Source of the DNA: Candidatus Saccharimonadales bacterium
GTDB taxonomy: Bacteria > Patescibacteriota > Saccharimonadia > Saccharimonadales > EFPC-124
DNA: 64,000 nt
Assembly (NCBI GenBank): GCA_035457485.1
Contig: DATIBO010000006.1
Span: 178,659 to 242,658 of the forward strand
Reading direction: 5' to 3'
In this document: in pieces, positions 1 to 64,000 of the stretch
Position numbering within the stretch: the stretch's first letter is position 1
How the letters are laid out: every line of letters begins with the position of its first letter
The notes under the pieces: generated by a model
Database searches by the model: none
What the model saw: only the letters and a program-made list of their open reading frames with translations
Told to the model about the DNA's origin: nothing
Program-made: the position numbers and the translations under genes

Positions 1-1131
1 GAACCTACCAAAAGGGGTGATTCGCGGATCGTTTACAACTTTTCGAGTTTCGTCGTACTCTTTGGCTAGATCTTCGCGGCCCATTTGTCTAAATTCTTCG
101 GCGGCATCTTGTTTACCGTATTTAGGTGACATGCTCCGGAATTTTAACAGATCAAAAGGCTTAGAATAGCGTGAAAGACGTTTGCTAACGTAAAAAATTG
201 GCCCGGGGTTCAGGATTTTTTGCAATACAATTATTATCAAAAAAATCGGTGACAAGATTAAAACGATCAAGGCTGTGGCTATAAAATCAAAAATGCGTTT
301 TACGACAACACCCCAACCTACTAGAGGTGTTTGGTAAACCGAAATAACTGGGTAGCTCAAAAATACATCAACAGTGTTTTTGCCGGAGTAAAACTCTGGC
401 TCTCCGGGGATAAACCTGTAGCTAATGTGGTTAGATTGCGCCGCGCCCAAGATCTTTTGGTTACGTTCGCTCGAGTCGTATAGATCAGTCTGAATTATGG
501 TGCTAATAAGGTCGGATTCAAGGTTCGTCAAAGCCCGCTCGGCGACTGAGTAGTGTTTACCTTTAAAGTCGGCGGGAATCACACTTTTTGGGCCGGCAAT
601 TGCAACAATTTTGTAACCAGACGTTGGCGTATCACTAAGTTGATCAGCAATATCCTTTGTGGCGATGGAATTGCCGATAATTAGAACTCGGCTGACGCCC
701 TTGCCAAACCTAAATAAAATTGTTCGTAGTAATCGCAGAACTTCGCGACCGATCACTAAAAGTAAAAATGATGAAATAAAGGCGTAAACTGCAACTAATC
801 GGGCAGGAAACACCGGTTCATCTACCACAAAGCTGTAGCCTAAAACTACTAAAATTCCCACAAAACTTCCAACAAAAAGTCTGCCCCACTCGGTTAGTCG
901 TTTTGTATAAATTTTACTTGTGTAAAGCCCAAAAAAAGCAAAAATAATTAGCCAAATAGGAATAAGTAAGAGTGAAGTTGCTAAAAAGTCCACTGCTGGA
1001 ACGTGAGAGACTAGTGGGCGGGGGTCAAATTGAACCCTCAAGACGTAGGCTGTAGTAAAAGCAGCGAGCAACACAAAAAAGTCACCCAGGACTAAAGCTA
1101 AACTGTAAAAACGAGCAAATCGTGGTGGCAT
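1..1131 (-). CDS. Polyprenyl glycosylphosphotransferase (bacterial sugar transferase family, WbaP/EpsL-like); C-terminus lies beyond the left edge
   Basis: Not in the ORF track because it is open at the window edge. Reverse-strand translation from ATG (cat at 1129-1131) gives MPPRFARFYSLALVLGDFFVLLAAF..., several TM helices, then PIFYVSKRLSRYSKPFDLLKFRSM...NDPRITPFGRF, the conserved catalytic core of this family. 377 in-frame codons, no stop. Confidence 0.8.
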   Translation of the reverse strand, partial: MPPRFARFYSLALVLGDFFVLLAAFTTAYVLRVQFDPRPLVSHVPAVDFLATSLLLIPIWLIIFAFFGLYTSKIYTKRLTEWGRLFVGSFVGILVVLGYSFVVDEPVFPARLVAVYAFISSFLLLVIGREVLRLLRTILFRFGKGVSRVLIIGNSIATKDIADQLSDTPTSGYKIVAIAGPKSVIPADFKGKHYSVAERALTNLESDLISTIIQTDLYDSSERNQKILGAAQSNHISYRFIPGEPEFYSGKNTVDVFLSYPVISVYQTPLVGWGVVVKRIFDFIATALIVLILSPIFLIIIVLQKILNPGPIFYVSKRLSRYSKPFDLLKFRSMSPKYGKQDAAEEFRQMGREDLAKEYDETRKVVNDPRITPFGRF

Positions 1132-1164
1132 AGTAATACCTGATAATTATTGTAACATTATTAT

Positions 1165-2478
1165 ATGAGCCACAGGGTTTTGTCTGATATTTTAGCTAAG
1201 TTTTTAACCCTGTTTTTTGCGTTGATTTTGGTCCTATTACCGTTTCATGCATTTTTATCGACTTGGGGAGGGACGGTAGTAGGCCCGCTTTTAGTTTGGA
1301 AAAGTTGGAAAGAGATCTTGCTCATAATCTTATTAATACCGGTCGCAATTTATTTATTTATGAATCGCGACCTAGCCGATCGATTATGGCGTCGAGCCAT
1401 CAATAAATTTGTAATAATTTACGCGATTATTACCGTTATTTGGGCTCTGTTCTCAAGCGCGTCGATGACGGCGATTGTCGCTGGGCTAGCCTTTAATTTG
1501 CGCTTTTTTGCAATGTTCTTATTGGCGCAAGTTTTACTAGAGAGTAAGAACAGCTGGATAGAAAAAGTTAAGCTCTTTGCTGCGCCGGTACTATTGTGGG
1601 TTACGGTTATAATTTCGTTGTTTGCTATTTTGCAAGTTACGGTTTTGCCGCATGATTTTTTGGTGTCTTTTGGTTACGACAAAGATTCTTCGATTGCACC
1701 CTTCATTTTGGTCGATGATAACCCAGAGGCAGTACGTGCTTTTTCAACTCTTCGTGGGCCAAATACGCTGGCAGCTTTTTTGGTTTTGCCGCTAATTCTA
1801 GCCTTGGCGTTATTTGTTGCTAAAAAACAGCGCTGGTTAGCGGCTATAACTCTAGCGTTAGGCGGAATCGCACTCTTACTAACTGGTGCCCGCAGTGCCT
1901 GGCTGGGGTTTGCGGCCGCCTTAATTTGCTTACTGCTTCTAGAGCTGCCAAAACAAAAATTGCTTAAAGTCATAAAATGGGGAGCTTTGCCGGGTTTCTT
2001 GCTCATTGCTGGATTCATTTGGCTAGCTACAACTGTGCCAGCGCTGCGACTTGCGGTGTTCCACTCTAGTCCAGGCGACCCAACGTTAGTAGAAGGTTCG
2101 ACCGAAGATCATTGGCATGCTACTACAAACGGCATAAAAGACGTGATTGCTAATCCAGTTGGAACTGGCGTGGGCTCGGCTGGCCCGGCGTCGTTCTATA
2201 GCGACAAAGTCAAATTAGCCGAAAATTACTTTGTGCAAATTGCGCAAGAGACAGGGGTGGTTGGAATAGGGCTATTTATAGCCATTTACTTGCTAATGTT
2301 CCGCCGATTGCTAATTGGTCGCGCTCAATTATGGCACAAAGTCCTACTTGCTAGTTTAGTTGGATTAACAGTGGTCAATATCTTTTTGCATGGTTGGGCG
2401 GACGATCCAACGGCCATGGTGTGGTGGGCCTTTGCTGGACTTTTTGCCTGGCCAGTAATAGGTGGTAAAAAATCGTGA
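1165..2478 (+). CDS. O-antigen ligase/polymerase-like (Wzy_C-type) polytopic membrane protein
   Basis: 437 aa, roughly 10-12 TM helices. The RGPNTLAAFL...TGARSAWLG loop is typical of O-antigen-ligase-like proteins. Located between the sugar transferase and GtrA genes. Confidence 0.6.
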   Translation: MSHRVLSDILAKFLTLFFALILVLLPFHAFLSTWGGTVVGPLLVWKSWKEILLIILLIPVAIYLFMNRDLADRLWRRAINKFVIIYAIITVIWALFSSASMTAIVAGLAFNLRFFAMFLLAQVLLESKNSWIEKVKLFAAPVLLWVTVIISLFAILQVTVLPHDFLVSFGYDKDSSIAPFILVDDNPEAVRAFSTLRGPNTLAAFLVLPLILALALFVAKKQRWLAAITLALGGIALLLTGARSAWLGFAAALICLLLLELPKQKLLKVIKWGALPGFLLIAGFIWLATTVPALRLAVFHSSPGDPTLVEGSTEDHWHATTNGIKDVIANPVGTGVGSAGPASFYSDKVKLAENYFVQIAQETGVVGIGLFIAIYLLMFRRLLIGRAQLWHKVLLASLVGLTVVNIFLHGWADDPTAMVWWAFAGLFAWPVIGGKKS

Positions 2479-2924
2479 CTTTGCACCCATACTACCAAGG
2501 TCCGTTTTATACTCGAGTCGATAAAGCCCAGCTAGTTTCCTATCCGCTCTCCGGTTTAATTACCACCCTGTCAGATTACGCAACTTTTTGGCTATTTTTT
2601 ACTGTTTTGGACTCCGGACTACTGATTGCGACAGTTTTGGCATACTGTGTTGGGCTAATCGTAAGTTACGTCCAAAATCGTTACTGGGTTTTTAAAAAAG
2701 GCGCAAGTAAACAAAGTGAAGGTGCAAGTCTGTGGCGTTACGCAACGTTTTTAGTGGTTAATTTAACTATCACTTATGTAATGTTGTGGTTAATGGAAGA
2801 CTTTTGGAGTATAACGCCCTACATCGGAAAAATAGTTGTTAACGTGTTTATGTTTTTTTGGATATACTTAGGTAATACGTACTGGGTATTTAGAGGCGAA
2901 AAAACAGGACCAATTCAAATATGA
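2475..2924 (+). CDS. GtrA-family polysaccharide-synthesis membrane protein
   Basis: 149 aa, 4 TM helices, paired NRYWVF / NTYWVF motifs. The GTG start overlaps the upstream stop (GTGA), indicating translational coupling. Confidence 0.75.
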   Translation: MTLHPYYQGPFYTRVDKAQLVSYPLSGLITTLSDYATFWLFFTVLDSGLLIATVLAYCVGLIVSYVQNRYWVFKKGASKQSEGASLWRYATFLVVNLTITYVMLWLMEDFWSITPYIGKIVVNVFMFFWIYLGNTYWVFRGEKTGPIQI

Positions 2925-3376
2925 ACGAAGCACAAAATCGACCAAGCAAAAAACAACGCGAACTTTTAAGTTATATTGAGGCTTTTATAACTCAGCATGG
3001 CTACGGCCCGAGCTACCGCGAGGTTATGAATGCACTAAACTACAAATCGGTTTCGACAGTAGCTACCCATATAGACAATCTGATAACCAAAGGTCATTTA
3101 CGTAAGCGCGATAAATCAGCCCGGTCGCTAGAGGTCGTCCAAGGCACAAAAGAATTTAAACAAAAAACAGACGTAACCTACGCTCAGGAAAAGTGGTTAA
3201 TAGAACTTGTTAAAAAGAAGTTCTCAGTGGTCGAAAAAGAGCTGAGCCAGGCTTTGATCGATGACTTATACGTTTTAGTCGGGGCCTTACAAGTGATTGG
3301 CTTGGGTGACGCTGCGCGCAGTTTTAAGCCACGATTGGTTGAGCTAGCCCAAAAGGTTAAAGCTAGCTCAGAGTAA
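2921..3376 (+). CDS. LexA-type winged-helix DNA-binding protein lacking the S24 peptidase domain
   Basis: The N-terminus KKQRELLSYIEAFITQHGYGPSYREVMNALNYKSVSTVATHIDNLITKGHLRK...RSLEV matches the LexA DNA-binding domain pattern. The C-terminal 80 aa show no Ser/Lys peptidase motifs. ATGA overlap with gtrA-like. Confidence 0.6.
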   Translation: MNEAQNRPSKKQRELLSYIEAFITQHGYGPSYREVMNALNYKSVSTVATHIDNLITKGHLRKRDKSARSLEVVQGTKEFKQKTDVTYAQEKWLIELVKKKFSVVEKELSQALIDDLYVLVGALQVIGLGDAARSFKPRLVELAQKVKASSE

Positions 3377-3811
3377 GTTAGAAACATGAATTTGGTGTGG
3401 CTCTGCAATAAGCTTAGCAAAGTCTAGCGTGGCCAGCTTTTCAGGTAAAACAAACTCAGTTTTAGGATCAATAAAACTCGCTTGGCTGATTTCGATGTTT
3501 CCATGACTGGTGTTGTCCAGGTCTACTAATTCGTAATCGTCGGCATTTTTAATATAAAAGAAGAATTCTAAAAATTCCTTTTGTTCATCTTTATATTGTT
3601 GGATCATGATTAAGTGGCCAATTTGGGGTGTAATGCCTGTTTCCTCAATCATTTCGCGGTGCAAGCCCTCGGTTATTGATTCGCCAAATTCAAGTCCGCC
3701 TCCAGGGGTGCACCAGTAATCATGTTCGCCATCTGGGCTCTTAAGTTTTTGCGCGTAGATTTTACCGTTTTTAAAAATTATTCCTCGCACGTTAATTCTG
3801 CGTTGTTGCAT
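3368..3811 (-). CDS. NUDIX hydrolase
   Basis: Nudix box GGGLEFGESITEGLHREMIEETGI. Confidence 0.8.
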   Translation of the reverse strand: MQQRRINVRGIIFKNGKIYAQKLKSPDGEHDYWCTPGGGLEFGESITEGLHREMIEETGITPQIGHLIMIQQYKDEQKEFLEFFFYIKNADDYELVDLDNTSHGNIEISQASFIDPKTEFVLPEKLATLDFAKLIAEPHQIHVSNLL

Positions 3812-3939
3812 TTTAAAACTCCTTTAAGGTTAATAAAGGCGTTATTGGTTCGGTTCGTCCGAACATTTGCGCATAGAGGATCCTAGTGGATCTTAGTGAT
3901 ATTGATTTTAACAAAAAAAACAAAAAACAGTCCAAGTCG

Positions 3940-3967
3940 TTGACCTCTGTTTATAAGCTGATATAAT
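3940..3967 (+). promoter_or_regulatory. Sigma70-like promoter of tRNA-Asn
   Basis: TTGACC (3940-3945), 16-nt spacer, TATAAT (3962-3967). It lies 11 nt upstream of the mature tRNA 5' end. Confidence 0.55.
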
Positions 3968-3978
3968 ATTCAAAGTAT

Positions 3979-4053
3979 TCCGGGGTAGCGCAGCGGTAGC
4001 GCAGTTGACTGTTAATCAATTGGTCGCGGGTTCGAATCCCGCCCCCGGAGCCA
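3979..4053 (+). tRNA. tRNA-Asn (anticodon GTT)
   Basis: Manual cloverleaf: tccgggg/ta/gcgc-agcggta-gcgc/a/gttga-CTGTTAA-tcaat/tggtc/gcggg-ttcgaat-cccgc/ccccgga/g/cca. 75 nt with encoded CCA. Confidence 0.9.
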
Positions 4054-4099
4054 AGATAGAGAGCCATGCTGAAAAGCAGGGCTTTTTATCTGTAAATCG
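4048..4099 (+). repeat. Direct repeat copy 1 (last 6 nt of tRNA-Asn plus its terminator hairpin)
   Basis: gagccaagatagagagccatgcTGaaaagcaGggctttttatctgtaaatcg matches 6853-6904 at 49 of 52 positions. Confidence 0.9.
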
Positions 4100-4223
4100 T
4101 TGGTAGACTATGGCCGCTACAACAGCAAGAAGTTTAAGCTCGCGAAGGCTGGTTATGGTGCATTAAAGCAGTTGCCCAAAGCAGAGTCTGAGAAGGCCTG
4201 ACGGGCAAAGGATTACTTAATTT

Positions 4224-5027
4224 ATGCCCAAGCTAAAAAAGTCTGGTAAGTGTCATATCTGCGGCGAGGTTGGAACGCTCTCATACGAGCATGTCCCGCC
4301 CGCTAGTGCTTTCAACAACACAAAGACTCGGGTCTTTAAGGCTACGGAAATACTAGGCAGAAACGACAAGCTGTCGTGGGATATGGATGGCATCAAAGCT
4401 ATCGAGCAGCAGCGCGGTCGTGGCGGCTATACGCTGTGCGAGTCGTGCAACAACTTCACAGGACACGCATACGCCAAAGAGTATGTGCATATGGTACAGC
4501 TCGCTACTGACGGTAAGCATAGTCAATATATACATGATGGTGTCGGCATAGAAATAGCGCTAGACGCTGTTTACTCCCTACGGTTTGCCAAGCAGGTGCT
4601 AGCTATGTTTGCATCTACAAACCACGACAGTTTCTTTGACGCTTATCCAGAACTACGGAAGCTGGTGTTAGATAAAGAGGCTCGTGGAATTGATGAAAAC
4701 AAGTTCGCCCTGTACATGTACTACATGCTCGAAGGTCTCGGTAGAAACACGGGTATTGCGATATGGGGTGACTTTGCATTGGGCACAAGCTTTCGTGCTA
4801 GCGAGATGTCGGCACCACCTTTCGGGTTCGTACTCGAATTTAACCCGCAACGTGACAAGCACGGCATGTGGGGGGCTGAGATAACCTCCATGCTCAATGA
4901 GTTTGGTTATAACGACAAGACAAATATAGGTCTTCGGATGCCCAAGTTTGAGCAGAACACGCCGGTACCGTGCGACTTCAGAACCAAAGAGGAAATTGAA
5001 GGACGGTTTAATGAGGCTACTGCGTAA
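4224..5027 (+). CDS. HNH-like (CxxC...EHxxP...CxxCN) putative nuclease with an unknown C-terminal domain
   Basis: 267 aa. The N-terminus CHICGEVGTLSYEHVPPASAFN...CESCNNFTG resembles the two-CxxC beta-beta-alpha-Me finger of HNH_5-type proteins. The remainder is unassigned. Confidence 0.4.
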   Translation: MPKLKKSGKCHICGEVGTLSYEHVPPASAFNNTKTRVFKATEILGRNDKLSWDMDGIKAIEQQRGRGGYTLCESCNNFTGHAYAKEYVHMVQLATDGKHSQYIHDGVGIEIALDAVYSLRFAKQVLAMFASTNHDSFFDAYPELRKLVLDKEARGIDENKFALYMYYMLEGLGRNTGIAIWGDFALGTSFRASEMSAPPFGFVLEFNPQRDKHGMWGAEITSMLNEFGYNDKTNIGLRMPKFEQNTPVPCDFRTKEEIEGRFNEATA

Positions 5028-5544
5028 GGTCTTTCGAAACCTGTTAGGCATAAGCATGCGGAAACGCTACCCGCCTGATAAATATCCATTCTCGGAAGAC
5101 CTATACACATTCATGGAAAACTACCCGAAGTCAGAGGCCGCACTAAAGCTTAGTAGCCCCAATCGGTTCGTGACCATACCACTCATTTTTACCTCGTTTC
5201 TGCCTCAGAATCATGTGAAGTCGGCAGACGAAATAATTGGCATCTGGTACTACGATAAGGCTAAAGTCCGCTGCGGCTTTCACAAGAGAGTCTGTAACTT
5301 CAAACAGGACTTCATCGTGAACGTTGGAACACTCGGCAAAGAGTATGTCGTATACACGGCCGACAAGCAGTACCAACCCTACGTTCAGCCAATTAGTAAG
5401 TTCTTCAAGGATTACGGCAGCAACGGCAAGTTTTATCATGATGGCAATAGAGAATGGAACCATCACTATGAAACTTCCAAAGACTTGCCTAATGAACCTC
5501 GCCTAATTCAGCTTGCGAGTACAATAGAGGCTAATAACTCATGA
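5011..5544 (+). CDS. Hypothetical protein
   Basis: The track ORF is 4948..5544. I prefer ATG 5011 (or 5056), which shortens the overlap with the upstream gene to 17 nt. No recognisable motifs. Confidence 0.4.
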   Translation: MRLLRKVFRNLLGISMRKRYPPDKYPFSEDLYTFMENYPKSEAALKLSSPNRFVTIPLIFTSFLPQNHVKSADEIIGIWYYDKAKVRCGFHKRVCNFKQDFIVNVGTLGKEYVVYTADKQYQPYVQPISKFFKDYGSNGKFYHDGNREWNHHYETSKDLPNEPRLIQLASTIEANNS

Positions 5545-5885
5545 GACAATTACCGCTTCCCTCATCAGCTGCTAGCGCATCACTTATATCGACTCTCGCC
5601 GATCTGGTAACTATTGCAGGCGGTCTTCTGGCAATCGGTATAGCCATATGGCAGTTTCGCCTATATCGGCAGCTTGGCGACAACCAGAAGGCTATCGAGG
5701 CCAAGCAAGCTGAGATTGATGCCGTTCCAGACCGGCAGCTCGCCAAAGCTCAACAACATGGTATCGCGCAGCCAATCCTCGATAGGATGATCGTCACAGC
5801 TCAGGCCCCACTAAAGCATGAGCTTGAGCTACTTGAGCGAGACAGGAAGTTCATTAAAGACAAACTATTGTTTGCGAAGAAGTAA
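5541..5885 (+). CDS. Hypothetical membrane-anchored coiled-coil protein
   Basis: 114 aa with one TM helix (LVTIAGGLLAIGIAIW) followed by a charged helical region. ATGA overlap with the upstream ORF. Confidence 0.45.
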   Translation: MRQLPLPSSAASASLISTLADLVTIAGGLLAIGIAIWQFRLYRQLGDNQKAIEAKQAEIDAVPDRQLAKAQQHGIAQPILDRMIVTAQAPLKHELELLERDRKFIKDKLLFAKK

Positions 5886-6020
5886 CTATCAGTCAGTTAA
5901 TATATGAACAAACCAACCGCGAACATCGACAGACGTCGGATGCTCGATAAATAGCCATAAGTATCGATAACATATCTACTACAATTTGCAACGCACGTCT
6001 TGTGCAGTTATGCTAGTGGC

Positions 6021-6761
6021 ATGGCCAAGAGAAAGAAAAAAAGAGGCGATAGGCTACGGAGGGTGCTTAGTACGGTCTCACAGGGTTTTCGGTTTAGTCT
6101 AAAGTGGCGCTATCTATTGTGGGCTACGATCTGTGCCTTCGTTATTCTTGTGGTTGCTAACCGTGTTACACTTGCCCATTGGCTCGATGGCGTGGACTGG
6201 GTGTTAATAAAGGACTACCTCGCGGTAATAATCACGTGGCCGACTGCGATCTTAGTGCTGGGTTTAGTTTTCATGTATAGGTTTAGTGAGGCAATCCGTG
6301 TCTTTCTGAGCAAAATAGACCGATTAAAGGCTGTAGGGGTTGAATTAAGTCAACAGCAATCCGTGACACCGCCTACGCCCACCGACAGTAAGGAGCAAAA
6401 GACTGTTGAAGACTTGGAAAGTAAGGTTGATGACGGTAGTGTAACGCTCACGAAGCGGCAGGTAGATAATCTCGTTACTCTTCTTGAAACCATGGACTTC
6501 AGATTCCTTAACCTACATCTGGTGCAAAATACAAAAAACGCCTTGAGAGTGATGACACAGAGTGAGGTTAGAAAGAGTGCGTTTTTGCAAGTATATCAAG
6601 TGCCTCCACAACTTACAGACCCAGTTACAGAACGACAAGCGATACTCAATGCACTATTTGATGCTGGCCTAATTCACGAAGAAAGTGACATACTGAAAGC
6701 TACGGAAAAAGGGGTGCGCTTCCTGGCATTCATCGGAACACCCGTTCAACAAGCCAGATAA
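6021..6761 (+). CDS. Hypothetical membrane protein with a basic N-terminus and soluble C-terminal domain
   Basis: The track start at 6000 is TTG; the first ATG is 6021 (MAKRKKKRGD). 2-3 TM helices, then a roughly 140-aa soluble domain. Confidence 0.45.
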   Translation: MAKRKKKRGDRLRRVLSTVSQGFRFSLKWRYLLWATICAFVILVVANRVTLAHWLDGVDWVLIKDYLAVIITWPTAILVLGLVFMYRFSEAIRVFLSKIDRLKAVGVELSQQQSVTPPTPTDSKEQKTVEDLESKVDDGSVTLTKRQVDNLVTLLETMDFRFLNLHLVQNTKNALRVMTQSEVRKSAFLQVYQVPPQLTDPVTERQAILNALFDAGLIHEESDILKATEKGVRFLAFIGTPVQQAR

Positions 6762-6852
6762 CTTAGCCTCTTGCCATAACCCTGGTCGTATCACGTCTCA
6801 TATGCAAACACAGAGGATGAATAATCGCCCTTGATCACGGTTATAACTTCCT

Positions 6853-6904
6853 CTATCGTGGTGAGCCAAGATAGAGAGCCATGCCCAAAAGCATGGCTTT
6901 TTAT
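6853..6904 (+). repeat. Direct repeat copy 2 (tRNA-Asn 3' end plus terminator hairpin)
   Basis: gagccaagatagagagccatgcCCaaaagcaTggctttttatctgtaaatcg. The hairpin gccatgc/gcatggc is perfect here. The 3 differences from copy 1 all fall in the hairpin region: two in the loop next to the 5' arm and one in the 3' arm. Confidence 0.9.
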
Positions 6905-6988
6905 CTGTAAATCGCTCCTGGCCAAAGATGCCGAGCTTGACCGCCTGAAGACGGCGCAAGACCTGATGTTTGTCGTATAATTACATAC

Positions 6989-7315
6989 ATGGATACCGCA
7001 TTTCTTGAGCAGTACTATGAAAAAGTAATCCTTCCACTGTATAAAGATGACGCTATTAAAGTTGCTGTCTGGAAAGATCATGGGCAAGTTGGTCCAGATA
7101 GCTGGGCACACTACTTTGAAGATACTAATGGCACCGAGTACGTACTGCTGGCCGAAGACTACCCGAACGGCTCTTATTTGAACGATGACTTAAGCCATGA
7201 TGTAGTTCTAGTTCCAGATGGTGAAAGTGCGGCGGTAAAAGTTACGATCGATAATAAGTGGTTTCCGAATATTTCAGGGTATTTTACTCTGCTTAGAGAA
7301 CGAAGCCGCACTTAA
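6989..7315 (+). CDS. Hypothetical protein
   Basis: 108-aa acidic ORF with no motif recognised. Confidence 0.4.
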   Translation: MDTAFLEQYYEKVILPLYKDDAIKVAVWKDHGQVGPDSWAHYFEDTNGTEYVLLAEDYPNGSYLNDDLSHDVVLVPDGESAAVKVTIDNKWFPNISGYFTLLRERSRT

Positions 7316-7399
7316 TCGTAGTTATGACATGCTCTATTGTTGTGAGCATGAATCTATTAAATAGACCATTTCGTTCTCTTGGCATCAGTAGCAAGAGTG

Positions 7400-7894
7400 T
7401 CAGTCAATTAAGATCTTGGTGTTTGGTATTTTTGGCTGAATTTGGCTAATATCGAACTTTGATACGTTTGGGTTGCCACGCAGATCTAAGGTTTCAAGGT
7501 TTTTTAAATTACCTATTTCTAGCGGCAAGCCCGAGATGTTGTTGTTTGCGAAGTTAGCAATTCGTAGTTTGCTTAACTGGCCAATTTCGGCGGGAATGCC
7601 TGTCATTTTGTTATTTGCGGCGTTAAGAGTTTCAAGGTTAGTTAACTTTCGGATTTCTGCCGGCAAGGCGCCGGTCAAGTTATTGTTGCTTACATCTAAG
7701 CTAATAGCTGAATTATCGTCGAGTATATTTTTTGGAACCTCAACCAACCCTTTGCCAGAAAGATCTAGGGCACTATTAGAATTTTCGTTAACTGGCGTGG
7801 AAGGTTCTGAGTTTTTACCCAAGTTCTGTGTAAATAGTAAAGCACCCAGGGCTCCTATAACTACCACAAGCACAACTATAATAGCGTTCTTCAT
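7400..7894 (-). CDS. Membrane-anchored leucine-rich-repeat (LRR) protein
   Basis: N-terminal TM/signal anchor (IIVVLVVVIGALGALLF), then about five 23-24-aa repeats LxxLxxLxLxxNxLxGxIPxEIGxL. Confidence 0.75.
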   Translation of the reverse strand: MKNAIIVVLVVVIGALGALLFTQNLGKNSEPSTPVNENSNSALDLSGKGLVEVPKNILDDNSAISLDVSNNNLTGALPAEIRKLTNLETLNAANNKMTGIPAEIGQLSKLRIANFANNNISGLPLEIGNLKNLETLDLRGNPNVSKFDISQIQPKIPNTKILID

Positions 7895-7990
7895 CTTGGT
7901 ATTATACCAGTTAGCTCGATAATTATTGCATACTAGTAGTCCTGAGGGGTTGGTGGCGTGTGACAGTTAAGCAACGGAGTTAAACCAGGC

Positions 7991-8048
7991 TATTCAAAGT
8001 ATTCCGGGTAGCGCAGTTGACTGTTAATCAATTGGTCGCGGGTTCGAA
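7991..8048 (+). pseudogene. tRNA-Asn 5' fragment (pseudo-tRNA)
   Basis: tattcaaagtattccgggtagcgcagttgactgttaatcaattggtcgcgggttcgaa corresponds to 3967-4038 (12 nt of upstream flank plus the tRNA up to the T-loop). It has a 12-nt D-arm deletion and lacks the last 15 nt of the tRNA (T-stem 3' strand, acceptor 3' strand, discriminator, CCA) and the promoter. Confidence 0.85.
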
Positions 8049-8085
8049 ACGCTGGGTTTTTGTTTAGGGATGTTAAACTATTAAA

Positions 8086-8388
8086 ATGGATTATTCTAAA
8101 AGTCGACCAATTAGACATATTGTACTTTTTAAAGTTTATGAAAACACGAGTAACGAGGACCGCCAGAAAGCGATAGAAACATTAAAAAAACTTGGATCCG
8201 AGCCGGGTGTTTTAGAGTGGAGAATTGAAGAATCTTTGGATACGCGCAAAGGTTATGTGATTGCCGAGAATAGTTTATTCGAGGATAATAATAAATTTCA
8301 GCAGTTTAGGGCTTCGCAAAATCACAAAGTTGCCGTTGAAGTTATGAGTAAAATCGCCGACTGGACGGTCGCCGATTACGCTGAATGA
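8086..8388 (+). CDS. Dabb-family stress-responsive alpha/beta-barrel protein
   Basis: 100 aa. IRHIVLFKV...EDRQKAIETLKKL...WRIEESLD pattern. Confidence 0.65.
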   Translation: MDYSKSRPIRHIVLFKVYENTSNEDRQKAIETLKKLGSEPGVLEWRIEESLDTRKGYVIAENSLFEDNNKFQQFRASQNHKVAVEVMSKIADWTVADYAE

Positions 8389-8777
8389 CAAAGCGTGAAC
8401 CTCCCGAAATTATAAAGACTGTTGGTTTTGATTTTGCGTGGGATGAAAAACTCGTTTGGAAGCTAAAATATCCAGTACAAGAAATGCCAATCCGTGAGCT
8501 CGTGTGGCACTTCGAATTCCCGTTTTTGTGGTCTAAGCCAGATGGATTTTATGATGTAAAACCTAGCGATGTCATTAATGATCCCATAAAATTCGCCGAT
8601 GAATATTCGAGAACAATGAAAGCCGACACTAAATACCCTATAGATATTATGTTTTATAAAGATCGCTGGATGATCTTAGATGGCCTGCACAGATTGATGA
8701 AGCAGAGCGTTGCGGGTGATAAAGTAGTTAAGGTGCGTAAAATTCCAACCAGCGCGATAGAAATGATAAAAAAGTAG
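8385..8777 (+). CDS. ParB/sulfiredoxin-like N-terminal-domain protein
   Basis: 130 aa with ILDGLHRLMK (DGxHR-type motif). ATGA overlap with the upstream gene. Confidence 0.4.
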   Translation: MTKREPPEIIKTVGFDFAWDEKLVWKLKYPVQEMPIRELVWHFEFPFLWSKPDGFYDVKPSDVINDPIKFADEYSRTMKADTKYPIDIMFYKDRWMILDGLHRLMKQSVAGDKVVKVRKIPTSAIEMIKK

Positions 8778-8812
8778 CTCTAGGTAAGAGCGCTACGAGG
8801 CGTTAGCGAGAA

Positions 8813-9037
8813 ATGAAAATCACAGTTAAAGTTAAACCAGGCAGCAAAAAAGGGCCGCTCGTTCAGCCGGGTTTAGCTGGAGATTTGTTAGTTTACATTA
8901 AGGAACCCGCTCTTGAGGGCAAGGCGAACGTTTCTTTAGTTAAGATTTTGGCTGAGTATTATAATGTTTCTAAGTCGCGAGTTGTAATTTTAAAGGGCAA
9001 GACTTCTACTACGAAAATTGTTGAGATTTTGTTATAG
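8813..9037 (+). CDS. DUF167/YggU-family protein
   Basis: 74 aa. ITVKVKPGSKK...EGKANVSLVKILAEYYNVSKSRVVILKGKTSTTK pattern. Confidence 0.65.
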   Translation: MKITVKVKPGSKKGPLVQPGLAGDLLVYIKEPALEGKANVSLVKILAEYYNVSKSRVVILKGKTSTTKIVEILL

Positions 9038-9089
9038 ATAAACCGGCATAGTACTCGAGATTTCGATGTAGGTTCGCTATACTTTAGAA

Positions 9090-9656
9090 ATGTCAACTAA
9101 AGATAAGATTCTGGTTGTAAGCGGAGCTTGTTTGCTTCTGCTAAGTCCACTGATCGCGGGTTTTGTCTCGCGGGCGTTGGAGCCGCTTGTGTGTCGCCCG
9201 GCATTGGGCGAGTTCACCATTTTTAACGCATGCTACGCTTCTATTGGTTTGTTCCCTTACATAATGGGAGTCATCATTCTGGCCGCCACCTTAATGATTT
9301 TGAAATCAGTTTTATACGACAAAAGAAAAAATAAGCCATTTATAGCTATAAAATGGACCAGAAGTTATGCAAGTAAGGTTAACAAACTTACTCTGCGTAA
9401 TACCACTTTGGCGATTATTACAGCTAGCTGTGTACTATGGTTGGGTTCGGCTGGCAATTTGTGGCCATTCATGCTAGAGACTATTGAGTGTCGCAAACTT
9501 CCGGTAGAAACTTACGAAACTAGAACCGAAAAATATTATAAAATTCCTGGAGATGCCGATTACGGGGTAAACATATTTAACGAATATAAATTTTGCGACG
9601 AGCAGGCTGCAGTTGACGCTGGTTATGCACATTATTTGAGAAACTACTATAGATAA
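9090..9656 (+). CDS. Hypothetical membrane protein
   Basis: 188 aa, 3 TM helices, Cys-containing extracytoplasmic tail. Confidence 0.45.
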   Translation: MSTKDKILVVSGACLLLLSPLIAGFVSRALEPLVCRPALGEFTIFNACYASIGLFPYIMGVIILAATLMILKSVLYDKRKNKPFIAIKWTRSYASKVNKLTLRNTTLAIITASCVLWLGSAGNLWPFMLETIECRKLPVETYETRTEKYYKIPGDADYGVNIFNEYKFCDEQAAVDAGYAHYLRNYYR

Positions 9657-9682
9657 CTTTTCTTTTGACCAAAATTAAAGAT

Positions 9683-10147
9683 CTAGGTCCGTGTTTTGCC
9701 TGATCGATTTTTTTGATATTGCCTAATAAACCAGATAGTAAAGAATGCTGCCAATAAGAGCCCAAAAATTTGCAATCCCAGTTCAACTCCACCAAAGTGT
9801 GTTAATGCGTTTAGGCCGGCGTAACCGATTGAAAGATAAAATATCGAATTGATCATTGTGCCAAAAAATGTAGATGTTATAAAAAGTTTAAAATTAACTT
9901 TAACAATGCCGCCTATTATCGAAATAAACGCACCTGGGAAAAACGGGAGTGCGTTCATTGTGAACAGCGCTATCCAATCGTTAACCGGATTTCCACTCAG
10001 TCGTTTACCAAAATCTTGCAAATCCTTGTGGGTAACGCCAAAAACCCGGCGACCATTTTTTAGAGTTAACTGGGCTAGTTTGTCGGATAAAAAGTATAAA
10101 ATCGTTGCTCCAGCGGCGCGCCCTATTGCCGAAAATAAAACTAACAC
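9683..10147 (-). CDS. DedA/VTT-family membrane protein (true N-terminus probably upstream, to about 10318)
   Basis: DedA-like TM core. The in-frame upstream sequence encodes VELFVLAGTFLEEVFSPIPSFLVLVPAGAVV, a conserved DedA N-terminal motif, but contains no ATG/GTG/TTG between the stop at 10322-10324 and the GTG at 10147. Confidence 0.6.
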   Translation of the reverse strand: MLVLFSAIGRAAGATILYFLSDKLAQLTLKNGRRVFGVTHKDLQDFGKRLSGNPVNDWIALFTMNALPFFPGAFISIIGGIVKVNFKLFITSTFFGTMINSIFYLSIGYAGLNALTHFGGVELGLQIFGLLLAAFFTIWFIRQYQKNRSGKTRT

Positions 10148-10327
10148 AAGTAAGTACCACCATTCTTGACCCCTAAACTGTACTACTGCTCCAGCAGGGA
10201 CCAGAACTAAAAACGATGGGATTGGCGAAAAAACTTCTTCTAAAAAAGTCCCGGCGAGTACGAATAACTCAACCGGGACGGTTTTTAGAATTTCGAAGAT
10301 ACTTTGTAGATTGTCGATATCTTAATT

Positions 10328-10948
10328 TTACAGTAGTAGATCCTCGTTGGCTACCATAAATATTTCGCTTATTTTGCCGCAATCAAAGTCAAAAACTACA
10401 ACCTTGCCGTCGGCCGAACGACCGACATAGGTGTTGTCATCAAAGTAATCGGTGTAAAAACCCGCATCCCACATTGCAATTGTGGCTGCATCTGGTTCAA
10501 ACTCCCAAGGATCCGTGGCGCTGTTAAGGTAGTCTAGGTCTGCTACAGCCTGTGCCGGGGTGCGATCGCCGATACCCTCGGAAGCGGCAATTATTACGGT
10601 AACGGTGTCGGCCATGTATCCTTCGAGCGCCGCGGTGTTGCCGCTATTGATGGCGTCGGCAATATTTGCTTGAAGATCGTTAGTTACGGTCGGGTCGCAG
10701 GCGTCGCTTGGTGTTGATGGAGTGGCGGTTACTTGTTTTTGCTGTAAGTCAAGTATTCTCGCTTGAAGTTCGCTGTTCTGATTTTTTAAGTTCGTTATCT
10801 GTTGGTTAAGTGACGTCCACTGCCAAACTAGCCAACCAATTGCAAGCAAGGCCACTACCAGCAGACCAATCAAAACGCCGATTAAAGTTTTTTGGCTGGA
10901 TTTTTTACCCTGCATTTGTTGTGATTGTGACGGTTGTATATCGTCCAT
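10328..10948 (-). CDS. Hypothetical membrane-anchored protein (TM + coiled coil + acidic domain)
   Basis: 206 aa with one TM helix (LIGVLIGLLVVALLAIGWLVW). Confidence 0.5.
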   Translation of the reverse strand: MDDIQPSQSQQMQGKKSSQKTLIGVLIGLLVVALLAIGWLVWQWTSLNQQITNLKNQNSELQARILDLQQKQVTATPSTPSDACDPTVTNDLQANIADAINSGNTAALEGYMADTVTVIIAASEGIGDRTPAQAVADLDYLNSATDPWEFEPDAATIAMWDAGFYTDYFDDNTYVGRSADGKVVVFDFDCGKISEIFMVANEDLLL

Positions 10949-10990
10949 ATTACCCCCTATGTTTTAAATCTATTATAACCTAAGTTAAGT

Positions 10991-11866
10991 TTATTCTAGA
11001 CTTTTTAAGATTTTGGCTATATCGTTCCTGTCTTTTAAAACTCCTTGCCACAGGTCACCAACTTTTTTGATCCGGGTAGGCATGTTTTTGATCGTGAACT
11101 GACTTGGTCTTAATCTAGGCGTAACCTCACTCCAGTCTAGGGGGGCGCTTACGCTAGCATCTTTAGTTGGTCGCGCACTATACGGTGCGGCTAAAGTTTG
11201 ACCGCGGCTATTCTGTAAGTAATCCAAATAGATCTTACCCTTGCGGTCTGACGGTGAGCGGACCAAACTTGTAAGTTTTGGAAGCTGTTTATTGACCTCG
11301 ATCCCGATTAAATGGATCAACTGGCGTCCTTGTGCATATGTGTATTTTGCGCCCAAAGGTACGTAAATGTGGATTCCAGATTTACCACTAGTTTTAGGAA
11401 AGGCCTTTACTTTCCAGTCGGTGCAAACTTTTTGCACAGCCTTCGCAACTTTTACTACCTCTTTAAAGTCATTGCCGTCTGGATCGAGATCCATTACGGC
11501 CCAGTCAGGTTTGTCGTCTGATTGAATGCGTGAATTCCATGGATTAATTTCGATGCAGCCAAGCTGCACCATGTAAATTAAAGTCTGCTCGTTGTTACAA
11601 ACAAGGTAGTTTACATTTTCATTAGTGCTTTCGCTATGGACTACAAAGTTTTTTGTAAAGTCCGGCAATGGGTGAGTGAAATTTTTCTGAAAAAATCCCT
11701 CACCATGAATTCCGTTTGGTTGGCGCAGTAGTGATTCTGGACGATCTTTTAAGTATTTCAAAATTGTTGGCGCAACAGCTTGGTAGTATTCTACTAAATC
11801 GCCTTTGGTGAAATTTAACTCTGGCCAAAAAATTTTATCTAAATTGGTAAGTTCTAGTTTGTCCAT
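10991..11866 (-). CDS. LigD polymerase/primase (Pol) domain protein, NHEJ
   Basis: 291 aa. LTNLDKIFWPE...KTSGKSGIHIYVPL...SVSAPLDW are typical of LigD Pol domains. Starts 2 nt after the stop of the ligase gene. Confidence 0.85.
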   Translation of the reverse strand: MDKLELTNLDKIFWPELNFTKGDLVEYYQAVAPTILKYLKDRPESLLRQPNGIHGEGFFQKNFTHPLPDFTKNFVVHSESTNENVNYLVCNNEQTLIYMVQLGCIEINPWNSRIQSDDKPDWAVMDLDPDGNDFKEVVKVAKAVQKVCTDWKVKAFPKTSGKSGIHIYVPLGAKYTYAQGRQLIHLIGIEVNKQLPKLTSLVRSPSDRKGKIYLDYLQNSRGQTLAAPYSARPTKDASVSAPLDWSEVTPRLRPSQFTIKNMPTRIKKVGDLWQGVLKDRNDIAKILKSLE

Positions 11867-11868
11867 TT

Positions 11869-13386
11869 TTACCCCTTTGGTTTTTCGCGGTGGACTTGAT
11901 TTGGTTTTTTATCATCACGCATACCTTCGAATGACGGGTGTCGCATTGTTCCTCCGGAGGTCCACTCTGCAAAACTAACCTCGCAAACTAGTCTTGGCTC
12001 GACCCAGTGGATTTTAGATTTCGCAACGGGCTCCGTGGTGAATGGCGAGTGTTTAATCTCAAGCTTTTTGAGTTGTTCGTAAAGCTTTTTTAAAACCGAT
12101 TGTTCAAACCCGCCGCCCGAACTACCAATATGAACGAATTTACCTTTTTCATAAACACCTAAAAGTAGGGCGCCAAAATATTCACGGCTGCCCATAGGTT
12201 CAGTGTAGCCGCCGATAACAGCTTCTTGTCGTAAGTGTGTTTTAATTTTTAACCAGTTACCCCCGCGGACATTTTGCTGATATTTACTGTTGATTTTTTT
12301 AGCTACAATGCCTTCAAGGTGTGATTTTTGGGCCTGCTTAAATAGTTGTTTACCTTGTTTTTCAATATGATCACTATAGCGAAGCACTGCACTGGCTTTT
12401 ATAGTTTTTTGCAGAATTTGTTTACGCTCAATTAAGGGTAAACTAGTTAAATCTTTGCCGTTTAGCCACAAAATATCAAAAGCATAGTAATAAAGCGTGC
12501 CTTCGCTTTTCGAGCTCCAGTTTTGCATCCATTCGAAGTGAGCGTGACCAGTTTTGTCAACTACAACGATTTCACCATCTAAGACAACGTCGTCTTTTAG
12601 GCTAAGAATCGCCTCTGTTATGCGAGTGTATTTTTGCGAAAAGTCGTTGCCGTTTCGTGAATAAAGTTCAATATGTGTTTTGTTTTTTGTTGCGATTGCT
12701 CGATAGCCATCCCACTTTATTTCAAAGATCCAGTCATCCCCGTCGAAGGGATCATCAACTAGCGTGCAAAGCATTGGTTTTACGTTTTTTGGCATAGATT
12801 TTTTGGGTGCATTTTTAGCCTGATCCCGCGCAAGTTGCTTTACGGTTTTGCCGCTAACTACAGATTCGTTTTTCTTCAAAATATCTTTGGTTGTTGCCTG
12901 GGTGTCGCCTTTTTTAACCATTAGCCATGCGTCATTGTCCTTGGAATTTTGAAGTTTTATTAGTGCAAATTCACCTTGCAGTTTTTGACCAAATAAATAA
13001 AAAGTTATATGGCCTTTTTTTAGGCCTTCCAACATTTCCTTTTCACCACCGTTGTTTAAAGGCTGGTATGTTCCGGAATCCCAAATAATAACTTCGCCTG
13101 CGCCATAGTTACCTTCGGGTATCACGCCTTCAAATTTACGATATTCAAACGGATGATCCTCAGTTATGACGGCTAAATGATGATCTCTCGGGTTCATGCT
13201 CGGTCCTTTTGGTATGGCCCAGCTTTTTAAAACCCCGTCAACCTCCAACCTAAAATCGTAATGATGTTGGCTAGCCTGGTGTTCTTGCACAACAAATTCT
13301 AGTTCTTTGCTACTTTTGCGCTCTGCACCTTTAGGTTCTGGGGTTTTATCAAAATTGCGTTTTGCGTGATATTTTTGCAGGCCCAT
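11869..13386 (-). CDS. ligD: DNA ligase D: 3'-phosphoesterase domain + ATP-dependent ligase domain
   Basis: PE domain (FVVQEHQASQHHYDFRLEVDGVLKSWAIPKGPS); ligase motif I (EIKWDGYRA). I prefer ATG 13386, preceded by GGGAG, over the track start at 13398. Confidence 0.85.
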   Translation of the reverse strand: MGLQKYHAKRNFDKTPEPKGAERKSSKELEFVVQEHQASQHHYDFRLEVDGVLKSWAIPKGPSMNPRDHHLAVITEDHPFEYRKFEGVIPEGNYGAGEVIIWDSGTYQPLNNGGEKEMLEGLKKGHITFYLFGQKLQGEFALIKLQNSKDNDAWLMVKKGDTQATTKDILKKNESVVSGKTVKQLARDQAKNAPKKSMPKNVKPMLCTLVDDPFDGDDWIFEIKWDGYRAIATKNKTHIELYSRNGNDFSQKYTRITEAILSLKDDVVLDGEIVVVDKTGHAHFEWMQNWSSKSEGTLYYYAFDILWLNGKDLTSLPLIERKQILQKTIKASAVLRYSDHIEKQGKQLFKQAQKSHLEGIVAKKINSKYQQNVRGGNWLKIKTHLRQEAVIGGYTEPMGSREYFGALLLGVYEKGKFVHIGSSGGGFEQSVLKKLYEQLKKLEIKHSPFTTEPVAKSKIHWVEPRLVCEVSFAEWTSGGTMRHPSFEGMRDDKKPNQVHREKPKG

Positions 13387-13422
13387 TCTTACTCCCAACA
13401 GATCGTATCAGACATAATTCAA

Positions 13423-14181
13423 TTACTTCTTCAAACTTGCTTTCAGGGCTGCCATTAAATCTTTAGCCTCTGTGTTTTTGCTTGGTTTTGGCGAGCTAAC
13501 TTTCTTGCCTTTTAGCTTTTTCTCAATCATCTCCTCAAGCTCTTCCACGTAAGTATCGTGATAGTCTTCGGGTGCAAAATGCTTGGTTTGCTGCTTGATT
13601 AATGTTAAAGCTACTTCTAGCTCTTTCTCGCTGACTTTTTCATCGGGTAGTTTTAGGCCACTACCAGTCCTTAAATCTGTTGGAAAGCGCATTTGATCCA
13701 GTACTAGAGCATTGCCAACCGGCTTTATAACGCCCAAATGTTCACGATCGTGGAAAACCCATAAAACTAATGCAATTTTCTTAGAACTCTGCAAGGCTTC
13801 GCGCAAAAGTGCATAGGCTTTTTCACCACCTTTTACAGGCTCTAAATAGTAGGGTTTTTCAAAATAACGAACGTCGATTTCTTGTTCTTCTATAAAGCTT
13901 TGAATGTCCACAGTTTTGGATTTTTTAGCATCAGCGCTCTGCAGATCTTTTGGCGAAAGTACAATGTAATCCCCGTCTTTATACTCGTAACCTTTAACAA
14001 TTTCTTCCCAAGGCACCTCTGTACCTTCTTTTCGGCAAATGCGTGCATAACGAATAGGCGAGTGGTCGGCCTTGTGAAGCATGTCTAAATCGAGCCCTTT
14101 TCGCGGATTCGTGCCGCTATATAAGTTCACGGGTATATTTACTAAGCCAAAGCTTATTGAGCCTGTCCAGATTGGTCGCAT
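13423..14181 (-). CDS. ku: Ku DNA end-binding protein
   Basis: MRPIWTGSISFGLVNIPVNLYS N-terminus and a basic C-terminal tail. Confidence 0.9.
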   Translation of the reverse strand: MRPIWTGSISFGLVNIPVNLYSGTNPRKGLDLDMLHKADHSPIRYARICRKEGTEVPWEEIVKGYEYKDGDYIVLSPKDLQSADAKKSKTVDIQSFIEEQEIDVRYFEKPYYLEPVKGGEKAYALLREALQSSKKIALVLWVFHDREHLGVIKPVGNALVLDQMRFPTDLRTGSGLKLPDEKVSEKELEVALTLIKQQTKHFAPEDYHDTYVEELEEMIEKKLKGKKVSSPKPSKNTEAKDLMAALKASLKK

Positions 14182-14308
14182 AGATCCTCCATATTGCTAA
14201 TGTTAACATACTTTTAAAACATAAGTACTTAGGTATATTATGTAGAGAATGGTCAAATCCATAAACTATCACCAGGATTTTGCGTGTAATTAACAGGAGG
14301 CGTGGTAG

Positions 14309-14980
14309 ATGATTGAAGTAATTATAGATATGCTGCCGAGTGCACTTGGCGTAGTAATAAGTCCGTTGCCGATTGCGGCCATGATTTTGATCTTAATGAG
14401 CGACAGAGCTAAGTCTAATGGTACGGCTTTTGTGGCGGGTTGGATTTTGGTGGTTTTTGCAGTAGGTTTTACCGGCCTGAACTTAATTGGTTCAAACCAG
14501 GACACAACTGATCACAATAAAGTTGCGCTGATTGTTCAGTTAATTGCCGGAATTTTATTACTATTTTTAGCCGGAAAAAACTGGGTGTCGCGACCAAAAG
14601 GTACCGGAGAACCAAAAACTCCGGGCTGGATGTCGAGTTTAAGTAAAATGCGCTGGTTCTCGGCATTTGGACTTGCAATTCTGCTTGGTGGCGTAAACCC
14701 TAAAAACCTGGCGTTGATCTTGGGGGGTGTTGGTTCGATTGTCGAAGCCAATCTAAGCGCAACCGACGGTTACGTAGCCTTGACGATTTTTGTTGTAATT
14801 GCTAGCTTGTCGCTGGCAGTTCCGTTGTTGTACATAATTTTTGCTGGTCAAAGCGCCAAAAAACTACTATCAAAGCTAAAAGTTTGGTTGGTGCGATACA
14901 ACTCTGTGGTAATGGCGGTAGTTTTACTTTTGGTTGGGCTAAAGTTAACTATCAAAGCTATCGTGAAGCTGTACGCCTGA
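14309..14980 (+). CDS. GAP-family (Sap-like) membrane protein
   Basis: 223 aa, 6 TM helices. N-terminus LPSALGVVISPLPIAAMILIL. Confidence 0.45.
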   Translation: MIEVIIDMLPSALGVVISPLPIAAMILILMSDRAKSNGTAFVAGWILVVFAVGFTGLNLIGSNQDTTDHNKVALIVQLIAGILLLFLAGKNWVSRPKGTGEPKTPGWMSSLSKMRWFSAFGLAILLGGVNPKNLALILGGVGSIVEANLSATDGYVALTIFVVIASLSLAVPLLYIIFAGQSAKKLLSKLKVWLVRYNSVVMAVVLLLVGLKLTIKAIVKLYA

Positions 14981-15034
14981 TTATTAAAAGTGAATTAGGT
15001 TAAATAAAATCTGGCGTTAATATATACTAAATTT

Positions 15035-16693
15035 ATGAAACAGAACATTCCAGATGAACAATATATAGCTGACGCCTTATGGCAAAAAAACTTTGATCTT
15101 TCGAAAGTTCCACAAGAAATTAAAACTAAAATTACTTCTCAAAAGCACTCTGCCGCAGCCTATGGTGAGCGCATGCGCGACTATATTAATTGGCTGTATG
15201 ATCACCCCCAGAGCTACAACCCAAATTACAATCAGCGGTACAAGCAACTGAGTCGAGCGGTACAATCATTAACGCCGCATCAGGCTTATATTTTACGCAG
15301 CAATACACTAGGAAAAAATGCGTCTCAAGGGTTCGAAAAGATTCCTGACAAGGCAAACATTAAGCTGCCACATGATAATAAGCTAATGCTGCGCAGCCAA
15401 GTTGGCTGGCATTTTTTTGTGGGCAGTGTGTGGGGCGAGGATGGTCAGGAGTATGGTGTTGAACTTATGTTTTTTGGGACAGCAATTTTACCTCCGCAGC
15501 TTGCCGCCGACGCTGGGTTGTCTGACCTAGAAAATCAAATCATGGAAGTTCAGCTGGCAATTTCAAAGGCTGGCGAGGTACATCATCAAGCTGATCCGGT
15601 GGTGGTTGCCGGTACTTCGGGTTTGCTTGAGTGCTCGACTGATCCATTTAGCATAAGTCTGGGCAAAAATCATTTACGCTCAAGTAAAAAAGGTGCTTTG
15701 TTCCCGCTTAATTTAACTGCAAAGGGATGGGATCGCGCTAAGGCGGGCGATTCGTTTGAGATTGGCCTTGATCTTAACGTAAACTCAGATCGACCGGTCT
15801 TGTATCAAGGCGACGACGGCGCGATGCCTTCGTTGGCTGGAATTGGTACGCTTTATTATTCTATTCCGGCACTTGAAATATCGCCCGGCAGTAGTTTAAC
15901 GTATGGCGGTAAACAAGTTAAATTAAAACGCGGACTGCTTTGGTACGACCACCAATGGGGTTTTATGGGTGGTAATCCAAATTCGGCAGTGCTGCGTGCG
16001 GCGAGTAACATGGGAGGCGCGCCTGCATCTGGGTGGGACTGGTACATGATGCAGTTTGACGGAAACAGGCAAATCACCGTATTTGCAACGCACAGCAATA
16101 AATTAAAGCAATTTTATTTTCAGTCTGGACCTACGCCGCCAGGGACAATGCAAGTTTCGGTGGCTGGCAAGTATATGGACGAAGCTGGCGACCTACATAT
16201 TGTCTGGGGTGAGTTAACCATCGACGGTTGGGCGCAGGCGAAAACCAGTCCCAATCCGGCGTTGTACCCAGTTACCAATGTTTGGCACCCTAATCACTGG
16301 ATATTTGAATTTAACGATCCTGTTCCCGAAGACATTCGGCACTTTAGCATGGAACAGATTGTTCCGGTTGCTCAGACCAATTATTTTGCTAATACTGCGC
16401 AGTATAATGAAGGTGCGGTTTATATTAAAAATGTTCAGGGCGAGGATATCGGTCGCGGTTTTGCGGAAGCAGTGTCGTATGCGAATACCTCTGAGAATGC
16501 TTACAGATTACTAGGATTTGAGCAAAACGCCAGGCTTACGCGCACGCTGCAAAATCAAACGGCATCGCTTCTTGGTCGCTTAGCCAGTTTATGTTTTGTA
16601 ATTGGTCATCAATCCGAACTAAAACATGAGCTAACTCACGCTGCAGGGCTAGAATTTATGGGCCCAGGGCCGGCGCCTGTTCGCCGAACTTGA
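15035..16693 (+). CDS. AttH/CrtC-like lipocalin-fold protein
   Basis: 552 aa. WHFFVGSVWGEDGQEYGVELMFF and LWYDHQWGF resemble hydroxyneurosporene-synthase/AttH family signatures. Confidence 0.45.
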   Translation: MKQNIPDEQYIADALWQKNFDLSKVPQEIKTKITSQKHSAAAYGERMRDYINWLYDHPQSYNPNYNQRYKQLSRAVQSLTPHQAYILRSNTLGKNASQGFEKIPDKANIKLPHDNKLMLRSQVGWHFFVGSVWGEDGQEYGVELMFFGTAILPPQLAADAGLSDLENQIMEVQLAISKAGEVHHQADPVVVAGTSGLLECSTDPFSISLGKNHLRSSKKGALFPLNLTAKGWDRAKAGDSFEIGLDLNVNSDRPVLYQGDDGAMPSLAGIGTLYYSIPALEISPGSSLTYGGKQVKLKRGLLWYDHQWGFMGGNPNSAVLRAASNMGGAPASGWDWYMMQFDGNRQITVFATHSNKLKQFYFQSGPTPPGTMQVSVAGKYMDEAGDLHIVWGELTIDGWAQAKTSPNPALYPVTNVWHPNHWIFEFNDPVPEDIRHFSMEQIVPVAQTNYFANTAQYNEGAVYIKNVQGEDIGRGFAEAVSYANTSENAYRLLGFEQNARLTRTLQNQTASLLGRLASLCFVIGHQSELKHELTHAAGLEFMGPGPAPVRRT

Positions 16694-16741
16694 AGTAACA
16701 TGAACGCAAAAAAACTTATTAAAACTTAACTAGGGGCAAGT

Positions 16742-17242
16742 ATGGAAACCGAAATTAAACCAACCAATAAAAATGATCTAGGTTGGCTTTCTTGGCTGGT
16801 GGTTGGAGTGGTTGTAGTGGCCAGCGCTGTCCTTGCATGGTGGCAATATAGTCAGATACAAAGTTTGCAAAATCAATTAGCGCAAAAACAAACTGCGCTG
16901 GACACAGCCGAAACTGATCTGCCTTTGACTGAACTCAACGGGGTGATTGAGCCGGATAATCCTGACGCACCAGTAAGTACGAACAACGACACGGCGCAGA
17001 TTCTGAGTGTTACCGATGCTTACGTTCGTGCTCCAGTCGCGGCCGAATCTGAGAAGTTTGAATACACAATCGCTGATAAAACTGGCGATTTTGCCAAAGT
17101 CAACGTTAAGCTTAGTGAAGGTGGCGGCTATTACCTGGTACTTAAAAAGGTAGGCGATCAGTGGACGGTGTTGTTTGGCGGTCAGGACGTTCCGACCGAA
17201 GAAATGGCACAGAAATACGGTCTGCCAGCTGGGTATTATTAG
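16742..17242 (+). CDS. Hypothetical membrane-anchored protein
   Basis: 166 aa with one TM helix. Confidence 0.45.
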   Translation: METEIKPTNKNDLGWLSWLVVGVVVVASAVLAWWQYSQIQSLQNQLAQKQTALDTAETDLPLTELNGVIEPDNPDAPVSTNNDTAQILSVTDAYVRAPVAAESEKFEYTIADKTGDFAKVNVKLSEGGGYYLVLKKVGDQWTVLFGGQDVPTEEMAQKYGLPAGYY

Positions 17243-17539
17243 ATGGTTATTCACCCGCACCATTATTCTGTTAAAAAACAAAAACGTGGGCCGCTCGATC
17301 TACTCGTTTACTTTTTTATGATCGCCACTCCATTGTTCGAAATTCCGCAGGCGATCGCAATTTATAGTAGTAAGGATGCCGCAAGTGTATCGCTACTTAC
17401 TTGGAGCTTTTTTTGGGCGGCCAGCGTTGTTTGGTTTATGTATGGTTATAAAAATAGGCTTGTACCAATTATGGTAACTTACGGATTGTATTTTATTGTT
17501 GAGGCTGTGATTGTAGCGGGGATTTTGATGTATTCGTGA
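17243..17539 (+). CDS. PQ-loop / SemiSWEET-like 3-TM transporter
   Basis: 98 aa, 3 TM helices, EIPQAIAIY PQ motif. Confidence 0.55.
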   Translation: MVIHPHHYSVKKQKRGPLDLLVYFFMIATPLFEIPQAIAIYSSKDAASVSLLTWSFFWAASVVWFMYGYKNRLVPIMVTYGLYFIVEAVIVAGILMYS

Positions 17540-17572
17540 TTTTGGGTGTAGCGTGCGCTACACCCTGTGGCG

Positions 17573-18106
17573 CTAATTTTCGCAGCAACTTATTAGGTCG
17601 TCCACGATTTGTTTAATATCCTGCTCGGCATTTAATCTGACGGCGCCAAAATTGACCATGTCACGACGGAATTGCGGCACAAGACCATTGATCCAGCTTT
17701 CATGTTCGGGTGTGCAATCGAACGGGAAGGGTGTGTGACGGCTGGGAGACTTCAATCTAGTGAAAATCGTTTTGGGCGATACGTCTAAAAACGCCACGGC
17801 ATCGAAGATCCCAAGTTGAACCAGCTCTAGTGAATTCGCTGCAATCCCAGCCATGTAAATGATTTGGTTTTTTGGACAGACATTTAAAAACTCTGTAATC
17901 GCTTTGATATTCCAGACGAAGTCGTGATTGGCTCTCCACTCGGGACTATTACTGTATTCGCAAGCAATTCCCTGCTTATTAATCCATCCAGAGAGATTGG
18001 CCATTTGATCTAGGTCAAAGGCCGACCTACCTCGGTTGCAGAGTTCATTTACGAGACTGCTTTTGCCGGAGCCCGCTAAGCCCAGTACTAAACATTTAAC
18101 CACCAA
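17573..18106 (-). CDS. P-loop NTPase/kinase-like protein
   Basis: Walker A GLAGSGKSS at the N-terminus; 177 aa. Confidence 0.55.
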   Translation of the reverse strand: MVVKCLVLGLAGSGKSSLVNELCNRGRSAFDLDQMANLSGWINKQGIACEYSNSPEWRANHDFVWNIKAITEFLNVCPKNQIIYMAGIAANSLELVQLGIFDAVAFLDVSPKTIFTRLKSPSRHTPFPFDCTPEHESWINGLVPQFRRDMVNFGAVRLNAEQDIKQIVDDLISCCEN

Positions 18107-18200
18107 AACATTCTATAACACTTAACTTAAAACGTTGACAAAAAAACAAAGCACGAGCATTATAGAATTAACCCAGTTAATAACTAATGGAAGGATTTAA

Positions 18201-18752
18201 ATGGCAACTGCAAGCTCATCAGTAGTAAAAACGGAGCGCACAGCCCTGGTTGTTCAGGGTATTTTGGCGATCTTGTTTGGTCTTTTTGCTGTATTTTGGC
18301 CTGGCATGACTGCAATAACATTAATCTACTTGTTCTCGGCCTTCTTGGTTATTGATGGAATCGTAGTAATGATCCTTGGCTTGATTAGCATGAGTAAGTT
18401 TGGCAAGGCGCTGCTTTTACTGTTGCTTGGTCTTCTGGAACTTGGAATCGGTTTATTCTTAATTAATAATCCGCTGATTACATTCGCTACCCTTGTTTTA
18501 GTGCTTGGATTCTCGCTTATTTTGCGCGGATTATTCAGTTTTGTCGGTGCGTTTGTGCACAAAGAAAACGCTTATTCGACTCGCATGCTTCACGGAATTC
18601 TCGGAGTTCTAGGAGTAGTTGTTGGTTTGATCGTTCTGTTCTGGCCGGCTGCTAGCGGTTTGGCTTTCGTTTGGATTCTAGGTTTATACGCGCTTGTCGC
18701 AGGGCCAATACTAATCGCTGCTTCGTTCGATTTGGCAAAATTAAGCAAATAA
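18201..18752 (+). CDS. HdeD/DUF308-family membrane protein
   Basis: 183 aa, 6 TM helices. GILAILFGLFAVFWPGMTAITLIYLFSAFLVIDGI pattern. Confidence 0.65.
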   Translation: MATASSSVVKTERTALVVQGILAILFGLFAVFWPGMTAITLIYLFSAFLVIDGIVVMILGLISMSKFGKALLLLLLGLLELGIGLFLINNPLITFATLVLVLGFSLILRGLFSFVGAFVHKENAYSTRMLHGILGVLGVVVGLIVLFWPAASGLAFVWILGLYALVAGPILIAASFDLAKLSK

Positions 18753-18759
18753 CAAATCT

Positions 18760-18790
18760 GACCGCTCGGCAAAACTGGGCGGTCTTTTTA
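18760..18790 (+). terminator. Intrinsic terminator
   Basis: gaccgc...gcggtc stem followed by ttttt. Confidence 0.55.
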
Positions 18791-18795
18791 AACTT

Positions 18796-19977
18796 ATGAC
18801 ACAAAAGACTAAGACTCACCCCCATTCGGCGCTTGACGGTTGGCGCATTTTTGGTTCAACGCTTTTTGCAACCTTGGCGATAATTAGCTTGCTCGGTTAT
18901 TTATTAACTCGCTGGACTCATAATTATTTATTAAACACCGAAAAATTTACAAATATTGCCAGCCAACTTCCTAAAAAACCTGAGGTTGTCGCTGCTTTAA
19001 GCAAATTTAGCACACAAAAACTTTTCGAAGCTATTAACGCTCAAGCATTGATTGCTGATTCTTTACCCGATAAGGCTAAGTTTTTAGCCGCACCGCTTGC
19101 AACCCAGTTACAAACTACAGCTACAAGCTTAGCCACAAATATCATAAGTAGCGAGCAGTTTGAAACGGCATGGCTGTTTATCGTCGGTAATGCCCACGCC
19201 GAGTTTATAAAAGTCGTAACAGCACCTCCGTTAGAAGTGACTAATGATCAGATTAGTAATGTTGGATTGCAGCTAGGGGATGTTATTCGTAATGTTGCTG
19301 GTCAACTTGGTCGCGAAGACATTGGAATGGCGGCCGATCAAACAATCGGTAATGCAACCGAGGTAACTATTAACTTAAGATCTCAAATTGATCTAATCAG
19401 GCAAGCTGTAGCGGCAGTAAATTACCTGTACGCAATTTTACCGTTGGTGGCGTTAACCTTGGCACTAGCTGCGATTTGGCTAAGTCATCATATGAGTCGC
19501 GCAATTTTAGCTATGAGTATCGCAGGGTTACTTGTAGTAGGGCTTGTAATGGTCGCGCTCAAAGCTGCAAAGTCTGAATTTGTCATGCGACTTCAGGACG
19601 CAACTTATCAGTCGGCGCTGGCAGTGTCGTGGGATGTGATTACAGAAGGCTTAGTTCGAATGTTTGTGGTCTCGGCGGTGATTTTGTTTGCAACAATGCT
19701 CTTAGCAATTTTGTTTGGTCCATACGAATTCGCCGGCAAACTGCGCAAGCTTATGTACCTAGAAAAAATCGGGCATACAAGATTTGGTGAAACATTCGAA
19801 AAATCAAGGACATTTGTTAAGAAGTATATACTCGTAGCCTGCGTTGGCGCAGCAGCTGTTGCAATTGCAGTTTTACTTATAGTGCAACAAATTACTTGGG
19901 TTACAGTAATACAAACGCTTCTCGCTTGGATCAGTTTTTGTATCTTACTAGCGATTTACGTTAAGCGGCCAGATTAG
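18796..19977 (+). CDS. Hypothetical polytopic membrane protein
   Basis: 393 aa. One N-terminal TM helix, a large loop, and about 5 C-terminal TM helices. Confidence 0.5.
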   Translation: MTQKTKTHPHSALDGWRIFGSTLFATLAIISLLGYLLTRWTHNYLLNTEKFTNIASQLPKKPEVVAALSKFSTQKLFEAINAQALIADSLPDKAKFLAAPLATQLQTTATSLATNIISSEQFETAWLFIVGNAHAEFIKVVTAPPLEVTNDQISNVGLQLGDVIRNVAGQLGREDIGMAADQTIGNATEVTINLRSQIDLIRQAVAAVNYLYAILPLVALTLALAAIWLSHHMSRAILAMSIAGLLVVGLVMVALKAAKSEFVMRLQDATYQSALAVSWDVITEGLVRMFVVSAVILFATMLLAILFGPYEFAGKLRKLMYLEKIGHTRFGETFEKSRTFVKKYILVACVGAAAVAIAVLLIVQQITWVTVIQTLLAWISFCILLAIYVKRPD

Positions 19978-20297
19978 TTGTTGACGCGACCTAAAACTAC
20001 AAAAAGTGCCAAACCAAAACCGATAATCAGCGAAATTATGCTGGCAATAGGCGCTACGGCGTAGGACGTTAGCCCGACGATCAAAAGGTATATCAGTGTA
20101 ACGTTAACCCTTGTACTAACTCTGTTTTTAAGCACGAAAGTCATTAGAATCAGTAATATAAGTAAAACTGCAAAAGGTAAGATGTTCACCGCTACGTCAC
20201 TCAAATAATTAGCGGTTGAATTTACCATCTCGCTGGACTCTTGGATTTGTTCAACTTCTTCATGAGGAACTCCAGAATCGTGCGCAAGATTTGTCAT
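19974..20297 (-). CDS. Hypothetical small membrane protein
   Basis: 107 aa, 3 TM helices. Confidence 0.4.
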   Translation of the reverse strand: MTNLAHDSGVPHEEVEQIQESSEMVNSTANYLSDVAVNILPFAVLLILLILMTFVLKNRVSTRVNVTLIYLLIVGLTSYAVAPIASIISLIIGFGLALFVVLGRVNN

Positions 20298-20309
20298 GTA
20301 CTAATTGTA

Positions 20310-21947
20310 CTACGCCGGTTCAATGGGAGGTAGTTCGTCGTGGTTTTTAAAAGGGGACTCTTTAATAAACAAGCTGATTATGGCTGCGACCGCCATCACT
20401 ACTGCCGAAATCACAAAGATCTGAGTGATTGATCCGGCAAGCGCAGTTTGCAAGGTAGTTACGAAGCTCGAGAAGGCGCTTGCGGCGGCTTGACGAATCG
20501 GCTCTGGTAGTTCGGCAAAGTTGCCAGTAATAATCGCCTGTGAATTTAGTACGCCCTGAACGGCGTTTATATCAAAGTTCTTGAACATCTCGCCGAATCC
20601 ACTTTGGTTGGCAATGGCTACGAACGGCTCATTTTGAATATTGCTAAGTTTTTGAGTTAGCGCGTTGTTCATAACTCCACCTAAAATTGCTAAACCTACA
20701 GTGCTACCTATATTGCGGAATAGCTGAACGGCACTACTAGCCACGCCTAAATCTTTTTGTTCGGCGGAATTTTGTGCGATTAAGTTGAAGAGGGGCATCG
20801 ACATACCAAGGCCAACACCAGTCAAAGTCATTCGCCATAACAGATCCCAATAACCACTAGCAGCCGTTAGGGTAGATAAAGTCCAAACGCCGATAGTTGC
20901 GAGTGCCAACCCACCAATAACAAACACCTTATACTTACCAGTTTTGTTAACAATTTGACCTACGACAATGCTGCCGGCAGTCAAAGACACGATCATTGGG
21001 AGTAAAATTATTCCGGAATTTGTAGCGCTAAAATTCAAGATTTGCTGCGCGAAGGTTGGAATGTAAATGATTGCACCAAAGAATGCCATTCCAAATAACA
21101 GCATCAAAACACAAACTAGGGCAAAAGTTTTGTTAGCAAAAAGGTGCAACGGGATAATCGGCTCCTTGGCCTTTTTTTCTGCCCAAATAAACAGGCCACC
21201 AGTTACCGCTGCTCCTACGAATAAGCCGATTGTTTGCAAGGAATTCCAAGCCCAGCCTTCTGTTCCGCCCAGTGAACAAGCGAGTACTAAACAGCCAAGC
21301 GAAAGGCTAAGTAAAACTGCACCTAAGTAATCAATTACAACTTTTTTAGCTTTGTTCACAAAAGTTGGCAGGTATCTTGCGATCAAGGCAAAAGCGATCG
21401 CGCCAAGTGGAACGTTGATAAAGAAAGCCCATCGCCAGTCGGTTGTAAACCACAAAAATGGATTGCCATCTGTTAGGTATCCACCCAAAAGCGGACCAAC
21501 TAAAGACGATAAACCGAATACGGCCCCGATAATTCCCTGCCACTTGCCGCGTTCGCGCATGTTAAATAAGTCGCCGATCACGGTGAATGCATTAGCAAAT
21601 AAAATACCACCACCGATACCTTGCAGAGCTCGGAGAGCGATTAGCTGTTCAATGTTTTGTGAAATCCCACAAAGTAAACTTGCAACTACAAAGATAATTA
21701 CGCCACTTAGTAAGAGCTTGCGACGACCGTATAAGTCTGATAGTTTTCCGGCGATTGGCACGGCGATCGTAGAAGCTAATAAATAAGCAGTGACAACCCA
21801 GCTAAGCTCTTTGAGGGCGTTAAATTCGCTTAAAATCTTTGGTAGGGCGGTGCCAACAATTGTTTGGTCAAGCGCCGCCAAAAACATGCCGGTCATTACT
21901 GCGGCCATAATAATTATCTTTTGCTTTTGTTCAAGATGTTGTAACAT
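20310..21947 (-). CDS. MFS transporter, DHA2 (EmrB/QacA-like, 14-TM) family
   Basis: 545 aa. LDQTIVGTALP, GKLSDLYGRRKLL and roughly 14 TM helices. Confidence 0.8.
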   Translation of the reverse strand: MLQHLEQKQKIIIMAAVMTGMFLAALDQTIVGTALPKILSEFNALKELSWVVTAYLLASTIAVPIAGKLSDLYGRRKLLLSGVIIFVVASLLCGISQNIEQLIALRALQGIGGGILFANAFTVIGDLFNMRERGKWQGIIGAVFGLSSLVGPLLGGYLTDGNPFLWFTTDWRWAFFINVPLGAIAFALIARYLPTFVNKAKKVVIDYLGAVLLSLSLGCLVLACSLGGTEGWAWNSLQTIGLFVGAAVTGGLFIWAEKKAKEPIIPLHLFANKTFALVCVLMLLFGMAFFGAIIYIPTFAQQILNFSATNSGIILLPMIVSLTAGSIVVGQIVNKTGKYKVFVIGGLALATIGVWTLSTLTAASGYWDLLWRMTLTGVGLGMSMPLFNLIAQNSAEQKDLGVASSAVQLFRNIGSTVGLAILGGVMNNALTQKLSNIQNEPFVAIANQSGFGEMFKNFDINAVQGVLNSQAIITGNFAELPEPIRQAAASAFSSFVTTLQTALAGSITQIFVISAVVMAVAAIISLFIKESPFKNHDELPPIEPA

Positions 21948-22192
21948 TAGTTTTCCTTTTTGCTTTGCTCAACTGCTGTTTTAATTGTTTCTAATCTGGT
22001 CGTTGCTTGATTTATGAATGTCTCAAAGCTGCTAACGGGGCACACACCTAACATACCTCGGTCTTTTAAACCAATTATAATCAGCTTGTCGCCAGTTTGG
22101 ATGTTTAGTGCTTCGCGTGCTTCTTGTGGAATCACGATTTGGCCTTTTGTTCCAACTGTTGCTGAACCATAAAATGAGCATTCATTTGTCAT
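21947..22192 (-). CDS. AbrB/MazE/SpoVT-type DNA-binding protein
   Basis: GQIVIPQEAREALNIQTGDKLII swapped-hairpin motif. 1-nt overlap with the MFS start. Confidence 0.7.
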   Translation of the reverse strand: MTNECSFYGSATVGTKGQIVIPQEAREALNIQTGDKLIIIGLKDRGMLGVCPVSSFETFINQATTRLETIKTAVEQSKKEN

Positions 22193-22249
22193 AGCTTACC
22201 TAGTAGTACTTGTATAACTAGTAATACTAGCATTCTAGTAAGCGCACGT

Positions 22250-22669
22250 CTAGTGTCTTTGGCAGTTTTCGCAATAACCAGACAGTTCCACCGAGTGGCT
22301 AACAGTTAAAAAATTATGCTTTTTGCCGAGCGTTGCAAGTGCTGATTCGAGTTCGCTGCTTGTAATATCGATCGTGCGTCCGCAATTTTGACAGACGGCA
22401 TGATGGTGGTGTGGCGTAAAGATCTCACTAAGCTCAATCTGATTTTTAAAACCGTGCCAAATCCGGTTAACGACTCCAAGTTTTTCGTAAAGCTCTATGG
22501 TGCGATAAATTGTTGCACGATCGACATCGTCCTGTAGTTTGCGGGCAAGTTTACCAACACTAATCGGTGAGTTATTAAGTAGTCCTACAAAAACGGCAAT
22601 TCGTTTTTTTGTAGCACTCGATCCTGCGGCCTTTAGTGTTTGTTTTAGCTTGGCTATTCCGTTATCCAT
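22250..22669 (-). CDS. Fur-family metal-responsive repressor
   Basis: wHTH region, then HHHHAVCQNCG...CENCQ metal-site motifs. Confidence 0.75.
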   Translation of the reverse strand: MDNGIAKLKQTLKAAGSSATKKRIAVFVGLLNNSPISVGKLARKLQDDVDRATIYRTIELYEKLGVVNRIWHGFKNQIELSEIFTPHHHHAVCQNCGRTIDITSSELESALATLGKKHNFLTVSHSVELSGYCENCQRH

Positions 22670-22750
22670 ATTAATTTATTGTATGCATTTTGCGACTTTA
22701 TTGCAAAATCAAAACTTCATATTGCTAATCAGTCCTGTATAATTTTATGT

Positions 22751-23149
22751 ATGACGCACGAACCAACTGGGGTAAAATCAAAACACAAGATTGTTATGGT
22801 CACTGTTGCGATATTGTTCTTGCTTTTGGCTCTGGCAGCCGGTTTCTTTTTTTGGAAATGGCTACAACTTAAAAATAACCCCGAGCAAACTAACGAAAAT
22901 ACGTCGCAGCAAATTATTAGGGAAGTTAGTAATATTTTTGAATTACCGACAAACGAAGAGCCCACGGTGGCTAAAATTCAGGACAAAGACAAACTCAGGC
23001 AGCAGCAATTTTTTGATGGTGCCCAAAATGGGGATTTTATTTTGATTTATTCGGATAGAAAGTTAGCATTACTATACCGACAAGAAACAAAAAAGCTGAT
23101 TAATGTTGGCCCAATCTCTATGTCCGAAACCACGACTCCTATTGAATAA
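22751..23149 (+). CDS. Hypothetical membrane-anchored protein
   Basis: The track ORF starts at 22679. The first plausible ATG is 22751 (MTHEPTG...), followed by one TM helix. Confidence 0.45.
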   Translation: MTHEPTGVKSKHKIVMVTVAILFLLLALAAGFFFWKWLQLKNNPEQTNENTSQQIIREVSNIFELPTNEEPTVAKIQDKDKLRQQQFFDGAQNGDFILIYSDRKLALLYRQETKKLINVGPISMSETTTPIE

Positions 23150-23159
23150 ACTAGTGTTT

Positions 23160-23187
23160 TTTACAATATGCCAGCACTATATATAGT
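23160..23187 (+). promoter_or_regulatory. Putative sigma70-like promoter
   Basis: TTTACA (23160-23165), 16-nt spacer, TATAGT (23182-23187). Confidence 0.35.
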
Positions 23188-23350
23188 GTTAGAATTAACT
23201 AGGAATTAATTAAAAACTAAATGCTTTTGTTTGGAAGTACGTGAAATTCGTACGCTGTGCCGCAACGGTAAGGTCAAGCCAAGCCCGATACAAACAAAAA
23301 GCTATATATCCCGAGCAGGAACCAAAAGTATTTTTGAATTACTTTAAATA

Positions 23351-23375
23351 CCTGCCCGGGTGGCAGGATTTTTTG
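23351..23375 (+). terminator. Intrinsic-terminator-like hairpin overlapping the annotated start of the 529-aa ORF
   Basis: cctgcc-cgggt-ggcagg followed by attttttg. Confidence 0.55.
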
Positions 23376-24949
23376 TGATCAGTGTAGAGGATATTCGGCA
23401 GCGTAATTATCGGGAGTATTTAGCCCAGTTAGAGGCTGATCCTGAGATTGCGCCAAAGGCTGATCGCGCAGATTATGTTCACGCTGACAAGTTAGATGCC
23501 GCCAGATTAATCGCCGAGCACGGTGGCGAGATTGATGACGAGCTTCTTGATTTTTTACTCACTCAAACTGCCACGCAAACAATTGAATCGCTAGGAGCTT
23601 TTGATAGTCAGGTAGAAATTGAGTTTGATGGCAATGATCTGATCAGTTTTGGCGAGCGTGAGAGTATTACACGGAGGCGCTCTGTTCTGGCCGCGTTTGC
23701 GCTTAAAAATGCTAACCCCGAAATGGCATTTTATGCTGATCGCACTTTGGCCGAGAATTACAATAAAATTGCCGAAAATCAAATGATGTATCATGATCCA
23801 ATTGGTTCGGCTAAGTTTCTCATTTCGCCGGCCGAAATGGAAAATGTTAGATTATCCCAGTCGCTGGGGATGTTTCCAGGCCGAGAGATGGCGATTATGC
23901 AAATTTCGTGGAAGAAATCCGCCAACAGAATGGCGCTGCGCTGCGTCTCGTTGGATCGAGCCAACCTGGATATTGTAGGAACCCACCTGAAAGATCAAGA
24001 GATGGAGGTACCTGAAGGCGCCAAGGCTCAGGATTTCATCTCTTTTGTCAAAGATCTTCATTTTGAAAACCAAGAACAGATGGACGCTTTTGTGAAGATG
24101 ATCGTTGATAATCATGATGAGATGGTTTTAGAGCAATATGGTATTGAAACTAAACAAGGCGTTACGGCTAATGATTCGCGCAATTTGCAGCTAAGTCTAA
24201 ACGATTTACTAAATACAGATGCTGGTCGACTACTGTTGAATCGCAAAATTAAAATGGATAAGACAATTAGCGAGCATATTTCTCAGCGCAAACCTTTGGG
24301 GCTGGGGCTTAGGCACTTGGCTCAGCAGGCTATGCAAAAATTTAAATCCAACGGCAAGCCGTTACTTAACATGCAAGATCGGCATAATATGACTCGGCTT
24401 TTGGCCGCGAGTTTTGTAAGCGTGGACGACGAGGGGCATTTGTCGGCGATAGAAAACCTAATTTACATCCACAGTAGTGCTGCCGAAGAAAGTTACCGTA
24501 AATATCTAGCTGGCGATAAAAAAGCAATGAACTGGATGTTGTCTGAGGAACTTGGTTTTTCGGATTCGGTAGATGCGATAAATTCTGGAACAGAGGCGAT
24601 TGAGCAAGGTCGCGGCGCCGAGGCTTGCGGTGAGGCGTCGAGTTTAGGCGAAGACGGAGTGGACCCAGATGCGCCCCTTTGGGAAAAATATGGCTGGAAA
24701 GATTTGCAATTTGGTGAATGTATTGGTTGTGGCGAAGAAGATTTGGTTGGTCCGTGTTCAGCTTGTAATAAGTGCGATGCCGAAGATCGTAGACGGCCTG
24801 GTGATCTTAGTGCTAAAGTCACTCTTCGCCAAGCTGAGTTGCGACGTAAAAAGGCTGCCGAGCAGCGCAAAGCTCGGCAGAATCGCGAGAAGTCTGCACG
24901 ACAAAAGCGCAAAATTGGCAGAAAAGTTTTGATTGGCGCAAAACTTTAG
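23360..24949 (+). CDS. Orphan 529-aa protein with a C-terminal Cys cluster and polybasic tail
   Basis: Long uninterrupted ORF. C-terminus CIGCGEEDLVGPCSACNKC, then RRKKAAEQRKARQNREKSARQKRKIGRK. The start is ambiguous (GTG 23360 or GTG 23375). Confidence 0.55.
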   Translation: MAGFFVISVEDIRQRNYREYLAQLEADPEIAPKADRADYVHADKLDAARLIAEHGGEIDDELLDFLLTQTATQTIESLGAFDSQVEIEFDGNDLISFGERESITRRRSVLAAFALKNANPEMAFYADRTLAENYNKIAENQMMYHDPIGSAKFLISPAEMENVRLSQSLGMFPGREMAIMQISWKKSANRMALRCVSLDRANLDIVGTHLKDQEMEVPEGAKAQDFISFVKDLHFENQEQMDAFVKMIVDNHDEMVLEQYGIETKQGVTANDSRNLQLSLNDLLNTDAGRLLLNRKIKMDKTISEHISQRKPLGLGLRHLAQQAMQKFKSNGKPLLNMQDRHNMTRLLAASFVSVDDEGHLSAIENLIYIHSSAAEESYRKYLAGDKKAMNWMLSEELGFSDSVDAINSGTEAIEQGRGAEACGEASSLGEDGVDPDAPLWEKYGWKDLQFGECIGCGEEDLVGPCSACNKCDAEDRRRPGDLSAKVTLRQAELRRKKAAEQRKARQNREKSARQKRKIGRKVLIGAKL

Positions 24950-24983
24950 CTGGTAGTTAAAGCGTTAGCGCGTTATACTAGGG

Positions 24984-25913
24984 GTGATGATTCGCTACTA
25001 CTACAAAAATTTGCGAGCTGGCCAAGTGCGAGAGCAAGACAGTTATCATCCGGGTAGCTGGGTTTATGTTGAATCGCCCACAGAAGACGAAATTGATGAT
25101 TTAGTGAAGCGTTTTAAGCTCGATAAAGGTCATATTGAGGATGCACTTGATCCTGATGAGATGCCGCGGCTCGAGAAAGAGGGCAGTCTTACATATATTT
25201 TTGTTCGCTACGCCTATGCAAACGAATCGCGCGAACTTACAACGGCACCGCTACTTTTTATTGTTGGATCTGATCTGCTAATTACTATTAGCACGGGGCC
25301 AATTCCACGCCTGGCAAAGTATATAGAGGGTAAATTGGATTTTGCCACGACTCAACGTACGCGCTTAGTTCTGTTGATCCTAGATCAAATTGTCGATCAA
25401 TACGATATTTTAATTAATAAAATCGGCAGACAAATCGGTGTTGTGCGTTCACGCCTGAAGGGTAAAACTATCGGTAACCGTGACTTTATTGATTTTGTGA
25501 TGATCGAAGACGAGTTGAACGAATTCTTGGCGGCACTTCAGCCTACTACTGCAATTTTGCGTCGACTTTTGTTAGGCCGGCACATTCAACTTTATGAGCA
25601 AGACCAAGATTTGGTAGAGGATTTACTACTTAGTAACGAGCAGTCTATAGAAGGGTGTCGCGTGCACGTTAAGTCGATCGTTAACATTCGCGAGGCTTAC
25701 ACAACTATTAGCTCTAATAACCTTAACCAAACAATGAAGCTTTTAACGGCGGCCACTGTTTTAATTACTTTGCCGAATGTAATTTTTGGAATGTATGGCA
25801 TGAACGTGCCACTGCCTTTTCAGCACGAACCGTGGATTTTTGCGGCAATTATTGTGGTGAGTATTGTTATATTGTTTGGCGCGCTAAATATTATTCGCAA
25901 GCGCTTATACTAA
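24984..25913 (+). CDS. corA: CorA-family magnesium/cobalt transporter
   Basis: C-terminal FGMYGMNV (YGMN) motif between two TM helices; 309 aa. Confidence 0.8.
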   Translation: MMIRYYYKNLRAGQVREQDSYHPGSWVYVESPTEDEIDDLVKRFKLDKGHIEDALDPDEMPRLEKEGSLTYIFVRYAYANESRELTTAPLLFIVGSDLLITISTGPIPRLAKYIEGKLDFATTQRTRLVLLILDQIVDQYDILINKIGRQIGVVRSRLKGKTIGNRDFIDFVMIEDELNEFLAALQPTTAILRRLLLGRHIQLYEQDQDLVEDLLLSNEQSIEGCRVHVKSIVNIREAYTTISSNNLNQTMKLLTAATVLITLPNVIFGMYGMNVPLPFQHEPWIFAAIIVVSIVILFGALNIIRKRLY

Positions 25914-26265
25914 ATATTTTAGGTGTCACCTCTGGGCTTTCAGCTCCCGTTATTTAAGCACTTATGCTTGACCCGCAACCCAACATACTATACCTTAGTG
26001 GTTGTGCGTTTTATTAGGCGGCCTTCTAATGGTTATTGTCCAAAAAACTAGCGTGTGCGCGTCGGCGCATATGCGAAACACACAAATAACAAGCACATAA
26101 GTTTGCTTTGCAGTTTGGCCCAAAAGTCACCCGGCAAAATTCAGCAACTTGTGTGGAGGAGCAGAACATGCCAATTGACATCCGCATGGTCCCTACACGG
26201 GCCCGCAAAGTTGCGGTGGAGATTGTACCAGCTAGCTGGCAAGATTACTTGTTGCACTAGCAATT

Positions 26266-26291
26266 AAAAACCCCGAGATTTCGGGGTTTTT
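26266..26291. terminator. Bidirectional intrinsic terminator
   Basis: aaaaa-ccccga-gatt-tcgggg-ttttt. Confidence 0.75.
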
Positions 26292-26295
26292 AATT

Positions 26296-26982
26296 TTATT
26301 GTTGAGGCTGCTGCTCTGCTGGGTAAGCTGCGTTTACAGCATCGCTTATGAGCTTTGTTAGGGCTTCAGGGTCGGTCGAGTCGCTCTCGCTGACTTTTAC
26401 GCCATTCAAAACGAATGTTGGGGTAGAGTTTGCGCCGTAAAGCTCGGCTGTACTTCGGTCGCGGGCAATCTTGGCGCTTATGTCTGCGCTTTTTAGATCT
26501 GCGTTAAATTTATTTATATCTAAGCCAAGTTGTGCTGCTAGGTTTTCAAAAAATGCCGTGCGTTGAGCTGTATTGGCTTTTACCCAACTATCCTGACTAC
26601 TATAAAGTAGGTCAAACATCGCAAAGTATTGTCCTTGCAAGCCAGCCGCTTCGGCAGCGGTAGCCGCAGCTAGAGCATTAGGGTGAATTGTTGTTAATGG
26701 TCGGTTTCTAAAAATAAAAGTTAATTTATCTGGGTAGGTTGCCTCAAGTTCTTTTATAGTAGGATACATACGAGCACAGGCGGGGCACTGGTAGTCTCCG
26801 TACTCAATTAAAACTACTTTCTGATCTTCGGTACCTGCAAAGTGATCGGCGATCGGCCCATCGTAAATAATTTTACTAGCATCACCTGTAAAATCGGGAG
26901 TTTCGCTCCGGTTGAACCAAATTAAGCCTCCAAAAACGGCAAGTACAATTACTGAAAAAATAATCCATTTCGTTTTATCCAT
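26296..26982 (-). CDS. DsbA-like thioredoxin-fold thiol:disulfide oxidoreductase, membrane-anchored
   Basis: CPAC active site (YGDYQCPACARMYP). I trimmed the start to ATG 26982 (MDKTKWIIFSVIVLAVFGG); 27006 is an alternative. Confidence 0.75.
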   Translation of the reverse strand: MDKTKWIIFSVIVLAVFGGLIWFNRSETPDFTGDASKIIYDGPIADHFAGTEDQKVVLIEYGDYQCPACARMYPTIKELEATYPDKLTFIFRNRPLTTIHPNALAAATAAEAAGLQGQYFAMFDLLYSSQDSWVKANTAQRTAFFENLAAQLGLDINKFNADLKSADISAKIARDRSTAELYGANSTPTFVLNGVKVSESDSTDPEALTKLISDAVNAAYPAEQQPQQ

Positions 26983-27004
26983 GCATACATCATACAATAG
27001 ATGC

Positions 27005-27949
27005 ATGGTAGAAGTAATTGTTTTAATTGTGGGTTTTATTTTGGCAATTTTAATTGCACTTACAAAAAGTTTTAATTTGGGGGTTAGCTCGATTAGTAGT
27101 TTTGAACTTGAACGCCGGCGCAATTCTGGCGACAAGTCTGCTGCGCGTGAGCTGAGCTGGCGGGCGTTGGCTCCAACCTTTGAGGCTGCAAAAAATATAA
27201 AAATAATGGTTTTATTAGTAATTTTGGTATCTGTTGTGGCTGTGGCTTTGCCGACGCCATGGGGATTTTTGGCAAGCTTGGTGTTTGCCTTATTCGCGCA
27301 AATTGCCGCCGCGCGCGGGTGGTTTTTAAAGCCTGCCGCTAACTTGCAAAAAAAGTACGAACCGCAACTGAGAAAGTATCTGTTGTTTTTAAAAAAATAT
27401 ATTGGAATTTTTGTGACACCGGTTGCTTCTGCAAGTTTTTCGCTAAATTCAGTCGAAGAGCTAGAGCAATTAATTACGCTTGATCAAAATGTTTTGTCAG
27501 AACATGAAAAGACGCAGTTACTAGCGGTAATGCAGTTCGAAAACCTAAAAGTAGAAGAAGTCATGGTAAAGCGCGACCAAATTGTAGTGGTTGGAATTAA
27601 AGAAACCGTTGGGCCGTTGCTTTTAGATAAACTTCATAAAGCCGGCCACAATATATTCCCGGTTGTAGATAAAAGTTTGGATCATGTTAAGGGCTTGCTT
27701 TATATGAGTGATCTTGTGCCGCTTGACCCCGAGCTTAAAGAAGTTAGGGAGGTTGTGCGACCAAACGTTTATAGCCTACAGCAGGATGCTAGTCTGAGCG
27801 ACGTTTTGGCGGCGAGTATAAAAACAGGGCGCCAACTGTTTTTTGTAAGTAAAGGTGAAAAAATCATAGGATTAATTACGCTGTCAGATGTTCTAGCAAA
27901 GATGACCGGACAAAAAATTGCTAAAGAAGTTAAAGTAAACAAGATATAG
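27005..27949 (+). CDS. DUF21/CNNM-like TM domain + CBS-pair protein (no CorC_HlyC tail)
   Basis: TM helices, then two CBS motifs (VEEVMVKRDQIVVV...IFPVVD; VYSLQQDASLSDVL...IIGLITLSDVL). I trimmed the start from 26912 to ATG 27005 because the 5' part overlaps the dsbA-like gene. Confidence 0.6.
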   Translation: MVEVIVLIVGFILAILIALTKSFNLGVSSISSFELERRRNSGDKSAARELSWRALAPTFEAAKNIKIMVLLVILVSVVAVALPTPWGFLASLVFALFAQIAAARGWFLKPAANLQKKYEPQLRKYLLFLKKYIGIFVTPVASASFSLNSVEELEQLITLDQNVLSEHEKTQLLAVMQFENLKVEEVMVKRDQIVVVGIKETVGPLLLDKLHKAGHNIFPVVDKSLDHVKGLLYMSDLVPLDPELKEVREVVRPNVYSLQQDASLSDVLAASIKTGRQLFFVSKGEKIIGLITLSDVLAKMTGQKIAKEVKVNKI

Positions 27950-28104
27950 TTTTAGCTTAAGAATTGCAATCATGCTTACATCTGTTATAGTAAGCTCAGA
28001 TGACTGGCAAGCGTGACTTAAATATTCGGGCCCGGCAAACTGCTTAAAGAGCGGTGGTTTGCTAACGGCCCGAGAATAGCTCGCCAAATAATTTAAGGAT
28101 TAAA

Positions 28105-29415
28105 ATGAGAACTCTGAGTAAAGAATTAAAGAAGTTTGTTGGTGAAAAAGTTACCGTCCAGGGGTGGTTGCATAAAAAACGCTTGCTTGGTGGCTTAACG
28201 TTTATTGTGGTGCGCGACCGCAGCGGTTTGGTGCAGGTTTTAGTAAAAGATAAAGATGAAGTAGAGAAGCTACGTGGCTTACAATTGGGTACAATTTTAA
28301 AAGTAGAAGGTTTAGTAGCGGCCGATGACCGTGCGCCTGGTGGTGTTGAGCTTCACGAGGTTGTTTTGCACGTAGAAGTGCCGGTGGAATTTGAATCACC
28401 GATCGAGATTGATAAACCATTAAGTCATGAATCTAGTAACCTTGACACACTTTTAGATTATCGAGTGGTTGGTTTGCGCAACACGCGCGAACAGGCGATT
28501 TTTAAAATTCAGTCCGAAATTCAGCGCGCAATCCGCAAATATTTGCACGAACAAGATTTTACCGAATTTAAATCGCCAAAACTTTTGCCTGGCGCGACCG
28601 AAGGTGGAGCCGAAGTTTTTAAACTCGACTACTTTGGTAAAGAAGCGACACTAGCCCAAAGCCCGCAATTTTACAAAGAAATCATGGTTGGTGTTTTTGA
28701 GCGCGTTTACGAAATTGGTGCGGCTTACCGTGCCGAACCAAGCGCAACAACCCGCCACATGACCGAATATACGAGCGTTGATGCCGAAATGGGCTTTGTT
28801 ACAATCGAAGACATTAAAAAGTTGCTAAGCGGCATCATGCACGAAGTCTCTGACCACCTGTGGAAAGAATGTGAAGCAGAGTTGAACATGTGGGGATCGG
28901 TTAAACCGATTCTGCCAAAAGAAATCCCGAGTCTGAGCATGGCGCAAATTCACGAACTTTACAGCGCTGCAACGGGCGAAAATACAGTTGGCGAAAAAGA
29001 CCTACGCCCGGATGAAGAGCGCTGGATATGCGATTACACAAAAGAGAACATGGGGTCTGAGGCTGTATTCGTAACCGACTGGCCTGCCAGCGAAATGCGC
29101 TTTTACCACAAAACTCAAGACGGTAAACCAGAATTCGCCGACCGAATAGACTTGCTGTTCCGTGGTCTTGAAATGGTGACTGGCAGTATGCGTGAAAACC
29201 GCTACGATGTCTTAGTGCGACAGCTAAAAGAAATGGCCGGAGGTGACCCAGAGTCAGAAGGCTTTAAAAACTTCGTGGCCGCCTTCAAATACGGCATGCC
29301 GTCACTTGGTGGCTTTGGCATGGGCTTGGAGCGCTTAACTCAAAAAATGATTGGACTGCAAAACGTCAAAGAAGCCACGTTATTCCCACGCGACATCAAC
29401 CGCCTAGCGCCTTAG
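28105..29415 (+). CDS. aspS: Aspartate--tRNA ligase, archaeal/type-2 (possibly non-discriminating)
   Basis: 436 aa. N-terminal OB fold (VTVQGWLHKKRLLGGLTFIVVRDRSG) and class II motifs (FRAEPSATTRH, GFGMGLERL). Confidence 0.85.
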   Translation: MRTLSKELKKFVGEKVTVQGWLHKKRLLGGLTFIVVRDRSGLVQVLVKDKDEVEKLRGLQLGTILKVEGLVAADDRAPGGVELHEVVLHVEVPVEFESPIEIDKPLSHESSNLDTLLDYRVVGLRNTREQAIFKIQSEIQRAIRKYLHEQDFTEFKSPKLLPGATEGGAEVFKLDYFGKEATLAQSPQFYKEIMVGVFERVYEIGAAYRAEPSATTRHMTEYTSVDAEMGFVTIEDIKKLLSGIMHEVSDHLWKECEAELNMWGSVKPILPKEIPSLSMAQIHELYSAATGENTVGEKDLRPDEERWICDYTKENMGSEAVFVTDWPASEMRFYHKTQDGKPEFADRIDLLFRGLEMVTGSMRENRYDVLVRQLKEMAGGDPESEGFKNFVAAFKYGMPSLGGFGMGLERLTQKMIGLQNVKEATLFPRDINRLAP

Positions 29416-29446
29416 CTATGCTACTTAGTATTAACAAAGGAGAAAT

Positions 29447-30115
29447 ATGAAAAAATCATTAGGACAAATAGTCTTTGGACTAGCAGTAATTTTTATAGGC
29501 GTTGGCTTTGCTCTAGATGCTCTAAACATCGTGAATTTTAGTATGGCGGCAAGCACGTGGTGGCCGTTATTTGTGATTCTAGCAGGAGTGGTGAGCTTGA
29601 TTAGTAATCCACGCACCTTTGTGTGGCCTTTGGTCATTATAGCTGCGGGTATTCTATTGCAAATTCGCGAGCTTGGATTGCTGACGTTCAACCCTTGGGG
29701 TTTGATCTGGCCAGTGATAATTATTATCTTTGGAGCGTCAATTTTGTTTAAAAGTGGTGCAGGTAGCAAAAAACAAGACCGTAAAGAGAAAGATCTTGAT
29801 TTATTTGCGGGCTTTTCGGGCCACGAGGCAAAGAGTAGTAGCGACGATTTCAAGGGCGGTAAAGCTACAGCAATCTTTGGTGGAATTGAACTTGATTTAC
29901 GTCACGCTAAGATCAAGGACAAAGCTAGTCTAGAAGTTTTTGCAGCTTTTGGTGGAATCGATATTCGTGTCCCCGAAGGCTGGCGCGTTGAAGTTAGTGG
30001 TACGCCAATTTTGGGAGGCTGGGAAAACAAAACTGACGAACCTAAAGAAAAGAATGCCCCTACGCTAATTATTCAGGGTACGTGCCTTTTTGGCGGCGTG
30101 AGCATTAAAAACTAA
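29447..30115 (+). CDS. LiaF-like cell-envelope stress protein (TM + DUF2154-type domain)
   Basis: 4 TM helices, then FGGIELDLRHAKI...FAAFGGIDIRVPEGWRVEVSGTPILGG. Confidence 0.6.
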   Translation: MKKSLGQIVFGLAVIFIGVGFALDALNIVNFSMAASTWWPLFVILAGVVSLISNPRTFVWPLVIIAAGILLQIRELGLLTFNPWGLIWPVIIIIFGASILFKSGAGSKKQDRKEKDLDLFAGFSGHEAKSSSDDFKGGKATAIFGGIELDLRHAKIKDKASLEVFAAFGGIDIRVPEGWRVEVSGTPILGGWENKTDEPKEKNAPTLIIQGTCLFGGVSIKN

Positions 30116-31242
30116 CGAATCACATTTGCTACTGCTGAAACAAGTTGGTCGTTAAAAACCGATGGGATAATTTGATCGGCTGTCGGCTTTTGCACTAAGC
30201 CTGCGATAGCTTTGGCTGCAGCAATTTTATGCTGATCGGTAATTGTTTTTACCCGGTTATCTAGAGCACCTCTAAAAATCCCCGGAAAGGCGAGAGCGTT
30301 GTTGACCTGATTAGGAAAATCACTCCGACCAGTTGCAACAACCGCTGCACCAGCCTTTTTGGCTTCGTCAGGCATGATTTCGGGGGTTGGGTTAGACATC
30401 GCAAAGATTATCGGATCGGTTGCCATAGATTCAACCATCTTAGAGGTGAGTAGCCCTGGCTTTGACACTCCTATAAAAATGTCAGCACCCTTAAGAGCGT
30501 CGTCAAGAGAACCATCAATATTGCGAGGGTTAGTATTGGTGAGAAGTTTCTTTTTTTCGTCGTTAAGGTCGGTTCGGTTTTTGCTCACAATACCTTTACT
30601 ATCGATTGCTAAGATGTCGGGCTTGGCATATAAATGTAGTAAATTAATGATCGCCGTTCCCGCTGCGCCTGCACCGACTACAACTATTTTGCAATCTTTT
30701 AATGATTTTTTGGTAACTTTCGTAGCGTTTATTAGGCCAGCTAAAACTACAACTGCCGTGCCATGCTGGTCGTCGTGCATAACGGGGATATCGAGTTCGG
30801 CTTTAAGTCTATCTTCAACTTCAAAACAGATTGGAGCGGCGATGTCCTCGAGGTTTATTCCGCCAAAGCTTGGAGCGATCGCTTTAACTACACTTACGAT
30901 TTCATCTGCCGAATGCACATCCAAAGTAATCGGTACTGAATCGATATTCGCAAAATGTTTAAAAAGTAGTGATTTACCTTCCATGACAGGCATTGCTGCC
31001 TTTGGTCCAATATTGCCAAGTCCTAAAACTGCTGAACCATCAGAAATCACAGCGACTAAGTTGTTTGTCCAGGTGTATTCGGGTAATTTGCCCGGATCTT
31101 GAGCAATTGCTTGCGAAACCTCTGCTACGCCGGGGGTGTAGTAAAGTTTTAAGGTTTCTGGCGTTGGTTTGTCCCGTAGTGCTGTGGTAATTTTGCCGGC
31201 AAATTTTTTGTGAATCTGTAGTGCTTCTGTGTTTTTGGTCAT
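30112..31242 (-). CDS. NAD(P)-dependent malic enzyme (short form)
   Basis: 376 aa. YTPGVA, VISDGSAVLGLGNIGP, VVVGAGAAG, FAMSNPTPE motifs. Confidence 0.85.
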   Translation of the reverse strand: MTKNTEALQIHKKFAGKITTALRDKPTPETLKLYYTPGVAEVSQAIAQDPGKLPEYTWTNNLVAVISDGSAVLGLGNIGPKAAMPVMEGKSLLFKHFANIDSVPITLDVHSADEIVSVVKAIAPSFGGINLEDIAAPICFEVEDRLKAELDIPVMHDDQHGTAVVVLAGLINATKVTKKSLKDCKIVVVGAGAAGTAIINLLHLYAKPDILAIDSKGIVSKNRTDLNDEKKKLLTNTNPRNIDGSLDDALKGADIFIGVSKPGLLTSKMVESMATDPIIFAMSNPTPEIMPDEAKKAGAAVVATGRSDFPNQVNNALAFPGIFRGALDNRVKTITDQHKIAAAKAIAGLVQKPTADQIIPSVFNDQLVSAVANVIR

Positions 31243-31327
31243 GCTTAAATTTTAATCCAAACAACTCTTTATATAAAGCATCGTGTTATATTTGACATCC
31301 TGGCAATAAGCATCTAGCCTTAAGATA

Positions 31328-31864
31328 ATGAAACGAATATTTTTAATTGTTAGCCTGTGCGCCTTAGTTTTAGTGCCGTCTGCCCAGGTTAGAGCACAAA
31401 CAGAGCTACAAGAGGGTTTAATTATTGAGCGTTGCGATATCATTAAACAGTCGTTAGATAAGCAACGACGACGCGATCTTGTCTCGCGCATAAATCGCGG
31501 TCGTGACTACCAAAATCTAATCGATCAACAGCAGGCATTAACCGATCGTGTACGAAATAATGGTCTAGACTACGTAAAGTTCGAGCAGCGGCTCAGTGAG
31601 CTAAAAGTCGCATTTGATAATTTTAGAAAAAGTTACACCGCCTACGACGATGGATTGAGTACGCTAACCGCCATAGACTGCAAAAAAGAGCCAGCTAATT
31701 TTTTTGGACAACTATTGGCCGTTCGAGCTTTGCGATCCGATGTTGGGCAAAAAAGTCTCTTAATTAAAGATATTTTGAGTCTGCAACGTGACCTAATTGT
31801 TAACTTGAGGTTAGAGCTTCAACAAGTCGAAGAGTCGATAGTGGGGTCACGAGATGGAAACTAA
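31328..31864 (+). CDS. Hypothetical secreted protein
   Basis: Signal peptide MKRIFLIVSLCALVLVPSAQVRA, then a helical region. Confidence 0.45.
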   Translation: MKRIFLIVSLCALVLVPSAQVRAQTELQEGLIIERCDIIKQSLDKQRRRDLVSRINRGRDYQNLIDQQQALTDRVRNNGLDYVKFEQRLSELKVAFDNFRKSYTAYDDGLSTLTAIDCKKEPANFFGQLLAVRALRSDVGQKSLLIKDILSLQRDLIVNLRLELQQVEESIVGSRDGN

Positions 31865-32198
31865 TTCTCCTGTTGGCGAACCAAAACAAAAATCAAAATT
31901 ACCGATTGCGCTTGGGCTGGCGTCATTGATTGCTGTCAGTATGACAATTATTAGCGTAGCCATCTACTATTTTGCTGGATTTTATAAACTTGACCTAAGT
32001 CGTCCGGGCTATGAGATTGAGCGTGAAGATGTTTTTAATAGTGAAGGTACCCAAACTTACGATTCAACAAGTTCGCTAAGCGCCGGTGCGATTGACGATA
32101 TCTTAAAGGAGTTTGACGAACGCAACACGAGTCTCGATTCTTACGGAGACTTCAATAATGACGCTCTAAGCGACGAAAATATTCTGCTTGGTCGCTAG
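31854..32198 (+). CDS. Hypothetical membrane-anchored protein
   Basis: 114 aa with one TM helix. Overlaps the upstream gene by 11 nt. Confidence 0.45.
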   Translation: METNSPVGEPKQKSKLPIALGLASLIAVSMTIISVAIYYFAGFYKLDLSRPGYEIEREDVFNSEGTQTYDSTSSLSAGAIDDILKEFDERNTSLDSYGDFNNDALSDENILLGR

Positions 32199-33025
32199 CT
32201 CTTATCTTGGTTTACAAAAGCGCTAATGCCGAACTTTTGCTTTTTAAATTCAGCTAAAATTCGCTTGCGCAGTTCGCCCGATACACTCCATTGCGCTGCT
32301 GGTCGAGTTTTGCCGATTATTTTAATCTCGAGTGCAGTGTTGCTAAATGAGTTAACGGCGTAAAAATGTGGCGGCTCGATAATTTTTTTCGACCATTTTT
32401 CGTCTTTGGCTAACTTTTCACCAACTCTATCTACAACCTCTATAAGCTTGTCTACGTCAGCTTCTGGACTGACCGAAACTAACAAATTAACTTTAGAGTA
32501 ATCCTTAGATTTGTTGATGCTGTGAGTGACAATGCCATTTGGAATGTAGTGTACATTGCCGCTTGTGTCACGCAAAACAGTTGTCCTGACCGAAATTTGC
32601 TCAACTGTTCCGCTAGCACCGTCAAGCTCTACGTTGTCACCAACTCGATACTGGTTTTCGAGAATTATAAAAATGCCCGAAATAAAGTCTTTTATAAGCG
32701 ATTGAGCACCAAATCCAATAGCAACACCGATTATACCCGCGCTGGCAATTAGCGGCGCCAGATCAATGTTGAAGTAGCCTAAGATGGTAGAAATAGCTAT
32801 AACCCAAACAAGTACCTTTAAAACAGCAGTAAACATGCTTATGAGCGTATTTTGTCGCTTAAATACATCCTCGTCGCTCGTGTCGCCATGAGCGCGGTAA
32901 CGTAAGCGTCTAAAAACCGCTGCAACTAATGCTGGTACAAATTTATTAAACAAAAATGCACCAACGATAATGAAAATTATCGAAAGTAGGTTTTGAGCTA
33001 GCCACGCTTGAATTTCACTCCACAT
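32195..33025 (-). CDS. MscS-family mechanosensitive channel
   Basis: GFGAQSLIKDFISGIFIILENQYRVGDNVELDGASGTVEQISVRTTVL. Confidence 0.8.
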   Translation of the reverse strand: MWSEIQAWLAQNLLSIIFIIVGAFLFNKFVPALVAAVFRRLRYRAHGDTSDEDVFKRQNTLISMFTAVLKVLVWVIAISTILGYFNIDLAPLIASAGIIGVAIGFGAQSLIKDFISGIFIILENQYRVGDNVELDGASGTVEQISVRTTVLRDTSGNVHYIPNGIVTHSINKSKDYSKVNLLVSVSPEADVDKLIEVVDRVGEKLAKDEKWSKKIIEPPHFYAVNSFSNTALEIKIIGKTRPAAQWSVSGELRKRILAEFKKQKFGISAFVNQDKS

Positions 33026-33077
33026 GGCTTAAGTATAAAACACCGGGTGCTGATATAATAATTTTAAAAGGATTTAG

Positions 33078-33698
33078 GTGGACAATAAACGTAAACTTCA
33101 TCATTACTTGGTTGTTTTGGGCGGCATTAAGGTGTGGCAGCTTGCACTGATTTTTGTTTTGCTTCTTGGGCTGTCGGCCTATTTACTGCGGCAAAATAAC
33201 TTACAAATGGTGGAATATCGTAATTTGGTAAAAATGGCCGATGAAAGTGGACAAGGGATCGAGCAGTCACTTTTAGATTTGCAAAAATATGTAACCAACC
33301 ATATGAACACTAACTTGGGTGAGGGTTTATTTTTGGAGCACAGCTACCAGCGGGCATATGATGCAGCTCTAAAAGAGGCTGCTAGCAGCGTAAACCCGAA
33401 TAGCGCCACGTATATTCAGGCCGAGGACGAATGTAGGGCGCAGTACGGGAACGTATCCTTCCAGCTTTATTTACAGTGCATTCAACAACGAGTTTCGAGC
33501 TTAGCGCCGGGTACAGATCCACTGCAAAGTGTAAAGGTACCACCCGCCGAGTTGTTCAGATACAACTATGTTTCGCCGCGCATTAGCTTTGATTTAGCTG
33601 GAATTGTTGTTCTTATTACTTTGTTCGTTGGATTACTAATTTTACTTCGAGTGACCACCTATGCAGTCCTTAAGATTATAGTTCGTCGACATAAGTAA
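33078..33698 (+). CDS. Hypothetical membrane protein
   Basis: 206 aa with TM helices at both ends. Confidence 0.45.
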   Translation: MDNKRKLHHYLVVLGGIKVWQLALIFVLLLGLSAYLLRQNNLQMVEYRNLVKMADESGQGIEQSLLDLQKYVTNHMNTNLGEGLFLEHSYQRAYDAALKEAASSVNPNSATYIQAEDECRAQYGNVSFQLYLQCIQQRVSSLAPGTDPLQSVKVPPAELFRYNYVSPRISFDLAGIVVLITLFVGLLILLRVTTYAVLKIIVRRHK

Positions 33699-33800
33699 AT
33701 TAACAAAGTTGTTATGTTTTTGGCTTAATCTGTTGACAAAGGGTTGTCGCACAGCGTATCGTAAAATCACGATAGCCGTAAAAAGGAGGAATTTTCTAAG

Positions 33801-34016
33801 ATGGCAGCGTATAAACACACTAATTCTAAAGGGGTTACCTACTACTTACACACTAAAAATGTGACACTACGTGGCGGTAAGGTGCAACCGATTTTCTACT
33901 TCGCTAAAGAAGAACGCCCAGAGGATGCTCTACCTGAGCTGCCAGCAGGCTACGAAGTTGTAGAAAACCCACGTAATGGTTTTGTAATTCTTAAAAAAGC
34001 TGCTAAAGCCGAATAA
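33801..34016 (+). CDS. Small hypothetical protein
   Basis: 71 aa with a strong SD (AAAGGAGG) 9 nt upstream of the ATG. Confidence 0.5.
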   Translation: MAAYKHTNSKGVTYYLHTKNVTLRGGKVQPIFYFAKEERPEDALPELPAGYEVVENPRNGFVILKKAAKAE

Positions 34017-34035
34017 GCTTAAATAGTATTTTACT

Positions 34036-34064
34036 AAAAAAGCCCCAAATTAAGGGGCTTTTTT
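34036..34064. terminator. Bidirectional intrinsic terminator
   Basis: aaaaa-agcccc-aaattaa-ggggct-ttttt between convergent genes. Confidence 0.7.
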
Positions 34065-34452
34065 AGTTGGTCACAGTTGCCTTCGGGCTAAGCTTAATGC
34101 CAAATCCAAGCGTGACCATCATGGCGCCCAAAATAAAATTAGCTAGGCTGGTTTGAATGTTCGTTTGGAATAATCCTAGTATAGACGTGCCTTGGAAAAA
34201 TCCAATGATCGCCATTATCATATAAATTACGCCGAACACTTGGCAAAAAAGCTTGGCAGTTTTGTCGGACGCCGCTGCAAGGAGCGCCGCAAAACCTGTT
34301 AATAGATGAATCCAATTAATAATGTCGTTTACGGCAAAGGTTTCAAACAACAGAGCCACGCCATTAACTACCGTTATGTAATCACTGTTAAATCCTAATG
34401 CACCTTTTGCTACAAAAATCAGACCTATAATAACAACGCTGAGCCTAAGCAT
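34063..34452 (-). CDS. DUF4383-like 4-TM membrane protein
   Basis: 129 aa, 4 TM helices. Confidence 0.4.
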   Translation of the reverse strand: MLRLSVVIIGLIFVAKGALGFNSDYITVVNGVALLFETFAVNDIINWIHLLTGFAALLAAASDKTAKLFCQVFGVIYMIMAIIGFFQGTSILGLFQTNIQTSLANFILGAMMVTLGFGIKLSPKATVTN

Positions 34453-34502
34453 CGATCCTCCTATTTAACATTATTAAGCTAATGCTTGGAAGTTGCAAGT
34501 AA

Positions 34503-34525
34503 ATAAAAAATCACCCTAAGGTGAT
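34503..34525 (-). terminator. Intrinsic terminator downstream of the tRNA(CAT)
   Basis: Minus-strand RNA forms atcacc-uuag-ggugau followed by a U-run. Confidence 0.6.
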
Positions 34526-34529
34526 CTTT

Positions 34530-34605
34530 TGGTGGGGGCGGTTGGAGTTGAACCAACCACCAAGCGGTTATGAGCCGCCTGCTCTAACCGATGAGCTACG
34601 CCCCC
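34530..34605 (-). tRNA. tRNA(CAT), probably tRNA-Ile2 (lysidine) type; could be Met
   Basis: Reverse complement gggggcg/ta/gctc-atcggtta-gagc/a/ggcgg-CTCATAA-ccgct/tggtg/gttgg-ttcaact-ccaac/cgccccc/a/cca, 76 nt. The anticodon arm AGAGCAGGCGGCTCATAACCGCTTGGT resembles E. coli tRNA-Ile2 as I recall it. Confidence 0.85.
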
Positions 34606-34709
34606 AAGCATTACATCTGAGCAACAGGAATGATTATACAAAAAAATTGTAGTTTTATCCATGCATGAACATTGTGTGTGTATACTAATTATGCTTAAAT
34701 TTGTATATC

Positions 34710-36266
34710 ATGCGAAAACTTCAAGAAAACTTGGCTAAGGTCCGTAGCAGGTTACTTTTATCAAAAAAGTCACCAGACGAACTCTTGGGTGAACTGTTCC
34801 AGGATGTTCAGCTGCGACGAATTTTCCCCGACAGCATTACCTTTGTAGATGCCGTGCCATCTAAGCAGATGGGCCGGATTCTGGCAATTTACAAAAAACA
34901 GCGTCATGATCCGGATTTTGACTTACATGCCTTTGTAAAAACGTATTTTAAGGAGTACTTTGAAAGTCCTAACGACTATAAAGTTAATGCAAATCATACA
35001 ATTGAACAGCATATTAATGAGCTCTGGTCGGCTTTGACCCAAACGACTTATAAGACGGAGGGGTCTATTTTGGCCCTGCCCAAACCGTACATTGTGCCTG
35101 GCAGTCGTTTTAAAACCCAATTTTACTGGGACAGCTATTTTATTATGATTGGGCTAGCGACGGCTCAAAAGTGGAATCAGATCGAAGATATCTTAAAAAA
35201 CATAACGTATATGCAGCGCCGCTTTAATATTATTCCAACCGGCAATCGAACATATTATCTCAGCCGAACCCAACCACCGTACCTAGCTTTGATGGTTAAA
35301 CTTTTAGCCAATAAAAAAGGTAAAACGGTACTGTTAAAGTACTTGCCGGCGTTAATTGCCGAGCATAATTTTTGGATGAAAGGCTCGCGTAAATTAAAGA
35401 GTCAAAAAGCTTATCGGCGAGTGGTAAAAATGCCTGATGGAGAAATCTTAAACCGTTATTACGATGATCGGTCCACGCCTCGGCCTGAATCTTATAAAGA
35501 AGACGTAGACACAGCGGCGCTTGCCGGGGACCGTGTGCCAAGCCAGGTTTATTTGGATCTGCGGGCTGCAGCAGAATCTGGTTGGGATTTTAGTTCGCGC
35601 TGGATGAGCGATGGCGTTAATTTACAAACTACAATCACGACAAATATTGTCCCTGTGGATTTGAATAGCCTCCTTTGTATATTGGAGTCTACGATCGCTG
35701 AGGCCTATGAAATTCTAAAACAAACTGGCTTGGCGGAATCTTATCGCAATAAGGCCAGAGCTAGGGCAGAGGCGCTAAACAAATATTGCTGGAACAGTAA
35801 TCTTGGTTTTTATTTTGATTATAATTTTGTGTTAAAAAAGCAGAGTAAAAGCCAAACGATCGCCGGAATTTATCCGTTATTCGCTCAGATTGCAAGTAAA
35901 GAGCAAGCGAACCAAGTCGCTAAAGTTGTAAAAACAGATTTTTTAAAGCCTGGCGGAGTGGTTACAACTCTACAAACAACAGGTCAGCAGTGGGATTCGC
36001 CAAATGGCTGGCCACCGCACCAATGGACTGTAGTTCAAGCGCTTAAGAATTATGACCAAAACAAGCTTGCCACCGAGATTAAAAAGCGGTGGCTAGACAC
36101 AGTCGAGGGATCGTACAAACGCGAACTTAAGTTAGTTGAAAAATATAACGTTATCGATCCAACAATGACCGCCGGAGGCGGGGAGTATGTTTTGCAAGAT
36201 GGTTTTGGCTGGACAAACGGTGTGTATCTAGCGCTTAAGCACGATGACGCGTTAAACTGGAAGTAA
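34710..36266 (+). CDS. treA: Alpha,alpha-trehalase (GH37)
   Basis: PGSRFKTQFYWDSYF, RTQPPY, ESGWDFSSRW, DLNSLL, GGGEYVLQDGFGWTNGV signatures. The first ATG is at 34710; the track start 34701 is TTG. Confidence 0.85.
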   Translation: MRKLQENLAKVRSRLLLSKKSPDELLGELFQDVQLRRIFPDSITFVDAVPSKQMGRILAIYKKQRHDPDFDLHAFVKTYFKEYFESPNDYKVNANHTIEQHINELWSALTQTTYKTEGSILALPKPYIVPGSRFKTQFYWDSYFIMIGLATAQKWNQIEDILKNITYMQRRFNIIPTGNRTYYLSRTQPPYLALMVKLLANKKGKTVLLKYLPALIAEHNFWMKGSRKLKSQKAYRRVVKMPDGEILNRYYDDRSTPRPESYKEDVDTAALAGDRVPSQVYLDLRAAAESGWDFSSRWMSDGVNLQTTITTNIVPVDLNSLLCILESTIAEAYEILKQTGLAESYRNKARARAEALNKYCWNSNLGFYFDYNFVLKKQSKSQTIAGIYPLFAQIASKEQANQVAKVVKTDFLKPGGVVTTLQTTGQQWDSPNGWPPHQWTVVQALKNYDQNKLATEIKKRWLDTVEGSYKRELKLVEKYNVIDPTMTAGGGEYVLQDGFGWTNGVYLALKHDDALNWK

Positions 36267-36676
36267 TGAACTTTCGCCCAAAACTAGCAAAGATAAAACA
36301 ATTATTTACGTTAAACAACGGCGTAGTGGTTTTGGCTATGTTGGTGGCGGCGGGCTGGGTCTGGAATACAATTGAGGCGATTCAGCGGAATTTTGAACTA
36401 CAACAGCAAGTAGATAGTTTAAAACAAGAGATCGCAGTTTTTGAGCTTCAAAATAAAACAATTGATTTTCAAAATAAGTATTATCAGAGCGATGAATATT
36501 TAGAATTGAGTGCGCGCGAGCGCTTAAATAAAGCTGCAAAAGATGAAAAACTTTTAATCTTGCCGCCTAATACGGCTAAACAAACATCGCAAGAACCCGT
36601 TACAACTCAGACACCGATTACCAGCCGGAGTAACTTTGATCAGTGGCTGTATTTTTTGTTTGGCAACAAGAGTTGA
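36266..36676 (+). CDS. FtsB/DivIC-type septum formation initiator
   Basis: One TM helix plus a coiled coil (LQQQVDSLKQEIAVFELQN...DEYLELSARERLN). Confidence 0.6.
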   Translation: MNFRPKLAKIKQLFTLNNGVVVLAMLVAAGWVWNTIEAIQRNFELQQQVDSLKQEIAVFELQNKTIDFQNKYYQSDEYLELSARERLNKAAKDEKLLILPPNTAKQTSQEPVTTQTPITSRSNFDQWLYFLFGNKS

Positions 36677-36720
36677 CATAATTAGTTAAAAACTGGTAAA
36701 ATAACTAAGATATGTTTCGC

Positions 36721-36795
36721 CGCGGGGTGGAGCAGTGGCAGCTCGCGTGGCTCATAACCACGAGGTCGTAGGTTCGAATCCTGCCCCCGCTACCA
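36721..36795 (+). tRNA. Initiator tRNA-fMet (CAT)
   Basis: cgcgggg/tg/gagc-agtggca-gctc/g/cgtgg-CTCATAA-ccacg/aggtc/gtagg-ttcgaat-cctgc/ccccgct/a/cca. Near-identical in its ends to E. coli tRNA-fMet (CGCGGGGUGGAGCAG...CCCCCGCAACCA). Position 1:72 is unpaired (C x U). Confidence 0.85.
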
Positions 36796-36802
36796 AGAAA
36801 AG

Positions 36803-36828
36803 ACGCTCAATTTTTGGGCGTTTTTTTG
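36803..36828 (+). terminator. Intrinsic terminator of tRNA-fMet
   Basis: acgctca-atttt-tgggcgt followed by tttttt. Confidence 0.65.
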
Positions 36829-36849
36829 TTAAAATTTGTTAAAAATGAT

Positions 36850-37335
36850 AAGTTCGTGGGCTGGCCCCGGTGGTTGCGACTGATGTCGCTCGCACCGGGG
36901 CAAACCCTATCTCCAGTTGTACTGCTGGTCCTCGGTGAAGCTGAGGAGGTCCCCGAGGGGTTCCATCAGTATCACGCCGCAGATGCAGCAGATCGAGAGC
37001 AGGTGCAGCGCGATCAGGATGATCGAGATGACACGCTTGGGGCCGACGTTGCCGTAGCCCGTGATCACGCCGATCATGACCCCGGCCAGGTAGCCGAGGC
37101 CACAGGTGAGCAGGCCGACGCACGGGATGACGATGATCACCGAGGCGATCATCCACCACTTGTTGTCCGGCTTGAGGGCCAGGAGCCACGCAGGGGCGTT
37201 GGGGTCGAGCGACGACGGCTTGGGGGCCGGGACGCCGCTGGTAGGGGCAGCAGGGCTGACAGGGGCGGTGGCACCGGCGGTTCCGGGTCCGGGAGTGGTC
37301 ATTGCTGTTCCTCGCATTTCGCGATAGATGGTACA
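36850..37335. other. GC-rich foreign-composition segment
   Basis: Abrupt switch from AT-rich flanks to a G/C-dominated sequence (ggctggccccggtggttgcgac...ggcaccggcggttccgggtccggg), then back. Confidence 0.8.
36907..37302 (-). CDS. Pro/Ala-rich N-terminus + Cys-rich 2-3-TM membrane protein with high-GC (actinobacterial-like) codon usage
   Basis: In this frame nearly every codon ends in G/C (acc act ccc gga ccc gga acc gcc ggt gcc...). GAGGA lies 7 nt upstream of ATG 37302; the track start is 37317. Protein: MTTPGPGTAGATAPVSPAAPTSGVPAPKPSS...WWMIASVIIVIPCVGLLTCGLGYLAGVMIGV... Confidence 0.6.
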   Translation of the reverse strand: MTTPGPGTAGATAPVSPAAPTSGVPAPKPSSLDPNAPAWLLALKPDNKWWMIASVIIVIPCVGLLTCGLGYLAGVMIGVITGYGNVGPKRVISIILIALHLLSICCICGVILMEPLGDLLSFTEDQQYNWR

Positions 37336-37452
37336 ACTTGTAGAAAGGGCTTGCGCTCGGATCTAGGTTTTAAACCTGATCAACGATTGCCCAAATACTA
37401 TATCATTTTATTTAAAAAAAGTCAATATCGCAGCGAATCTTTATATCTGACT

Positions 37453-38259
37453 CTAGCCCTGTTGTCGTTGACGTAGAGTTTCGTAAACAAGTAACCCTGT
37501 TGCCATAGCAACATTCAGCGAATCTGCGAGGCCCTGCATTGGAATGCGCACATTTATATCGCTATTTTTAAGCCAAAAATCAGTTAGTCCGTACTGTTCG
37601 CTGCCCATGGCGATCGCTACTGCGCCGCGCAGATCAGTTTTTGTGTAAATATTATCGGTATCGGGTGTGGTGCAAACAATCTGAATTTTATTTTTGCGTA
37701 ACCAATCGTAAACAGTCTTACTGTCACTAACAACCACAGGTACCGAAAACAAAACGCCAGTCGATGATCTAACGACATTTGGGTTAAAAATGTCAGTCAC
37801 TGCGTCACAAACAATTACGGCATCAACGCCAGCGCCGTCGGCACTTCGTAAAATCGTGCCCAGGTTGCCTGGTTTTTCGATTGATTCAACAACAAGCAAA
37901 AAAGGCTTTTCACTCAGCTTCAAGTCATCGAGACCTGTTTTCCATTGTGGTGCGACGGCCAATAAACCATCGGGGCGATCGCGGTAAGAGCACTTTTCGA
38001 AAACATCTTTGCTCACTTCGTATAGCCGTGCGCCTTTTGCCTGAGCTTGTTTAATTAGCTCGGGCTCGTTTTCGCCCAAAAACCAGTCTGGGCTGTAGTA
38101 GAATTCGGTTGGAATAATTCCTTGTTTGAGTGCGCGACTAACTTCGCGGTAACCCTCAATCAAAAATACGCCTTGCTCGTCGCGGTCACGGCGTTTGCGT
38201 AGGCTGATTAGCCCTTTAACTTTGGGGTTTTGTTTGCTGGTAATTTTTAGGCTATTCAT
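37453..38259 (-). CDS. TrmH/SpoU-family RNA 2'-O-methyltransferase
   Basis: PGNLGTILRSADGAGVDAVIV, AIAMGSEQYGL, IPMQGLADSLNVAMA motifs. Confidence 0.8.
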   Translation of the reverse strand: MNSLKITSKQNPKVKGLISLRKRRDRDEQGVFLIEGYREVSRALKQGIIPTEFYYSPDWFLGENEPELIKQAQAKGARLYEVSKDVFEKCSYRDRPDGLLAVAPQWKTGLDDLKLSEKPFLLVVESIEKPGNLGTILRSADGAGVDAVIVCDAVTDIFNPNVVRSSTGVLFSVPVVVSDSKTVYDWLRKNKIQIVCTTPDTDNIYTKTDLRGAVAIAMGSEQYGLTDFWLKNSDINVRIPMQGLADSLNVAMATGLLVYETLRQRQQG

Positions 38260-38522
38260 GATTCGTCAATGTCGGCAGTGTAGGAGTTTTCAATCGATTT
38301 TTCGCGCTGCGCCAGAATGTGCCAATCTACGTCTTCTTCAGCGCCTTTTAGCATAAAACGCAGACCTTCATCAGGTTCGTGTCCCGCCTCGAGCAATAAA
38401 ATATAAACTTTCTCGGCACCCAGTTTCTCGAACTGTTCGCGTGAACTTACGCCAATCCGATGGAACCAAACTTCGGTTTCTGGGCCAATGTTTCGTAAGC
38501 CAATTGAATCGCCTGATCTCAT
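38256..38522 (-). CDS. TfoX C-terminal-domain-like protein
   Basis: 88 aa. LRNIGPETEVWFHRIGVSSREQFEKLGAEKVY helix-hairpin-helix-like pattern. Confidence 0.45.
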   Translation of the reverse strand: MRSGDSIGLRNIGPETEVWFHRIGVSSREQFEKLGAEKVYILLLEAGHEPDEGLRFMLKGAEEDVDWHILAQREKSIENSYTADIDES

Positions 38523-38584
38523 ACTTATATTGTAAACTTAAGCGCAAAACTTGCAAATATTGTTCTGAGCTAAACTATAACATA

Positions 38585-39970
38585 TTACTTAATTTTTGCA
38601 CACGCAACACGTACAGCTTCGCTCCAGGTTGGAAAGGCGTGGATCGTGCTGGCGACTTCTTCGGCGGTTAAGCCCATCTGAATCGCCAAAGTTAACTCGT
38701 GGATCATCTCGCCTGCGCGTGGACTGACAATGCTAGCCCCTAAAAGTGTGCCGTCTTTGTCGGTTATAACTTTTACAAAACCTTCTTCTACGTTGCTGGT
38801 GTTTGCACGACCAATAATGCTGATCGGGGCGATTGATTTTTTAATCTTTAAATCGCGCTTTATGCATTCGTCTTCGCTCATCCCAACAGATGCAACTTCG
38901 GGCGATAAGAATATACAGCGGGGCACAGCACGGTAGTCGGCGGCGACTTTTTGCTTTTTCCACATGTTATTCGCAGCTAAGCGGCTTTGGTAAATTGCCA
39001 TGTGGGTAAACTGAAACGGTCCAACGACGTCACCTGCTGCGTAAATGTTTTTAGCGGTAGTCTGCATAAATTCGTTAACTGCTATTGCTTTTGGAGTATA
39101 CTCAACCCCAGCGTTTTCTAGGCCTATATCCACGTTGGCGATCTTGCCCGTTGCTAGCAAAACCTCATCGACTTTAACAGTTTTGGTTTCACGGCCCTGC
39201 TGATAAGTCACGCGTTTTGCCAGTCCCTCTTTTGTAACCGATATAACTTTAGTGTTTGTGAGAACGCTGATTCCACGATCTTGTTCAAAATGACTTCTTA
39301 CAAGGTCACCGACTTCTTGGTCTTCTTTCATAAGTAGTCGCGAAGTAATATCTGAGATGTAAATTTTTGTGCCAAAGATGCTAAAAAGTTCGGCAAATTC
39401 GCAGCCAATTGCACCGCCTCCAATTATAAACAACGATTTCGGCGGTCTTGTAAGGTTTACGGCTTCGCGAAAAGTTATAAAACCAGCCTTTTCTAATCCT
39501 TCGATGGGTGGAATAAAATTACTAGTGCCAGTAGCGATCAAGAAATTCTCGGCTGAAATATGTTTGCGATTAACTGTAATCTCGTGGCTAGAAATAAAAC
39601 GCGCCGTACCGTTTATAACGGTTATTCCCTCGGACTCATAGACCTTTTTACCTTGCCATGTCCCAGTACGATACACTGCAAGGTCTTTCCACGCTTTGAT
39701 TGACGGGTAGTTGTAAGTTAGAGTCCCGCCACGAATGCCAAATTGCTGGCCGTTTCGGGCTGCATCGTAGATTTCTGCAGCGTGCAGTAAAGATTTTGTT
39801 GGCACGCAGCCCCAGTTAGGGCATTCACCACCCATCTCGGCGGCCTCTACTACGGCCACTCTTTTGCCTAGATGTTTACTAATGTGTGCTGCAACGCTTC
39901 CGCCACCCCCGCTGCCAATTACAACAAGGTCGTAGTCGTATTTTGGTCGCCTGCTTAGTTTGAGTTTCAT
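38585..39970 (-). CDS. FAD-dependent pyridine nucleotide-disulfide oxidoreductase (Lpd/GR/MerA class)
   Basis: GSGGGG FAD motif, redox-active CPNWGCVPTK, a second GGGAIGCEFA dinucleotide fold, and a C-terminal HAFPT dimerisation motif. Confidence 0.8.
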   Translation of the reverse strand: MKLKLSRRPKYDYDLVVIGSGGGGSVAAHISKHLGKRVAVVEAAEMGGECPNWGCVPTKSLLHAAEIYDAARNGQQFGIRGGTLTYNYPSIKAWKDLAVYRTGTWQGKKVYESEGITVINGTARFISSHEITVNRKHISAENFLIATGTSNFIPPIEGLEKAGFITFREAVNLTRPPKSLFIIGGGAIGCEFAELFSIFGTKIYISDITSRLLMKEDQEVGDLVRSHFEQDRGISVLTNTKVISVTKEGLAKRVTYQQGRETKTVKVDEVLLATGKIANVDIGLENAGVEYTPKAIAVNEFMQTTAKNIYAAGDVVGPFQFTHMAIYQSRLAANNMWKKQKVAADYRAVPRCIFLSPEVASVGMSEDECIKRDLKIKKSIAPISIIGRANTSNVEEGFVKVITDKDGTLLGASIVSPRAGEMIHELTLAIQMGLTAEEVASTIHAFPTWSEAVRVACAKIK

Positions 39971-39979
39971 AACTATCCT

Positions 39980-40261
39980 TTATCCTATTATACGATGATG
40001 CAAGTAAATGTAAGCTGCATCCGGATTATAAAGCTTTAAATATTTTGCGGCCTCGTGGCGAATATCTTTGCTGGTGATTTCGTGCTTGGGGGCTAACCAA
40101 GGTTCAATATCGCGGCAAACACGATCGGCTGTTACTTCTGCTTCACCCGAATGCGAGCTAACCGTCAAACAAGATGAGTATATGCTTGCGTAAAGCTTGC
40201 GCTCGTCGTAGGGTTCGTTAACGCCGGGCAATCGCTTAATTATAGTTGGGGCTGCGCTCAT
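39980..40261 (-). CDS. ATP-cone-domain-like small protein
   Basis: I trimmed the track ORF (39980..40372) to ATG 40261 because its 5' part overlaps the CcdA gene. IIKRLPGVNEPYDERKLYASIYSSC resembles the ATP-cone N-terminus. Confidence 0.4.
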   Translation of the reverse strand: MSAAPTIIKRLPGVNEPYDERKLYASIYSSCLTVSSHSGEAEVTADRVCRDIEPWLAPKHEITSKDIRHEAAKYLKLYNPDAAYIYLHHRIIG

Positions 40262-40263
40262 GG

Positions 40264-40968
40264 TTAACCAAAATTTATTACGCCGTTGGCGATTAGGATC
40301 AAGATCCAGCCTAGTGCAACTAATAGTAGACCGAGCGTTAGGCGCATGCCACCTTTGCCTTCTTCTTTCCATTTTTGCACCGAACTTAGTTTTGCGCCGC
40401 TAGCAACCAAGCCCAAGATTATTAATAGTGGTGCAACAAAAATTAAGTTATATAGAACCATCAGGCCGAATGCAACCCAGTCAAAGTCAATACGCAAAAC
40501 TGTAATTATCGCCAAATAGGGTGCGCCGGTGCAGGGAAGCTCGACCGCTGCTACGAATGCACCAAGCAGCATCACCCCAATCACGGTCGTGCTGCTGCCC
40601 GACCAATCCTGGATTTTTTTGGCAAAAAAGTGTGGAATTTGCAGACTGAATCCTTTGCCATACCAAAAGTAGTCTTTAATTTCCAACATACCAGCCAGAA
40701 TTACCAAGATTCCAACCCCAATCGAGAGGTATTCGGCAATAACAATGGGAATTGCAGTAAAGAAGTAGACCAATCCCAGGCCGGCAACTAGGTATGTAAA
40801 AAAGATTGCAAACGTGTACGCTGCGCCAAGCAGGAGCATGCGTTTAACGGATTTTCCCGAGCCTAAAATCACCGAGATCATTAAAATTAACACGCCGATT
40901 GCGCAAGGGTTTATGGAATCAATTGCTGCGCTGACAACAACAAGCCCGAGTGTAGGTAGGTCTAACAT
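40264..40968 (-). CDS. CcdA/DsbD-type transmembrane thiol-disulfide electron transporter
   Basis: 234 aa, 6 TM helices. DSINPCAIGVL and ELPCTGAPY conserved Cys motifs. Confidence 0.7.
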   Translation of the reverse strand: MLDLPTLGLVVVSAAIDSINPCAIGVLILMISVILGSGKSVKRMLLLGAAYTFAIFFTYLVAGLGLVYFFTAIPIVIAEYLSIGVGILVILAGMLEIKDYFWYGKGFSLQIPHFFAKKIQDWSGSSTTVIGVMLLGAFVAAVELPCTGAPYLAIITVLRIDFDWVAFGLMVLYNLIFVAPLLIILGLVASGAKLSSVQKWKEEGKGGMRLTLGLLLVALGWILILIANGVINFG

Positions 40969-41853
40969 CTAAAATATCTCCCTGATCTCACAAATTTCGC
41001 GTTTACCCACGATACCGAATGTAGCGCATTTGTCTGCGTCGCGGATTCCAAATTGCTCGCAAAGTTTGTCGGTGCGATCCTTTTTAATGTCGAACTCAAA
41101 TATCGCGCAGTCGCCCGGAGGCACTTGACTCTCGCCCGTGATTGCGTAGTCTGCAGGGTGTGCGACTTTGGTTTGCTTATAGGTCTTATCATTTTTATTG
41201 TAGTTGTAAACAAAAACCTGAACTTCGGCTGGTTGGTTGCCGCAAGTTTGACCGTTTACAAAGCTCGCAACTTTGCCATCTGGCGAGGTTTTGATAAATT
41301 TTTCTACTAGCTGAGGCTGATCGGATGGACTACCGTCGCCGTCGGCCTCGGCCTCAAAGTAGCCTGTGTCGTTAATCGGTACGATCAAAGAGTTATTACT
41401 GACTTCACCGCCAACAACTTGCATAAATTTGCCTAACGAGGCGTCGTCGGGTAATTCAACAGGGACGCCCTCTAGATGGATTCGTTTGTCGTTATGTTCA
41501 TGCAAGGTCGGCGTACCAATTTTGTTGCTCAGGAATCCGGTTGGATCGCGTAACTCGAGCTCGTTACCGCAAGCCCAAAATTCGATATCGGCGTGCCAGT
41601 GAACTGGTCCACCTGTTGCTGATTTTACATTTAGGTAAATTGTGGAACCGCTAATAATAGCAGTGGTGCTAATCACAATTACTGCAATGGCAGAAAAAAC
41701 TGGTAAAAATAGTTTCTTTTTTTTGCGTTTAACGACAATTACAGATGCAATAACTAGCAATAATAATAAAATACATGCAATTAAAACGGAGTTAGTCGAG
41801 AGATGACTAACCGCACCTTCGAGGTCGGTAGCGTTTGTAACAGATTCTAGCAT
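40969..41853 (-). CDS. Membrane-anchored extracytoplasmic Cys/His-rich protein, unknown function
   Basis: One TM helix, then GGPVHWHADIEFWACGNE...LHEHNDKRIHLEG and several further Cys. Its stop abuts the ccdA-like start. Confidence 0.45.
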   Translation of the reverse strand: MLESVTNATDLEGAVSHLSTNSVLIACILLLLLVIASVIVVKRKKKKLFLPVFSAIAVIVISTTAIISGSTIYLNVKSATGGPVHWHADIEFWACGNELELRDPTGFLSNKIGTPTLHEHNDKRIHLEGVPVELPDDASLGKFMQVVGGEVSNNSLIVPINDTGYFEAEADGDGSPSDQPQLVEKFIKTSPDGKVASFVNGQTCGNQPAEVQVFVYNYNKNDKTYKQTKVAHPADYAITGESQVPPGDCAIFEFDIKKDRTDKLCEQFGIRDADKCATFGIVGKREICEIREIF

Positions 41854-41907
41854 TTTTATTTTGGTTTTTACTCGCTTACGCTTACTATAGTGTATAGCAT
41901 GGTTTAG

Positions 41908-44631
41908 ATGTCAATGTCAAAAAATACGCAAAAAAATTACTATCAGCTTTCGTCCGAGCAGGCTTTAAAGGACTTTAACGTTGAGCCCAAAAACGGCTTG
42001 CGCGAAACTGACATTAAAAATCGGCAGCAAAAATATGGCAAGAATATTTTACCCGAGGGTAAAAAGTTTTCTGCTATTGGTTTATTTTTTTCGCAGTTCA
42101 AAGATGTATTGATAATTATTTTAATTTTTGCTGCAACGGTTTCGCTAGCTATTAGTTTTTTCGGGGGTCACGGTAGTCCAACGGAAGCACTTTTGATTTA
42201 CTTTATAGTTTTATCTATTGCGATTGTCGGTTTTTTGAACGAGTATAAAGCTGAAAAAACCGTCGAAGCACTTAAAAAGTTAGTGTCGCAGACCTGCAGG
42301 GTCCGGAGAGACGGTGAGATCTTTGAGATTGAGGTTAGTGAACTTGTGCCGGGCGACATTCTTCTTTTAGAAGAGGGGAATAAAATTGCCGCAGATGCTC
42401 GCTTGCTAGAAGTTAATCACCTAAAGACCAACGAAGCCAATTTGACCGGTGAGTCGGTTACGGTAAGTAAACACAGCGAAGTTCTAAATAAAGACCTGCC
42501 GCTTGCTGATCAGCTAAATATGGTGTTTTCTGGTACTTTAATCACAACCGGTACAGCTACTGCAGTGGTGGTTCAAACCGGAGCCAGCACACAAATTGGT
42601 AGAATTGCCAAGCTCGTAAGCGAAATCCAGAGTGACGAAACGCCCATGCAGAAAAAACTCGATGATCTAGGCAGGAAGCTCGGATTTGTAGTGATCGGGA
42701 TCTGCGTTATTGTATTTTTTGTTGTATTGTTTTTTAACAAAGATTTGCAAAATGCCGATTTTTTGCAGCGGGCTTTGTTGGCGTTTACTGCTGCGGTAGC
42801 TTTGGCAGTCGCTGCAATCCCGGAAGGCCTGGCGTTTGTGGTACGAATTAGTCTGGCGCTTGGAGCGCGCAGGATGGCGACTAAAAAAGCATTGGTTCGG
42901 CGGCTTTCGGCGGTTGAATCGCTTGGCTCCACAGATGTGGTTTGCTCCGATAAAACCGGCACACTAACAAAAGGCGAGATGACCGTGCGTCAACTTTTGG
43001 CTGGCGTAGAGCTTTTTGAAATGAGCGGATCTGGTTATGAAGTTAACGGCAACTTGCAAAAAAATAATAAAAAAATTGCGCCAAATTCCGATGTTTTGCG
43101 ACTTTGTGAGATCGGTTTGCTCTGCAATAATTCCAAGATTAGGCAAGGTGATATGATTGGCGATCCAACGGAGGGTTGCTTGTTGATTTCTGCCGCAAAA
43201 GTTGGATTAAACGAGGAAAAAGTTTTGGCAGGCATGCCACGAGTTGGCGAAGTGCCGTTTAGTAGTGATCGCAAAATGATGAGCACTCTACACGAGACTA
43301 AAAAAGGTTATCTTGCCGCCGTTAAGGGCGCACCCGATGTCTTGATTAAGAAATGCACTCATATTTTAAAAAACGGCAAAGTCGTTGCGATTTCGGCTGT
43401 AGACAAAAAGTTAGTAACGGAAACTATTAAAACCATGGCCGCCCAATCGTTGCGGGTTTTAGGGTTCGCTTACCGCGAATTTAGCGAAAAACCAGGTGAG
43501 TATCAGATGGAGCGAAACTTAGTCTTCGCAGGACTCCAGGGCATGATGGACCCACCGCGAGCGGAAGTTAAAGAAGTTATTGAACGCGTCCAACGTGAAG
43601 CCGGTGTGCGTGTGATCATGATCACTGGCGACAATGTTGACACGGCGTGCGCAGTTGCCGCAGAAATTGGAATTACTGGCGACGCAATAACTGGGCTGGA
43701 GTTGGATAAGCTTACTGAAACCGATTTTAAGAACGTCGTAGAAAAAATTGGGATTTATGCTCGCGTTAACCCAGAACATAAGATTAGGATTGTTGAGGCG
43801 CTAAAGCACCACGGTCATCAGGTTGCGATGACGGGTGACGGTGTAAATGACGCCCCTGCAATTAAAGCTGCCGATATTGGAATCGCCATGGGCATTACCG
43901 GCACAGACGCCGCCAAAGAGGCTAGCGACATGATTTTGTTAGACGATCAGTTTTTAACAATTATTAATGCCGTCGAAGAGGGTCGGGGGATTTACGACAA
44001 CGTTCGCAAATTTGTTAACTTTTTACTTTCATGCAACATAGCTGAAGTGGTAACAATTTTGCTGGGCATTTTAGTTCATGGAAATCTTTTGCTAACTGCA
44101 GCACAACTTTTATTTATAAATATCGTAACCGACGGATTACCTGCAGTTGCACTGGGCTCTGATCCGTCGGCTCAAAACGTGATGAAATTCAAGCCGAGCC
44201 GCTATCAGGGTGCAATTGTGACTAGGCGAATATGGGCCGAAATTATAGTTTTTGGAATTTTAATGAGCATAGTAATTTTGTTGCAATACAACTTTGCACT
44301 TCAGGCCGGTGGAGCTCTGCTTGCGACTTCGGCGGTGTTTATGGGGATGGTGGTTTATGAATTCGTGCGCCTTGTGGATATTAGAACTGACTATCCAATA
44401 AAGTGGTTTTCTAACCCATTACTTACAGTGAGTATGTTAGTTTCTTTGGCTATTCAGCTAGCAATTCTGTATATTCCGGCGTTGGCACAAATTTTTACAG
44501 TTCAGCCAATAACTGGTTTTGACTGGTTACTAATCGTTGGTGGCAGTGTAATTTTATTTGTAATTATGAAGTTGCTTAATCCTATTTTTGATTTAATCGG
44601 CCCCGAGAACAAGCCTATAAAACAAGTTTGA
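41908..44631 (+). CDS. P-type cation-transporting ATPase (P2, Ca2+/cation type)
   Basis: 907 aa. [28 protein letters not shown] motifs and 10 TM helices. Confidence 0.9.
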
Positions 44632-44689
44632 CAGAAATCCCCAAACTTAGGTAATGTAGGGCTAAAGAATAAAATAAAAAGGAGCTAAA

Positions 44690-44803
44690 ATGGCTACAGC
44701 AAAAAAACCAGTAAAAAAGAAATCAAGTGCTAAAAACGACGCTGCCGAAATTGCTAAAAAAATGAAAGAAAAAGCCGACAGCGGGGAATGCGCTTTTTGC
44801 TAA
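44690..44803 (+). CDS. Unannotated 37-aa basic peptide ending in CAFC
   Basis: Below the ORF-track length cut-off. AAAAGGAG SD 6 nt upstream of the ATG. MATAKKPVKKKSSAKNDAAEIAKKMKEKADSGECAFC. Confidence 0.4.
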   Translation: MATAKKPVKKKSSAKNDAAEIAKKMKEKADSGECAFC

Positions 44804-44812
44804 CTTATAACC

Positions 44813-45418
44813 CTATTTTTTGTAGGAAATAATCTGAATCCAGGTCGCGTTTTTAGTAGATACGTCAGAAGTAATTTTTATATTTTCAAAACCAACCTCG
44901 TTAAGGTAGCCTTCGATTTGTTCTTGGTTCCAGTAGCAAAAGAATCGTGGGGCGCCTAATTTTTTATTAGTCCACTCTTCGCCCTCTCCTTGTTTTAGGG
45001 TAAAAGCAAAACGTCCGCCGGGTTTTAGCGATTTAAATACTTTTTCTAAAACCAGTTTTACTTCTTCGCGAGTGAAATGCAAAAGCACAGCTTGAGCGAA
45101 TATAAGATCGTAAGGTCCGTCAAGATCATCGGTGATTATGTTTAAGCTTGTAGCGTTAAAACCCTTCGTTTTAAGTAGGTCTACAAATGCTTGAGTTGCA
45201 TCTGTGCATTGAATTTCATAGCCTAGACTCTTTATATAGTTTGCATCGCGTCCGTTAGCGCTTCCAAATTCTATAATTTTTGCATCTTTATTTAAATTAG
45301 ATAAAGATTCGTCTATCCATATTTTTATTTGACCACTGATTTCTTGTGGTGTTCCATCGATATAATCTTGGACATGATCTTCGTATGATTGAATAGTTTT
45401 GGAATTCGAATTTGTCAT
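44813..45418 (-). CDS. Class I SAM-dependent methyltransferase
   Basis: IIEFGSANGRD motif I and the DLIFAQAVLLH region. Confidence 0.75.
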   Translation of the reverse strand: MTNSNSKTIQSYEDHVQDYIDGTPQEISGQIKIWIDESLSNLNKDAKIIEFGSANGRDANYIKSLGYEIQCTDATQAFVDLLKTKGFNATSLNIITDDLDGPYDLIFAQAVLLHFTREEVKLVLEKVFKSLKPGGRFAFTLKQGEGEEWTNKKLGAPRFFCYWNQEQIEGYLNEVGFENIKITSDVSTKNATWIQIISYKK

Positions 45419-45480
45419 GTTGAAGATTGTAGCAGATCAGACTAGTTAGATGATAAAATGCACTTTAGCTAAGGAGCTCG

Positions 45481-46413
45481 ATGACCTACTTAAACGCAAT
45501 TACCCCGATCAACATAAGCGAAGAAAAGCACAAATTTTTTAATAATAGTAATTATCAGCCGCAATTAGAATATAATTGGGACGAAAAATCTATCGAAGGA
45601 TATAAGCGAGTTTCGCCATTATTCTCTGATTTAGTAGATGCGATGGTGGCGCAAGATGTGCCGCAGATACATATTTACAGTCGAGAATACTTTGATGTAG
45701 ATTTTAGACCACAAGACTTAGAATTTGCGGCTAATCTTATAAGGCGCATTCCTGAAGCGTCGAATGGGACGGCCGATGAGCTTGCTAAAATTTTTCAGTC
45801 TAAACTGGATGCTTTAAATATTGACTACAAGGTTGAGGTCGTTGATAAACATGGTTTTCAATGTCGACCTAATCATCCTGCTAAAAAAGTTGAGATTAGC
45901 AAATATTTACATTTGCAGTTTTTGTCAACCGAAGGCGTCGCCAGCCACGAACTTGTTCATGTGATTCGAGCCGTAAACGGTGATCATAATGGAATTGCTA
46001 TACAACATGACTACTTGCCAACAGAGGAAGGCTTATCTTGTTTGATCCAAGATGAATTACTGAAAGAGCCATCGGCATCGTCGTTTCAGCACGCGTTAGA
46101 GTTTTTGGCCGCTGATTTAAGTTCGAAAGCAAGTTTTAAAGAGGTATTTGATTTTTTGGTTTCGATGGGCGCCGACGAAGAAAGCGCTTGGCTGCGCGGT
46201 ATTAGGCAAAAATTCGGCGTAAAAGATACTTCTAAACCCGGCAGTCTAATGAAATCAGGTATGTATTTTTACCACGAAAGACTATTGAGCGAGCTAAGCA
46301 AACAGGAACTTGCTAGGTTGTTTGTGGGCAAAATCCCACAGCATCACTTAAGTAATTATCCTAAGTACAGCGGGGTAGTTCCCGAAGAAAAGATCTTGGA
46401 ACTCCTGGGCTAG
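45481..46413 (+). CDS. DUF1704-like putative metallopeptidase (HExxH; QEGLA-like motif)
   Basis: SHELVHVIRA and PTEEGLSCLIQ. Confidence 0.4.
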   Translation: MTYLNAITPINISEEKHKFFNNSNYQPQLEYNWDEKSIEGYKRVSPLFSDLVDAMVAQDVPQIHIYSREYFDVDFRPQDLEFAANLIRRIPEASNGTADELAKIFQSKLDALNIDYKVEVVDKHGFQCRPNHPAKKVEISKYLHLQFLSTEGVASHELVHVIRAVNGDHNGIAIQHDYLPTEEGLSCLIQDELLKEPSASSFQHALEFLAADLSSKASFKEVFDFLVSMGADEESAWLRGIRQKFGVKDTSKPGSLMKSGMYFYHERLLSELSKQELARLFVGKIPQHHLSNYPKYSGVVPEEKILELLG

Positions 46414-46483
46414 TCAATAACAGATCATCATGTTAAAATAGTGTTTGCCTGATGCGTGGCAGTTTTGCACGATCACGGCACTT

Positions 46484-46560
46484 GGCACCGTAGCTCAGAT
46501 GGTTAGAGCGTAGGACTCATAAGCCTAAGGTCACTGGTTCGATCCCAGTCGGTGCTACCA
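46484..46560 (+). tRNA. tRNA-Met (CAT), elongator-like
   Basis: ggcaccg/ta/gctc-agatggtta-gagc/g/tagga-CTCATAA-gccta/aggtc/actgg-ttcgatc-ccagt/cggtgct/a/cca, 77 nt. The T-arm region resembles E. coli elongator tRNA-Met. Confidence 0.85.
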
Positions 46561-48091
46561 AAATAGGATTTTTAGCGTCTTCGGACGCTATTTTCTTTAT
46601 TAACAGATAAGATTCTGCCAATTTAGCGGTTCTAAATCCCGTCTCACAATCGTATACAAGACCTTCTGGGAAGATTGCATCTTGAATACGCCTTTTGACC
46701 TCTATTGGTGCGAGGTTCCAAAATGATGCTGGATTGCTCATGAACAACAGAGCATTGTCTATTACTTGCTCCTTATCCTTGATATCGTCAGTAATCTCAG
46801 AGCGGCGTAATTCTATTTTGGTAATGTCGTTATCAACTTCTGCTAGTTTACGGTCTTTATCTGCTTCACTAATTTTGTTATCTATATACAAATCTAGTGT
46901 ACGAATACGTTTGTCCTGTAGGGCGTTTAGCTCACTGTCTAATGTACGCGAAAGGTTGTGTGCGTCTCGTGTTTCGTTATTCCATTCACGTAGCACGATA
47001 TGTTTAAACAGCTTCTGCGCGTCTTCTGTTGGTCGTACACGCTCCATTAAGTCCATGAAGTCCTGATGCACTAAGCCACGCATCTTGCTCACAGGCGCAC
47101 CAATTTCTTTAGCCCTACAAAACATGCAAGAATAGCGAGGACTCGGGCCACTGCGACCACGAGGAGAACTTCCAGTCATAGGTTTACCGCAGGTATGCTG
47201 CAGGAATCCGCTACGTAATGGCCATTCCTCTTCAGCAGAGCGGCTAAAGTTACGCAAGCTACCATTCAAGATTGCCTGATTACGGTAGTAAGTGGTCTCA
47301 CTAATGATGGGCTGGTGTATACCCTGAATTAGCCTGCCGCCTATATAGTCGGAAGTTACGAATCCAGCATAAAGTGGGTTACCTAACATGTCCTTTACCA
47401 TCTGCCATGTTCGCATGCCATTCTTTCGACTACGAATACCAATCTTGTACGCGAAATCACGAGCATTCTGTACCGTATAAGCACCCGTAGAAAACTCTTC
47501 TAGCAGCTGCTTCATCTTTGGGGCATCGTCATTAGGTTCGATAGTCACAATACCTGTTGCTGTCCTAATACGCCTGTAGCCAACGGGTGCAGCATGAGGC
47601 CAAGCCCCTTGCTCGAGACGAGCTATCATACCGCCCGTCGTACGAGCTAATCGAATCTCATTATCAAACTCCGCAAATGCTGCAAGCATACTTTCCATCA
47701 AGTTGCCCATAGGGTCATCACTGATAGGCTCGGTTACCGATACTACTTTGATTCCTAGCTTTTTCAGTTGTGCTTTGATGATATGGTGATATTCACTCTT
47801 ACGAGCTAACCTGTCCACCTTCCAGATAATGCAGTGAGATATTTTGCCTTTGTTTTTAGCACAGTAATCAAGCATCGCTGCTAGTTTTGGACGGTCTATG
47901 AGTTTCGCAGATACACCTTCTTCACGAAATACATTCTCATTAGGCAATTCAATGCCATTTGATTTAGCGTAACGCATACAGGCATCGGTTTGACTATCCA
48001 AACTGGTACCTTTTACTTGGTCATCACTCGATACTCGTACGTATGCAACTGCCTTCATAATTTCTTCGGTATTTTTAGAACTTTTACTCAT
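46517..48091 (-). CDS. Large serine recombinase (integrase)
   Basis: Resolvase catalytic N-terminus AVAYVRVSSDDQ, a recombinase domain, a Cys-containing zinc-ribbon-like segment (HTCGKPM...YSCMFCRAKE), and a coiled coil (LDSELNALQDKRIRTLDLYIDNKISEADKDRKLAEVDNDITKIE). The last 44 nt overlap tRNA-Met. Confidence 0.9.
   Translation of the reverse strand: MSKSSKNTEEIMKAVAYVRVSSDDQVKGTSLDSQTDACMRYAKSNGIELPNENVFREEGVSAKLIDRPKLAAMLDYCAKNKGKISHCIIWKVDRLARKSEYHHIIKAQLKKLGIKVVSVTEPISDDPMGNLMESMLAAFAEFDNEIRLARTTGGMIARLEQGAWPHAAPVGYRRIRTATGIVTIEPNDDAPKMKQLLEEFSTGAYTVQNARDFAYKIGIRSRKNGMRTWQMVKDMLGNPLYAGFVTSDYIGGRLIQGIHQPIISETTYYRNQAILNGSLRNFSRSAEEEWPLRSGFLQHTCGKPMTGSSPRGRSGPSPRYSCMFCRAKEIGAPVSKMRGLVHQDFMDLMERVRPTEDAQKLFKHIVLREWNNETRDAHNLSRTLDSELNALQDKRIRTLDLYIDNKISEADKDRKLAEVDNDITKIELRRSEITDDIKDKEQVIDNALLFMSNPASFWNLAPIEVKRRIQDAIFPEGLVYDCETGFRTAKLAESYLLIKKIASEDAKNPILVAPTGIEPVTLGL
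46573..46598 (+). terminator. tRNA-Met intrinsic terminator (UUCG-loop hairpin)
   Basis: tagcgtc-ttcg-gacgcta followed by tttt. It lies inside the recombinase ORF on the opposite strand. Confidence 0.65.
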
Positions 48092-48295
48092 CTAATTATA
48101 CCTCGTTTGCGTAACTTTTAGAACCTCAAATTGTGACACATTCCTGAGGAAAGCTCTTGCAATGGCCGTAAAATCTAGAACCGCCACTGCCAGCGATTCG
48201 CCGGAGCTATACTGCGATGTTTTACCGATTACTTTCTTGGCTTCATCTACTGATATAGGCGTAAGTTCGCTTACGGAATCAAGACTAAACTCCAT
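48092..48295 (-). CDS. Small hypothetical protein immediately upstream of the recombinase (candidate accessory/directionality factor)
   Basis: I prefer ATG 48295 (MEFSLDSVSE..., 67 aa), preceded by AAGGAG with a 7-nt spacer, over the track start at 48343. Its stop abuts the recombinase start. Confidence 0.4.
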   Translation of the reverse strand: MEFSLDSVSELTPISVDEAKKVIGKTSQYSSGESLAVAVLDFTAIARAFLRNVSQFEVLKVTQTRYN

Positions 48296-48422
48296 TACTT
48301 TGCTCCTTATCCCGCTTGTGAAAGATACCAGTTGTACCCTCATATTCCCGCATGGTTTTGAAGATAGCTTCTAACAGTTCTGCGAGTGTTATACGCTCAT
48401 CTTCTGGTTGTTGGTTGGTCAT
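48285..48422 (-). CDS. Unannotated 45-aa ORF
   Basis: AAGGAG, a 7-nt spacer, then ATG at 48422. MTNQQPEDERITLAELLEAIFKTMREYEGTTGIFHKRDKEQSNGV. Its stop overlaps the next start. Confidence 0.35.
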   Translation of the reverse strand: MTNQQPEDERITLAELLEAIFKTMREYEGTTGIFHKRDKEQSNGV

Positions 48423-48750
48423 TCTTAACTCCTTTAGACCGCACCAAACTGACACCTGCATATTGAGGCGTGCTGCATGGTTGATATTAAATATTTCGGA
48501 ATAGCAAACCCCACAAACGAGACGCTAGAACTCGCTGAAAATAAAAAATGCCCGATTCGAGGCTTGTTACCTGAAGGGCTAATTGTGAGTATAGACTTGA
48601 CCGAGTTGGTCTACGAAGTTGCTTCGTTTACTATGTGAGTATTATACCAAACCATAAGCAAAAAGTCAATAGCTACAGTAACACTTATGACCTCTGGTAA
48701 AAATGTGTTGTAATTTATGACAAGATACATGCAGACTACCATGCAATATA

Positions 48751-49638
48751 ATGATTTACAGAGTGACTGATTTATTCAATAACAGAGAGATTGCGGTAGG
48801 GCTATGGCTGATGGTACTGATAGTCTTTGCTGCTAGTAAAAAGGAAGTACGTTCATCATTTAAGGACGTTCTTAAAGCATTCTTCACGCCTAAAATAATC
48901 ATACCGTTATTACTGTCATTCACGCCAAGCGTATTGGTCGTATGGCTATTGGCATATTTAAATCTTTGGGACTTGTCTGTACTCAAAGAAACAATCTATT
49001 GCGTTATCGGTACAGGCATCATTATGTTTGGTAAGTTCAATAGCGTTAAAGATTTGAAGTCACTATACAGGCAAACCGCAAAAGAAACCCTAGCATTAGT
49101 GGTCTTGCTGGAGTTCATTATTTGGCTTTATGTATTTCCTTTGTGGGTTGAGCTGCTACTGGTGCCGTTCGTAACTTTGGTAGTGCTGTTAGCGACAGTG
49201 GCAAAGTACATGAAAACGGACGGTATAGAGTTAACGCGCAAAGTGCTAAATGGTACGCAAGTATTTATTGGCCTGCTTATACTGCTATTCGCATTTATAG
49301 GCTTTGCGAAAAGTCCTGCAACATTATTTACCCTGCAGAATCTAGAGCTGTTTTTGCTGCCTATTATCCTTTCATTAACCTTCGTACCTTCCGTGTACTT
49401 CATAGCGTTGTATAGCAAGTATGAATTGGTATTCAATCGAATTAACTACCCCATGAAACTGAACCGTAAAAGCAAGCGGGCTATCAAACTAGCAGCTATC
49501 AGGCGCTGCGGCCTGAGCGTGTATGTTACAGGCGAAATGATACGTCATTTGGCAATCAACTTAACCACTGACACCACCAAGGCTCAAGCCCTAAAGCTCA
49601 TAAAAACCTTTGACCCAAAGCAACCATCATTCTTATAG
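48751..49638 (+). CDS. Orphan polytopic membrane protein (about 7 TM) with a basic soluble C-terminal tail
   Basis: 295 aa with no recognisable motif. Confidence 0.55.
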   Translation: MIYRVTDLFNNREIAVGLWLMVLIVFAASKKEVRSSFKDVLKAFFTPKIIIPLLLSFTPSVLVVWLLAYLNLWDLSVLKETIYCVIGTGIIMFGKFNSVKDLKSLYRQTAKETLALVVLLEFIIWLYVFPLWVELLLVPFVTLVVLLATVAKYMKTDGIELTRKVLNGTQVFIGLLILLFAFIGFAKSPATLFTLQNLELFLLPIILSLTFVPSVYFIALYSKYELVFNRINYPMKLNRKSKRAIKLAAIRRCGLSVYVTGEMIRHLAINLTTDTTKAQALKLIKTFDPKQPSFL

Positions 49639-49657
49639 CCCGACTTTACCAGAATCG

Positions 49658-49691
49658 CCTCTGAGCCTGATTCAAATTAGGTGTTTTTATT
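49658..49691 (+). terminator. Intrinsic terminator, copy 1 of a repeated cassette
   Basis: cctctgagcctgattcaaattaggtgtttttatt. Stem gcctga/ttaggt (with G-U pairs) plus a T-run. Confidence 0.55.
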
Positions 49692-49764
49692 TCTCGGATG
49701 AGTTACACCTCAATCAAACAGATTTATTGTATAATTTACTCTAGAAATACTTGCGTAATTTCCT

Positions 49765-52700
49765 ATGACAAAAATACCAGTATCTATTAGCCAATTAGCA
49801 AAATACGGACTTGATTACGTAAGCCTGATTTCAAGTAGTGCCTCCAGAAGCCGACCCGTTAAGACTGAGCAGATGGATGCTGATTTACTTTCTATTCCAG
49901 ACTTGATTTTTAAAAGTGAAGTTGACTCCATAACGATTGATTTAGTCACGGCTCTGGATAAACAGTTTGACCCGAGTATACCGAACGAGGAAAAGAGCGA
50001 TGAGCAACGACAAGCTGAATGGCGTGTTGAACGGGACAGGGGTATCTTAAATAAGATTCAAGAAATAGACACAAAGATTAGAACCGATGAGTATACGAAA
50101 CGAGTAGTTTTACAAACTGGCTTTATCTCATTTGAGGCAAAACGTTACCTTGAGTCTGATTTTAATGAAGAGTATGAGATATACGATGCTCCGTTGTTTC
50201 AGGTTCCAGTAGCGGCTATAAACTTCAAATATACCCCTGAGGGCGTAACAGTAATTATCGACCTACCCGATAACTATGTAGAGATTCTAAACGGCCCACT
50301 AAAGAACTTCTTGCCTCAGCAGTATTTTGATAAAGTGTTCAAGTTTATAGCGGATTCAGAAGCGGAAGAGAAAACCATGCTTCCTCTTGCCGATGATTTT
50401 ATTCAAGAGTTGTGGTCAGTAATCAGAGTTCAGTTAGATGGATTAGATGCTAAGTCGATATCTGAAGCCCCTAGTTTTGCAACTAGCATTGTCGCCATTA
50501 CCAATAAGACAAACCACTTTCTTGCCGAAGACCTAAAGGCTATCGCTGCACTAGAAGATGAAGAGTTGCTAGAAACGTCGTTAGGTGGTTGGGTGTCTGA
50601 TGAAGATATGGCGATTGAACAGGCGGTTTCTGATGATGGCAGTACAGAGATATTCTTTCCGTTTGATTATGACAAGTATCAGCTAAAAGTTTTAGGTATC
50701 ACTGCAAATAAAGCAGTTATTGTAGAAGGTCCTCCAGGAACTGGAAAATCACAAACAATCTCAAACCTACTCGTGCATCTTGCAGCCACGGGCAAGCGGG
50801 TATTATTTGCGAGTCAAAAAGACCAAGCAATACGTGGAGTCAAAGATAAGCTAAAGACATTGGACGTGCCGTTTTTATATGGCTATATTCCAGACAAAAC
50901 ATCCAAGCTATACACAGAAGATGATGAAAAAGACAGTGCGGCAAATACACTCCTAGCTCTTAATAGAGAGTTCCAGAAAGGAAAAGTTGGCGACTTAAAA
51001 GAGCCTCTAGCGTTGCTTGCTAACCGTTCGAATATTTTTGTAGAGAACCTGAATAATGAACGTTCTATCTACGCCCTATTAGAAGAACGTAGAAGCTTGA
51101 GCTACCTTGACTCTTTTCATCCGTACGAAATTGACAGCGGGTGGTATAGCCAATGTGGTTTATTGGAAGATACCATTAGCGGGCTGGAAGCTAGTGTTAA
51201 CAAATACGAAAAGACTCACGAGAAGTTTTTAAGGGCAGCAAACAAAAAGTTTGAAAATCTAGAATTGGATTATCAGGCGACTATAGACTCAATTGAAAAC
51301 ATCTACTCATACTTTAAGGAAAATATGCCTGAGCGGGCTGGTTGGATAGGTGGCAAAGTTAATGAAATGAAATTGCGTAATGCCCTGAAAGAACATGGCC
51401 GTACCCTTTTGCAAGAGATTTACGTAGAAGTCGAAAAGATACTATTCTCTGATAATACGAAGTCTGCTCGATTGCAGTTACTTGATAGTCTGTCGGATTA
51501 CTTTGTTTATGGTAGCGAGTTACAAGCAATATCAGAAAGTCGCTCTTCGCTTAACGAATTACTATCGAGTAAAGAAATATCACCGACCACATATACCGCT
51601 CTCAAAAAGGTAATCTCTGAGAATAGCAAGGAAAAGGTATTTAACGACCTAACTAGGTATAACGAAATTACCGAACAGATAGAAGAAATGTCTTTGTATT
51701 CAGCGAATGAACTTAATCGAGAAATCAAAGATATTCGCAAGTTTTACAGAACCAATATCACAAACTATGTGCGCAATCGTATCCTGACTAGAATTGGTGA
51801 AGCGAATAATAGCAAAGATGTACGAGCTACTTTAGCTCAGGTAGCTAGAAGTCTTACAAAGAGCAAGAAAGCTAATAAAACATTCGATAGATTGAAGCAC
51901 AATGAAGACAACTTCAGCGCCATGTCTAAGGTCTTGCCAATCTGGATGATGAGTCTAGACGATGTTAGTCGTATAGTGCCTCTAGAGAAGAATGCCTTTG
52001 ATTATGTAATTATCGACGAAGCGTCACAGTGTAATTTTGCCTATGCGTTTCCAGCCATGTTCCGTGCCGAACATACAATTTTCTTTGGCGATACTTTGCA
52101 GATGCGTGACGACAACATTATGTTTAAGTCGAACGACCAACTCAATGCCATTGCTAAGAAGCATAAGATACCCGAGGTTTATCAAATTAAGGCCGAGGAA
52201 GACACCGTAAAATCTGTAATGGATATTGCTCATCTAAACGGCTTTATGACCACAACGCTCAAGTACCATTACCGTTCACCAAAAGAACTTATAGGGTTCT
52301 CGAACGAGTCCTTCTACGAGCCAATCGGTAGGAAGTTAGAGGCAGTGAACGACAATATAGTTCCGTATAAAGATACTGGACGTGTCCTCCTTACTCACAT
52401 TGTGAAGCCAGATGACGGCGAAGAAACATCTGATAAAACTAACTTCGCCGAGATACGCAAGATTCAAGAACTGGTAGACGAGATTAAGAATGACCCCGTT
52501 CTAAAAGATAAGTCCATCGCTATCTTGACCTTCTTTAACGAGCAGGCCGAGCTGATTCGAAACGCTATAAAAGACGACGATATCAAAGTGTCTATTATTG
52601 ACGGCATTCAAGGTGACGAGCGTGATATCGTAATTTATTCATTTGTTATTAAAGACCCTAGCGATAAAAAGCGTTATATCGCTCTAACTGGTGAAGGCGG

Positions 52701-53646
52701 CGAGATTCGCAAAGACATTGCTGCTGGTCGTGTTAACGTTGCGTTTAGCCGAGCCAGGTTACAGGTTCATACTGTTACATCATTAGCCCCTGAACTATGG
52801 CCAGAGGGTATTTGGATTAAGCGGTATCTGGAGTATGTCGAAACTAGCGGTATAGTTAACCGTCGTCATAGTAAGTCAGAGCAACAGTTTGACTCTAACT
52901 TTGAAGAAAAGATATTTAGCTATTTGGCGAAAGAGCTGGATGCTAGTGAGTACACCCTAGAAACTCAAGTTGAGTCTCTCGGATTTAAGATTGATTTAGT
53001 AGTTTGTCGTAACGGCAAGAAGCTAGCTATTGAGATGGATGGCCCTTCCCACTTTGAAGGTGGAGATGGCCAGGTATATGTAAAGGATGACTGGGACAGG
53101 CAGGGTGCTCTTGAAACAGCTGGATGGAACTTTTACCGTATCTCATACTTTGATTGGACGAAAGACCAAGAAGTTGAGCAAAAAGCACTTAGCGAATACA
53201 TACAACAGTACTTTGCAGATAAGAGCACCTCGAGCAAAACGACTGTATTGAAAGAGCTTGAAAAAGAAACGGTTGCTCCAGAAGAAGCTCCTAAGGATAT
53301 GTATGTAACTGACTTTTCAGATGAGCACGTGGATAATGTTAGTCCCGTTCAAGCTGCTCATGTGACTAGTAATGTGAAGCGTACTGACACCGCCAAGACT
53401 ACACCCGCTAAACCAACATTCTCAATAGGAGACCGTGAGGTTAATCAGGAGGATTTTGAAAGATATCTTAGCAGCCGTCAGCAGAGTTATATTGAGATAC
53501 GATACCAATCTATGCGTGCTGGGTCGGCGAAATATTGGAGAACAATACGTCTTGATGGTTACGATGGCACGTACATGTATTCCAAGCAGGATAACGCACC
53601 TTACCCGATTAAATATCGTCGTGACCGAGTAATAGAGTTCAGATAA
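49765..53646 (+). CDS. DUF4011-like N-terminal region + Upf1/DNA2-type SF1B helicase + Vsr/DUF559-like endonuclease module + WYL-like C-terminal domain
   Basis: 1293 aa. YDAPLFQVPV (N-terminal); Walker A VEGPPGTGKSQT (about nt 50728); Walker B VIIDEASQC (about nt 52010); QGDERDIVIYS; GRVNVAFSRAR; then FEEKIFSYL...GFKIDLVV...KLAIEMDGPSHF; tail IEIRYQS...YWRTIRLDG...TYMYS...PIKYRRDRVIEF. Confidence 0.85.
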   Translation: MTKIPVSISQLAKYGLDYVSLISSSASRSRPVKTEQMDADLLSIPDLIFKSEVDSITIDLVTALDKQFDPSIPNEEKSDEQRQAEWRVERDRGILNKIQEIDTKIRTDEYTKRVVLQTGFISFEAKRYLESDFNEEYEIYDAPLFQVPVAAINFKYTPEGVTVIIDLPDNYVEILNGPLKNFLPQQYFDKVFKFIADSEAEEKTMLPLADDFIQELWSVIRVQLDGLDAKSISEAPSFATSIVAITNKTNHFLAEDLKAIAALEDEELLETSLGGWVSDEDMAIEQAVSDDGSTEIFFPFDYDKYQLKVLGITANKAVIVEGPPGTGKSQTISNLLVHLAATGKRVLFASQKDQAIRGVKDKLKTLDVPFLYGYIPDKTSKLYTEDDEKDSAANTLLALNREFQKGKVGDLKEPLALLANRSNIFVENLNNERSIYALLEERRSLSYLDSFHPYEIDSGWYSQCGLLEDTISGLEASVNKYEKTHEKFLRAANKKFENLELDYQATIDSIENIYSYFKENMPERAGWIGGKVNEMKLRNALKEHGRTLLQEIYVEVEKILFSDNTKSARLQLLDSLSDYFVYGSELQAISESRSSLNELLSSKEISPTTYTALKKVISENSKEKVFNDLTRYNEITEQIEEMSLYSANELNREIKDIRKFYRTNITNYVRNRILTRIGEANNSKDVRATLAQVARSLTKSKKANKTFDRLKHNEDNFSAMSKVLPIWMMSLDDVSRIVPLEKNAFDYVIIDEASQCNFAYAFPAMFRAEHTIFFGDTLQMRDDNIMFKSNDQLNAIAKKHKIPEVYQIKAEEDTVKSVMDIAHLNGFMTTTLKYHYRSPKELIGFSNESFYEPIGRKLEAVNDNIVPYKDTGRVLLTHIVKPDDGEETSDKTNFAEIRKIQELVDEIKNDPVLKDKSIAILTFFNEQAELIRNAIKDDDIKVSIIDGIQGDERDIVIYSFVIKDPSDKKRYIALTGEGGEIRKDIAAGRVNVAFSRARLQVHTVTSLAPELWPEGIWIKRYLEYVETSGIVNRRHSKSEQQFDSNFEEKIFSYLAKELDASEYTLETQVESLGFKIDLVVCRNGKKLAIEMDGPSHFEGGDGQVYVKDDWDRQGALETAGWNFYRISYFDWTKDQEVEQKALSEYIQQYFADKSTSSKTTVLKELEKETVAPEEAPKDMYVTDFSDEHVDNVSPVQAAHVTSNVKRTDTAKTTPAKPTFSIGDREVNQEDFERYLSSRQQSYIEIRYQSMRAGSAKYWRTIRLDGYDGTYMYSKQDNAPYPIKYRRDRVIEFR

Positions 53647-53677
53647 CAAGATTTAAAGGTCAAGTTTCCTTAAATCA

Positions 53678-53711
53678 CCCCTGAGCCTAAATCAAATTAG
53701 GCATTTTTATT
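53678..53711 (+). terminator. Intrinsic terminator, copy 2 of the repeated cassette
   Basis: cccctgagcctaaatcaaattaggcatttttatt. Stem gcctaa/ttaggc plus a T-run. Confidence 0.6.
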
Positions 53712-53806
53712 GTTGAGTAAAGTCTAAGTTCATATTTTGATTTACAGCGTAAGATTCGAATCATCTCCAGAGGTGATTTGCAGCATCTTTGTTATATAAT
53801 GAAAAA

Positions 53807-53948
53807 GTCTAGATTCAACAATTAGAGTATTAAGGTCAACAAGCCTTTCGTTTGAACCGTAAATACGGCAACTCCTTGCGAAAGCAGTTAGGTTCAAACC
53901 TGATTGTTGAGTCTAGACAACCCTAGCGAGGGGTTGTCGTTTTTATTT
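53807..53948 (+). ncRNA. Candidate structured RNA / cis-regulatory leader ending in an intrinsic terminator
   Basis: Nested helices: gtctagattcaacaat (53807-53822) pairs with attgttgagtctagac (53903-53918) over 16 bp with one G-U. gtttgaacc (53850-53858) pairs with ggttcaaac (53891-53899). There is a GAAA-tetraloop hairpin at 53877-53886. The terminator is gacaaccc/gggttgtc plus a T-run (53916-53948). Confidence 0.35.
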
Positions 53949-53962
53949 AAGGAGATACTGCT

Positions 53963-54226
53963 ATGACACAAGAAGAATTGAACTCGGTAACTAATGGAAT
54001 CCAGAAGAATCAAGAACGTTTATCAAACGAAGCGCAGCAAGATAAAGACCGTAATCTAGAACAGCAGAAACTTGAACTACAACAACAGCAACTTAACTTG
54101 CAGCAGCAACAACAGAACACAAACCAACAACTAGTCATTGGCGGCTTAATATTGGGTGGAATCCTTGTATTATCGATAGCTGTATATCTACTAGTTAAGA
54201 CGTTCAAGACTAATAAGAAGTCCTAG
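53963..54226 (+). CDS. Q-rich coiled-coil protein with a C-terminal TM anchor
   Basis: AAGGAG SD. 87 aa: QQKLELQQQQLNLQQQQQNTNQQ, then LVIGGLILGGILVLSIAVYLLV. Confidence 0.55.
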   Translation: MTQEELNSVTNGIQKNQERLSNEAQQDKDRNLEQQKLELQQQQLNLQQQQQNTNQQLVIGGLILGGILVLSIAVYLLVKTFKTNKKS

Positions 54227-54397
54227 TACGGTATATTACGGTATAACCAAAAGCTGCTAGAAATCCGTCGATTTACAGATGTTAAGGTATGGATTTTTCG
54301 TTTTCTGCTTATGGCATGCTTACGCTATAAAGTAGTACCCTAGCAGACAGGACTTACACGACACTTTTGTGGATGCCCCACCGTACCCCACACCTAG

Positions 54398-55315
54398 CTA
54401 TTCGATACCTAATTCTTCTTGCTGCTGCGACATCGCATAAACGACAAGCTCCGGACGTTTGTAGTACGAGGCTCGAACCACTTCAGCTTCGAATACAACC
54501 CGTTCCTTGAACAAGTGTTTGTAGCTTTCAATGGAGGCGCCATCCGCAACGGTGCATGTGAGTAGTGAAAACCTTGGGTCTAAATCATCTACCTTTATTT
54601 TCAGGACATCACCACGTGTACTCTGAAGCGATAATAGCTCGCCACTTAGTTTGATTCTGTCGCCATTATGTAGGTCTGGCAAAATCTTATCGTCTTCTGG
54701 TAAGTACTCGCCGACGTTGCGTTCTGTAATTTTCACGCCCTCGCTGGTGTTAATCGTCGGTTTTATTTCGATTGTTGATATGACGCCCTCGGTTATTGGA
54801 GCTAGAGCACGTCGGTACCGGCCACTCTCAACAATCCTTTTGAGTCTACTGATTTGCCGCGGTGATACTTTGGAATCGTTTGGTAGTTTGTTGCCATTCT
54901 TTAACTTTGCGCTCGTGCGTATTGCTCCTGTTATGTAGCCGATGATGAGACCGGCGACCGCCATGTCGACTGGATTCCTCGCAAAATAGTCGTTTACTGT
55001 TCTGTGTATTCCATGAATGTTCGAAAAAAAGGTGTTAGCGTCATTGAGAAGCTCGGGTGCCGCAATGCGCAAAAACTCAAGAAATGCCTGCACGTCAGTA
55101 AATGGTATCGGGTGAAGCGTTACCAGCGCATTAAATACTTCAATCGAGCCCTGCTGAACGCGAGTAGTCTTAATCTCGACTTCTTCGCCAAGATTGGCCG
55201 TTTCAAGAATGTCCTTAAGTAGTGAGTCAAACCCCGCAAACGACTCGCCAAGTAGCGTGAGATTCAAGCCGTCTTCAGGCCTGTACTCATAGCGGATAAC
55301 AAACGACTCTTTCAT
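54398..55315 (-). CDS. Orphan protein, about 305 aa, with one central hydrophobic helix
   Basis: Long ORF. I prefer ATG 55315 (MKESFVIRYEY...). No motif recognised. Confidence 0.5.
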   Translation of the reverse strand: MKESFVIRYEYRPEDGLNLTLLGESFAGFDSLLKDILETANLGEEVEIKTTRVQQGSIEVFNALVTLHPIPFTDVQAFLEFLRIAAPELLNDANTFFSNIHGIHRTVNDYFARNPVDMAVAGLIIGYITGAIRTSAKLKNGNKLPNDSKVSPRQISRLKRIVESGRYRRALAPITEGVISTIEIKPTINTSEGVKITERNVGEYLPEDDKILPDLHNGDRIKLSGELLSLQSTRGDVLKIKVDDLDPRFSLLTCTVADGASIESYKHLFKERVVFEAEVVRASYYKRPELVVYAMSQQQEELGIE

Positions 55316-55585
55316 AATGTTATGGCTTATTATCAATATTTTCCGAGATAATGTACAGCGTAAGCTGTTTGACGCATTATGGCACTGTTCAATTCTTGCT
55401 ACTTAAGACTCTATGAGGTAAGTGATTCGCATGCTCTGGTATATTTCAGACGCCACAATCAGTTCGCGTTTTATCTGGTTCCAAGTCGTCAATAGCGTCT
55501 CTACCAGAACTTATATTTATTGACTTCTGACACTGTTTGTATACACAGAGTAGGTCAAGCAGTATTGGGTGAATCTTGTTATTAT

Positions 55586-55969
55586 ATGCATATGATCAAA
55601 GTTATAGTCGCATGGCTCAGCGTATCATTGGTTGGTGTTTTGTTGGTGGTTTTGCTGCCCGATGACTTATTGGGTAACCAGATTGTCTTTAGACTAAGTA
55701 ACGAGCACGGCCCAACCTTGGCTGATAGTGTTGGCATTTTATGTATTTTAGGCGCATGGGTGTATTACTTGGCTAATCTGTGGATTCGTAGAAAAGCTCT
55801 TTTGGCTAAAAAAGCTACTTGGTGGTTGATAGGGTTTATTGTTTTGGGTGTTGTAGGATCTATAGTTGCGGCTACACAAAATGCAAATGGCTTTCTTATT
55901 GCCGTGAGTTCCATTTCACTGGTGGCGCAGATCATCCTCGGGATTTTAGCAGGGAAAGCCGATCGCTGA
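55586..55969 (+). CDS. Hypothetical 4-TM membrane protein
   Basis: The track start at 55520 is TTG; the first ATG is 55586 (MHMIKVIVAWL...). Confidence 0.4.
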   Translation: MHMIKVIVAWLSVSLVGVLLVVLLPDDLLGNQIVFRLSNEHGPTLADSVGILCILGAWVYYLANLWIRRKALLAKKATWWLIGFIVLGVVGSIVAATQNANGFLIAVSSISLVAQIILGILAGKADR

Positions 55970-56536
55970 TCCATCTAATAATAGCGAATTGTTTCTTATA
56001 AGTTTTGCAATATCTTTGTAATTATTTGTCCAAACTTCAGCATGCTCGTTTTTGTCGAGCTCTGCAAAGGTTTTGGAATCGCCCTTAAACATCATCAAAC
56101 GCTCCCAGCGAAGTTTGTCAGTGCCCTTAATTTCTTTGCCAATCACAACCGGAACTGTGTAAGAAAAGTCATGAGCCTTGCCAGATTCGTCAACGTAAGT
56201 TGCGGCAAGCTCAAAGTGTGCGTCACGGCATTTAAGCGTATCCACAATTTTAAGTAATTGCTCCACTGAGATTGTTTTGTCTGTGTAGGCCATAAACGGC
56301 CCAGGAAACCCAAGTTCGTCAATGTAAAAGCTGTGATCTTCGCGAATTACTGGTTTACCAGTGAGTTTGTGCGCTTCTACTGCCATCGCGCGGGCTATTT
56401 CTTGGCTAGTTGCCGCTTGAATCTCGGCGACATCGAGTTCAAGAGGCAAAACCTCGATGCCGTATTTTTTAAAAACCAAGTTTGCGGCATCAATTTTGCC
56501 TTGATTACTGGAAAGGAGGTAGATTTTGTTCGTCAT
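55946..56536 (-). CDS. Ham1/RdgB-family non-canonical purine NTP pyrophosphatase-like protein
   Basis: LLSSNQGKIDAA..., EIQ..., IREDHSFYIDELGFPGPF matches the ITPase family pattern. Confidence 0.65.
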   Translation of the reverse strand: MTNKIYLLSSNQGKIDAANLVFKKYGIEVLPLELDVAEIQAATSQEIARAMAVEAHKLTGKPVIREDHSFYIDELGFPGPFMAYTDKTISVEQLLKIVDTLKCRDAHFELAATYVDESGKAHDFSYTVPVVIGKEIKGTDKLRWERLMMFKGDSKTFAELDKNEHAEVWTNNYKDIAKLIRNNSLLLDGSAIGFPC

Positions 56537-56650
56537 AGTAGTATCCTTTAGGGCTGTCTCCTAAATTATCACATATGTCGTAAGATCGGCCGCACCATAT
56601 GTTGTAAATAATGACCTTGCTCTTACATGTTTCCGTGCCTACACTTAAAA

Positions 56651-57235
56651 ACAATGCAAGAACTTAACGAAAACCTAATCAAAGAAATTCATGATGTTGT
56701 ATTGGCGATTGAGCCGCACGACGAGATCGAAGCTTTGCAAAAATCCGAGAGCCTAGCCTGGATTAATTCTGGTGAAAACATTTTTCGTATTAAGAAACCA
56801 GACATTCCGCCTAAACATCTGGTTTCTTACTTTGTTTTAGTTGACCATGAGCATAAAAGTTTGTTACTTGTTGATCATATTAAGGCCCAGCTTTGGCTAC
56901 CTAGCGGTGGTCATGTCGAACTTAACGAGCATCCAAAGGTCACTGTTGAGCGTGAGGTTAAAGAAGAGCTCGGTATAAAGGCTGTGTTTTTAAAAAACTA
57001 TGATCGGCCATTTTTTATAACCGCTACTAAAACTGTTGGTTTAACGGCCGGCCACGTAGACGTGAGTTTGTGGTATTTGTTAAAAGGGAGTGTGCACGAT
57101 TTTTTAAATTTCGACAAACGTGAATTTAACGATATCGAATGGTTTAGCTTTGATGAGATCTTAAAATCGGACTTGATAATTTTTGACCCAAATATGCATA
57201 GATTTACGCAAAAGCTTATAAAACATTTGGCTTGA
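56651..57235 (+). CDS. NUDIX hydrolase
   Basis: Nudix box GGHVELNEHPKVTVEREVKEELGI. I trimmed the start to ATG 56651. Confidence 0.75.
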   Translation, partial: TMQELNENLIKEIHDVVLAIEPHDEIEALQKSESLAWINSGENIFRIKKPDIPPKHLVSYFVLVDHEHKSLLLVDHIKAQLWLPSGGHVELNEHPKVTVEREVKEELGIKAVFLKNYDRPFFITATKTVGLTAGHVDVSLWYLLKGSVHDFLNFDKREFNDIEWFSFDEILKSDLIIFDPNMHRFTQKLIKHLA

Positions 57236-57371
57236 CTTGCGATTTTAAAAAGAATAAGCTTAACTTAACGACCGCCAAAAAGCGGAGCAAAACAAAAATG
57301 GAGGGTGGTATGAAAAAAGAAATATCTGTAGTTTGTGTAAGCTCAGAATCCGTGATTAACGTTTTGGTTGC

Positions 57372-57935
57372 ATGAGCAAAATAGGCAAGCGGCTGGGACT
57401 GGTTTTAATTACAAACGTCTTAGTGCTTGTTGCGGCCGGTATGCTCGCGCCGATTTATGCGGTTTATGTGGAAAAGGTCGGCGGTGACATTTTAGATGTT
57501 GGAATTGCGGCGGCGCTTTTTGCTTTGGCGGCCGGGTTAACTTCACTGCTTGCTGGTAAGTATAGTGACAAGATTCGACACAAACAAATTTTGGTGGCAA
57601 TTTGTTATTTTTTAACTGGTGTAGGGTTTTTGGGTTATATTTTTGTGCAAAATATTTGGCAACTCTTTACTCTTCAGGCGTTTATCGGGCTGGTACAGGC
57701 GGGGTATGAGCCGGCATTTGATGGGATGTACACAAAATATTTAGGCAATGCAGAGCAAGCGAGCTCTAAATGGGGTCTATGGGAAGCGGGAAATTATTTT
57801 TCCATAGCTGGCGGTGCGTTTTTGGGTGCACTTATTGTAACTTGGTTTGGGTTTAATTGGTTGTTTGTTGGTATGGCAGCACTTTGTTTTATAAGTGCAT
57901 TAATTTTGGTTTTTAAAAAACGCAGTTTAAATTGA
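57372..57935 (+). CDS. Half-size MFS transporter (N-terminal 6-TM half only; possibly truncated)
   Basis: 187 aa. The motif-A-like GKYSDKIRHKQIL lies between TM2 and TM3. The ORF ends after about 6 TM helices. Confidence 0.5.
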   Translation: MSKIGKRLGLVLITNVLVLVAAGMLAPIYAVYVEKVGGDILDVGIAAALFALAAGLTSLLAGKYSDKIRHKQILVAICYFLTGVGFLGYIFVQNIWQLFTLQAFIGLVQAGYEPAFDGMYTKYLGNAEQASSKWGLWEAGNYFSIAGGAFLGALIVTWFGFNWLFVGMAALCFISALILVFKKRSLN

Positions 57936-58023
57936 AGTTTTATCGTTAAACTACCTAGCCCTCAAGCGCGGGTCCTCCGCGCCTGCGGCTTGTGCGGATC
58001 GCTTGACTAGGCAGTTAACGCTG

Positions 58024-59523
58024 CTAAACTTCTACATCCTCACCCAAATGCTTTTTAAGTCGTGCGCGTATTGACCCTGGTTGTCGGCCAAGTTTTTCAG
58101 AAATGCTTGCCACACTTTTTTGCTGCTCGAACATTTTAAGTAGCTTTTCGTCATCGGCTTTGGTCCATGGTTTAAAGGCATTCTCGTAAGTTTCGCGCAT
58201 TTTGGCAACTTTTTCGCCCCAGCTGACTTTGCTTTTTGTAGTTTGCTCTACCGGAGCACTTAAATCTACTGCCAGATTGGCGTGATATTCGGCGGCATCG
58301 GCCGATTTTTGTAGCAGCATCTTATCGATTTTTAGCGCCTCGGGGCTAACTTTTAAGGCCATCCGGTTAATACCTGCTAAACTTAGGGTTTCTAAGCTGC
58401 GTACGCGGCTCAAGGCGACGTAGCCCATGCCTTCAACAAATGCGCGTCGCAGATCAATTCGAGCAGCATCAAGCGTCATACCCTGGCTTTTATGGACTGT
58501 TATAGCCCAAGCTAAGCGCAGTGGTAATTGTGTAATGCTAGCACGCTTTTTGTCGCCATCGCGAAGCTCCCACGTATCTGGACTAGCGACAACAGTTTTA
58601 CCGTTTTGCAGCTTGACTATTGGGTATCCGGTTAGATCCTCAAAGCTCTCAACAACACCGATACTTCCGTTGACGTAGCGTTTATCTGGACTGTTTTTAA
58701 TAAACATTACTAGCGCGCCGACTTTTAAAATCAAGTTTTCCTGTGCAAGGCAGGATTTTTTTAAGGTGTCTACGTAGTTTGCTTTGCCAGTGATCAGCAT
58801 TGGGAATGTACGCTCCTCTGCCGGCAACATTAAAAGTGCCGCATGGTTAATGGCATCAACGTCTTCGTTGGTGGTGTGAAGTTCGGTGACTTCGGTGCCA
58901 ATTGGCGCGTCGATCCTGCCAAGTAGATTTCTGCCGTGTTTTTGCCTTAAATCGCCGGCGCGCATAGCACTTAAAATATCTAAGAGTTCGTTGTCGGTCT
59001 GGCGATGCTGCTCGCTTAAATAGCAGATTGTTGGGTTAAGGTCTTGCCATGCCTGGGAATTTACAACAAAACCACCGCGCGCGCCGCCACGATTAACTGG
59101 CGGTAGTTGAAAAAAATCACCACATAGAATTACTTGTAAGCCGCCAAATGGCTCTAAATTTTTACGAACTTTCTGCACGATCTGGTTTATTAAATCTAAT
59201 CTGAAATCGTGAAGCATCGATATTTCATCGATTATTAAAATGTCAGCCTTTTTGATTGTGTCAGCACGCGTTTTTGGTAAATGGTCAAAAAACGACTTTG
59301 GGAGCTCGTCGTGAATTCCTACTCCACTCCAGGCGTGAATTGTGCTGCCGCTCAGGTGAGTTGCAGCCAAGCCCGTTGTAGCAGTGACAGCGACGGATTT
59401 TCCGTTGGCTCTAGCACGTTTGATAAATTCATTCAACACAAAAGTCTTGCCAGAACCAGCTTGGCCGGTTAGCAAAATGTTGTGTCCTGCTAGCATAATC
59501 CCCAGAGCGATATTTTGTCGCAT
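58024..59523 (-). CDS. Pif1/RecD-like SF1 helicase with a C-terminal HTH domain
   Basis: Walker A LTGQAGSGKT, IIDEISML, VHKSQG, and a C-terminal KPWTKADDEKLLKMFEQQKSVASISEKLGRQPGSIRARL. Confidence 0.8.
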   Translation of the reverse strand: MRQNIALGIMLAGHNILLTGQAGSGKTFVLNEFIKRARANGKSVAVTATTGLAATHLSGSTIHAWSGVGIHDELPKSFFDHLPKTRADTIKKADILIIDEISMLHDFRLDLINQIVQKVRKNLEPFGGLQVILCGDFFQLPPVNRGGARGGFVVNSQAWQDLNPTICYLSEQHRQTDNELLDILSAMRAGDLRQKHGRNLLGRIDAPIGTEVTELHTTNEDVDAINHAALLMLPAEERTFPMLITGKANYVDTLKKSCLAQENLILKVGALVMFIKNSPDKRYVNGSIGVVESFEDLTGYPIVKLQNGKTVVASPDTWELRDGDKKRASITQLPLRLAWAITVHKSQGMTLDAARIDLRRAFVEGMGYVALSRVRSLETLSLAGINRMALKVSPEALKIDKMLLQKSADAAEYHANLAVDLSAPVEQTTKSKVSWGEKVAKMRETYENAFKPWTKADDEKLLKMFEQQKSVASISEKLGRQPGSIRARLKKHLGEDVEV

Positions 59524-59587
59524 AATCAGCAATATACCATGAAAAGGTGCTAAAAATAAAAGGAGCGGTGATCGCCGCCCCTTTGCT

Positions 59588-60055
59588 TTACTTGTTACTC
59601 TTTATGGCGCTTACGACTTTGCTGTCATCTTTTAGGTTTTCCCAGAACAAAACTTGTTCGCGGTTTACGTTCATTCTGTCTTCGGGGCCGTGTAACTCGC
59701 TGCCGAGTTTAGCTAAGCTTACTTGAGGTTGATCGTTTTTTGTATCGCTTGGCTGAATAGGTTGTTGGACTTGCAAATAGTAAATATCGGTAAGTTCAAC
59801 GTATTTGTCGTTAACGTTTTTAAGTTTTCCAAAATAAACCTGACCGTTTGTTAAAAATAGCGCCTGATATTTATCTTTGGCAACTGCAGCGTCTGCGCCC
59901 ATGTACTTCCAGACTCCAAATCCAACTAATGCAAGCAGAACTATTAAAACTACCGCAGAAAGAGCGATAACAACGCCAGCGTTCTTACCTCTCTGTGATT
60001 TTAAACTATTAGTTTGATGCGTGTTCGAAAAATCCATAAAAGCCCCCTTATCCAA
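59588..60055 (-). CDS. Hypothetical membrane-anchored protein
   Basis: 155 aa with one TM helix. Confidence 0.45.
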   Translation of the reverse strand: MDKGAFMDFSNTHQTNSLKSQRGKNAGVVIALSAVVLIVLLALVGFGVWKYMGADAAVAKDKYQALFLTNGQVYFGKLKNVNDKYVELTDIYYLQVQQPIQPSDTKNDQPQVSLAKLGSELHGPEDRMNVNREQVLFWENLKDDSKVVSAIKSNK

Positions 60056-60123
60056 AATGCTTAAGGTTATTGTAGCTTAATTTACATATTATATTCAAGG
60101 TTTAGCTATACAACGTTAATAAT

Positions 60124-60374
60124 TTAGGCGGTGTAAATAAAGAGTGTTGCCTGGTTTTTTGAAACTTTTATAATACCGTGCAGTGCTTTAAAATTAAAAA
60201 CTTTAACACCGGTATTTATGTTAATGTCGCCTTCGGTCAGAAGTGAAAAGAAGTTGGCGTGTTCTGGCAAAATATCAAATGGACCGAGCCGATTGTGTGC
60301 CGAAACCGAAATTGCTGGCCCATCATATAAAGTTTGAGTAGGCGATAAAACTTTTACGGCAAGTTCTGATTTCA

Positions 60375-60375
<1 letters not shown>
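60124..60375 (-). CDS. atpC: F-type ATP synthase epsilon subunit (short, beta-sandwich only)
   Basis: Position after atpD; 83 aa; L.V.V..P......G......V....G.FGIL-like pattern. Confidence 0.65.
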
Positions 60376-62514
<2,139 letters not shown>

Positions 62515-62518
<4 letters not shown>

Positions 62519-63939
62519 ACGTTTGTCTCCATTGTCGATTGACCAAGTAGTTGTTTGCAGATTGGTTCAAAATCGGCATCAGTTTTTACGTTCGGCGCAG
62601 CTTGGCGAGCTTGCAGTTTAAGTAATCCGACATTAAGTTTTAGTAGCCCCGCACTCATTAAAATAGTTTGCATTACAAGTTGCTGTTCGAGTGAACTATA
62701 GAGCTCGCTGATGGGCTGACGCAGAGCTTCTTGAATCAACGAACCAAGTTGGAGTGATTGTTTAACTTCGGGCGTGAGTTCAGATCCAAAGTGCGCAAAT
62801 TCGTACGCCTGCCGATACTCAGCTAAGCGCTTAAATAGTGCGGCAGAAAGCAATTTTTGACGCTCATTTTGTGCCCGACCACCTACGCGCGAAACCGAAA
62901 GTCCTGAGTTTATAGCCGGTTTTACGTTTTGCTTAAAAGTTTCAAGGTCAAAAATGATCTGACCGTCGGTGATTGACATAATGTTGGTAGGCAAGAGCGC
63001 TGTAATGTCGTCGTTCGGCGTAACTACAACCGGTAGGGCAGTTAGGGTTTTGCTATTGCTCGCAAGCTTGCCGGCGCGCTCGAGCAGCGTGGAGTGAGCA
63101 AAAAACATGTCCCCCGGGTAACTTTCACGGCCCGGGTTATCGCCGCACAAAAGTCCTATTTCACGATAAACTTTGGCATGCGAACTAATGTCGTCATAAA
63201 TAATTATCACGTCGCGACCGTTGTTCCATAAAAATTCGGCTATGGCACAGCCTACGTAAGGTGCAATGTAGGTTTGCGCAAGCGAGTCAAAAATATTGGC
63301 GATAATTACGATACTATGGTTGATCGCCCCGGTTTCATTTAAGTTTCGCAGTAGGTGGTCGATCTCAACTTGGCGTTTGCCTATCAAAACATGAACAACG
63401 ATATTGTTTGTTCCTTTTTGATTATTGCTAACCTGAAGCAAAAAACTGCTTTTGCCGGTTTTCGTGTCGCCTAAAATTGCAATGCGCTGGCCCATAACAA
63501 TGGGGAACAAGGAATCAACAGCGATTACCCCTGAAAAAAGCTGATCTTTTAAAAGCTCGCGCTCAATAATCCCTGGCGCTTGCCTAAAAAGTGGCCAAGT
63601 AGATTTTGTCGCAATCGAACCCTTACCATCGAGCGGTTTACCAAGCGGATTAATAACTCTTCCAATCAAGCCATCACCTACGTTAACCGAGATTTGCGCA
63701 CTATTTAAAGCAACAAAACTTCCAAGCGGTGTATCTTCGCTTTCTAGGTTTAGAACCAAAACGTATTCTTCGTGAATGCTTTTGACCATACCTAACTGGC
63801 CGGATTCAAAAACTACCTGCGAATTAATACCGATGCCGTTTAAGCCTTTGACCTTTACTAAAAATCTGTCACTGCCAATTACCTGACCAGTTGTATTGCC
63901 CTTGTCGACTAGTTTTTGAAAGAAAGCATTATCAAACAT
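62515..63939 (-). CDS. atpA: F-type ATP synthase alpha subunit
   Basis: Walker A GDTKTGKSS, YDDISSHAKVYREI, PGDMFFAHSTLLERA. Confidence 0.9.
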
Positions 63940-64000
63940 TGATCAGCTCCGCAATTCTGGACTTGTTGTCGAGCAGACTTTTTTTAAACGAAAAATCATA
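63932..64000 (-). CDS. atpH: F-type ATP synthase delta subunit, C-terminal 22 codons (partial at the right edge)
   Basis: Reverse-strand frame reads YDFSFKKSLLDNKSRIAELINV*, with its stop overlapping the atpA start (ATGTTTGA). Operon position supports the call. Confidence 0.5.
   Translation of the reverse strand, partial: YDFSFKKSLLDNKSRIAELINV

Follow-up and report, generated by a model that had tools for sequence, protein, structure and literature searches.

Downstream of its tRNA-Asn gene, the 64,000-nt stretch of Candidatus Saccharimonadales DNA analysed here (hereafter the window) carries a pair of direct repeats, several genes and a truncated second copy of the tRNA, which raises the question of what was inserted there, by which recombinase and how many times. 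All features described below lie on the + strand unless stated otherwise. The tRNA-Asn(GTT) gene (3979-4053) is intact according to ARAGORN and Rfam (74 bits) and, in agreement with the first-pass annotation, has its own promoter-like site, TTGACC-16 nt-TATAAT (3940-3967), with a match at 11 of 12 positions. Since the same promoter-like site is encountered upstream of tRNA-Asn in other Saccharibacteria, the window copy is the native gene. Locus L015 is 95.6% identical to the window over 3940-4053, and the gene order Wzy-GtrA-LexA_DBD-tRNA-Asn recurs in L015, L019, L020, L033 and L017. The exact tRNA-Asn sequence of the window is present in 25 loci of a GTDB-representative set (L005-L037, mostly Saccharibacteria MAGs). 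The databases yielded no genome closely related to the host, the best Dabb homologue being 49% identical.

ORF and domain searches for large serine recombinases (LSRs) revealed no recombinase gene in 4054-8048, and searches of Pfam, NCBIfam and PHROGs revealed no tyrosine integrase at the locus. A synteny comparison with related genomes identified a homologous 10.8-kb island at tRNA-Asn (L038) that encodes a 545-aa LSR (Resolvase, Recombinase and Zn_ribbon_recom domains), followed by a cargo block shared with the window: positions 4103-5884 align to 9881-11661 of L038 at 92% nucleotide identity. The earlier suggestion of an integrative-element remnant at tRNA-Asn whose recombinase was lost is thus borne out by an island that keeps it. 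As L038 and more than 120 relatives encode an LSR that is missing here, the window copy is to be regarded as a remnant and not as a functional member of the family.

The repeat search confirmed a 52-nt direct repeat at 4048-4099 (DR1) that is identical at 49 of 52 positions to a second copy (DR2), which lies at 6863-6914 and not, as first placed, at 6853-6904; zero chance matches were expected in 100 shuffles, for this repeat as for that of the tRNA fragment discussed below. Both copies fold as 16-bp hairpins (z of -4.7 and -5.0), in line with the earlier description of the repeat as the last 6 nt of the tRNA, the remainder being terminator; the three substitutions also fall where they had been placed, two in the loop beside the 5' arm and one in the 3' arm. 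That the repeats involve att sites was correctly recognized, but the 52 bp are not the duplicated core, because the block common to attL and attR in five intact elements (L038, L056, L061, L065 and L136) spans only 7-15 nt around GAGCCA(A). At its left end, L038 shows tRNA-Asn, GAGCCAA and a P' arm 94-96% identical to DR1 and DR2, which identifies DR1 as attL; the likeness to the L038 P' arm extends to 4104, so that attL (core GAGCCA(A) plus P' arm) covers 4048-4104. At the right end of L038, a P arm that matches window 6830-6869 at 90% identity is followed by GAGCCAA and an unrelated strong host terminator. The other four intact elements have the common P arm, found in the window as GGTTATAACTTCCTCTATCGTGGT (6839-6862), followed by host-specific terminators.

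The 46 nt after GAGCCA are an element-borne terminator, the P' arm, which restores the tRNA 3' end and supplies a replacement terminator hairpin. That P' type 1 is borne by the element follows from its accompanying the LSR over at least five tRNA-Asn sequence types. A P'-like sequence after the P arm was found only in the window and in L011, a locus in which P-arm junctions delimit three modules that lack an integrase. L011 is one example of tandem and decayed arrays outside the window; in another, L055, an LSR element stands behind an internal junction of a 25-nt tRNA fragment and P', 6.4 kb from the tRNA. DR2 and the 24-33 nt that precede it form an attP-like P-core-P' junction (6839-6914, P arm plus DR2). 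Such a joint accounts for the 52-nt identity in the window, while the block common to attL and attR in intact relatives is short. Being of attP type and not an attR, it implies that two related elements once lay in tandem, which upholds the earlier view that at least two events were needed.

On this comparative evidence, we consider it probable that what survives at the locus is a decayed remnant, devoid of a recombinase, of LSR-moved integrative islands at tRNA-Asn, two elements in tandem. In attB, the core GAGCCA(A) stands between the tRNA 3' end, which in the window forms the B arm, and the terminator of the host; attP consists of the P arm GGTTATAACTTCCTCTATCGTGGT, the same core and the P' arm, with the LSR gene just inside P' and convergent with the tRNA. 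Integration would yield attL (tRNA plus P') and attR (P plus the displaced host terminator). The newer element, E1 (4105-6862), would most likely have entered the tRNA-proximal attL of the older one, and both LSR genes would later have been deleted. The homology, the layout of the att sites and the link of the LSR family with tRNA-Asn are observed, whereas the crossover position, this order of events and the origin of 6915-8048 are inferred. Accretion through attL is an assumption, since the model LSRs phiC31 and Bxb1 are not known to target attL. Alternatively, the P-core-P' joint could stem from an incoming circle that underwent homologous recombination, or from a dimer that integrated.

E1 has a foreign composition: 4100-6862 has a GC content of 0.471, compared with 0.431 in the window as a whole, which ranks it among the highest 3% of segments of equal size. 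Its first feature is a 3' remnant of a Hypoth_Ymh gene (TIGR02391; 4103-4198), the last 32 codons of which are 97% identical at the amino-acid level to residues 331-362 of the L038 Ymh. Compared with L038, a deletion equivalent to 6.2 kb begins 5 nt beyond P', ends within the Ymh gene and has removed the LSR gene, five others and most of Ymh; short microhomology is seen at the P'/Ymh junction. The remnant is followed by ORFs of 267 aa (4224-5027), 177 aa (5011-5544; amino-acid identity of 92% in L038 and 78% in L049), 114 aa (5541-5885; 87% in L038) and 246 aa (6021-6761). To call these genes orphans, as was done at first, was a mistake: the 267-aa ORF has 26 relatives, the 246-aa ORF has 295 related cluster representatives, with no named family, and the 267-177-114 block recurs behind Ymh and the LSR in L038, the 267-177 pair also in L049. 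In L038, the place of the 246-aa ORF is held by genes for a Cap4 nuclease and a 563-aa protein; a hydrophobic stretch near its N-terminus, seen by eye, makes a membrane protein possible.

Pairs of Ymh and the 267-aa ORF recur, in L134 next to an RM system. In defence-island settings, the 267-aa ORF is the gene that usually accompanies Ymh, and the deletion split this cargo pair, which is probably a defence module. For this ORF, family searches gave a marginal PHROG match (E 0.009) and no curated family, and its predicted structure (pLDDT 91) matched no PDB fold. Its CxxC...EHVPP...CxxCN motif looks HNH-like by eye. None of the six ORFs of the locus matched PADLOC defence-system models, and a defence role for the cargo is suggested solely by its neighbours, namely RM systems, Abi_C and the Cap4 nuclease. 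The unit between attL and the P-core-P' junction holds no recombinase or transfer gene. With att sites of a known integrative family at both ends, it resembles an integrase-less cis-mobilisable element (CIME); the 2.8-kb unit was seen in no other context among the loci compared.

A short ORF tail ending in TAA directly follows DR2 (6915-6980; GC 0.51, no homologue). In the second, older element it probably represents what is left of the 3' end of a cargo gene, mirroring 4103-4198 after DR1. Beyond it lie an ORF of 108 aa (6989-7315, no family) and, on the - strand, a gene for a 164-aa leucine-rich-repeat protein (7400-7894; GC 0.41, host-like) with an N-terminus that looks hydrophobic by eye; both may be derived from either the element or the host. 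Because 6915-7990 has no homologue in any LSR element and a host-like GC content of 0.42, the second element is deduced from the junction and the short GC-rich ORF tail alone. The same two properties of 6915-7990 would suit a single integration, in which this DNA belongs to the host and DR2 is a plain attR whose host B' was near-identical to P', for example because attP had been captured from the host lineage. Some resemblance between B' and P' does exist, as L136, whose tRNA-Asn is identical to that of the window, shares their first 9 nt (AGATAGAAC), and the 3 differences in 52 nt between DR1 and DR2 are such as two independent sequences might show. However, none of the five resolved elements has a B' that resembles P' past the first 1-9 nt, P' type 1 accompanies the LSR, DR2 is followed by 66 GC-rich nt with the look of a truncated ORF tail, and what looks like the 3' half of the native terminator is found instead at 8049-8068. 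We thus regard a single integration as unlikely and retain two elements in tandem.

This terminator-like stretch, ACGCTGGGTTTTTGTTTAGG (8049-8068), resembles the 3' half of the native tRNA-Asn terminator, those of relatives ending ...TTTTTGTTTGG, and may be a B' remnant. It directly follows the tRNA-Asn pseudogene fragment (7991-8048), in which 12 nt of leader and tRNA positions 1-58 are kept, minus 12 nt of the D arm. Exact repeats (3967-3984 with 7991-8008 and 3995-4036 with 8007-8048, 100% identity each) corroborate the upstream flank and the D-arm gap reported at first, but what is missing at its 3' end is 17 nt of the 75-nt gene (4037-4053) rather than 15. It has no promoter, no 3' end, no Rfam match and no tRNA fold (z of +1.1). 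A far-end 5' fragment with upstream flank has no parallel among about 130 related loci, where the sole 5' halves outside annotated tRNA-Asn genes belong to genes split by group I introns (L063 and L127). The fragment had been counted as the product of an insertion or recombination event; att logic does not explain it, and it is not an LSR product. With low confidence, the native-terminator remnant suggests a second, promoterless tRNA-Asn copy trimmed by two small deletions.

An assembly artefact is very improbable, as is a chromosome whose ends are joined (A-R-C) together with a free 4-kb circle, which would look like the integrated form in a de Bruijn graph. In an independent Logan assembly (SRR25158331), both copies of the tRNA repeat (42 nt, exact) do interrupt the contigs, and the middle contig (4030 nt) starts and ends inside that repeat. 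Against this, the three contigs break nowhere else, DR2 is crossed unbroken within one of them, the k-mers of all three novel junctions (X to leader, D-arm deletion, and T loop to ACGCTGGG) are present, and the 889-kb source contig was assembled through the site. Moreover, an A-R-C arrangement would leave a 3'-truncated chromosomal tRNA-Asn and a D-arm-deleted copy on the circle, hence no functional tRNA-Asn in the visible sequence. Also very improbable is a tyrosine-integrase island with a 52-bp att core, the 5' fragment being the att site of a second, T-loop-targeting element. Such islands usually target tRNA 3' ends, and the end of the fragment falls exactly in the T loop (GGTTCGAA), reportedly described by Williams in 2002 as a common crossover sublocation of tyrosine integrases. 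However, neither a tyrosine integrase gene nor a remnant of one lies at the locus, the repeat takes in only 6 nt of the tRNA where a classical island would repeat its 3' part from the crossover onwards, and integration in the T loop would leave a 3' fragment at the far end (no 3' tRNA-Asn fragment occurs anywhere in the window) and not a 5' fragment with leader. We rejected this type of recombinase given that an LSR is present in the homologous intact islands, where only 7-15 nt are duplicated.

The LSRs of the intact islands share their domain set (Resolvase, Recombinase and zinc ribbon) with those of phiC31, Bxb1, A118/LI and TP901-1. As for phage and ICE serine integrases, recombination involves short att sites that differ in sequence apart from a small core in common. 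Structural work on the integrase of Listeria phage A118 reportedly found a 5-nt offset between the attP and attB half-sites of LSRs, attP having the longer one; a comparable offset may exist in the tRNA-Asn elements, in which the distance between GGTT and the core is 24 nt on the P-arm side and 19 nt on the side of the tRNA T arm, with a motif likeness of only 6/9. In contrast to phage and ICE LSRs, these elements target a tRNA, carry defence-like cargo and no phage genes, have no match in IMG/VR, and have an att site that overlaps the end of the LSR reading frame.

A close parallel in organization is SCCmec and pseudo-SCC, in which Ccr LSRs integrate at the 3' end of rlmH/orfX in staphylococci. 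Both systems insert at the extreme 3' end of a housekeeping gene that stays intact, pile up elements in tandem between repeated integration-site sequences, and form arrays with recombinase-less units and decayed remnants. They differ in host (Saccharibacteria here), in target (a tRNA gene here, a protein gene in SCCmec), in recombinase (a single LSR against a CcrA/CcrB pair) and in the replacement terminator that the tRNA-Asn element brings; we know of no sequence kinship between Ccr and the tRNA-Asn LSRs beyond the LSR domains. The tRNA islands and CIMEs of tyrosine integrases likewise occupy the tRNA 3' end, restore the gene with element sequence and include units bounded by att sites without recombination genes, but there the identity block runs from the anticodon or T loop and takes in all of the tRNA 3' of it, against 7-15 nt at the extreme end of the tRNA here, where the recombinase is a serine one. 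For streptococcal tRNA islands and CIMEs, PMC5357655 (Pavlovic 2004 as cited there) describes accretion by integration into a resident attL or attR followed by deletions, as proposed here. Almost all serine integrases of streptococcal IMEs enter and disrupt protein genes (PMC5357655).

The association with tRNA-Asn holds throughout the family. In more than 120 LSR protein clusters (72-100% identity), the C-terminal tail corresponds to a reverse translation of the tRNA-Asn 3' end, and in 14 of 14 metagenome loci with a visible flank (LSR identity of at least 69%), tRNA-Asn or a sequence derived from it lies at the 3' end of the LSR gene. The family appears to be specific to Saccharibacteria and to integrate at the last nucleotides of tRNA-Asn. 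Distant LSR relatives sit likewise on other tRNAs, including the tRNA-Met at 46.5 kb of the window, where the only LSR of the window is found (46517-48091, 26% identical). No published description of this widespread tRNA-targeting LSR family was found.

The remnant itself is ordinary, and its interest is that it points to such a widespread family of tRNA-targeting recombinases. We tentatively propose, as a possibility still on the doubtful side, that the tRNA-Asn LSRs read mainly the conserved tRNA half of the site and accept nearly any other half, so that occupied sites (tRNA plus P') would stay targets. The tRNA-Asn 3' end of Saccharibacteria would then be an open-ended docking platform on which defence-gene cassettes are stacked newest-first, their recombinases being lost while they are still movable in trans, and throughout Patescibacteria sister LSR clades would behave likewise at other tRNAs, among them tRNA-Glu, Ser, Thr and Met.

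The tRNA-Asn locus of the window comprises an intact tRNA-Asn(GTT) gene (3979-4053, recognized by ARAGORN and Rfam) with a near-consensus promoter (TTGACC-16-TATAAT, 3940-3967), a 52-nt direct repeat in two copies (DR1 and DR2) and a tRNA fragment (7991-8048). The first-pass annotation had described the repeat as 49/52 identical, and both this identity and the positions of the three substitutions hold; the second copy lies at 6863-6914, ten bases to the right of where it had been placed. Each copy contains a 16-bp hairpin (z about -5), no chance match is expected for either the 52-nt repeat or the tRNA repeat (0 in 100 shuffles), and the 2.76 kb separating DR1 and DR2 has a GC fraction of 0.471 vs 0.431 for the window, placing it among the 3% of equally long segments richest in GC. 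The fragment is made of two exact blocks (3967-3984 repeated at 7991-8008, and 3995-4036 at 8007-8048), corresponding to 12 nt of leader and tRNA positions 1-58 minus a 12-nt deletion in the D arm. The leader and the deletion had been described correctly; the part of the gene missing at the 3' end is 17 nt, not 15. Further copies of the repeat were found neither in the rest of the window nor in IMG/VR, and as an exact 22-mer it had no match in JGI metagenomes; copies outside the window were reached only via protein-guided loci.

A 30-nt tRNA pattern, searched exactly in GTDB representatives, matched 33 species-representative genomes, mostly MAGs of Saccharibacteria/Patescibacteria, and neither the flanks of the window nor the repeat were present in any of these 33 tRNA-Asn loci. 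Relatives of the Dabb protein of the flank reach 49% identity at most, and synteny is gone there. Several species share the gene order Wzy-GtrA-LexA_DBD-tRNA-Asn as well as the tRNA promoter, which identifies the left, intact tRNA copy as the native gene; the sequence 3' of tRNA-Asn is different in every species compared. On the left side, an Rfam MDR-NUDIX RNA motif (3839-3897, minus strand, 68.8 bits for a gathering score of 54.9) lies upstream of the NUDIX gene (3368-3811) and separates it from the tRNA-Asn promoter. A direct similarity of 34 nt (82%) between this gene (3607-3640) and the LRR gene (7570-7603), which reads TGI.P.IG.L at the protein level in both, is most likely due to chance. 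Elsewhere in the window, a cobalamin riboswitch match (23210-23313) scored 32.3 bits, barely over the gathering score of 31.5.

The 267-aa ORF of the cargo has 26 relatives, the closest of which (95% identity) belongs to L038, an intact island of 10.8 kb located directly 3' of a tRNA-Asn whose sequence differs from that of the window. This island starts with the tRNA 3' end GAGCCAA and a 46-nt near-copy of the repeat (94-96% over the 52-nt repeat), followed by a convergent gene for a 545-aa large serine recombinase (LSR) with Resolvase, Recombinase and zinc-ribbon domains, and by six genes, the final two encoding a SHOCT-domain protein and Hypoth_Ymh (Ymh, TIGR02391). Next come the 267-177-114 block (ORFs named by their length in amino acids; 92% nucleotide identity to window 4103-5884), a Cap4-type nuclease gene and a 563-aa gene, then GGTTATAACTTCCTCTATCGTTGT-GAGCCAA and a strong terminator unlike the repeat. 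The only duplicated sequence in L038 is GAGCCAA. The repeat is the element's own P' arm, which renews the tRNA end and supplies a new terminator, and the original terminator of the host has been moved to the far end of the element. Other intact elements (L056, L061, L065 and L136) have the same conserved P arm, then host-specific terminators, and identity between attL and attR is limited to 7-15 nt in these four and L038. The distance to the core of an outer GGTT motif, which matches at only 6/9 positions, is 24 nt in the P arm and 19 nt in the T arm of the tRNA. Structural work on A118-type integrases reportedly found a 5-nt offset between the attP and attB half-sites of LSRs; the 5-nt GGTT offset is consistent with such a spacing, and is suggestive.

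Read in this way, DR1 (4048-4104) is an attL, whereas the segment 6839-6914 unites a P arm, the core and a P' arm and is an attP-type joint, not an attR. Since this joint lies within the chromosome, it probably separates two elements in tandem. Homology with L038 skips from P' (window 4104) into the Ymh gene (window 4103 = L038 9881), of which the last 32 codons are left (97% identity), implying the deletion of the LSR gene, five further genes and most of Ymh, equivalent to 6.2 kb of L038; the P'/Ymh joint shows short microhomology. An ORF tail of 66 nt, GC-rich and placed directly 3' of DR2 (6915-6980) as the Ymh tail is after DR1, is likely the remnant of the second element. The region 6915-7990 has a host-like GC content and matched none of the fetched loci at the DNA or protein level. 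If two remnants stand in tandem, the native terminator at the empty site, next to Dabb, would end ...CGCTGGGTTTTTGTTT. The earlier proposal of at least two successive insertion or recombination events followed by recombinase loss survives in outline; the mechanism is that of an LSR element, not a duplicated att core.

The best surviving alternative, a single integration beside a native terminator that resembles P', is in our opinion rather improbable, being supported by no resolved element. A tyrosine-integrase island is contradicted on two counts: the locus has no such gene, and its homologues carry an LSR. An independent Logan assembly (SRR25158331) covers the locus in three contigs, whose only breaks are at the exact 42-nt tRNA repeat, and because every novel junction is present in these contigs, with DR2 internal to one of them, the features are not inventions of the assembly. 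Neither an assembly artefact nor a free circle agrees with these novel-junction k-mers or with the requirement for a functional tRNA-Asn. The locus belongs, in decayed form, to an integrative-island family and is ordinary in itself.

The att logic of LSRs yields 3' fragments of 7-25 nt and never 5' fragments, and in ~130 loci we found no 5' fragment with upstream flank, non-annotated 5' halves coming only from intron-split genes. The fragment of the window has no tRNA fold (z +1.1) and no promoter, and its end in the T loop directly abuts ACGCTGGGTTTTTGTTTAGG, which resembles the 3' half of native terminators after tRNA-Asn in relatives. The simplest reading is a promoterless second tRNA-Asn copy that formerly stood against the native terminator. 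The duplicated leader and tRNA segment would then bracket the whole inserted block, and deletions would later have removed 12 nt from the D arm of the second copy, as well as about 17 nt together with half of the terminator. The duplication could have arisen by single-crossover recombination with a circular DNA bearing a tRNA-Asn copy, by tandem duplication in situ and a subsequent large deletion, or by a templated patch in end joining. The genome encodes LigD, with primase-polymerase and ligase parts (window 10991-13398), and Ku (L002 5405-6163), and non-homologous end joining by these proteins could be relevant to the deletions and to the odd junction of the fragment.

At 72-100% identity the LSR of L038 has >120 cluster relatives, a number that rises to 2329 at E<1e-30. 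The predicted C-termini of the relatives all end in the reverse-translated 3' end of tRNA-Asn, so that all these LSRs are convergent on tRNA-Asn, with an att site overlapping the end of the ORF; the tail '...SLSWLRGLDSNQRP' is conserved only because the tRNA is read backwards. The frame passes through the P' arm into the tRNA (L038 3619-3720; window 6791-7111, minus strand), so that the att site supplies the last ~28 codons and the tail of the protein would not be the same in an integrated element as in its circular form. Of the 33 GTDB-representative loci, L028, L035 and L010 have an LSR after tRNA-Asn. A scan of JGI metagenomes for LSR relatives provided 80 loci (L054-L133), in which LSRs of at least 69% identity with a visible flank all adjoin tRNA-Asn or tRNA-Asn-derived sequence. 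Relatives at 33-47% identity are convergent on the 3' ends of other tRNAs, namely Glu (12 loci), Ser, Tyr, Asp, Gln, Ala, Thr, His, Leu, Gly and Arg. The LSR is tRNA-adjacent at 41/80 loci, many of the others having a contig end too near its 3' end to show a tRNA. There appears to be one tRNA target per LSR clade, and the sister-clade contigs, covering at least 11 other tRNA types, are assumed to be mostly from Patescibacteria. The targets include tRNA-Asn genes split in the anticodon loop by group I introns (RF00028, 70-101 bits; L063 1501-1746, L072 853-1150, L127 1631-1859 and L055 18122-18299) and missed by ARAGORN; the LSR-adjacent tRNA-Asn 3' halves of L063 and L072, considered as attP arms, were rejected as parts of such split genes.

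The B' terminators vary widely among hosts while the LSRs are 72-87% identical, suggesting from sequence comparison that the enzyme probably recognizes chiefly the tRNA half of its target. An occupied site (tRNA + P') could be hit again, and the newest element would then lie next to the tRNA. SCC arrays accrete in a similar fashion. In streptococci, elements are reported to accrete by integrating into either junction, attL or attR, of one already resident (PMC5357655). In L011, three integrase-less modules follow tRNA-Asn with P-arm junctions as borders, one of them followed by a P'-like hairpin, and in L055 the tRNA-proximal border of an LSR element, made of a 25-nt tRNA 3' fragment, the core and P', lies 6.4 kb beyond the real tRNA. 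Islands of the SCC type likewise carry an LSR, insert at a conserved gene's 3' end and pile up in tandem, whereas the tRNA-Asn family targets tRNA genes and brings a replacement terminator. A conserved non-coding module of ~150-170 nt (...GGTTCGATAGC...GCGACGACG[AT]TA...; L011 4458-4645, also after the terminator in L015 and L056) has a tRNA-Asn-type terminator on one side and, on the other, a repeated tRNA-Asn 3' end of 12-21 nt; it could represent a distinct mini-element or a small RNA that uses the same site.

The window contains a second LSR island (46484-53711) at tRNA-Met(CAT) (46484-46560), where a terminator hairpin is followed by a convergent 524-aa LSR (46517-48091, minus strand) whose frame enters the tRNA. 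Its cargo includes a 1293-aa protein with SF1 helicase and MTES_1575 nuclease (49765-53646), flanked by a 59-nt direct repeat (49633-49691 and 53653-53711, 75% identical) with terminator-like ends; a suffix search did not find the right border. This LSR shares 26% identity with the one at tRNA-Asn and has another target, which makes its action in trans on tRNA-Asn sites unlikely.

Regarding the cargo, Ymh and the 267-aa protein form a recurrent pair. In L134 the pair adjoins a type II restriction-modification system, and the island of L048, with a 267-aa homologue, also has type I restriction-modification and Abi_C genes. The pair may be an undescribed, putative two-gene defence module. The 267-aa protein of the window (4224-5027) was modeled by AlphaFold with a pLDDT of 91 and a pTM of 0.90, and Foldseek gave no PDB match at E<=0.001. 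Since Ymh is truncated and the pair broken, it is probably inactive in the window, judging from the gene remnants. Signs of a phage origin were not found, the cargo having no PHROG function and viral contigs no relative of the LSR.

Serine integrases are usually described as disruptors of protein genes (PMC5357655), and a tRNA 3' end is an unusual target for them. A description of this tRNA-directed LSR family was not found in the literature, which is incompletely searchable; this amounts to an absence of evidence and no more. Among known kinds of element the family represents a variant, specific to Saccharibacteria and related lineages, that targets tRNA genes and replaces their terminator. 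Genetic manipulation of Patescibacteria is difficult, and an LSR native to them, with a known attP of 50-90 bp and an attB that is universal in the chromosome, would serve as an integration tool. The dead remnant itself changes little; the value of the locus lies in the large and tightly conserved recombinase family that it reveals, with attP and attB readable from sequence, and in arrays that show the gain and loss of defence genes at one fixed site in reduced genomes.

Follow-up and report, generated by a model that had tools for sequence, protein, structure and literature searches.

The closest described counterparts of the locus studied here are the genomic islets that lie next to tRNA genes. 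The likeness consists of an atypical composition and codon usage, a tRNA as neighbour, variable content and accessory cargo. There are also clear differences: the insert described below is a single gene of about 530 bp, without integrase or direct repeats, and it is found downstream of the tRNA terminator instead of inside the tRNA, behind a conserved resident promoter. An integrase-mediated tRNA-linked island was rejected, as there is no integrase or recombinase at the edges and no repeat of the tRNA 3' end.

Integron cassettes are similar in layout only: a promoterless unit made of a ribosome-binding site (RBS), an ORF and, right behind its stop codon, a long and imperfect palindrome stands behind a conserved promoter, and the units differ among relatives. 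However, the site studied here holds a single unit and no array. A cassette origin was rejected, since the hairpins at this locus (36858-36907) and at that of the nearest relative read (L052, 1629-1695) both lack the attC cores RYYYAAC/GTTRRRY. A Pfam scan that covered the ORFs from about 31 to 45 kb gave no tyrosine recombinase, and no integron integrase was seen near the site.

For the product of the gene, here called ORF A, the nearest counterparts are CD225/dispanin-like proteins, class II holins and type I toxins, which are likewise small, with two hydrophobic helices, cysteines in the membrane and a short basic loop. ORF A differs from these in that it matches nothing in Pfam, PHROGs, NCBIfam or PADLOC at lenient thresholds and has no lysis gene nearby. 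The CD225/dispanin family was rejected, as neither ORF A nor the corresponding ORF of L052 matches Pfam CD225, or any other Pfam family, at E up to 10. A type I toxin-antitoxin system was rejected because ORF A has 131 residues, while such toxins have fewer than about 60, and because no antisense promoter passed the scan. In general, the gene is a new orphan, while its setting is of a kind already known: a horizontally acquired islet at a hot spot beside a tRNA.

The window, by which we mean the whole stretch of 64,000 nucleotides that was analysed, comes from an 889-kb contig that the protein record assigns to a Candidatus Saccharimonadales MAG. An earlier note, made from the sequence alone, had introduced a saccharibacterial genome only as an "if". 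The features of the site are the following:

36721 to 36795, plus strand: tRNA-Met(CAT), initiator-like, with a C1:U72 mismatch (ARAGORN; Rfam tRNA, 60.8 bits)
36803 to 36828, plus strand: intrinsic terminator of the tRNA, a ACGCTCAA/TTGGGCGT stem and a T-run in native AT-rich DNA (read from the sequence)
36858 to 36907, minus strand: GC-rich hairpin starting at the stop codon of ORF A (RNA fold; inverted repeat I1)
36907 to 37302, minus strand: ORF A, 131 aa, NCBI VLA77_01245 (periodicity, hydropathy, AlphaFold2 model)
37303 to 37387, minus strand: 5' untranslated region of about 85 nt, of intermediate GC (fold and comparison with L052)
37308 to 37313, minus strand: RBS GAGGAA, 5 nt 5' of the ATG at 37302 (read from the sequence)
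37397 to 37425, minus strand: predicted sigma-70-type promoter TTGACT-17-TATAGT with an extended -10 TG (promoter scan)
37453 to 38259, minus strand: SpoU/TrmH-family RNA methyltransferase of native composition (Pfam PF00588, 1.3e-33; PF22435)

The tRNA and the SpoU gene are the left and right anchors of what we call the slot, and ORF A is the sole gene in it. Initiator tRNAs typically have a mismatch at position 1:72 of the acceptor stem. The tRNA terminator is absent from the consensus-scan list; a similar stem and T-run is present at the same position of L052. In the region 36600-37600, at E up to 1, Rfam matched the tRNA alone. A structured non-coding RNA was rejected, given the lack of an Rfam family and a clear three-base codon periodicity.

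The GC content of 36850-37335 is 64.8%, about 6 SD above the background of 43%. When the 64 kb are scanned in windows of 450 bp the mean is 43.1% with an sd of 3.6%; the richest one starts at 36851 and reaches 66.4%, and the runner-up that does not overlap it has 51%, so that the patch is the sole such outlier. At a resolution of 150 bp, only one run longer than 250 bp stays at 58% GC or more, namely 36841-37385. The abrupt change from AT-rich to GC-rich DNA and back, with which the earlier note had begun, is thus reproduced by the GC windows. The left switch lies just past the tRNA-fMet (36721-36795) and its terminator (36803-36828), and the right switch coincides with the start codon and RBS of the minus-strand ORF, about 150 bp short of the SpoU/TrmH-like gene.

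Four long ORFs overlap within the patch, as is expected in GC-rich DNA. Only ORF A combines a high GC3 with an open frame: its GC1/2/3 is 0.58/0.51/0.89, compared with a GC3 of 0.39-0.44 in native genes and about 0.43 for the resident genome. The in-phase antisense frame, the only other one with GC-rich third positions, contains two stops. ORF A is also the frame annotated by NCBI, and the protein P0001 is identical to it over 131 aa. These values and the GAGGAA upstream agree with the earlier note, which had singled out this ORF among the four for its third positions and its GAGGA-type RBS.

Codon usage was compared with seven references, each derived from long high-GC3 ORFs. The log-likelihood (lnL) of ORF A is -185 under native usage and -102 to -116 under the seven high-GC references, a gap of about 70-80 units over 130 codons. 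For ORF A by itself, the values include Clavibacter at -102.4, Methylorubrum at -102.6, Rhodococcus at -107.4, Streptomyces at -109.2 and Opitutaceae at -110.0. When ORF A is taken together with the GC-rich ORF of L052 described below (240 codons), native usage gives an lnL of -335 and the references give -188 to -214:

Methylorubrum: lnL -187.7
Clavibacter: lnL -188.2
Rhodococcus: lnL -191.8
Streptomyces: lnL -196.9
Opitutaceae: lnL -201.1
Ralstonia: lnL -208.9
Deinococcus: lnL -213.7

A foreign, high-GC source of the patch is supported by these results. Several phyla fit similarly well, so the "actinobacterial style" that had been attributed to the gene is compatible with the data and not diagnostic.

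The homology searches point to no particular donor. A word-indexed search of 5.8 billion clustered proteins returned ORF A itself only, and a full HMMER search of 1.84 billion representatives returned ORF A and one 623-aa tandem-repeat protein. The latter was rejected as spurious, as a single helix was matched through low complexity. Phage and plasmid collections, searched with both DNA and protein, hold no relative of ORF A, and viral and metagenome contigs gave no match. The same searches found nothing for the 111-aa ORF of L052, whose protein cluster has a single member. As no collection searched contains a donor or a homologue, the case for a foreign origin is a compositional one.

The earlier note had gone further and suggested a gene derived from an Actinomycetota host of this epibiont. 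The foreign high-GC composition stands; the Actinomycetota or host source is not supported, since no homologue was found and Methylorubrum fits equally well. We regard this particular source as unlikely. Clavibacter and Rhodococcus are among the best references for ORF A, and many membrane proteins of Actinobacteria have a Pro/Ala-rich tail ahead of their transmembrane helices. Cultivated Saccharibacteria do grow on Actinobacteria (PMC10633639). However, few hosts are known for environmental Saccharibacteria, and there is little evidence that genes pass from host to epibiont (PMC8406219). Further, none of the protein, plasmid and phage collections above contains a homologue, the alphaproteobacterium Methylorubrum is as good a reference as Clavibacter, and the Opitutaceae are only slightly worse.

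The adjoining SpoU gene also argues against an actinobacterial source, because it indicates past exchange with another group. In the SpoU tree the Saccharimonadales clade is sister to a clade of Opitutaceae at about 70% identity, while the outgroups are at about 43%. The Opitutaceae belong to the Verrucomicrobiota and have 60-69% GC, and the tree shows what appears to be an old exchange of SpoU with this non-actinobacterial high-GC lineage. The Opitutaceae were nevertheless rejected as donor of ORF A: no relative of it was found near the SpoU genes of this family, and SpoU is all that the loci have in common.

The product of ORF A begins MTTPGPGTAGATAPVSPAAPTSGVPAPKPSSLDPNAPAW. In agreement with the earlier description of a Pro/Ala-rich N-terminus and Cys-rich hydrophobic helices, the Pro/Ala-rich tail is followed by two hydrophobic stretches with six cysteines. 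A single-sequence AlphaFold2 model has a mean pLDDT of 66, with 72-83 in the helices. In this model residues 1-46 are disordered, and two long helices, 47-82 and 88-130, include the hydrophobic stretches. From the model and the hydropathy we infer a small integral membrane protein, in which a Cys-rich hairpin of two helices would carry a disordered Pro/Ala tail.

The signals around the ORF are those of a complete gene. The hairpin at its stop codon has a dG of -37.6 kcal/mol (z = -7.3), and none of 200 shuffles was as stable. This hairpin presumably marks where the transcript of the imported gene ends, and there is no U-tract directly after it. The leader is also predicted to be structured (-28.7 kcal/mol, z = -3.8). 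The predicted promoter at 37397..37425 agrees with the consensus at 10 of 12 positions, in addition to the TG, and lies in AT-rich DNA.

Both the SpoU gene and the FtsB/DivIC-like gene upstream of the tRNA have many relatives among Saccharimonadales. The content of the slot was compared at the five loci that could be read: the window, L047, L052, L053 and L057. As far as the contigs reach, the order of genes in all five is trehalase, FtsB, tRNA-fMet, the slot, SpoU, TfoX_C and Pyr_redox. The slot and its content are given below, with the identity of SpoU to that of the window:

Window: slot of 657 bp, ORF A
L052 (SpoU 90%): slot of about 605 bp, a GC-rich 111-aa ORF
L053 (SpoU 79%): slot of about 1.1 kb, a 228-aa ORF on the other strand
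L057 (SpoU 78%): slot of about 630 bp, a Zeta_toxin/AAA_33-type kinase gene
L047 (SpoU 74%): slot of 757 bp, a 123-aa ORF and a DUF5661 gene

ORF A is thus absent from the slot of each of the four relatives, which was a check proposed in the earlier note, and other genes stand in its place. The content differs in five of five loci, so the slot is a hot spot of gene turnover. The synteny around the SpoU gene is the same in L047, L052, L053 and L057. The more distant L057, L053 and L047 have slot genes that encode soluble proteins and are of native composition. Relatives from JGI samples, with FtsB at 80% and 73% and SpoU at 88%, fall outside the five-locus comparison, and a second metagenome scan with FtsB as query gave one distant locus only.

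In agreement with the earlier note, which had seen no recombinase or flanking repeat, neither a recombinase nor a significant direct repeat was found within the patch or beside it. At a distance of 9 kb, a large serine recombinase (46517..48091) is the closest one, and the genes from the slot up to it have the same order as in L047. An inverted similarity between 36835-36861 and 37389-37419 is marginal (z = 3.5) and not seen in L052, and terminal inverted repeats or an invertible element were therefore rejected.

The nearest relative, L052, comes from run SRR33619856, and its slot also contains a GC-rich patch, of about 65% against 44% GC. The 111-aa ORF within it has a GC1/2/3 of 0.53/0.46/0.87 with GGGAG upstream, and it is followed by a hairpin of -38.5 kcal/mol (1629-1695, z = -7.0) which differs from that of ORF A. 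Its product, MNTGKVGSALANPKAPFRIMLGLLVMNISCSCCAYFCGPLGPF...NEW, is predicted to be a small membrane protein with cysteines in the hydrophobic segments, and is likewise an orphan. The variable slot, the resident promoter and this second GC-rich gene had not been part of the earlier note.

Between the window and L052 the promoter is conserved through TATAGTAT.TGGGCA, and so are a short block beside the tRNA terminator and the tRNA itself, which is identical in the overlapping part. In contrast to the promoter, the leader, ORF and hairpin cannot be aligned. For the leaders, global alignment gives z = 1.8 and local alignment z = -0.1, which indicates that the leader is part of the replaced segment. 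As the nearest relative has another gene of this general kind in its slot, genes of this sort appear to have entered the slot repeatedly. This recurrence of GC-rich membrane-protein genes is based on two genomes and is a lead rather than a result. The two genes share their kind and orientation, and their boundaries nearly coincide; this would be odd for independent illegitimate insertions and hints at some further mechanism.

The comparison with L052 also provides an estimate of the time of arrival. The SpoU proteins are 90% identical, while the third positions of their codons are only 47% identical. At the four-fold degenerate sites of SpoU and TfoX_C (n = 125) the divergence is 1.49 substitutions per site, which is saturated; the bootstrap 5-95% range is 1.07-2.59. 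If an ancestral gene had started at a GC3 of 0.9-1.0, neutral amelioration by the resident mutation pattern would have brought it to about 0.64-0.73 by now. With the observed 0.87-0.89, the time since arrival can correspond to no more than about 0.05-0.21 substitutions per site.

Since the flanking synonymous sites are saturated and the GC3 of both genes is not ameliorated, both would have arrived after the two lineages split. Each GC-rich gene probably entered well after this split, unless something maintains its GC3. The predicted promoter, on the other hand, has been retained since before the split, under divergence at the level of saturation.

Our main reading is that the patch is a recently acquired foreign gene in a strain-variable slot, which is expressed from a resident promoter and has a membrane product. 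We give it a probability of roughly 0.6. The acquired segment would be about 530 bp long (about 36858-37387) and consist of a 5' leader, an RBS, an ORF of 131 codons and its own hairpin. The donor would be a high-GC organism with a GC3 of about 0.9. Natural transformation has been demonstrated in Saccharibacteria and depends on comEC (PMC10633639). As these bacteria are naturally competent, the most likely entry would be DNA uptake followed by recombination into the slot.

After entry, the resident promoter directly upstream presumably transcribes ORF A, and the hairpin may terminate or stabilise the transcript. The product would insert into the membrane, its helices forming a hairpin and its tail remaining flexible. 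Fixation may have been favoured by a site that tolerates insertions and expresses them at once.

The role of the product is most likely in the cell envelope, as an accessory and strain-specific factor, for instance at the host interface, in immunity or in exclusion. It should be said that this is a guess from architecture and context. An envelope role is favoured because the slot holds accessory genes in all relatives and both GC-rich units encode membrane proteins, and also because strain-specific surface factors matter where epibiont and host are in contact.

If the patch were functionless imported DNA, a fragment taken up through competence and yet to be lost, its ORF would be unused. It is true that ORF A is an orphan without a family, that by the amelioration argument it is very recent, and that long frames, four of them overlapping, are expected by chance at 66% GC. 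However, a random piece of a gene would not bring an intact ORF in the GC3-rich frame together with its start, RBS, stop and terminal hairpin. Neither does chance easily explain its orientation behind a promoter that is conserved under saturation-level divergence, nor the recurrence of the arrangement in L052. We consider functionless DNA improbable.

Another possibility is that a single resident family, diverging fast at an orthologous locus, includes both ORF A and the L052 ORF, with their GC held by selection or by repeated swapping of alleles between strains and not brought in by separate imports from another phylum. The slot, promoter and orientation are the same in both genomes, and both proteins are small with cysteines in hydrophobic helices, a basic loop and an acidic aromatic C-tail, and both genes end in a strong hairpin. 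There is also a weak common motif, I-x-C...C-G-(P)-L-G, although the best local protein match is non-collinear, with a BLASTP E of 0.01 for a single comparison. The DNA of the two ORFs shows a marginal similarity of z = 2.4 against a codon-shuffle null.

When the protein cores are aligned collinearly, however, they give z = 0.8, no better than shuffles, and homology is not demonstrable. Further, the 5' leaders are unrelated, and the slots of the distant relatives hold unrelated soluble proteins of native composition. A GC3 of 0.87-0.89 cannot last neutrally over 1.5 substitutions per site, and we know of no mechanism that would hold it up. A resident family therefore has a poor chance of being the correct explanation.

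Independent assemblies in Logan of run SRR25158331 contain two contigs that are identical to the window, of which the first ends at 36766. The other, SRR25158331_758 (62,877 bp), agrees with the window from 36737 to 48259 without a single mismatch, and so runs across both junctions. The two overlap by 30 nt inside the tRNA (36737-36766), a break that is explained by a k = 31 graph at a sequence common to other genomes. A single unbranched contig contains the patch, both junctions and 11 kb of native sequence, which excludes a chimera of the assembler or of binning; as the Logan assembly possibly derives from the MAG's own reads, this speaks to assembler error and not to read-level artefacts.

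The assembly or binning chimera that the earlier note had offered as its alternative can thus be dismissed as extremely improbable: the compositional switches are abrupt and beside a tRNA gene, inside which the De Bruijn contigs of every run examined break, but the break is in the tRNA and not in the patch, the identical 62.9-kb contig is continuous from the tRNA through the patch, the patch edges match gene signals, the same layout is found in a relative from a different run, and with a MAG contig of 889 kb binning is not at issue.

A wider idea can also be put forward. A clade of soil Saccharimonadales might possess, between SpoU and tRNA-fMet, a dedicated expression slot made of a strong conserved promoter and an exchangeable unit with a hairpin at its end, which repeatedly takes up small high-GC genes for membrane proteins, possibly from hosts, for use at the cell surface. 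This is speculative, and we think it unlikely in this full form. If it were true, one could read host-to-epibiont gene flow from these inserts and use them as a sequence handle for the hosts on which environmental Saccharibacteria live.

Two related genomes with different high-GC orphan genes for membrane proteins at the same promoter-equipped site suggest that a survey of the clade is worthwhile. To trace a donor within the same community, no kind of sequence is better suited than a freshly imported gene that is not yet ameliorated. The case also shows that inserts of this kind can be real and not chimeric, and that gene callers may choose the wrong frame. The caller used for Logan picked a 197-aa ORF in a wrong frame on the opposite strand, which is why ORF A is missing from the Logan proteins.

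The plastic region is the whole neighbourhood and extends beyond the tRNA-adjacent slot alone, the variable interval between the tRNA-fMet and SpoU genes that is occupied by ORF A, a foreign small membrane-protein gene. In the related locus L053 four additional genes lie between the Pyr_redox gene and SpoU (2369-4937): a GNAT acetyltransferase, a methyltransferase-like gene and ORFs of 177 and 165 aa. The features of the window are as follows.

36814-37476, plus: wrong-frame 197-aa ORF opposite ORF A, annotated by the Logan gene caller (10784-11377 in L044)
36835-36861, plus, and 37389-37419, reverse complement: imperfect inverted repeat TTT.TTA..AAAATGATA.AGT...TGGGC
37303-37392, minus: leader of the ORF A transcript, predicted to be structured
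37453-38259, minus: SpoU/TrmH-like methyltransferase gene
46484-46560, plus: tRNA-Met(CAT), other than the tRNA-fMet beside the slot
46517-48091, minus: large serine recombinase ORF with Resolvase and Recombinase domains

The SpoU gene was compared with loci L001-L038, L047, L052, L053 and L057. The protein of the Saccharimonadales clade is about 70% identical to its counterpart in Opitutaceae (Verrucomicrobiota, here with 60-69% GC), and a neighbour-joining tree places the two as sister clades, with the next relatives outside both far off (about 43% identity). The pattern suggests an old transfer between the phyla, in either direction. Only the SpoU gene is common to the loci of both groups; the neighbouring genes differ.

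Inside the tRNA-fMet gene (36737-36766) all the Logan contigs concerned stop, in several independent runs; these are the contig ends of L043, L044, L045, L052, L053 and L057. The gene is a branch point of the assembly graph, its sequence being common to other genomes, and linkage across it therefore rests on the MAG assembler.

The inverted repeat, which overlaps the promoter's -10 box, brackets the inserted unit and is probably a chance occurrence, given that its score (z = 3.5) was reached by 10 of 1000 shuffles and that no such flanking repeat was seen in L052, the nearest relative's locus. The leader of ORF A has a predicted fold of -28.7 kcal/mol, stabler than shuffles (z = -3.8), with a predicted stem GAUCAGGUUU/AAACCUAGAUC; it matched no Rfam family, and no counterpart was found in L052.

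In the GC-rich patch of the Logan assembly the 197-aa ORF was called and the GC3-rich 131-aa ORF was passed over. Gene callers can thus mis-annotate high-GC inserts in AT-rich genomes.

The 3' part of the tRNA-Met(CAT) at 46484-46560 is overlapped by 44 nt of the serine recombinase ORF, and the rest of the 64-kb window showed no repeat of that tRNA's end. In the relative L045 a serine recombinase (2709-4328) overlaps a different tRNA-Met, upstream of a trehalase gene.

Follow-up and report, generated by a model that had tools for sequence, protein, structure and literature searches.

A putative integrative island at the 3' end of a tRNA-Met gene, with a serine recombinase gene divided by its own integration

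A stretch of 64,000 nucleotides from a Candidatus Saccharimonadales genome (the window, whose positions are used for all coordinates) was found to carry an integrative island of 8,946 bp (46561-55506), inserted at the extreme 3' end of a tRNA-Met(CAT) gene. It is further established, at the level of sequence, that attP of this element lies inside the coding sequence of its own large serine recombinase (LSR), 32 codons before the stop, and that integration splits the gene. We regard the whole account of a self-splitting serine integrase in a tRNA 3'-end island as highly probable, with the inferred site geometry and the inferred roles of the two enzyme forms included.

Boundaries of the island

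The integration target is a host tRNA-Met(CAT) gene of 77 nt with encoded CCA (46484-46560, plus strand), recognized by ARAGORN and Rfam (RF00005, 65.9 bits). A 6-bp core, CTACCA, corresponding to the tRNA discriminator and CCA end, occurs at both island ends (attL core, 46555-46560; attR core, 55501-55506) and must contain the crossover dinucleotide. In the alignment of four islands, with lengths of 8946 (window), 5681, 7601 and 6742 bp, these 6 bp are the only sequence shared by attL and attR. On the left, the elements become conserved immediately after CCA; on the right, their conservation ends at CTACCA. The right boundary, which an earlier note on this DNA had left undefined, is placed by this alignment exactly at 55506/55507. 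The weak similarity at 55474-55500, the only hint then available, is real; it represents the P-arm half-site with GGTTC shifted by 5 bp and not a decayed tRNA copy. The B' flank to the right of the island (55507-55540) is host DNA, unrelated among the four islands, and in L082 and L086 it is a native terminator hairpin. Composition gives no separation between island and flanks (GC 0.39-0.46 in the island and on both sides), and the compositional difference that the earlier note had proposed to look for is absent.

On the left, the P' arm (46561-46610) encodes LSR residues ~495-510 on its minus strand and a terminator hairpin with a T tract on its plus strand. A terminator scan located the stem at 46573-46590, followed by the T tract, in support of the hairpin proposed earlier, and compensatory changes preserve it across eight variants. 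This predicted hairpin, supplied by the element, stands in for the native tRNA terminator.

The split recombinase and its attachment sites

The integrated, split form of the LSR comprises 524 aa (46517-48091, minus strand). Pfam detects a Resolvase domain at residues 14-164 (PF00239, 3.7e-32) and a Recombinase domain (PF07508, 1.3e-6). The Y-x-R-V-S motif of the catalytic domain is invariant among 27-33 aligned homologues, and the zinc-ribbon cysteines Cys300, Cys321 and Cys324 are likewise invariant in the alignment. The protein matches a PHROG integrase (4.6e-71) and, by profile, the C-terminal domain of A118 integrase (4KIS, 2e-14), while the closest LSR among ~50,000 phage records is at most 26% identical. 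Long helices are predicted at residues 356-452 by an AlphaFold model, which is unreliable at residues 504-544 (pLDDT <50) and thus lends no structural support to a role of the swapped C-terminus. By its catalytic, recombinase and zinc-ribbon/coiled-coil domains and its short att sites, the protein meets the description of a large serine recombinase, with the recombination activity being inferred.

The LSR ORF overlaps the tRNA gene by 44 nt and ends in ...KKIASEDAKNPILVAPTGIEPVTLGL before the stop; both the overlap and the tail had been described in the earlier note and agree with ARAGORN, Rfam and the ORF translation. Read on the opposite strand, U33-C34-A35 of the tRNA anticodon loop supplies the TGA stop. 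Residues 1-512 are encoded by the element or the core, and residues 513-524 (APTGIEPVTLGL) are the antisense of the host tRNA. The earlier inference that the left junction lies in the recombinase 3' coding region, with different C-termini in the integrated and excised forms, was borne out by the missing piece. A motif scan and tblastn revealed an orphan LSR 3' piece of 32 codons at the right end of the island (55403-55506, minus strand; stop at 55403-55405), 8.9 kb from the LSR body and on the same strand, which reads core-encoded L-V followed by ETLLTTWNQIKRELIVASEIYQSMRITYLIES. It is in frame with the body across the core, and the two are joined only in the excised circle, so that the predicted product of the circle has 544 aa, compared with 524 in the integrated form.

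L082, L083 and L086-L090 carry the same orphan piece at their far end, on the LSR strand. Between the window and L082 it shows 11 synonymous and one non-synonymous codon differences, from which strong purifying selection is inferred. Unsplit LSRs of 536-555 aa occur where two elements are in tandem, the distal body being fused in frame to the proximal P arm. The protein database yielded no excised-circle (attP) contig for the close family, and unsplit genes were seen in tandem arrays only. All reconstructions read in frame, and in relatives from other phyla, at 24-36% identity, the frame stays open beyond the WN motif for a C-terminal extension of 25-45 aa.

The B half-site of attL (46536-46560) consists of the tRNA T-arm, the acceptor 3' strand and ACCA, and the distance from its T-loop GGTTC (46536-46540) to the tRNA end is 25 nt. 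In the P half-site of attR (55477-55506), GGTTC (55477-55481) lies 30 nt from the core end, which is 5 bp further out. This relation of 25 to 30 nt was the same in every element examined; across loci, 11 of 16 hits have an offset of exactly +5 bp, compared with none of the four opposite-strand controls. No clear mirrored GGTTC was found in the right half-sites (P' and B'). For A118 integrase it is known that the motif of the zinc-ribbon domain is 5 bp more distant from the centre of attP than from that of attB (PMC3783163). By analogy, we infer that the zinc-ribbon domain of the LSR may read the tRNA T-loop GGTTC. The predicted junctions are ...AATAGCGTCTCTACCAAAATAGGATTTT... for attP in the excised circle and ...GTCGGTGCTACCAGAACTTATATT... 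for attB in the empty site. The P-arm GGTTC falls in the Trp-Asn codons of the orphan piece; part of the conservation of this piece (TGGAACC) may reflect DNA-site rather than protein constraint.

Related elements and accessory genes

The LSRs of related islands are ~89% identical, whereas a host Pyr_redox gene is only 53-55% identical between those genomes. Their cargo is unrelated, and cargo and chromosomal context are different in each genome. tRNA-antisense tails are present in 105 of 120 LSR homologues, and these replacement tails are free to differ in both length and sequence. The LSR-tRNA arrangement was seen in many Saccharibacteria genomes, with hosts also in other bacterial phyla. Of 80 relatives from other phyla, 24-36% identical, about 55 overlap tRNAs of 12 kinds. 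Seven loci of such distant relatives have orphan WN-motif pieces together with cores of 6-8 bp at the tRNA end, and cores of 7-12 bp were counted in distant islands. A close relative, P0007, has a non-tRNA junction. Decayed remnants are common, including LSR 3' stubs of 74-127 aa next to tRNAs, a stub in L092 and a remnant in L087. On the sequences compared, the split-integrase layout is standard in a large LSR clade found in many bacterial phyla, and this clade is apparently undescribed so far.

A search for empty tRNA-Met sites, as suggested earlier, found ~116 of 120 metagenome copies of the orthologous tRNA unoccupied, with a native terminator in place and the LSR lacking. The L121 sequence runs collinear, through the junction, with the attB reconstructed for L082. 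No empty site was found for the lineage of the window itself, and the nearest flank homologues (60-74%) are not syntenic.

Only the LSR and a small ORF are common to the related islands. The small ORF (48092-48343, minus strand; 83 aa as listed, 67 aa on the source contig) abuts the LSR start codon, and copies with 55-82% identity are located directly upstream of the LSR in L082, L086 and L087. It has no match in Pfam, PHROG or PADLOC and is a candidate directionality factor, of the kind that serine integrases require for excision, or regulator, a function that is inferred. A sigma-70-like promoter lies upstream of the pair (48641-48669, minus strand; TTGACT-17-TATAAT, 11/12 with TG), identified by consensus match only.

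Pfam and PHROG revealed no phage, replication or conjugation genes in the island, as the earlier note had claimed. The cargo begins with a polytopic membrane protein of 295 aa (48751-49638, plus strand) without family match in Pfam, PADLOC or PHROG. It is followed by a protein of 1293 aa (49765-53646, plus strand) in which Pfam recognizes an SF1 helicase (AAA_11/AAA_12) and an MTES_1575 restriction-endonuclease-like domain. This helicase-nuclease matches PDC-S37 of PADLOC at residues 539-1204 only (4.3e-71), and partially Hhe (6e-28) and MkoC/MkoA (~1e-25). It is a candidate defence gene without functional data, and for this one cargo gene the earlier label "defence-island-like" is plausible. 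The structured RNA suggested for the adjoining intergenic region (53647-53962, plus strand) is supported by strong folding (MFE -92.4 kcal/mol, z -6.3, 100 shuffles), with a long hairpin at ~53807-53918 and then a terminator; it has no Rfam match, even at E 0.1. The remaining cargo encodes a Q-rich protein of 87 aa with a C-terminal membrane anchor (53963-54226, plus strand; weak PHROG holin match, 9e-4) and a 312-aa protein (54398-55336, minus strand) with no family detectable by Pfam, PADLOC or PHROG.

Interpretation and comparison with known systems

In the account that we favour, crossover occurs within CTACCA and the tRNA is entirely host-derived. At attL the LSR body runs into the tRNA antisense, gains 12 arbitrary residues and stops at the anticodon, and at attR its true last 32 codons are stranded; re-circularisation would rebuild the 544-aa enzyme. 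Since attP lies within the integrase ORF, integration changes the integrase protein. The host half-site is inferred to be the tRNA T-arm and acceptor end, read via the universal T-loop GGTTC, and the element half-site to present GGTTC 5 bp further out, following the A118 integrase geometry. Reading of such a universal tRNA feature would explain the moves of the clade between at least 12 tRNA species. The full-length 544-aa form is inferred to act in integration. The tRNA-tailed 524-aa form would still have to be capable of excision, because these small islands lack detected replication or transfer genes and yet have spread among distant hosts.

A more tentative proposal, which we consider less likely than not, is that the C-terminal swap records the state of the element and sets the direction of recombination. 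The 544-aa enzyme, encoded only by the circle, would integrate. The 524-aa enzyme, encoded only by the chromosome and lacking the two terminal helices, would thereby become free to excise, possibly in combination with the co-transcribed small ORF. A separate part of the proposal is T-loop reading by the zinc-ribbon domain and retargeting via acceptor-stem contacts. If it is true, the integrase gene encodes recombination directionality through its own topology, and an integrase family retargets among tRNA genes by changing acceptor-stem contacts only.

The split could also be real but functionally neutral, the enzyme being a compact module with dispensable last 32 residues and two equivalent forms. 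This would fit the A118/LI integrase, which ends right after its zinc-ribbon domain (the 4KIS match stops at profile position 433), as well as the lack of a confident AlphaFold structure at residues 504-544 and the freedom of the host-encoded tails in length and sequence. However, the 11 synonymous differences against one non-synonymous denote strong purifying selection on the orphan piece, and the extension after the WN motif stays in frame at 24-36% identity, even if its TGGAACC part is perhaps a DNA-site constraint. Neutrality remains possible, though we doubt it.

We consider it unlikely that the island is a suicide-type trap, in which the truncated enzyme is unable to excise and the insertion is a dead end unless an intact copy acts in trans. 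An archaeal precedent exists in the SSV-type integrases (PMC8371274), decayed remnants are common, and the protein database gave no sign of a free attP form in the close family. The integrated ORF nevertheless retains intact catalytic, recombinase, zinc-ribbon and coiled-coil parts, and the stranded piece is intact and under selection. Moreover, islands of 5.7-8.9 kb without detected replication, packaging or transfer genes carry LSRs ~89% identical in hosts with ~54% identity at a housekeeping gene, which requires repeated excision or transfer.

A classic tRNA island, where the element carries the tRNA 3' half, crossover takes place within the anticodon loop or the T loop, and the overlap is mere read-through, can practically be set aside. 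The recombinase gene adjoins a tRNA, as in tyrosine-integrase islands, and the P arm has weak tRNA-like similarity (ctggttc...cagtcg), but the enzyme is a serine recombinase and attL and attR share 6 bp only. No displaced tRNA 3' fragment is present at attR and the whole tRNA is host DNA, consistent with the earlier statement that the island does not result from tRNA 3'-end duplication. The tRNA 3' half co-varies with the host 5' half (acceptor GGCACCG/CGGTGCT vs GGCGGCG/CGCCGCT) while the LSRs are still 89-90% identical. A fixed chromosomal gene overlapping the tRNA without any mobile element (an ORF-calling artefact or domesticated invertase) would suit the uniform composition and the occurrence in many Saccharibacteria genomes, but has hardly any credibility left, being contradicted by the mostly unoccupied tRNA copies, the cargo and context that vary per genome, the precise far ends marked by the orphan piece, and the tandem arrays.

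The self-splitting serine integrase resembles several known systems in part. In mycobacteriophage integration-dependent immunity, reportedly described by Broussard et al. in 2013, attP is located inside the repressor gene, integration is carried out by a tyrosine recombinase, and the tail that is lost serves as a degradation tag. There, as here, integration alters the C-terminus of an element protein and writes the integrated or excised state into it; the repressor is affected in the phages, whereas here it is the serine integrase itself. Islander-type islands have a tyrosine integrase and a tRNA 3' direct repeat at both ends, in contrast to the serine recombinase, the 6-bp repeat and the lack of a tRNA fragment at attR in our case.

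Large serine integrases (A118/LI, Bxb1, phiC31, TP901-1 and SPbeta SprA) share with the LSR the resolvase, recombinase and zinc-ribbon domains with embedded coiled coil, the short att sites without long direct repeats and the 5-bp offset between attP and attB. Unlike them, the LSR targets tRNA 3' ends, has attP in its own ORF and is inferred to recognize the universal T-loop as its motif. The use of tRNA 3' ends by serine integrases was "not reported previously" in 2020, when 14 of 297 cases were counted, of which none had been validated (PMC7192596), and the word tRNA is absent from an LSR survey of 2022 (PMC10083194). A recombination site inside a serine integrase gene has a single reported case, the streptococcal IME_Spy2096_SNF2 (PMC5357655). 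This element integrates into the snf2 gene of another element rather than at a tRNA, and the one-sentence mention in PMC5357655 describes no clade, stranded conserved piece or half-site geometry.

A likeness in gene layout, with attP within the integrase ORF and the gene partitioned on tRNA-gene integration, exists to the SSV-type integrases (SSV1, pTN3 and pT26-2), in which re-circularisation restores the gene (PMC8371274, PMC7253208). These suicidal integrases are tyrosine recombinases found exclusively in archaea (PMC8371274), whereas the present enzyme is a serine recombinase of bacterial hosts that works likewise without being a member of that type. The SSV-type split separates large functional parts, while here the loss is confined to the final 32 of 544 residues, which a tRNA-antisense tail replaces.

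A serine integrase gene split at tRNA-Met

The large serine recombinase (LSR) ORF at 46517-48091 on the minus strand encodes 524 aa, with Resolvase (Pfam, 3.7e-32) and Recombinase domains and a PHROG integrase match (4.6e-71). It overlaps by 44 nt the 77-nt tRNA-Met(CAT) gene at 46484-46560 on the plus strand, which was detected by both ARAGORN and Rfam. The TGA stop of the LSR is the complement of U33-C34-A35 in the anticodon loop, and annotated residues 513-524 are the antisense of the host tRNA. On the tRNA strand, a hairpin at 46573-46590 with a T tract forms a terminator-like site inside the LSR coding sequence, in the left arm of the element. Eight variants have changes on both sides of its stem that preserve the pairing, with ASEDA, ADESA, APEGA or PANNA as the outcome at the protein level. 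The element thus seems to supply a new terminator for a tRNA that it cut off from its native one.

The 3' end of the gene was found elsewhere in the window. Four homologues without a tRNA-like tail possess, after a common NPxLV, the motif W-N-x-I/L-x-x-E-L. A search of the window with this motif gave one match, on the minus strand at about 55405-55511 and outside any long ORF (LVETLLTTWNQIKRELIVASEIYQSMRITYLIES, followed by a stop). The motif search and an alignment of island ends place the stranded piece, the true residues 513-544, at 55403-55506 on the minus strand. Every close relative fetched (L082, L083 and L086-L090) has the same piece at the far island end, without exception on the strand of the LSR. 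In the aligned ends of four islands, the conservation between elements begins directly after the tRNA CCA on the left and ends at TCTACCA on the right, and only CTACCA is common to both ends (46555-46560 and 55501-55506). The island is therefore 46561-55506, with a length of 8946 bp compared with 5681, 7601 and 6742 bp in three relatives. Joining its ends gives an uninterrupted 544-aa ORF; the predicted attP junction is GGTTCCAAGTCGTCAATAGCGTCTCTACCAAAATAGGATTTTTAGCGTC and the predicted attB (empty-site) junction is GATCCCAGTCGGTGCTACCAGAACTTATATTTATTGAC. A repeat search of 46300-58000 found no direct or inverted repeats of att type, because the core is only 6 bp. The description in the earlier note of an LSR ORF ending inside tRNA-Met, with a hairpin, proved accurate. 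Its interpretation, that integrated and excised forms encode different C-termini, is borne out and extended by the stranded in-frame piece at attR, the far end of the island, and by the shared core. We consider it highly probable that the architecture is real, namely a serine-integrase island targeting a tRNA 3' end with attP embedded in the integrase ORF.

The LSR and a small ORF directly upstream (48092-48343) abut as if translationally coupled, and a near-consensus sigma-70-type promoter (TTGACT-17-TATAAT with TG) is located upstream of both at 48641-48669 on the minus strand. The cargo genes encode a membrane protein (295 aa), an SF1 helicase with a fused MTES_1575 nuclease domain (1293 aa), a Q-rich anchored protein (87 aa) and an orphan protein (312 aa). 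The helicase-nuclease matches PDC-S37 in PADLOC (4e-71), and partially Hhe and MkoA/MkoC. An intergenic region of 316 nt at 53647-53962 on the plus strand folds strongly (MFE -92.4 kcal/mol, z -6.3 against shuffled controls), with a long hairpin at about 53807-53918 and then a terminator, just upstream of the 87-aa ORF; it matches no Rfam family, even at E 0.1. A direct repeat of 59 nt, 75% identical and unrelated to att, occurs at 49633-49691 and 53653-53711, each copy directly after a stop codon (of the membrane protein and the helicase), and resembles one terminator module used twice, on either side of the helicase gene. Outside the island, a flanking 310-aa protein (45481-46413, plus strand) is 100% identical to an NCBI entry of a Candidatus Saccharimonadales MAG (locus tag VLA77_01290), and its only family match, to the MATCAP carboxypeptidases, falls below the threshold. 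Pfam and PHROG searches of the island detected no phage genes and none for replication or conjugation, as the earlier note had stated. A composition profile showed no contrast and does not distinguish the island from its flanks.

Site anatomy and spread of the clade

The orphan piece was also found in seven distant loci, upstream on the LSR strand, where the core is 6-8 bp and consists of the last tRNA nucleotides (acceptor 3' strand, discriminator and CCA). An HMM of the 32-aa piece gave only non-significant E-values against distant loci, and the distant pieces were accepted instead by position, strand, shared core and a +5 offset. This offset concerns the T-loop. In nearly all cases the piece encodes Trp-Asn by TGGAAC(C), the complement of GGTTCCA. 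The T-loop GGTTC of the host arm is 25 nt away from the tRNA end (46536-46560), and the GGTTC of the element arm is 30 nt away from the core end (55477-55506). In a scan that accepted only shared runs of 7 nt or more, with the opposite strand as control, the offset was exactly +5 in 11 of 16 matches, and in none of the four on the opposite strand. The reconstructed joined genes read in frame because of the +5 offset and the usual G-x-E-P frame over the T-loop, so this is not independent evidence. In the A118/LI integrase, the motif of the zinc-ribbon domain is shifted 5 bp outward in attP relative to attB (PMC3783163). By analogy, we infer that the clade may read the universal T-loop in attB and its mimic in attP. 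Such reading, if it occurs, would explain both the conservation of W-N at the codon level and easy switching between tRNA species. A mirrored GGTTC was sought in P' and B', the opposite element and host arms, and none was consistent.

Tails antisense to a tRNA 3' half, such as those ending in LVAATGIEPVTSSL or RIELVTSGL before the stop, are present in 105 of the 120 best homologues (43-92% identity, mostly Saccharibacteria). A contig scan of species-representative genomes with the LSR alignment gave, among the matches listed, 80 relatives, which were distant only (24-36% identity), with no close genomes. Their hosts, among these matches, are Saccharibacteria, other Patescibacteria, Acidobacteriota, Bacteroidota, Verrucomicrobiota and Proteobacteria. 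About 55 of the 80 extend, in antisense, into the 3' portion of a tRNA gene, and the listed matches overlap tRNAs for Gln, Lys, Ser, Ala, Glu, Arg, Phe, Asn, Leu, His, Pro and Met. In MAGs, numerous ORFs annotated as "recombinase" bear spurious tRNA-antisense tails and lack the true C-terminus. No LSR from isolated phages exceeds 26% identity to the window LSR. Predicted proviruses of 12-59 kb in IMG/VR (L215-L218 and L220) carry related LSRs, 28-30% identical, that end at or within the antisense of tRNA genes. One of them, L220 (46 kb), has an unsplit tail, LVDLLTPSWNPTLAWL..., which may be a free phage attP form.

Mobility, empty sites and decay

The only genes common to the window island and those of L082, L086 and L087 are the LSR (89-90%) and the small ORF directly upstream (55-82%); all other cargo is different, and identity of the host Pyr_redox gene reaches only 53-55% in the same comparisons. 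Between the window and L082, the stranded piece (33 codons compared) differs by 11 synonymous codons and one non-synonymous codon. The tRNA 3' half co-varies with its own host 5' half (e.g. acceptor GGCACCG/CGGTGCT versus GGCGGCG/CGCCGCT), which fits a crossover at the extreme tRNA end.

A pattern for the 3' 48 nt of the target tRNA retrieved 120 metagenome loci. In about 116 of them the tRNA is followed directly by a native terminator hairpin; an LSR abuts the tRNA in three (L151, L173 and L205), and in a fourth, L209, there is a distant LSR in the vicinity. Across the junction, locus L121 is collinear with the empty site reconstructed for L082 (75% over 804 nt), in the order tRNA, terminator and the same downstream gene as L082. 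The empty site that the earlier note proposed to look for was hence obtained for the L082 lineage but not for that of the window itself, where the nearest homologues of the flank proteins are 60-74% identical, not syntenic and not next to this tRNA. Downstream of the target tRNA, many native terminator regions (within L094-L213) have AGAACC 7-19 nt past the CCA and resemble the layout of the P' arm, with an A-rich stretch, a hairpin and TTTTCTTT. The AGAACC may be a B' half-site motif, or the P' arm may have evolved from the native terminator region.

Where two elements stand in tandem at one tRNA (L091 and L092), there are "unsplit" LSRs of 536-555 aa, with the distal LSR body fused in frame to the end of the proximal element. 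L091 (4110-11431) has an unsplit 555-aa and a split 513-aa LSR by tandem accretion at the same tRNA, and L092 (1432-9463) has an unsplit LSR and, at the tRNA, an LSR stub of 77 aa. The flank past attR in L087 (4675-4890) is left over from the 3' end of an older LSR. Elements also decay in place, as stubs of 74-127 aa with tRNA tails show. A close relative, P0007 (88%; L298 8001-9700, also L299 and L300), has its own orphan piece without an adjoining tRNA. The flank past its core matches only the last 8 nt of the tRNA (TGCTACCA), without the GAACC motif; this unexplained junction is a pseudo-attB site or was left by a later deletion. All three tRNA-CAT genes of the window lie within 12 kb (the others at 34530-34605, minus strand, and 36721-36795, plus strand). 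A Pyr_redox/ATP-cone cluster found just past attR in L082 and L086 is in inverted orientation in the window (38585-40968) and on the opposite side of the target tRNA, which denotes a rearrangement breakpoint near the att site.

The two C-terminal forms and known systems

Selection on the stranded piece shows that the full-length form is important; the simplest role for it is integration from the circle. The presence of small islands without transfer genes in distant hosts argues that the tRNA-tailed form can excise, an activity that is inferred. A trap of the archaeal "suicidal" type, in which the integrated form is unable to excise, cannot be excluded. It is favored by the lack of a free attP form of the close family: a database search with the reconstructed C-terminal 93 aa returned only nine matches from 13 candidates, all of them LSR stubs or orphan-piece ORFs. 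That the C-terminal swap acts as a directionality switch is a tentative idea that we regard as rather unlikely. AlphaFold modeled the 544-aa form with a confident core (mean pLDDT 79) and residues 504-544 below 50, and is thus uninformative on the swapped region. One enzyme in two forms, differing only at the C-terminus by integrated or free state, constitutes a natural experiment on directionality, directly relevant to the unsolved problem of direction control in serine integrases. The position of GGTTC, 25 nt (attB) or 30 nt (attP) from the tRNA end, is a falsifiable recognition rule that, if true, explains hopping between tRNA species. The clade could also supply integrases with conserved tRNA-gene targets, including for Patescibacteria, where genetic tools are scarce.

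We found no description of the clade, the split-gene architecture or the T-loop offset in the searchable literature, beyond which papers could exist. A 2020 TIGER survey stated that tRNA-gene use by a serine integrase "has not been reported previously" and listed 14 unvalidated cases among 297 (PMC7192596), and integrases that split their own gene upon integration were said to be exclusive to archaea (PMC8371274). Within that literature, our finding contradicts both statements. A systematic LSR survey of 2022 nowhere mentions tRNA (PMC10083194). The +5 offset of GGTTC in this clade matches the geometry of the A118/LI integrase, with its 5-bp motif shift between attP and attB (PMC3783163). One streptococcal element resembles the window island in having its att site inside the serine integrase gene, but its target is snf2 and not a tRNA (PMC5357655).

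Follow-up and report, generated by a model that had tools for sequence, protein, structure and literature searches.

A conserved structured leader RNA with two competing pairings, a candidate transcription attenuator in the backbone of Saccharibacteria serine-recombinase islands

Saccharibacteria are ultrasmall and live on the surface of other bacteria. We analysed a 64-kb stretch of DNA from Candidatus Saccharimonadales (hereafter the window), which contains a serine-recombinase island with defence cargo and the tRNA that is its integration site. The recombinase gene is followed by small ORFs and then by a 295-aa gene. Next come a gene for a 1293-aa SF1 helicase, then the RNA element and the small ORF studied here, and after these a convergent 312-aa gene. 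The helicase carries an MTES_1575 nuclease domain and matches PDC-S37 (4e-71), a candidate defence protein in PADLOC. The flanking features to which the text refers are these:

46484-46560, tRNA-Met
46517-48091, minus strand, large serine recombinase gene
53685-53711, plus strand, intrinsic terminator of the upstream helicase-nuclease gene (hairpin 53685-53702), found by terminator scan and conserved in type A loci, one of three sequence types described below

A 59-nt direct repeat brackets the helicase-nuclease gene (49633-49691 and 53653-53711, 75% identity) and includes the upstream terminator, and one related locus (L009) has the same backbone without the helicase-nuclease gene. This arrangement is consistent with insertion of a cassette. 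The RNA and the small-protein gene are part of the island backbone. In L161 they directly adjoin the recombinase module, and in other loci cargo lies either between that module and the RNA or 3' of the small-protein gene. Among the cargo in these other loci are type III, type IIG and Eco47II restriction-modification systems, a DNA methylase accompanied by an HNH protein, and genes that encode HATPase_c_3 and Schlafen/AlbA-like domains. The terminator at 53685-53711 makes the RNA a transcription unit of its own.

The element is housed in a non-coding gap of 316 bp (53647-53962), which a first-pass annotation of the sequence had put at 250 bp. The RNA is a three-way junction (P1, P2 and P3), followed by an intrinsic terminator and then by the RBS of the small ORF. 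Its parts, including the two strands of a long-range helix (PK) between the P3 loop and the terminator, are listed in order:

53790-53800, plus strand, promoter -10 region TGtTATATAAT (TATAAT at 53795-53800), hexamer conserved across loci
53807-53825, plus strand, 5' arm of P1, 19 nt, pairs with 53900-53918
53832-53847, plus strand, P2 hairpin AAGGT-CAACAA-GCCTT (53832-53836 with 53843-53847), both-sided changes in all five pairs
53850-53858, plus strand, 5' arm of P3, pairs with 53891-53899
53865-53879, plus strand, PK 5' strand ACGGCAACTCCTTGC within the 32-nt P3 loop, includes the family-invariant ACGGCA
53876-53887, plus strand, small GAAA-loop hairpin TTGC-GAAA-GCAG, read from the sequence
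53891-53899, plus strand, 3' arm of P3, with a conserved TTA (of the TTAGG motif) just 5' of it, supported by pair counts
53900-53918, plus strand, 3' arm of P1, whose final 3 nt (GAC) double as the start of the terminator 5' arm
53916-53938, plus strand, intrinsic terminator hairpin, 9 bp, loop TAGCGA, found by terminator scan
53926-53940, plus strand, PK 3' strand GCGAGGGGTTGTCGT, made up of the terminator loop, its 3' arm and the next 2 nt, pairs with 53865-53879
53940-53948, plus strand, terminator T-tract, conserved in all loci
53950-53955, plus strand, Shine-Dalgarno AAGGAG; in every locus the RBS lies within a few nt of the T-tract
53963-54226, plus strand, ORF of the 87-aa protein, from the ORF list

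The helices that the first-pass annotation had described were found where it placed them. Its 16-bp closing helix (53807-53822, GTCTAGATTCAACAAT, with 53903-53918, ATTGTTGAGTCTAGAC) contains one G-U pair and gains three further pairs, which makes P1 a 19-bp helix. Its 9-bp internal helix (53850-53858, GTTTGAACC, with 53891-53899) pairs perfectly and is the stem of P3, capped by the 32-nt loop, and its GAAA hairpin, TGC-GAAA-GCA, is present at 53877-53886. The terminator scan recovered the proposed intrinsic terminator (GACAACCCTAGCGAGGGGTTGTC and GTTTTTATTT, 53916-53938), whose first three bases (GAC, 53916-53918) are common to the closing helix, and the AAGGAG at 53950-53955 and the ATG of the 87-aa ORF at 53963 are likewise as it had them. 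The P2 hairpin, the -10 box, the terminator of the upstream gene and the long-range loop-terminator helix were absent from that annotation.

A TATAAT-like hexamer stands 6-7 nt 5' of the first P1 base, a G, in every locus, and TG precedes it in most. The hexamer is kept even where the sequence further upstream is unrelated (L144, L161, L159, L006 and L015), and this conservation places the transcript start most likely at G53807, where P1 begins, or immediately beside it. A simple -35/-10 scan did not call the box at 53795-53800, for want of a -35 element. A leader peptide was considered and rejected; the -10 box contains the only ATG (53799), which other loci lack.

The plus strand of the element folds with a minimum free energy of -52.1 kcal/mol, compared with -31.8 ± 3.4 kcal/mol in 200 shuffles (z = -5.94), none of which was as good, and folding of the minus strand is weaker (z = -4.02). 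In nested minimum-energy folds of growing transcripts, P2 forms first and is followed by P3, P1 and the terminator.

Related loci were collected by two protein searches with the small protein, a scan of GTDB species genomes and a scan of metagenomes with an RNA pattern. At least about 20 loci were recovered from very large collections, and they supplied 15 distinct RNA sequences of three sequence types (A, B and C). The RNA family looks rare, and its distribution as known so far is narrow. The organism labels available, for the window's own metagenome-assembled genome and for two of the three loci from the genome scan, are Saccharibacteria; the majority of the contigs come from metagenome assemblies and carry no label. 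We built a covariance model from 11 sequences, and it found exactly one RNA copy in each locus, in all cases immediately 5' of the downstream gene and on its strand, and no second copy in the 64-kb window. Type A scored 158-177 bits, type C (L161-L163) 110-112 bits and type B (L006-L008, L159 and L160) 55-57 bits, compared with 20-41 bits on the reverse strand. The GAAA hairpin belongs to type A; in types B and C it is weak or missing.

Among type A loci, the RNAs are 90-99% identical, compared with 47-86% for the adjacent ORF and 48-91% for the upstream 150 nt, which suggests that the type A RNA is under purifying selection. The type of the RNA does not track the ORF: L003 and L006 share 79% identity in the ORF and only 65% in the RNA, which indicates modular exchange. 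By the covariance model the RNA is absent near some homologues of the small protein (L002, L013/L014 and L151-L158). In L151-L158 a different leader of about 100 nt follows a tRNA, and the leaders of L002 and L013/L014 also differ.

We next counted pairing in the 15 sequences, using a structural alignment that was built by hand on the proposed structure. MAFFT shifted the 5' part of type B, and the tool-based count was limited to the intact columns while the full helices were counted by script. The script gave these values:

P1, 19 pairs, 98.6% of cells paired, 8 pairs changed on both sides
P2, 5 pairs, 98.7% of cells paired, 5 pairs changed on both sides
P3, 9 pairs, 100% of cells paired, 4 pairs changed on both sides

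Together the three helices hold 17 pairs with both-sided changes, with at least 98.6% of cells paired, and in the intact columns none of 500 shuffles reached the observed pairing values. P2 is variable in sequence even inside type A. The changes in P1 and P3 mostly divide type B from types A and C and so represent few independent events. The helices P1, P2 and P3 and the terminator are thus kept among homologous loci with compensatory changes, where the first-pass annotation had named a lack of covariation or of helix conservation as grounds for abandoning its proposal. Of the five imperfect P1 positions, four read T-G or G-T on the plus strand. This G-U bias, together with the strand-specific model scores, argues for an RNA of the plus strand and led us to reject a DNA palindrome.

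Four short motifs (TAGA, ACGGCA, CGAA and TTAGG) recur in all three types, between helices that differ from type to type. TAGA lies at the base of P1 and in J1/2; the other three lie in the P3 loop, where ACGGCA doubles as part of the alternative helix described below. The RNA therefore combines, as a riboswitch does, a covarying structured domain with invariant unpaired loop and junction nucleotides that could form a binding pocket.

The P3 loop sequence ACGGCAACTCCTTGC (53865-53879) is complementary to GCGAGGGGTTGTCGT (53926-53940) over 15 contiguous pairs, three of them G-U. When the loop was shuffled in the window, 14 of 20,000 shuffles reached a run of 15, and the duplex energy is -28.8 kcal/mol, compared with -12.0 ± 3.1 kcal/mol in shuffles. 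A contiguous complementary run of 14-16 is present in all 15 distinct sequences, formed, for example, by ACGGCACCATGC with GCGTGGTGTCGT in type B and by ACGGCAATCACTC with GAGTGGTTGTCGT in type C. In the intact part of the alignment (A5), 100% of the cells of this helix are paired, with three pairs changed on both sides and four on one side; none of 500 shuffles matched the observed values, and sliding the partner lowered pairing to 28-44% of cells. The terminator hairpin, counted in the same way, is 96.9% paired with no pair changed on both sides.

The substitutions near the top of the terminator stem separate the two pairings. With the RNA numbered as the window coordinate minus 53806, C69G with G124C in L016/L144 and C68A with G125T in type C are compensatory in the long-range helix, which they keep, and break the upper terminator stem; two upper terminator pairs are broken in type C and in L016/L144. 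These two compensatory events are independent. The terminator-loop variants C121T, G122A and A123G, which occur within type A, also retain the long-range pairs. We considered the reading that the loop and the terminator 5' arm are two copies of a protein-binding motif and rejected it as the sole cause of the complementarity, because the 3' strand tracks the loop and not the 5' arm (type C and L016/L144). The terminator is also under selection, as judged from the alignment: its seven core pairs are kept in all types, with the type B arms changed together, and the core pairs and T-tract are invariant in types A and C. Three strands thus change in concert, the hallmark of a pair of alternative functional structures. 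Computationally, the terminator and the loop-terminator helix share a strand and are both conserved, as expected of a riboswitch or attenuator expression platform. As in an attenuator, the sequence places a G+C-rich hairpin with a U-tract between promoter and gene, with a competing pairing upstream. Support for the structure and its two competing pairings is good, though it rests on three sequence types plus minor variants.

The long-range helix crosses P3 and P1, so that the alternative state would be an H-type pseudoknot. By rough estimate, its linkers of 6, 11 and 7 nt are long enough for the helix to lie alongside P3 and P1. Energy evaluation gave about -50.5 kcal/mol for the terminator state; the junction core has -41.3 kcal/mol, and the duplex of the pseudoknot contributes a further -24.3 kcal/mol when no pseudoknot penalty is applied. 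With a penalty of 7-10 kcal/mol, which is our own estimate, these values make the two states comparable in the model, or the pseudoknot slightly favoured. The 5' arm of the GAAA hairpin overlaps the PK strand, and the hairpin must therefore open before the pseudoknot forms.

No known RNA family matched the element, in keeping with the first-pass annotation, which could name none and had proposed an Rfam search. At gathering thresholds, Rfam 15 returned for the whole window only tRNAs, MDR-NUDIX and a borderline cobalamin hit, all away from the element, and permissive Rfam scans of the element of all three types gave E = 0.22 at best (freshwater-2, 21.8 bits against a threshold of 49.9). In phage and plasmid collections the element had no blastn match, and the small protein had no tblastn match in phages. 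A protein-based scan of IMG/VR viral contigs found no relative. A loose core pattern gave 115 loci in IMG/VR, and the covariance model matched 0 of the first 100; a stricter pattern gave one match, by chance. Neither this RNA nor these islands turned up in our full-text searches of the literature. The RNA is a new, previously uncatalogued family of a known kind, the structured and putatively attenuating leader.

The 87-aa protein has a hydrophilic Gln/Glu-rich N-terminal part of 56 aa, one C-terminal transmembrane helix and a basic tail. It is identical to a hypothetical protein from a metagenome-assembled genome of Candidatus Saccharimonadales. The searches returned 17 homologous clusters, and all labelled clusters and loci are Saccharibacteria except for a 3.7-kb contig binned as Gallionella. 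The protein matched no Pfam family, PADLOC gave nothing better than E = 0.003, and low complexity may have contributed to its weak match to the holin family phrog_689 (E = 9e-4). We speculate that tight control would be sensible for a potentially membrane-damaging protein. In every locus the RBS and ATG follow the T-tract by about 2-25 nt, which leaves no room for a separate promoter. The gene behind the cassette can change: in L144 the same cassette lies ahead of a different membrane protein of 228 aa, and in L142 ahead of a small-protein variant whose N-terminus differs. The small ORF of L009-L012 carries a frameshift at a G run, and the RNA there is still 99% identical to that of the window, which suggests that the value of the RNA may not depend on the small protein. 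Sequestration of the RBS was rejected as a family feature: a loop CTCCTT in type A can form 6 bp with AAGGAG in the window and 9 bp in L142, but types B and C do not share this pairing.

Our preferred reading, which we hold with about as much confidence as doubt, is that the element attenuates transcription in cis, as an orphan riboregulator in the backbone of the serine-recombinase integrative islands of Saccharibacteria. Transcription would begin at the element's own -10 promoter, at about 53807, and the nascent RNA would fold into the three-way junction with its P1 closing helix, variable P2, and P3 with the 32-nt loop. The segment 53926-53940 would then have two mutually exclusive partners, the adjacent 5' arm or the P3 loop. 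In the terminator state, RNA polymerase would stop at the U-tract, releasing an RNA of about 140 nt and leaving the downstream gene off. In the pseudoknot state, the P3 loop (53865-53879) would capture 53926-53940 in a 12-16-bp helix and block the terminator, and polymerase would read through into the RBS and the small membrane-protein gene. The pseudoknot could nucleate in the terminator loop before the terminator 3' arm leaves the polymerase: 53926-53929, which pair with 53876-53879, are transcribed before that arm, which may give the pseudoknot a kinetic head start if the GAAA hairpin is open. The balance between the two states would be shifted by a metabolite, a protein or some other factor, through binding or release of the conserved nucleotides in the loop and the junction. 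The helices and their covariation, both competing pairings and the fixed place ahead of an RBS are observed; what we infer is the start site, a pseudoknot that hinders termination instead of aiding it, and regulation of the choice between the states.

Attenuation is favoured because an RBS and start codon always lie close 3' of the element, with no room for another promoter. Several points speak against it. The 19-bp P1 is too stable for ligand gating as in classical riboswitches, and capture of the 3' arm is an unusual means of antitermination, given that kinetics favour the local hairpin. A helix that reaches the U-tract could in principle itself promote termination; Yarnell and Roberts reportedly found in 1999 that oligonucleotides supplied in trans can replace the upstream half of a terminator hairpin. 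The RNA is also intact where the small ORF is frameshifted, and homologues of the small protein occur without it. We regard it as a tentative possibility that the RNA forms a new riboswitch or ribosensor class native to Saccharibacteria (Patescibacteria), in which the three-way-junction aptamer senses a metabolite or an infection- or stress-derived signal and gates a holin-like membrane effector of a mobile defence island through the unusual capture of the terminator loop and 3' arm in the pseudoknot.

The first-pass annotation had seen in the layout a riboswitch, an attenuator or an antitoxin-type RNA, or else a stand-alone sRNA. The helices kept in homologous loci support this interpretation, the covarying pairing that competes with the terminator adds specific support for an attenuator, and an antitoxin of the tandem-repeat type III kind is excluded: Tandem Repeats Finder detected no array in 53647-53962, and arrays only inside the Gln-rich ORF and just after it. 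As for an sRNA of about 140 nt, the pseudoknot would be its mature fold, compact and nuclease-resistant, and the RNA would act in trans or bind a protein; the local hairpin would serve only for efficient termination, the released RNA would refold into the stabler pseudoknot, and read-through into the downstream gene would be incidental. The strong terminator with its invariant T-tract, the closure of both RNA ends by a 19-bp helix, the extreme sequence conservation, which in type A includes the helices, a pseudoknot state thermodynamically at least comparable to the terminator state and the survival of the RNA next to a frameshifted ORF would all suit such a molecule. Although it is the strongest competitor of the attenuator, we think it rather unlikely, in view of the RBS and ATG that always stand a few nt past the T-tract in the same orientation, even when the downstream gene is another one, and of the restriction to one copy per locus at this position only. 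A target is also not apparent in the window, where the loop has no complement elsewhere within 3 mismatches.

A toxin-antitoxin or addiction module, with a holin-like toxin and the leader RNA as antitoxin or silencer, or with a hok-like folding pathway, appears improbable to us. The order of promoter, structured RNA, terminator and gene fits the type III layout, as in ToxIN (promoter, RNA, terminator, toxin); the product is small, with a single transmembrane helix and the weak holin-family match; the module sits in an integrative island backbone, adjoining the recombinase module in L161; and the coupled three-way covariation resembles that of hok mRNAs, which show the same feature. Against this, the RNA has no tandem repeats, the protein resembles neither ToxN/AbiQ-type RNases nor any Pfam family, complementarity between the RNA and the translation start is not conserved across the three types, and the cassette of L144 stands before another membrane protein of greater size. 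An antisense RNA gene is not evident either; promoter-like sites are at chance level (2 found, 2.7 expected), one of them a minus-strand site inside the ORF, and the terminator is not bidirectional. Least credible, and in our view very improbable indeed, is a role at the DNA level, with the inverted repeats serving for protein binding or recombination, as an operator, a single-strand origin or an att-like site. Within a type the long P1 arms are nearly invariant, and the element does lie on a recombinase-bearing island, but the recombinase gene and the tRNA integration site are several kb away in the window. The imperfect positions are overwhelmingly G-T or T-G on the plus strand and would read as A-C mismatches on the opposite one, and the covariance model gives 158-177 bits on the plus strand against 20-41 bits on the minus strand. 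Moreover, the helices swap sequence between types with pairing kept, and the element is bounded by a -10 box and a terminator T-tract.

The candidate attenuator can be set beside known systems. It resembles pseudoknot riboswitches of the fluoride/crcB, ZTP, preQ1 and SAM-II types in its structured 5' leader, conserved unpaired nucleotides and covarying scaffold, and in a loop-to-3'-tail pseudoknot that overlaps an intrinsic terminator with a membrane-protein gene next. Unlike in these riboswitches, the terminator loop and 3' arm are captured rather than the 5' arm, P1 is 19 bp long and overlaps the terminator by only 3 nt, Rfam gives no match, and the regulated genes offer no metabolic clue or candidate ligand. 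With the trp-type, T-box and PyrR/BglG-type attenuators it shares mutually exclusive pairings that decide read-through of an intrinsic terminator before the first gene. In contrast to these, it has no conserved leader peptide, and Rfam detected no T-box or RAT/ANTAR-like motif in it; its antiterminator strand is also located in a hairpin loop that two helices enclose, which makes the alternative a pseudoknot and not a nested helix.

The type III toxin-antitoxin systems ToxIN, CptIN and TenpIN likewise consist of a promoter, a non-coding RNA, a Rho-independent terminator and a gene on mobile or defence-associated DNA; the present RNA differs from them as a single structured unit free of tandem repeats that is paired with a small membrane protein instead of an endoribonuclease. 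The type I mRNAs of hok/sok also encode a small membrane protein and show mutually exclusive pairings with coupled covariation and paired 5' and 3' segments. In contrast to hok/sok, no antisense RNA was identified here, the whole regulatory structure, terminator included, is upstream of the ORF, and the protein is longer, with its 56-aa hydrophilic N-terminal part. Processive antitermination RNAs (HK022 put and EAR) are, like this candidate, cis-acting structured RNAs of mobile elements that lie upstream of terminators and affect read-through, but for the element Rfam gave no match in sequence or structure. Its direct complementarity to the terminator that it precedes points to a local, not a processive, mechanism.

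To our knowledge, almost nothing is known about gene regulation and non-coding RNA in Patescibacteria. The RNA described here would be a natural switch with two selected, mutually exclusive folds that are supported by covariation and amenable to direct testing. A loop pseudoknot that captures the 3' arm of a terminator is uncommon and, if confirmed, would extend the repertoire of attenuator designs; the rarity of the family limits its general reach. A recent perspective notes that Patescibacteria lack inducible expression systems and that riboswitches are promising candidates (PMC11665869). The RNA family is thus a possible genetic tool for Patescibacteria, and within their genomes it marks a backbone module, composed of recombinase, RNA and small membrane protein, of islands that exchange defence cargo.

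The serine recombinase ORF of the island (window 46517–48091, minus strand) overlaps at its 3' end the tRNA-Met gene (46484–46560), and the island is therefore consistent with an element integrated into this tRNA gene. No att repeat of at least 14 nt was found at the opposite island end. Within the island, the 1293-aa helicase-nuclease gene lies between two copies of a 59-nt direct repeat (75% identity, window 49633–49691 and 53653–53711), which contains a terminator-like hairpin. The homologous locus L009 has the same backbone as the window, running from a 276-aa gene through the terminator of the 59-nt repeat to the RNA, without the helicase. Because the repeat flanks the gene and a helicase-free backbone exists, the sequence arrangement suggests that the helicase-nuclease gene is a cargo cassette inserted with duplication of the junction.

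Between this repeat and the RNA are two elements that are both retained in most loci carrying type A RNA, the sequence type of the window, and a related sequence is found further downstream:
Within window 53740–53780, about 55–65 nt 5' of the RNA start: conserved motif, consensus AAACGCAAGAWTCG, window version ACAGCGTAAGATTCG
Within window 53740–53780, 3' of this motif: imperfect palindrome AATCATCTCCAGAGGTGATT
Window 55351–55364, 5' of a 312-aa gene: ATGTACAGCGTAAG, resembling the upstream motif
These elements could be a candidate operator for an island regulator.

The small-protein gene of L009 (3312–3600) is frameshifted at a GGGG run immediately 5' of the TM segment, so that its product is 61 aa long; the stretch encoding the TM helix is unbroken, but in a different frame. 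The frameshifted allele is also present in L010–L012, contigs from several samples carry it in identical form, and the RNA 5' of the frameshifted gene is 99% identical to that of the window. This allele could mark a gene that has recently become a pseudogene, or it could reflect phase variation or programmed frameshifting. A 3.7-kb contig (L019, JBAZAY010000126.1) from a MAG bin labelled Gallionella sp. also has a type A RNA together with the small protein. Mis-binning of a Saccharibacteria contig is the most likely explanation; transfer beyond the phylum would be the alternative.

P0011, a homologue more distantly related to the small protein, is located 3' of a tRNA gene in L151–L158 (for example, L152 689–1094). 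Its leader is about 100 nt long, differs from the RNA, is G+C-richer and comprises the following parts:
Its own -10 box
Small hairpins
An AAACGGC motif
A hairpin 5' of the RBS
The covariance model of the RNA gave no match to this leader, which may serve as an analogous regulator or be a strongly diverged one.

Rfam matches to other structured RNAs in the window comprised a clear MDR-NUDIX RNA in the same Saccharimonadales genome (3839–3897, 68.8 bits) and a borderline cobalamin riboswitch (23210–23313; 32.3 bits versus a threshold of 31.5, 104 nt versus a 189-position model).

The sequence directly 3' of the small ORF (window 54227–54340) is conserved in L009, GGTATGGATTTTT and ATAAAGTAGTAC being examples. 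A terminator-like hairpin falls within this region, which may correspond to the 3' UTR or be close to the end of the island. In some islands, genes for proteins of about 140–155 aa and about 220 aa follow the small-protein gene in the same orientation (L159 8926–9588, L003 5773–6441), the 220-aa protein having a weak HEPN match (E = 2e-4). Since these genes are co-oriented with the small-protein gene, the RNA leader may control a small operon in such islands.
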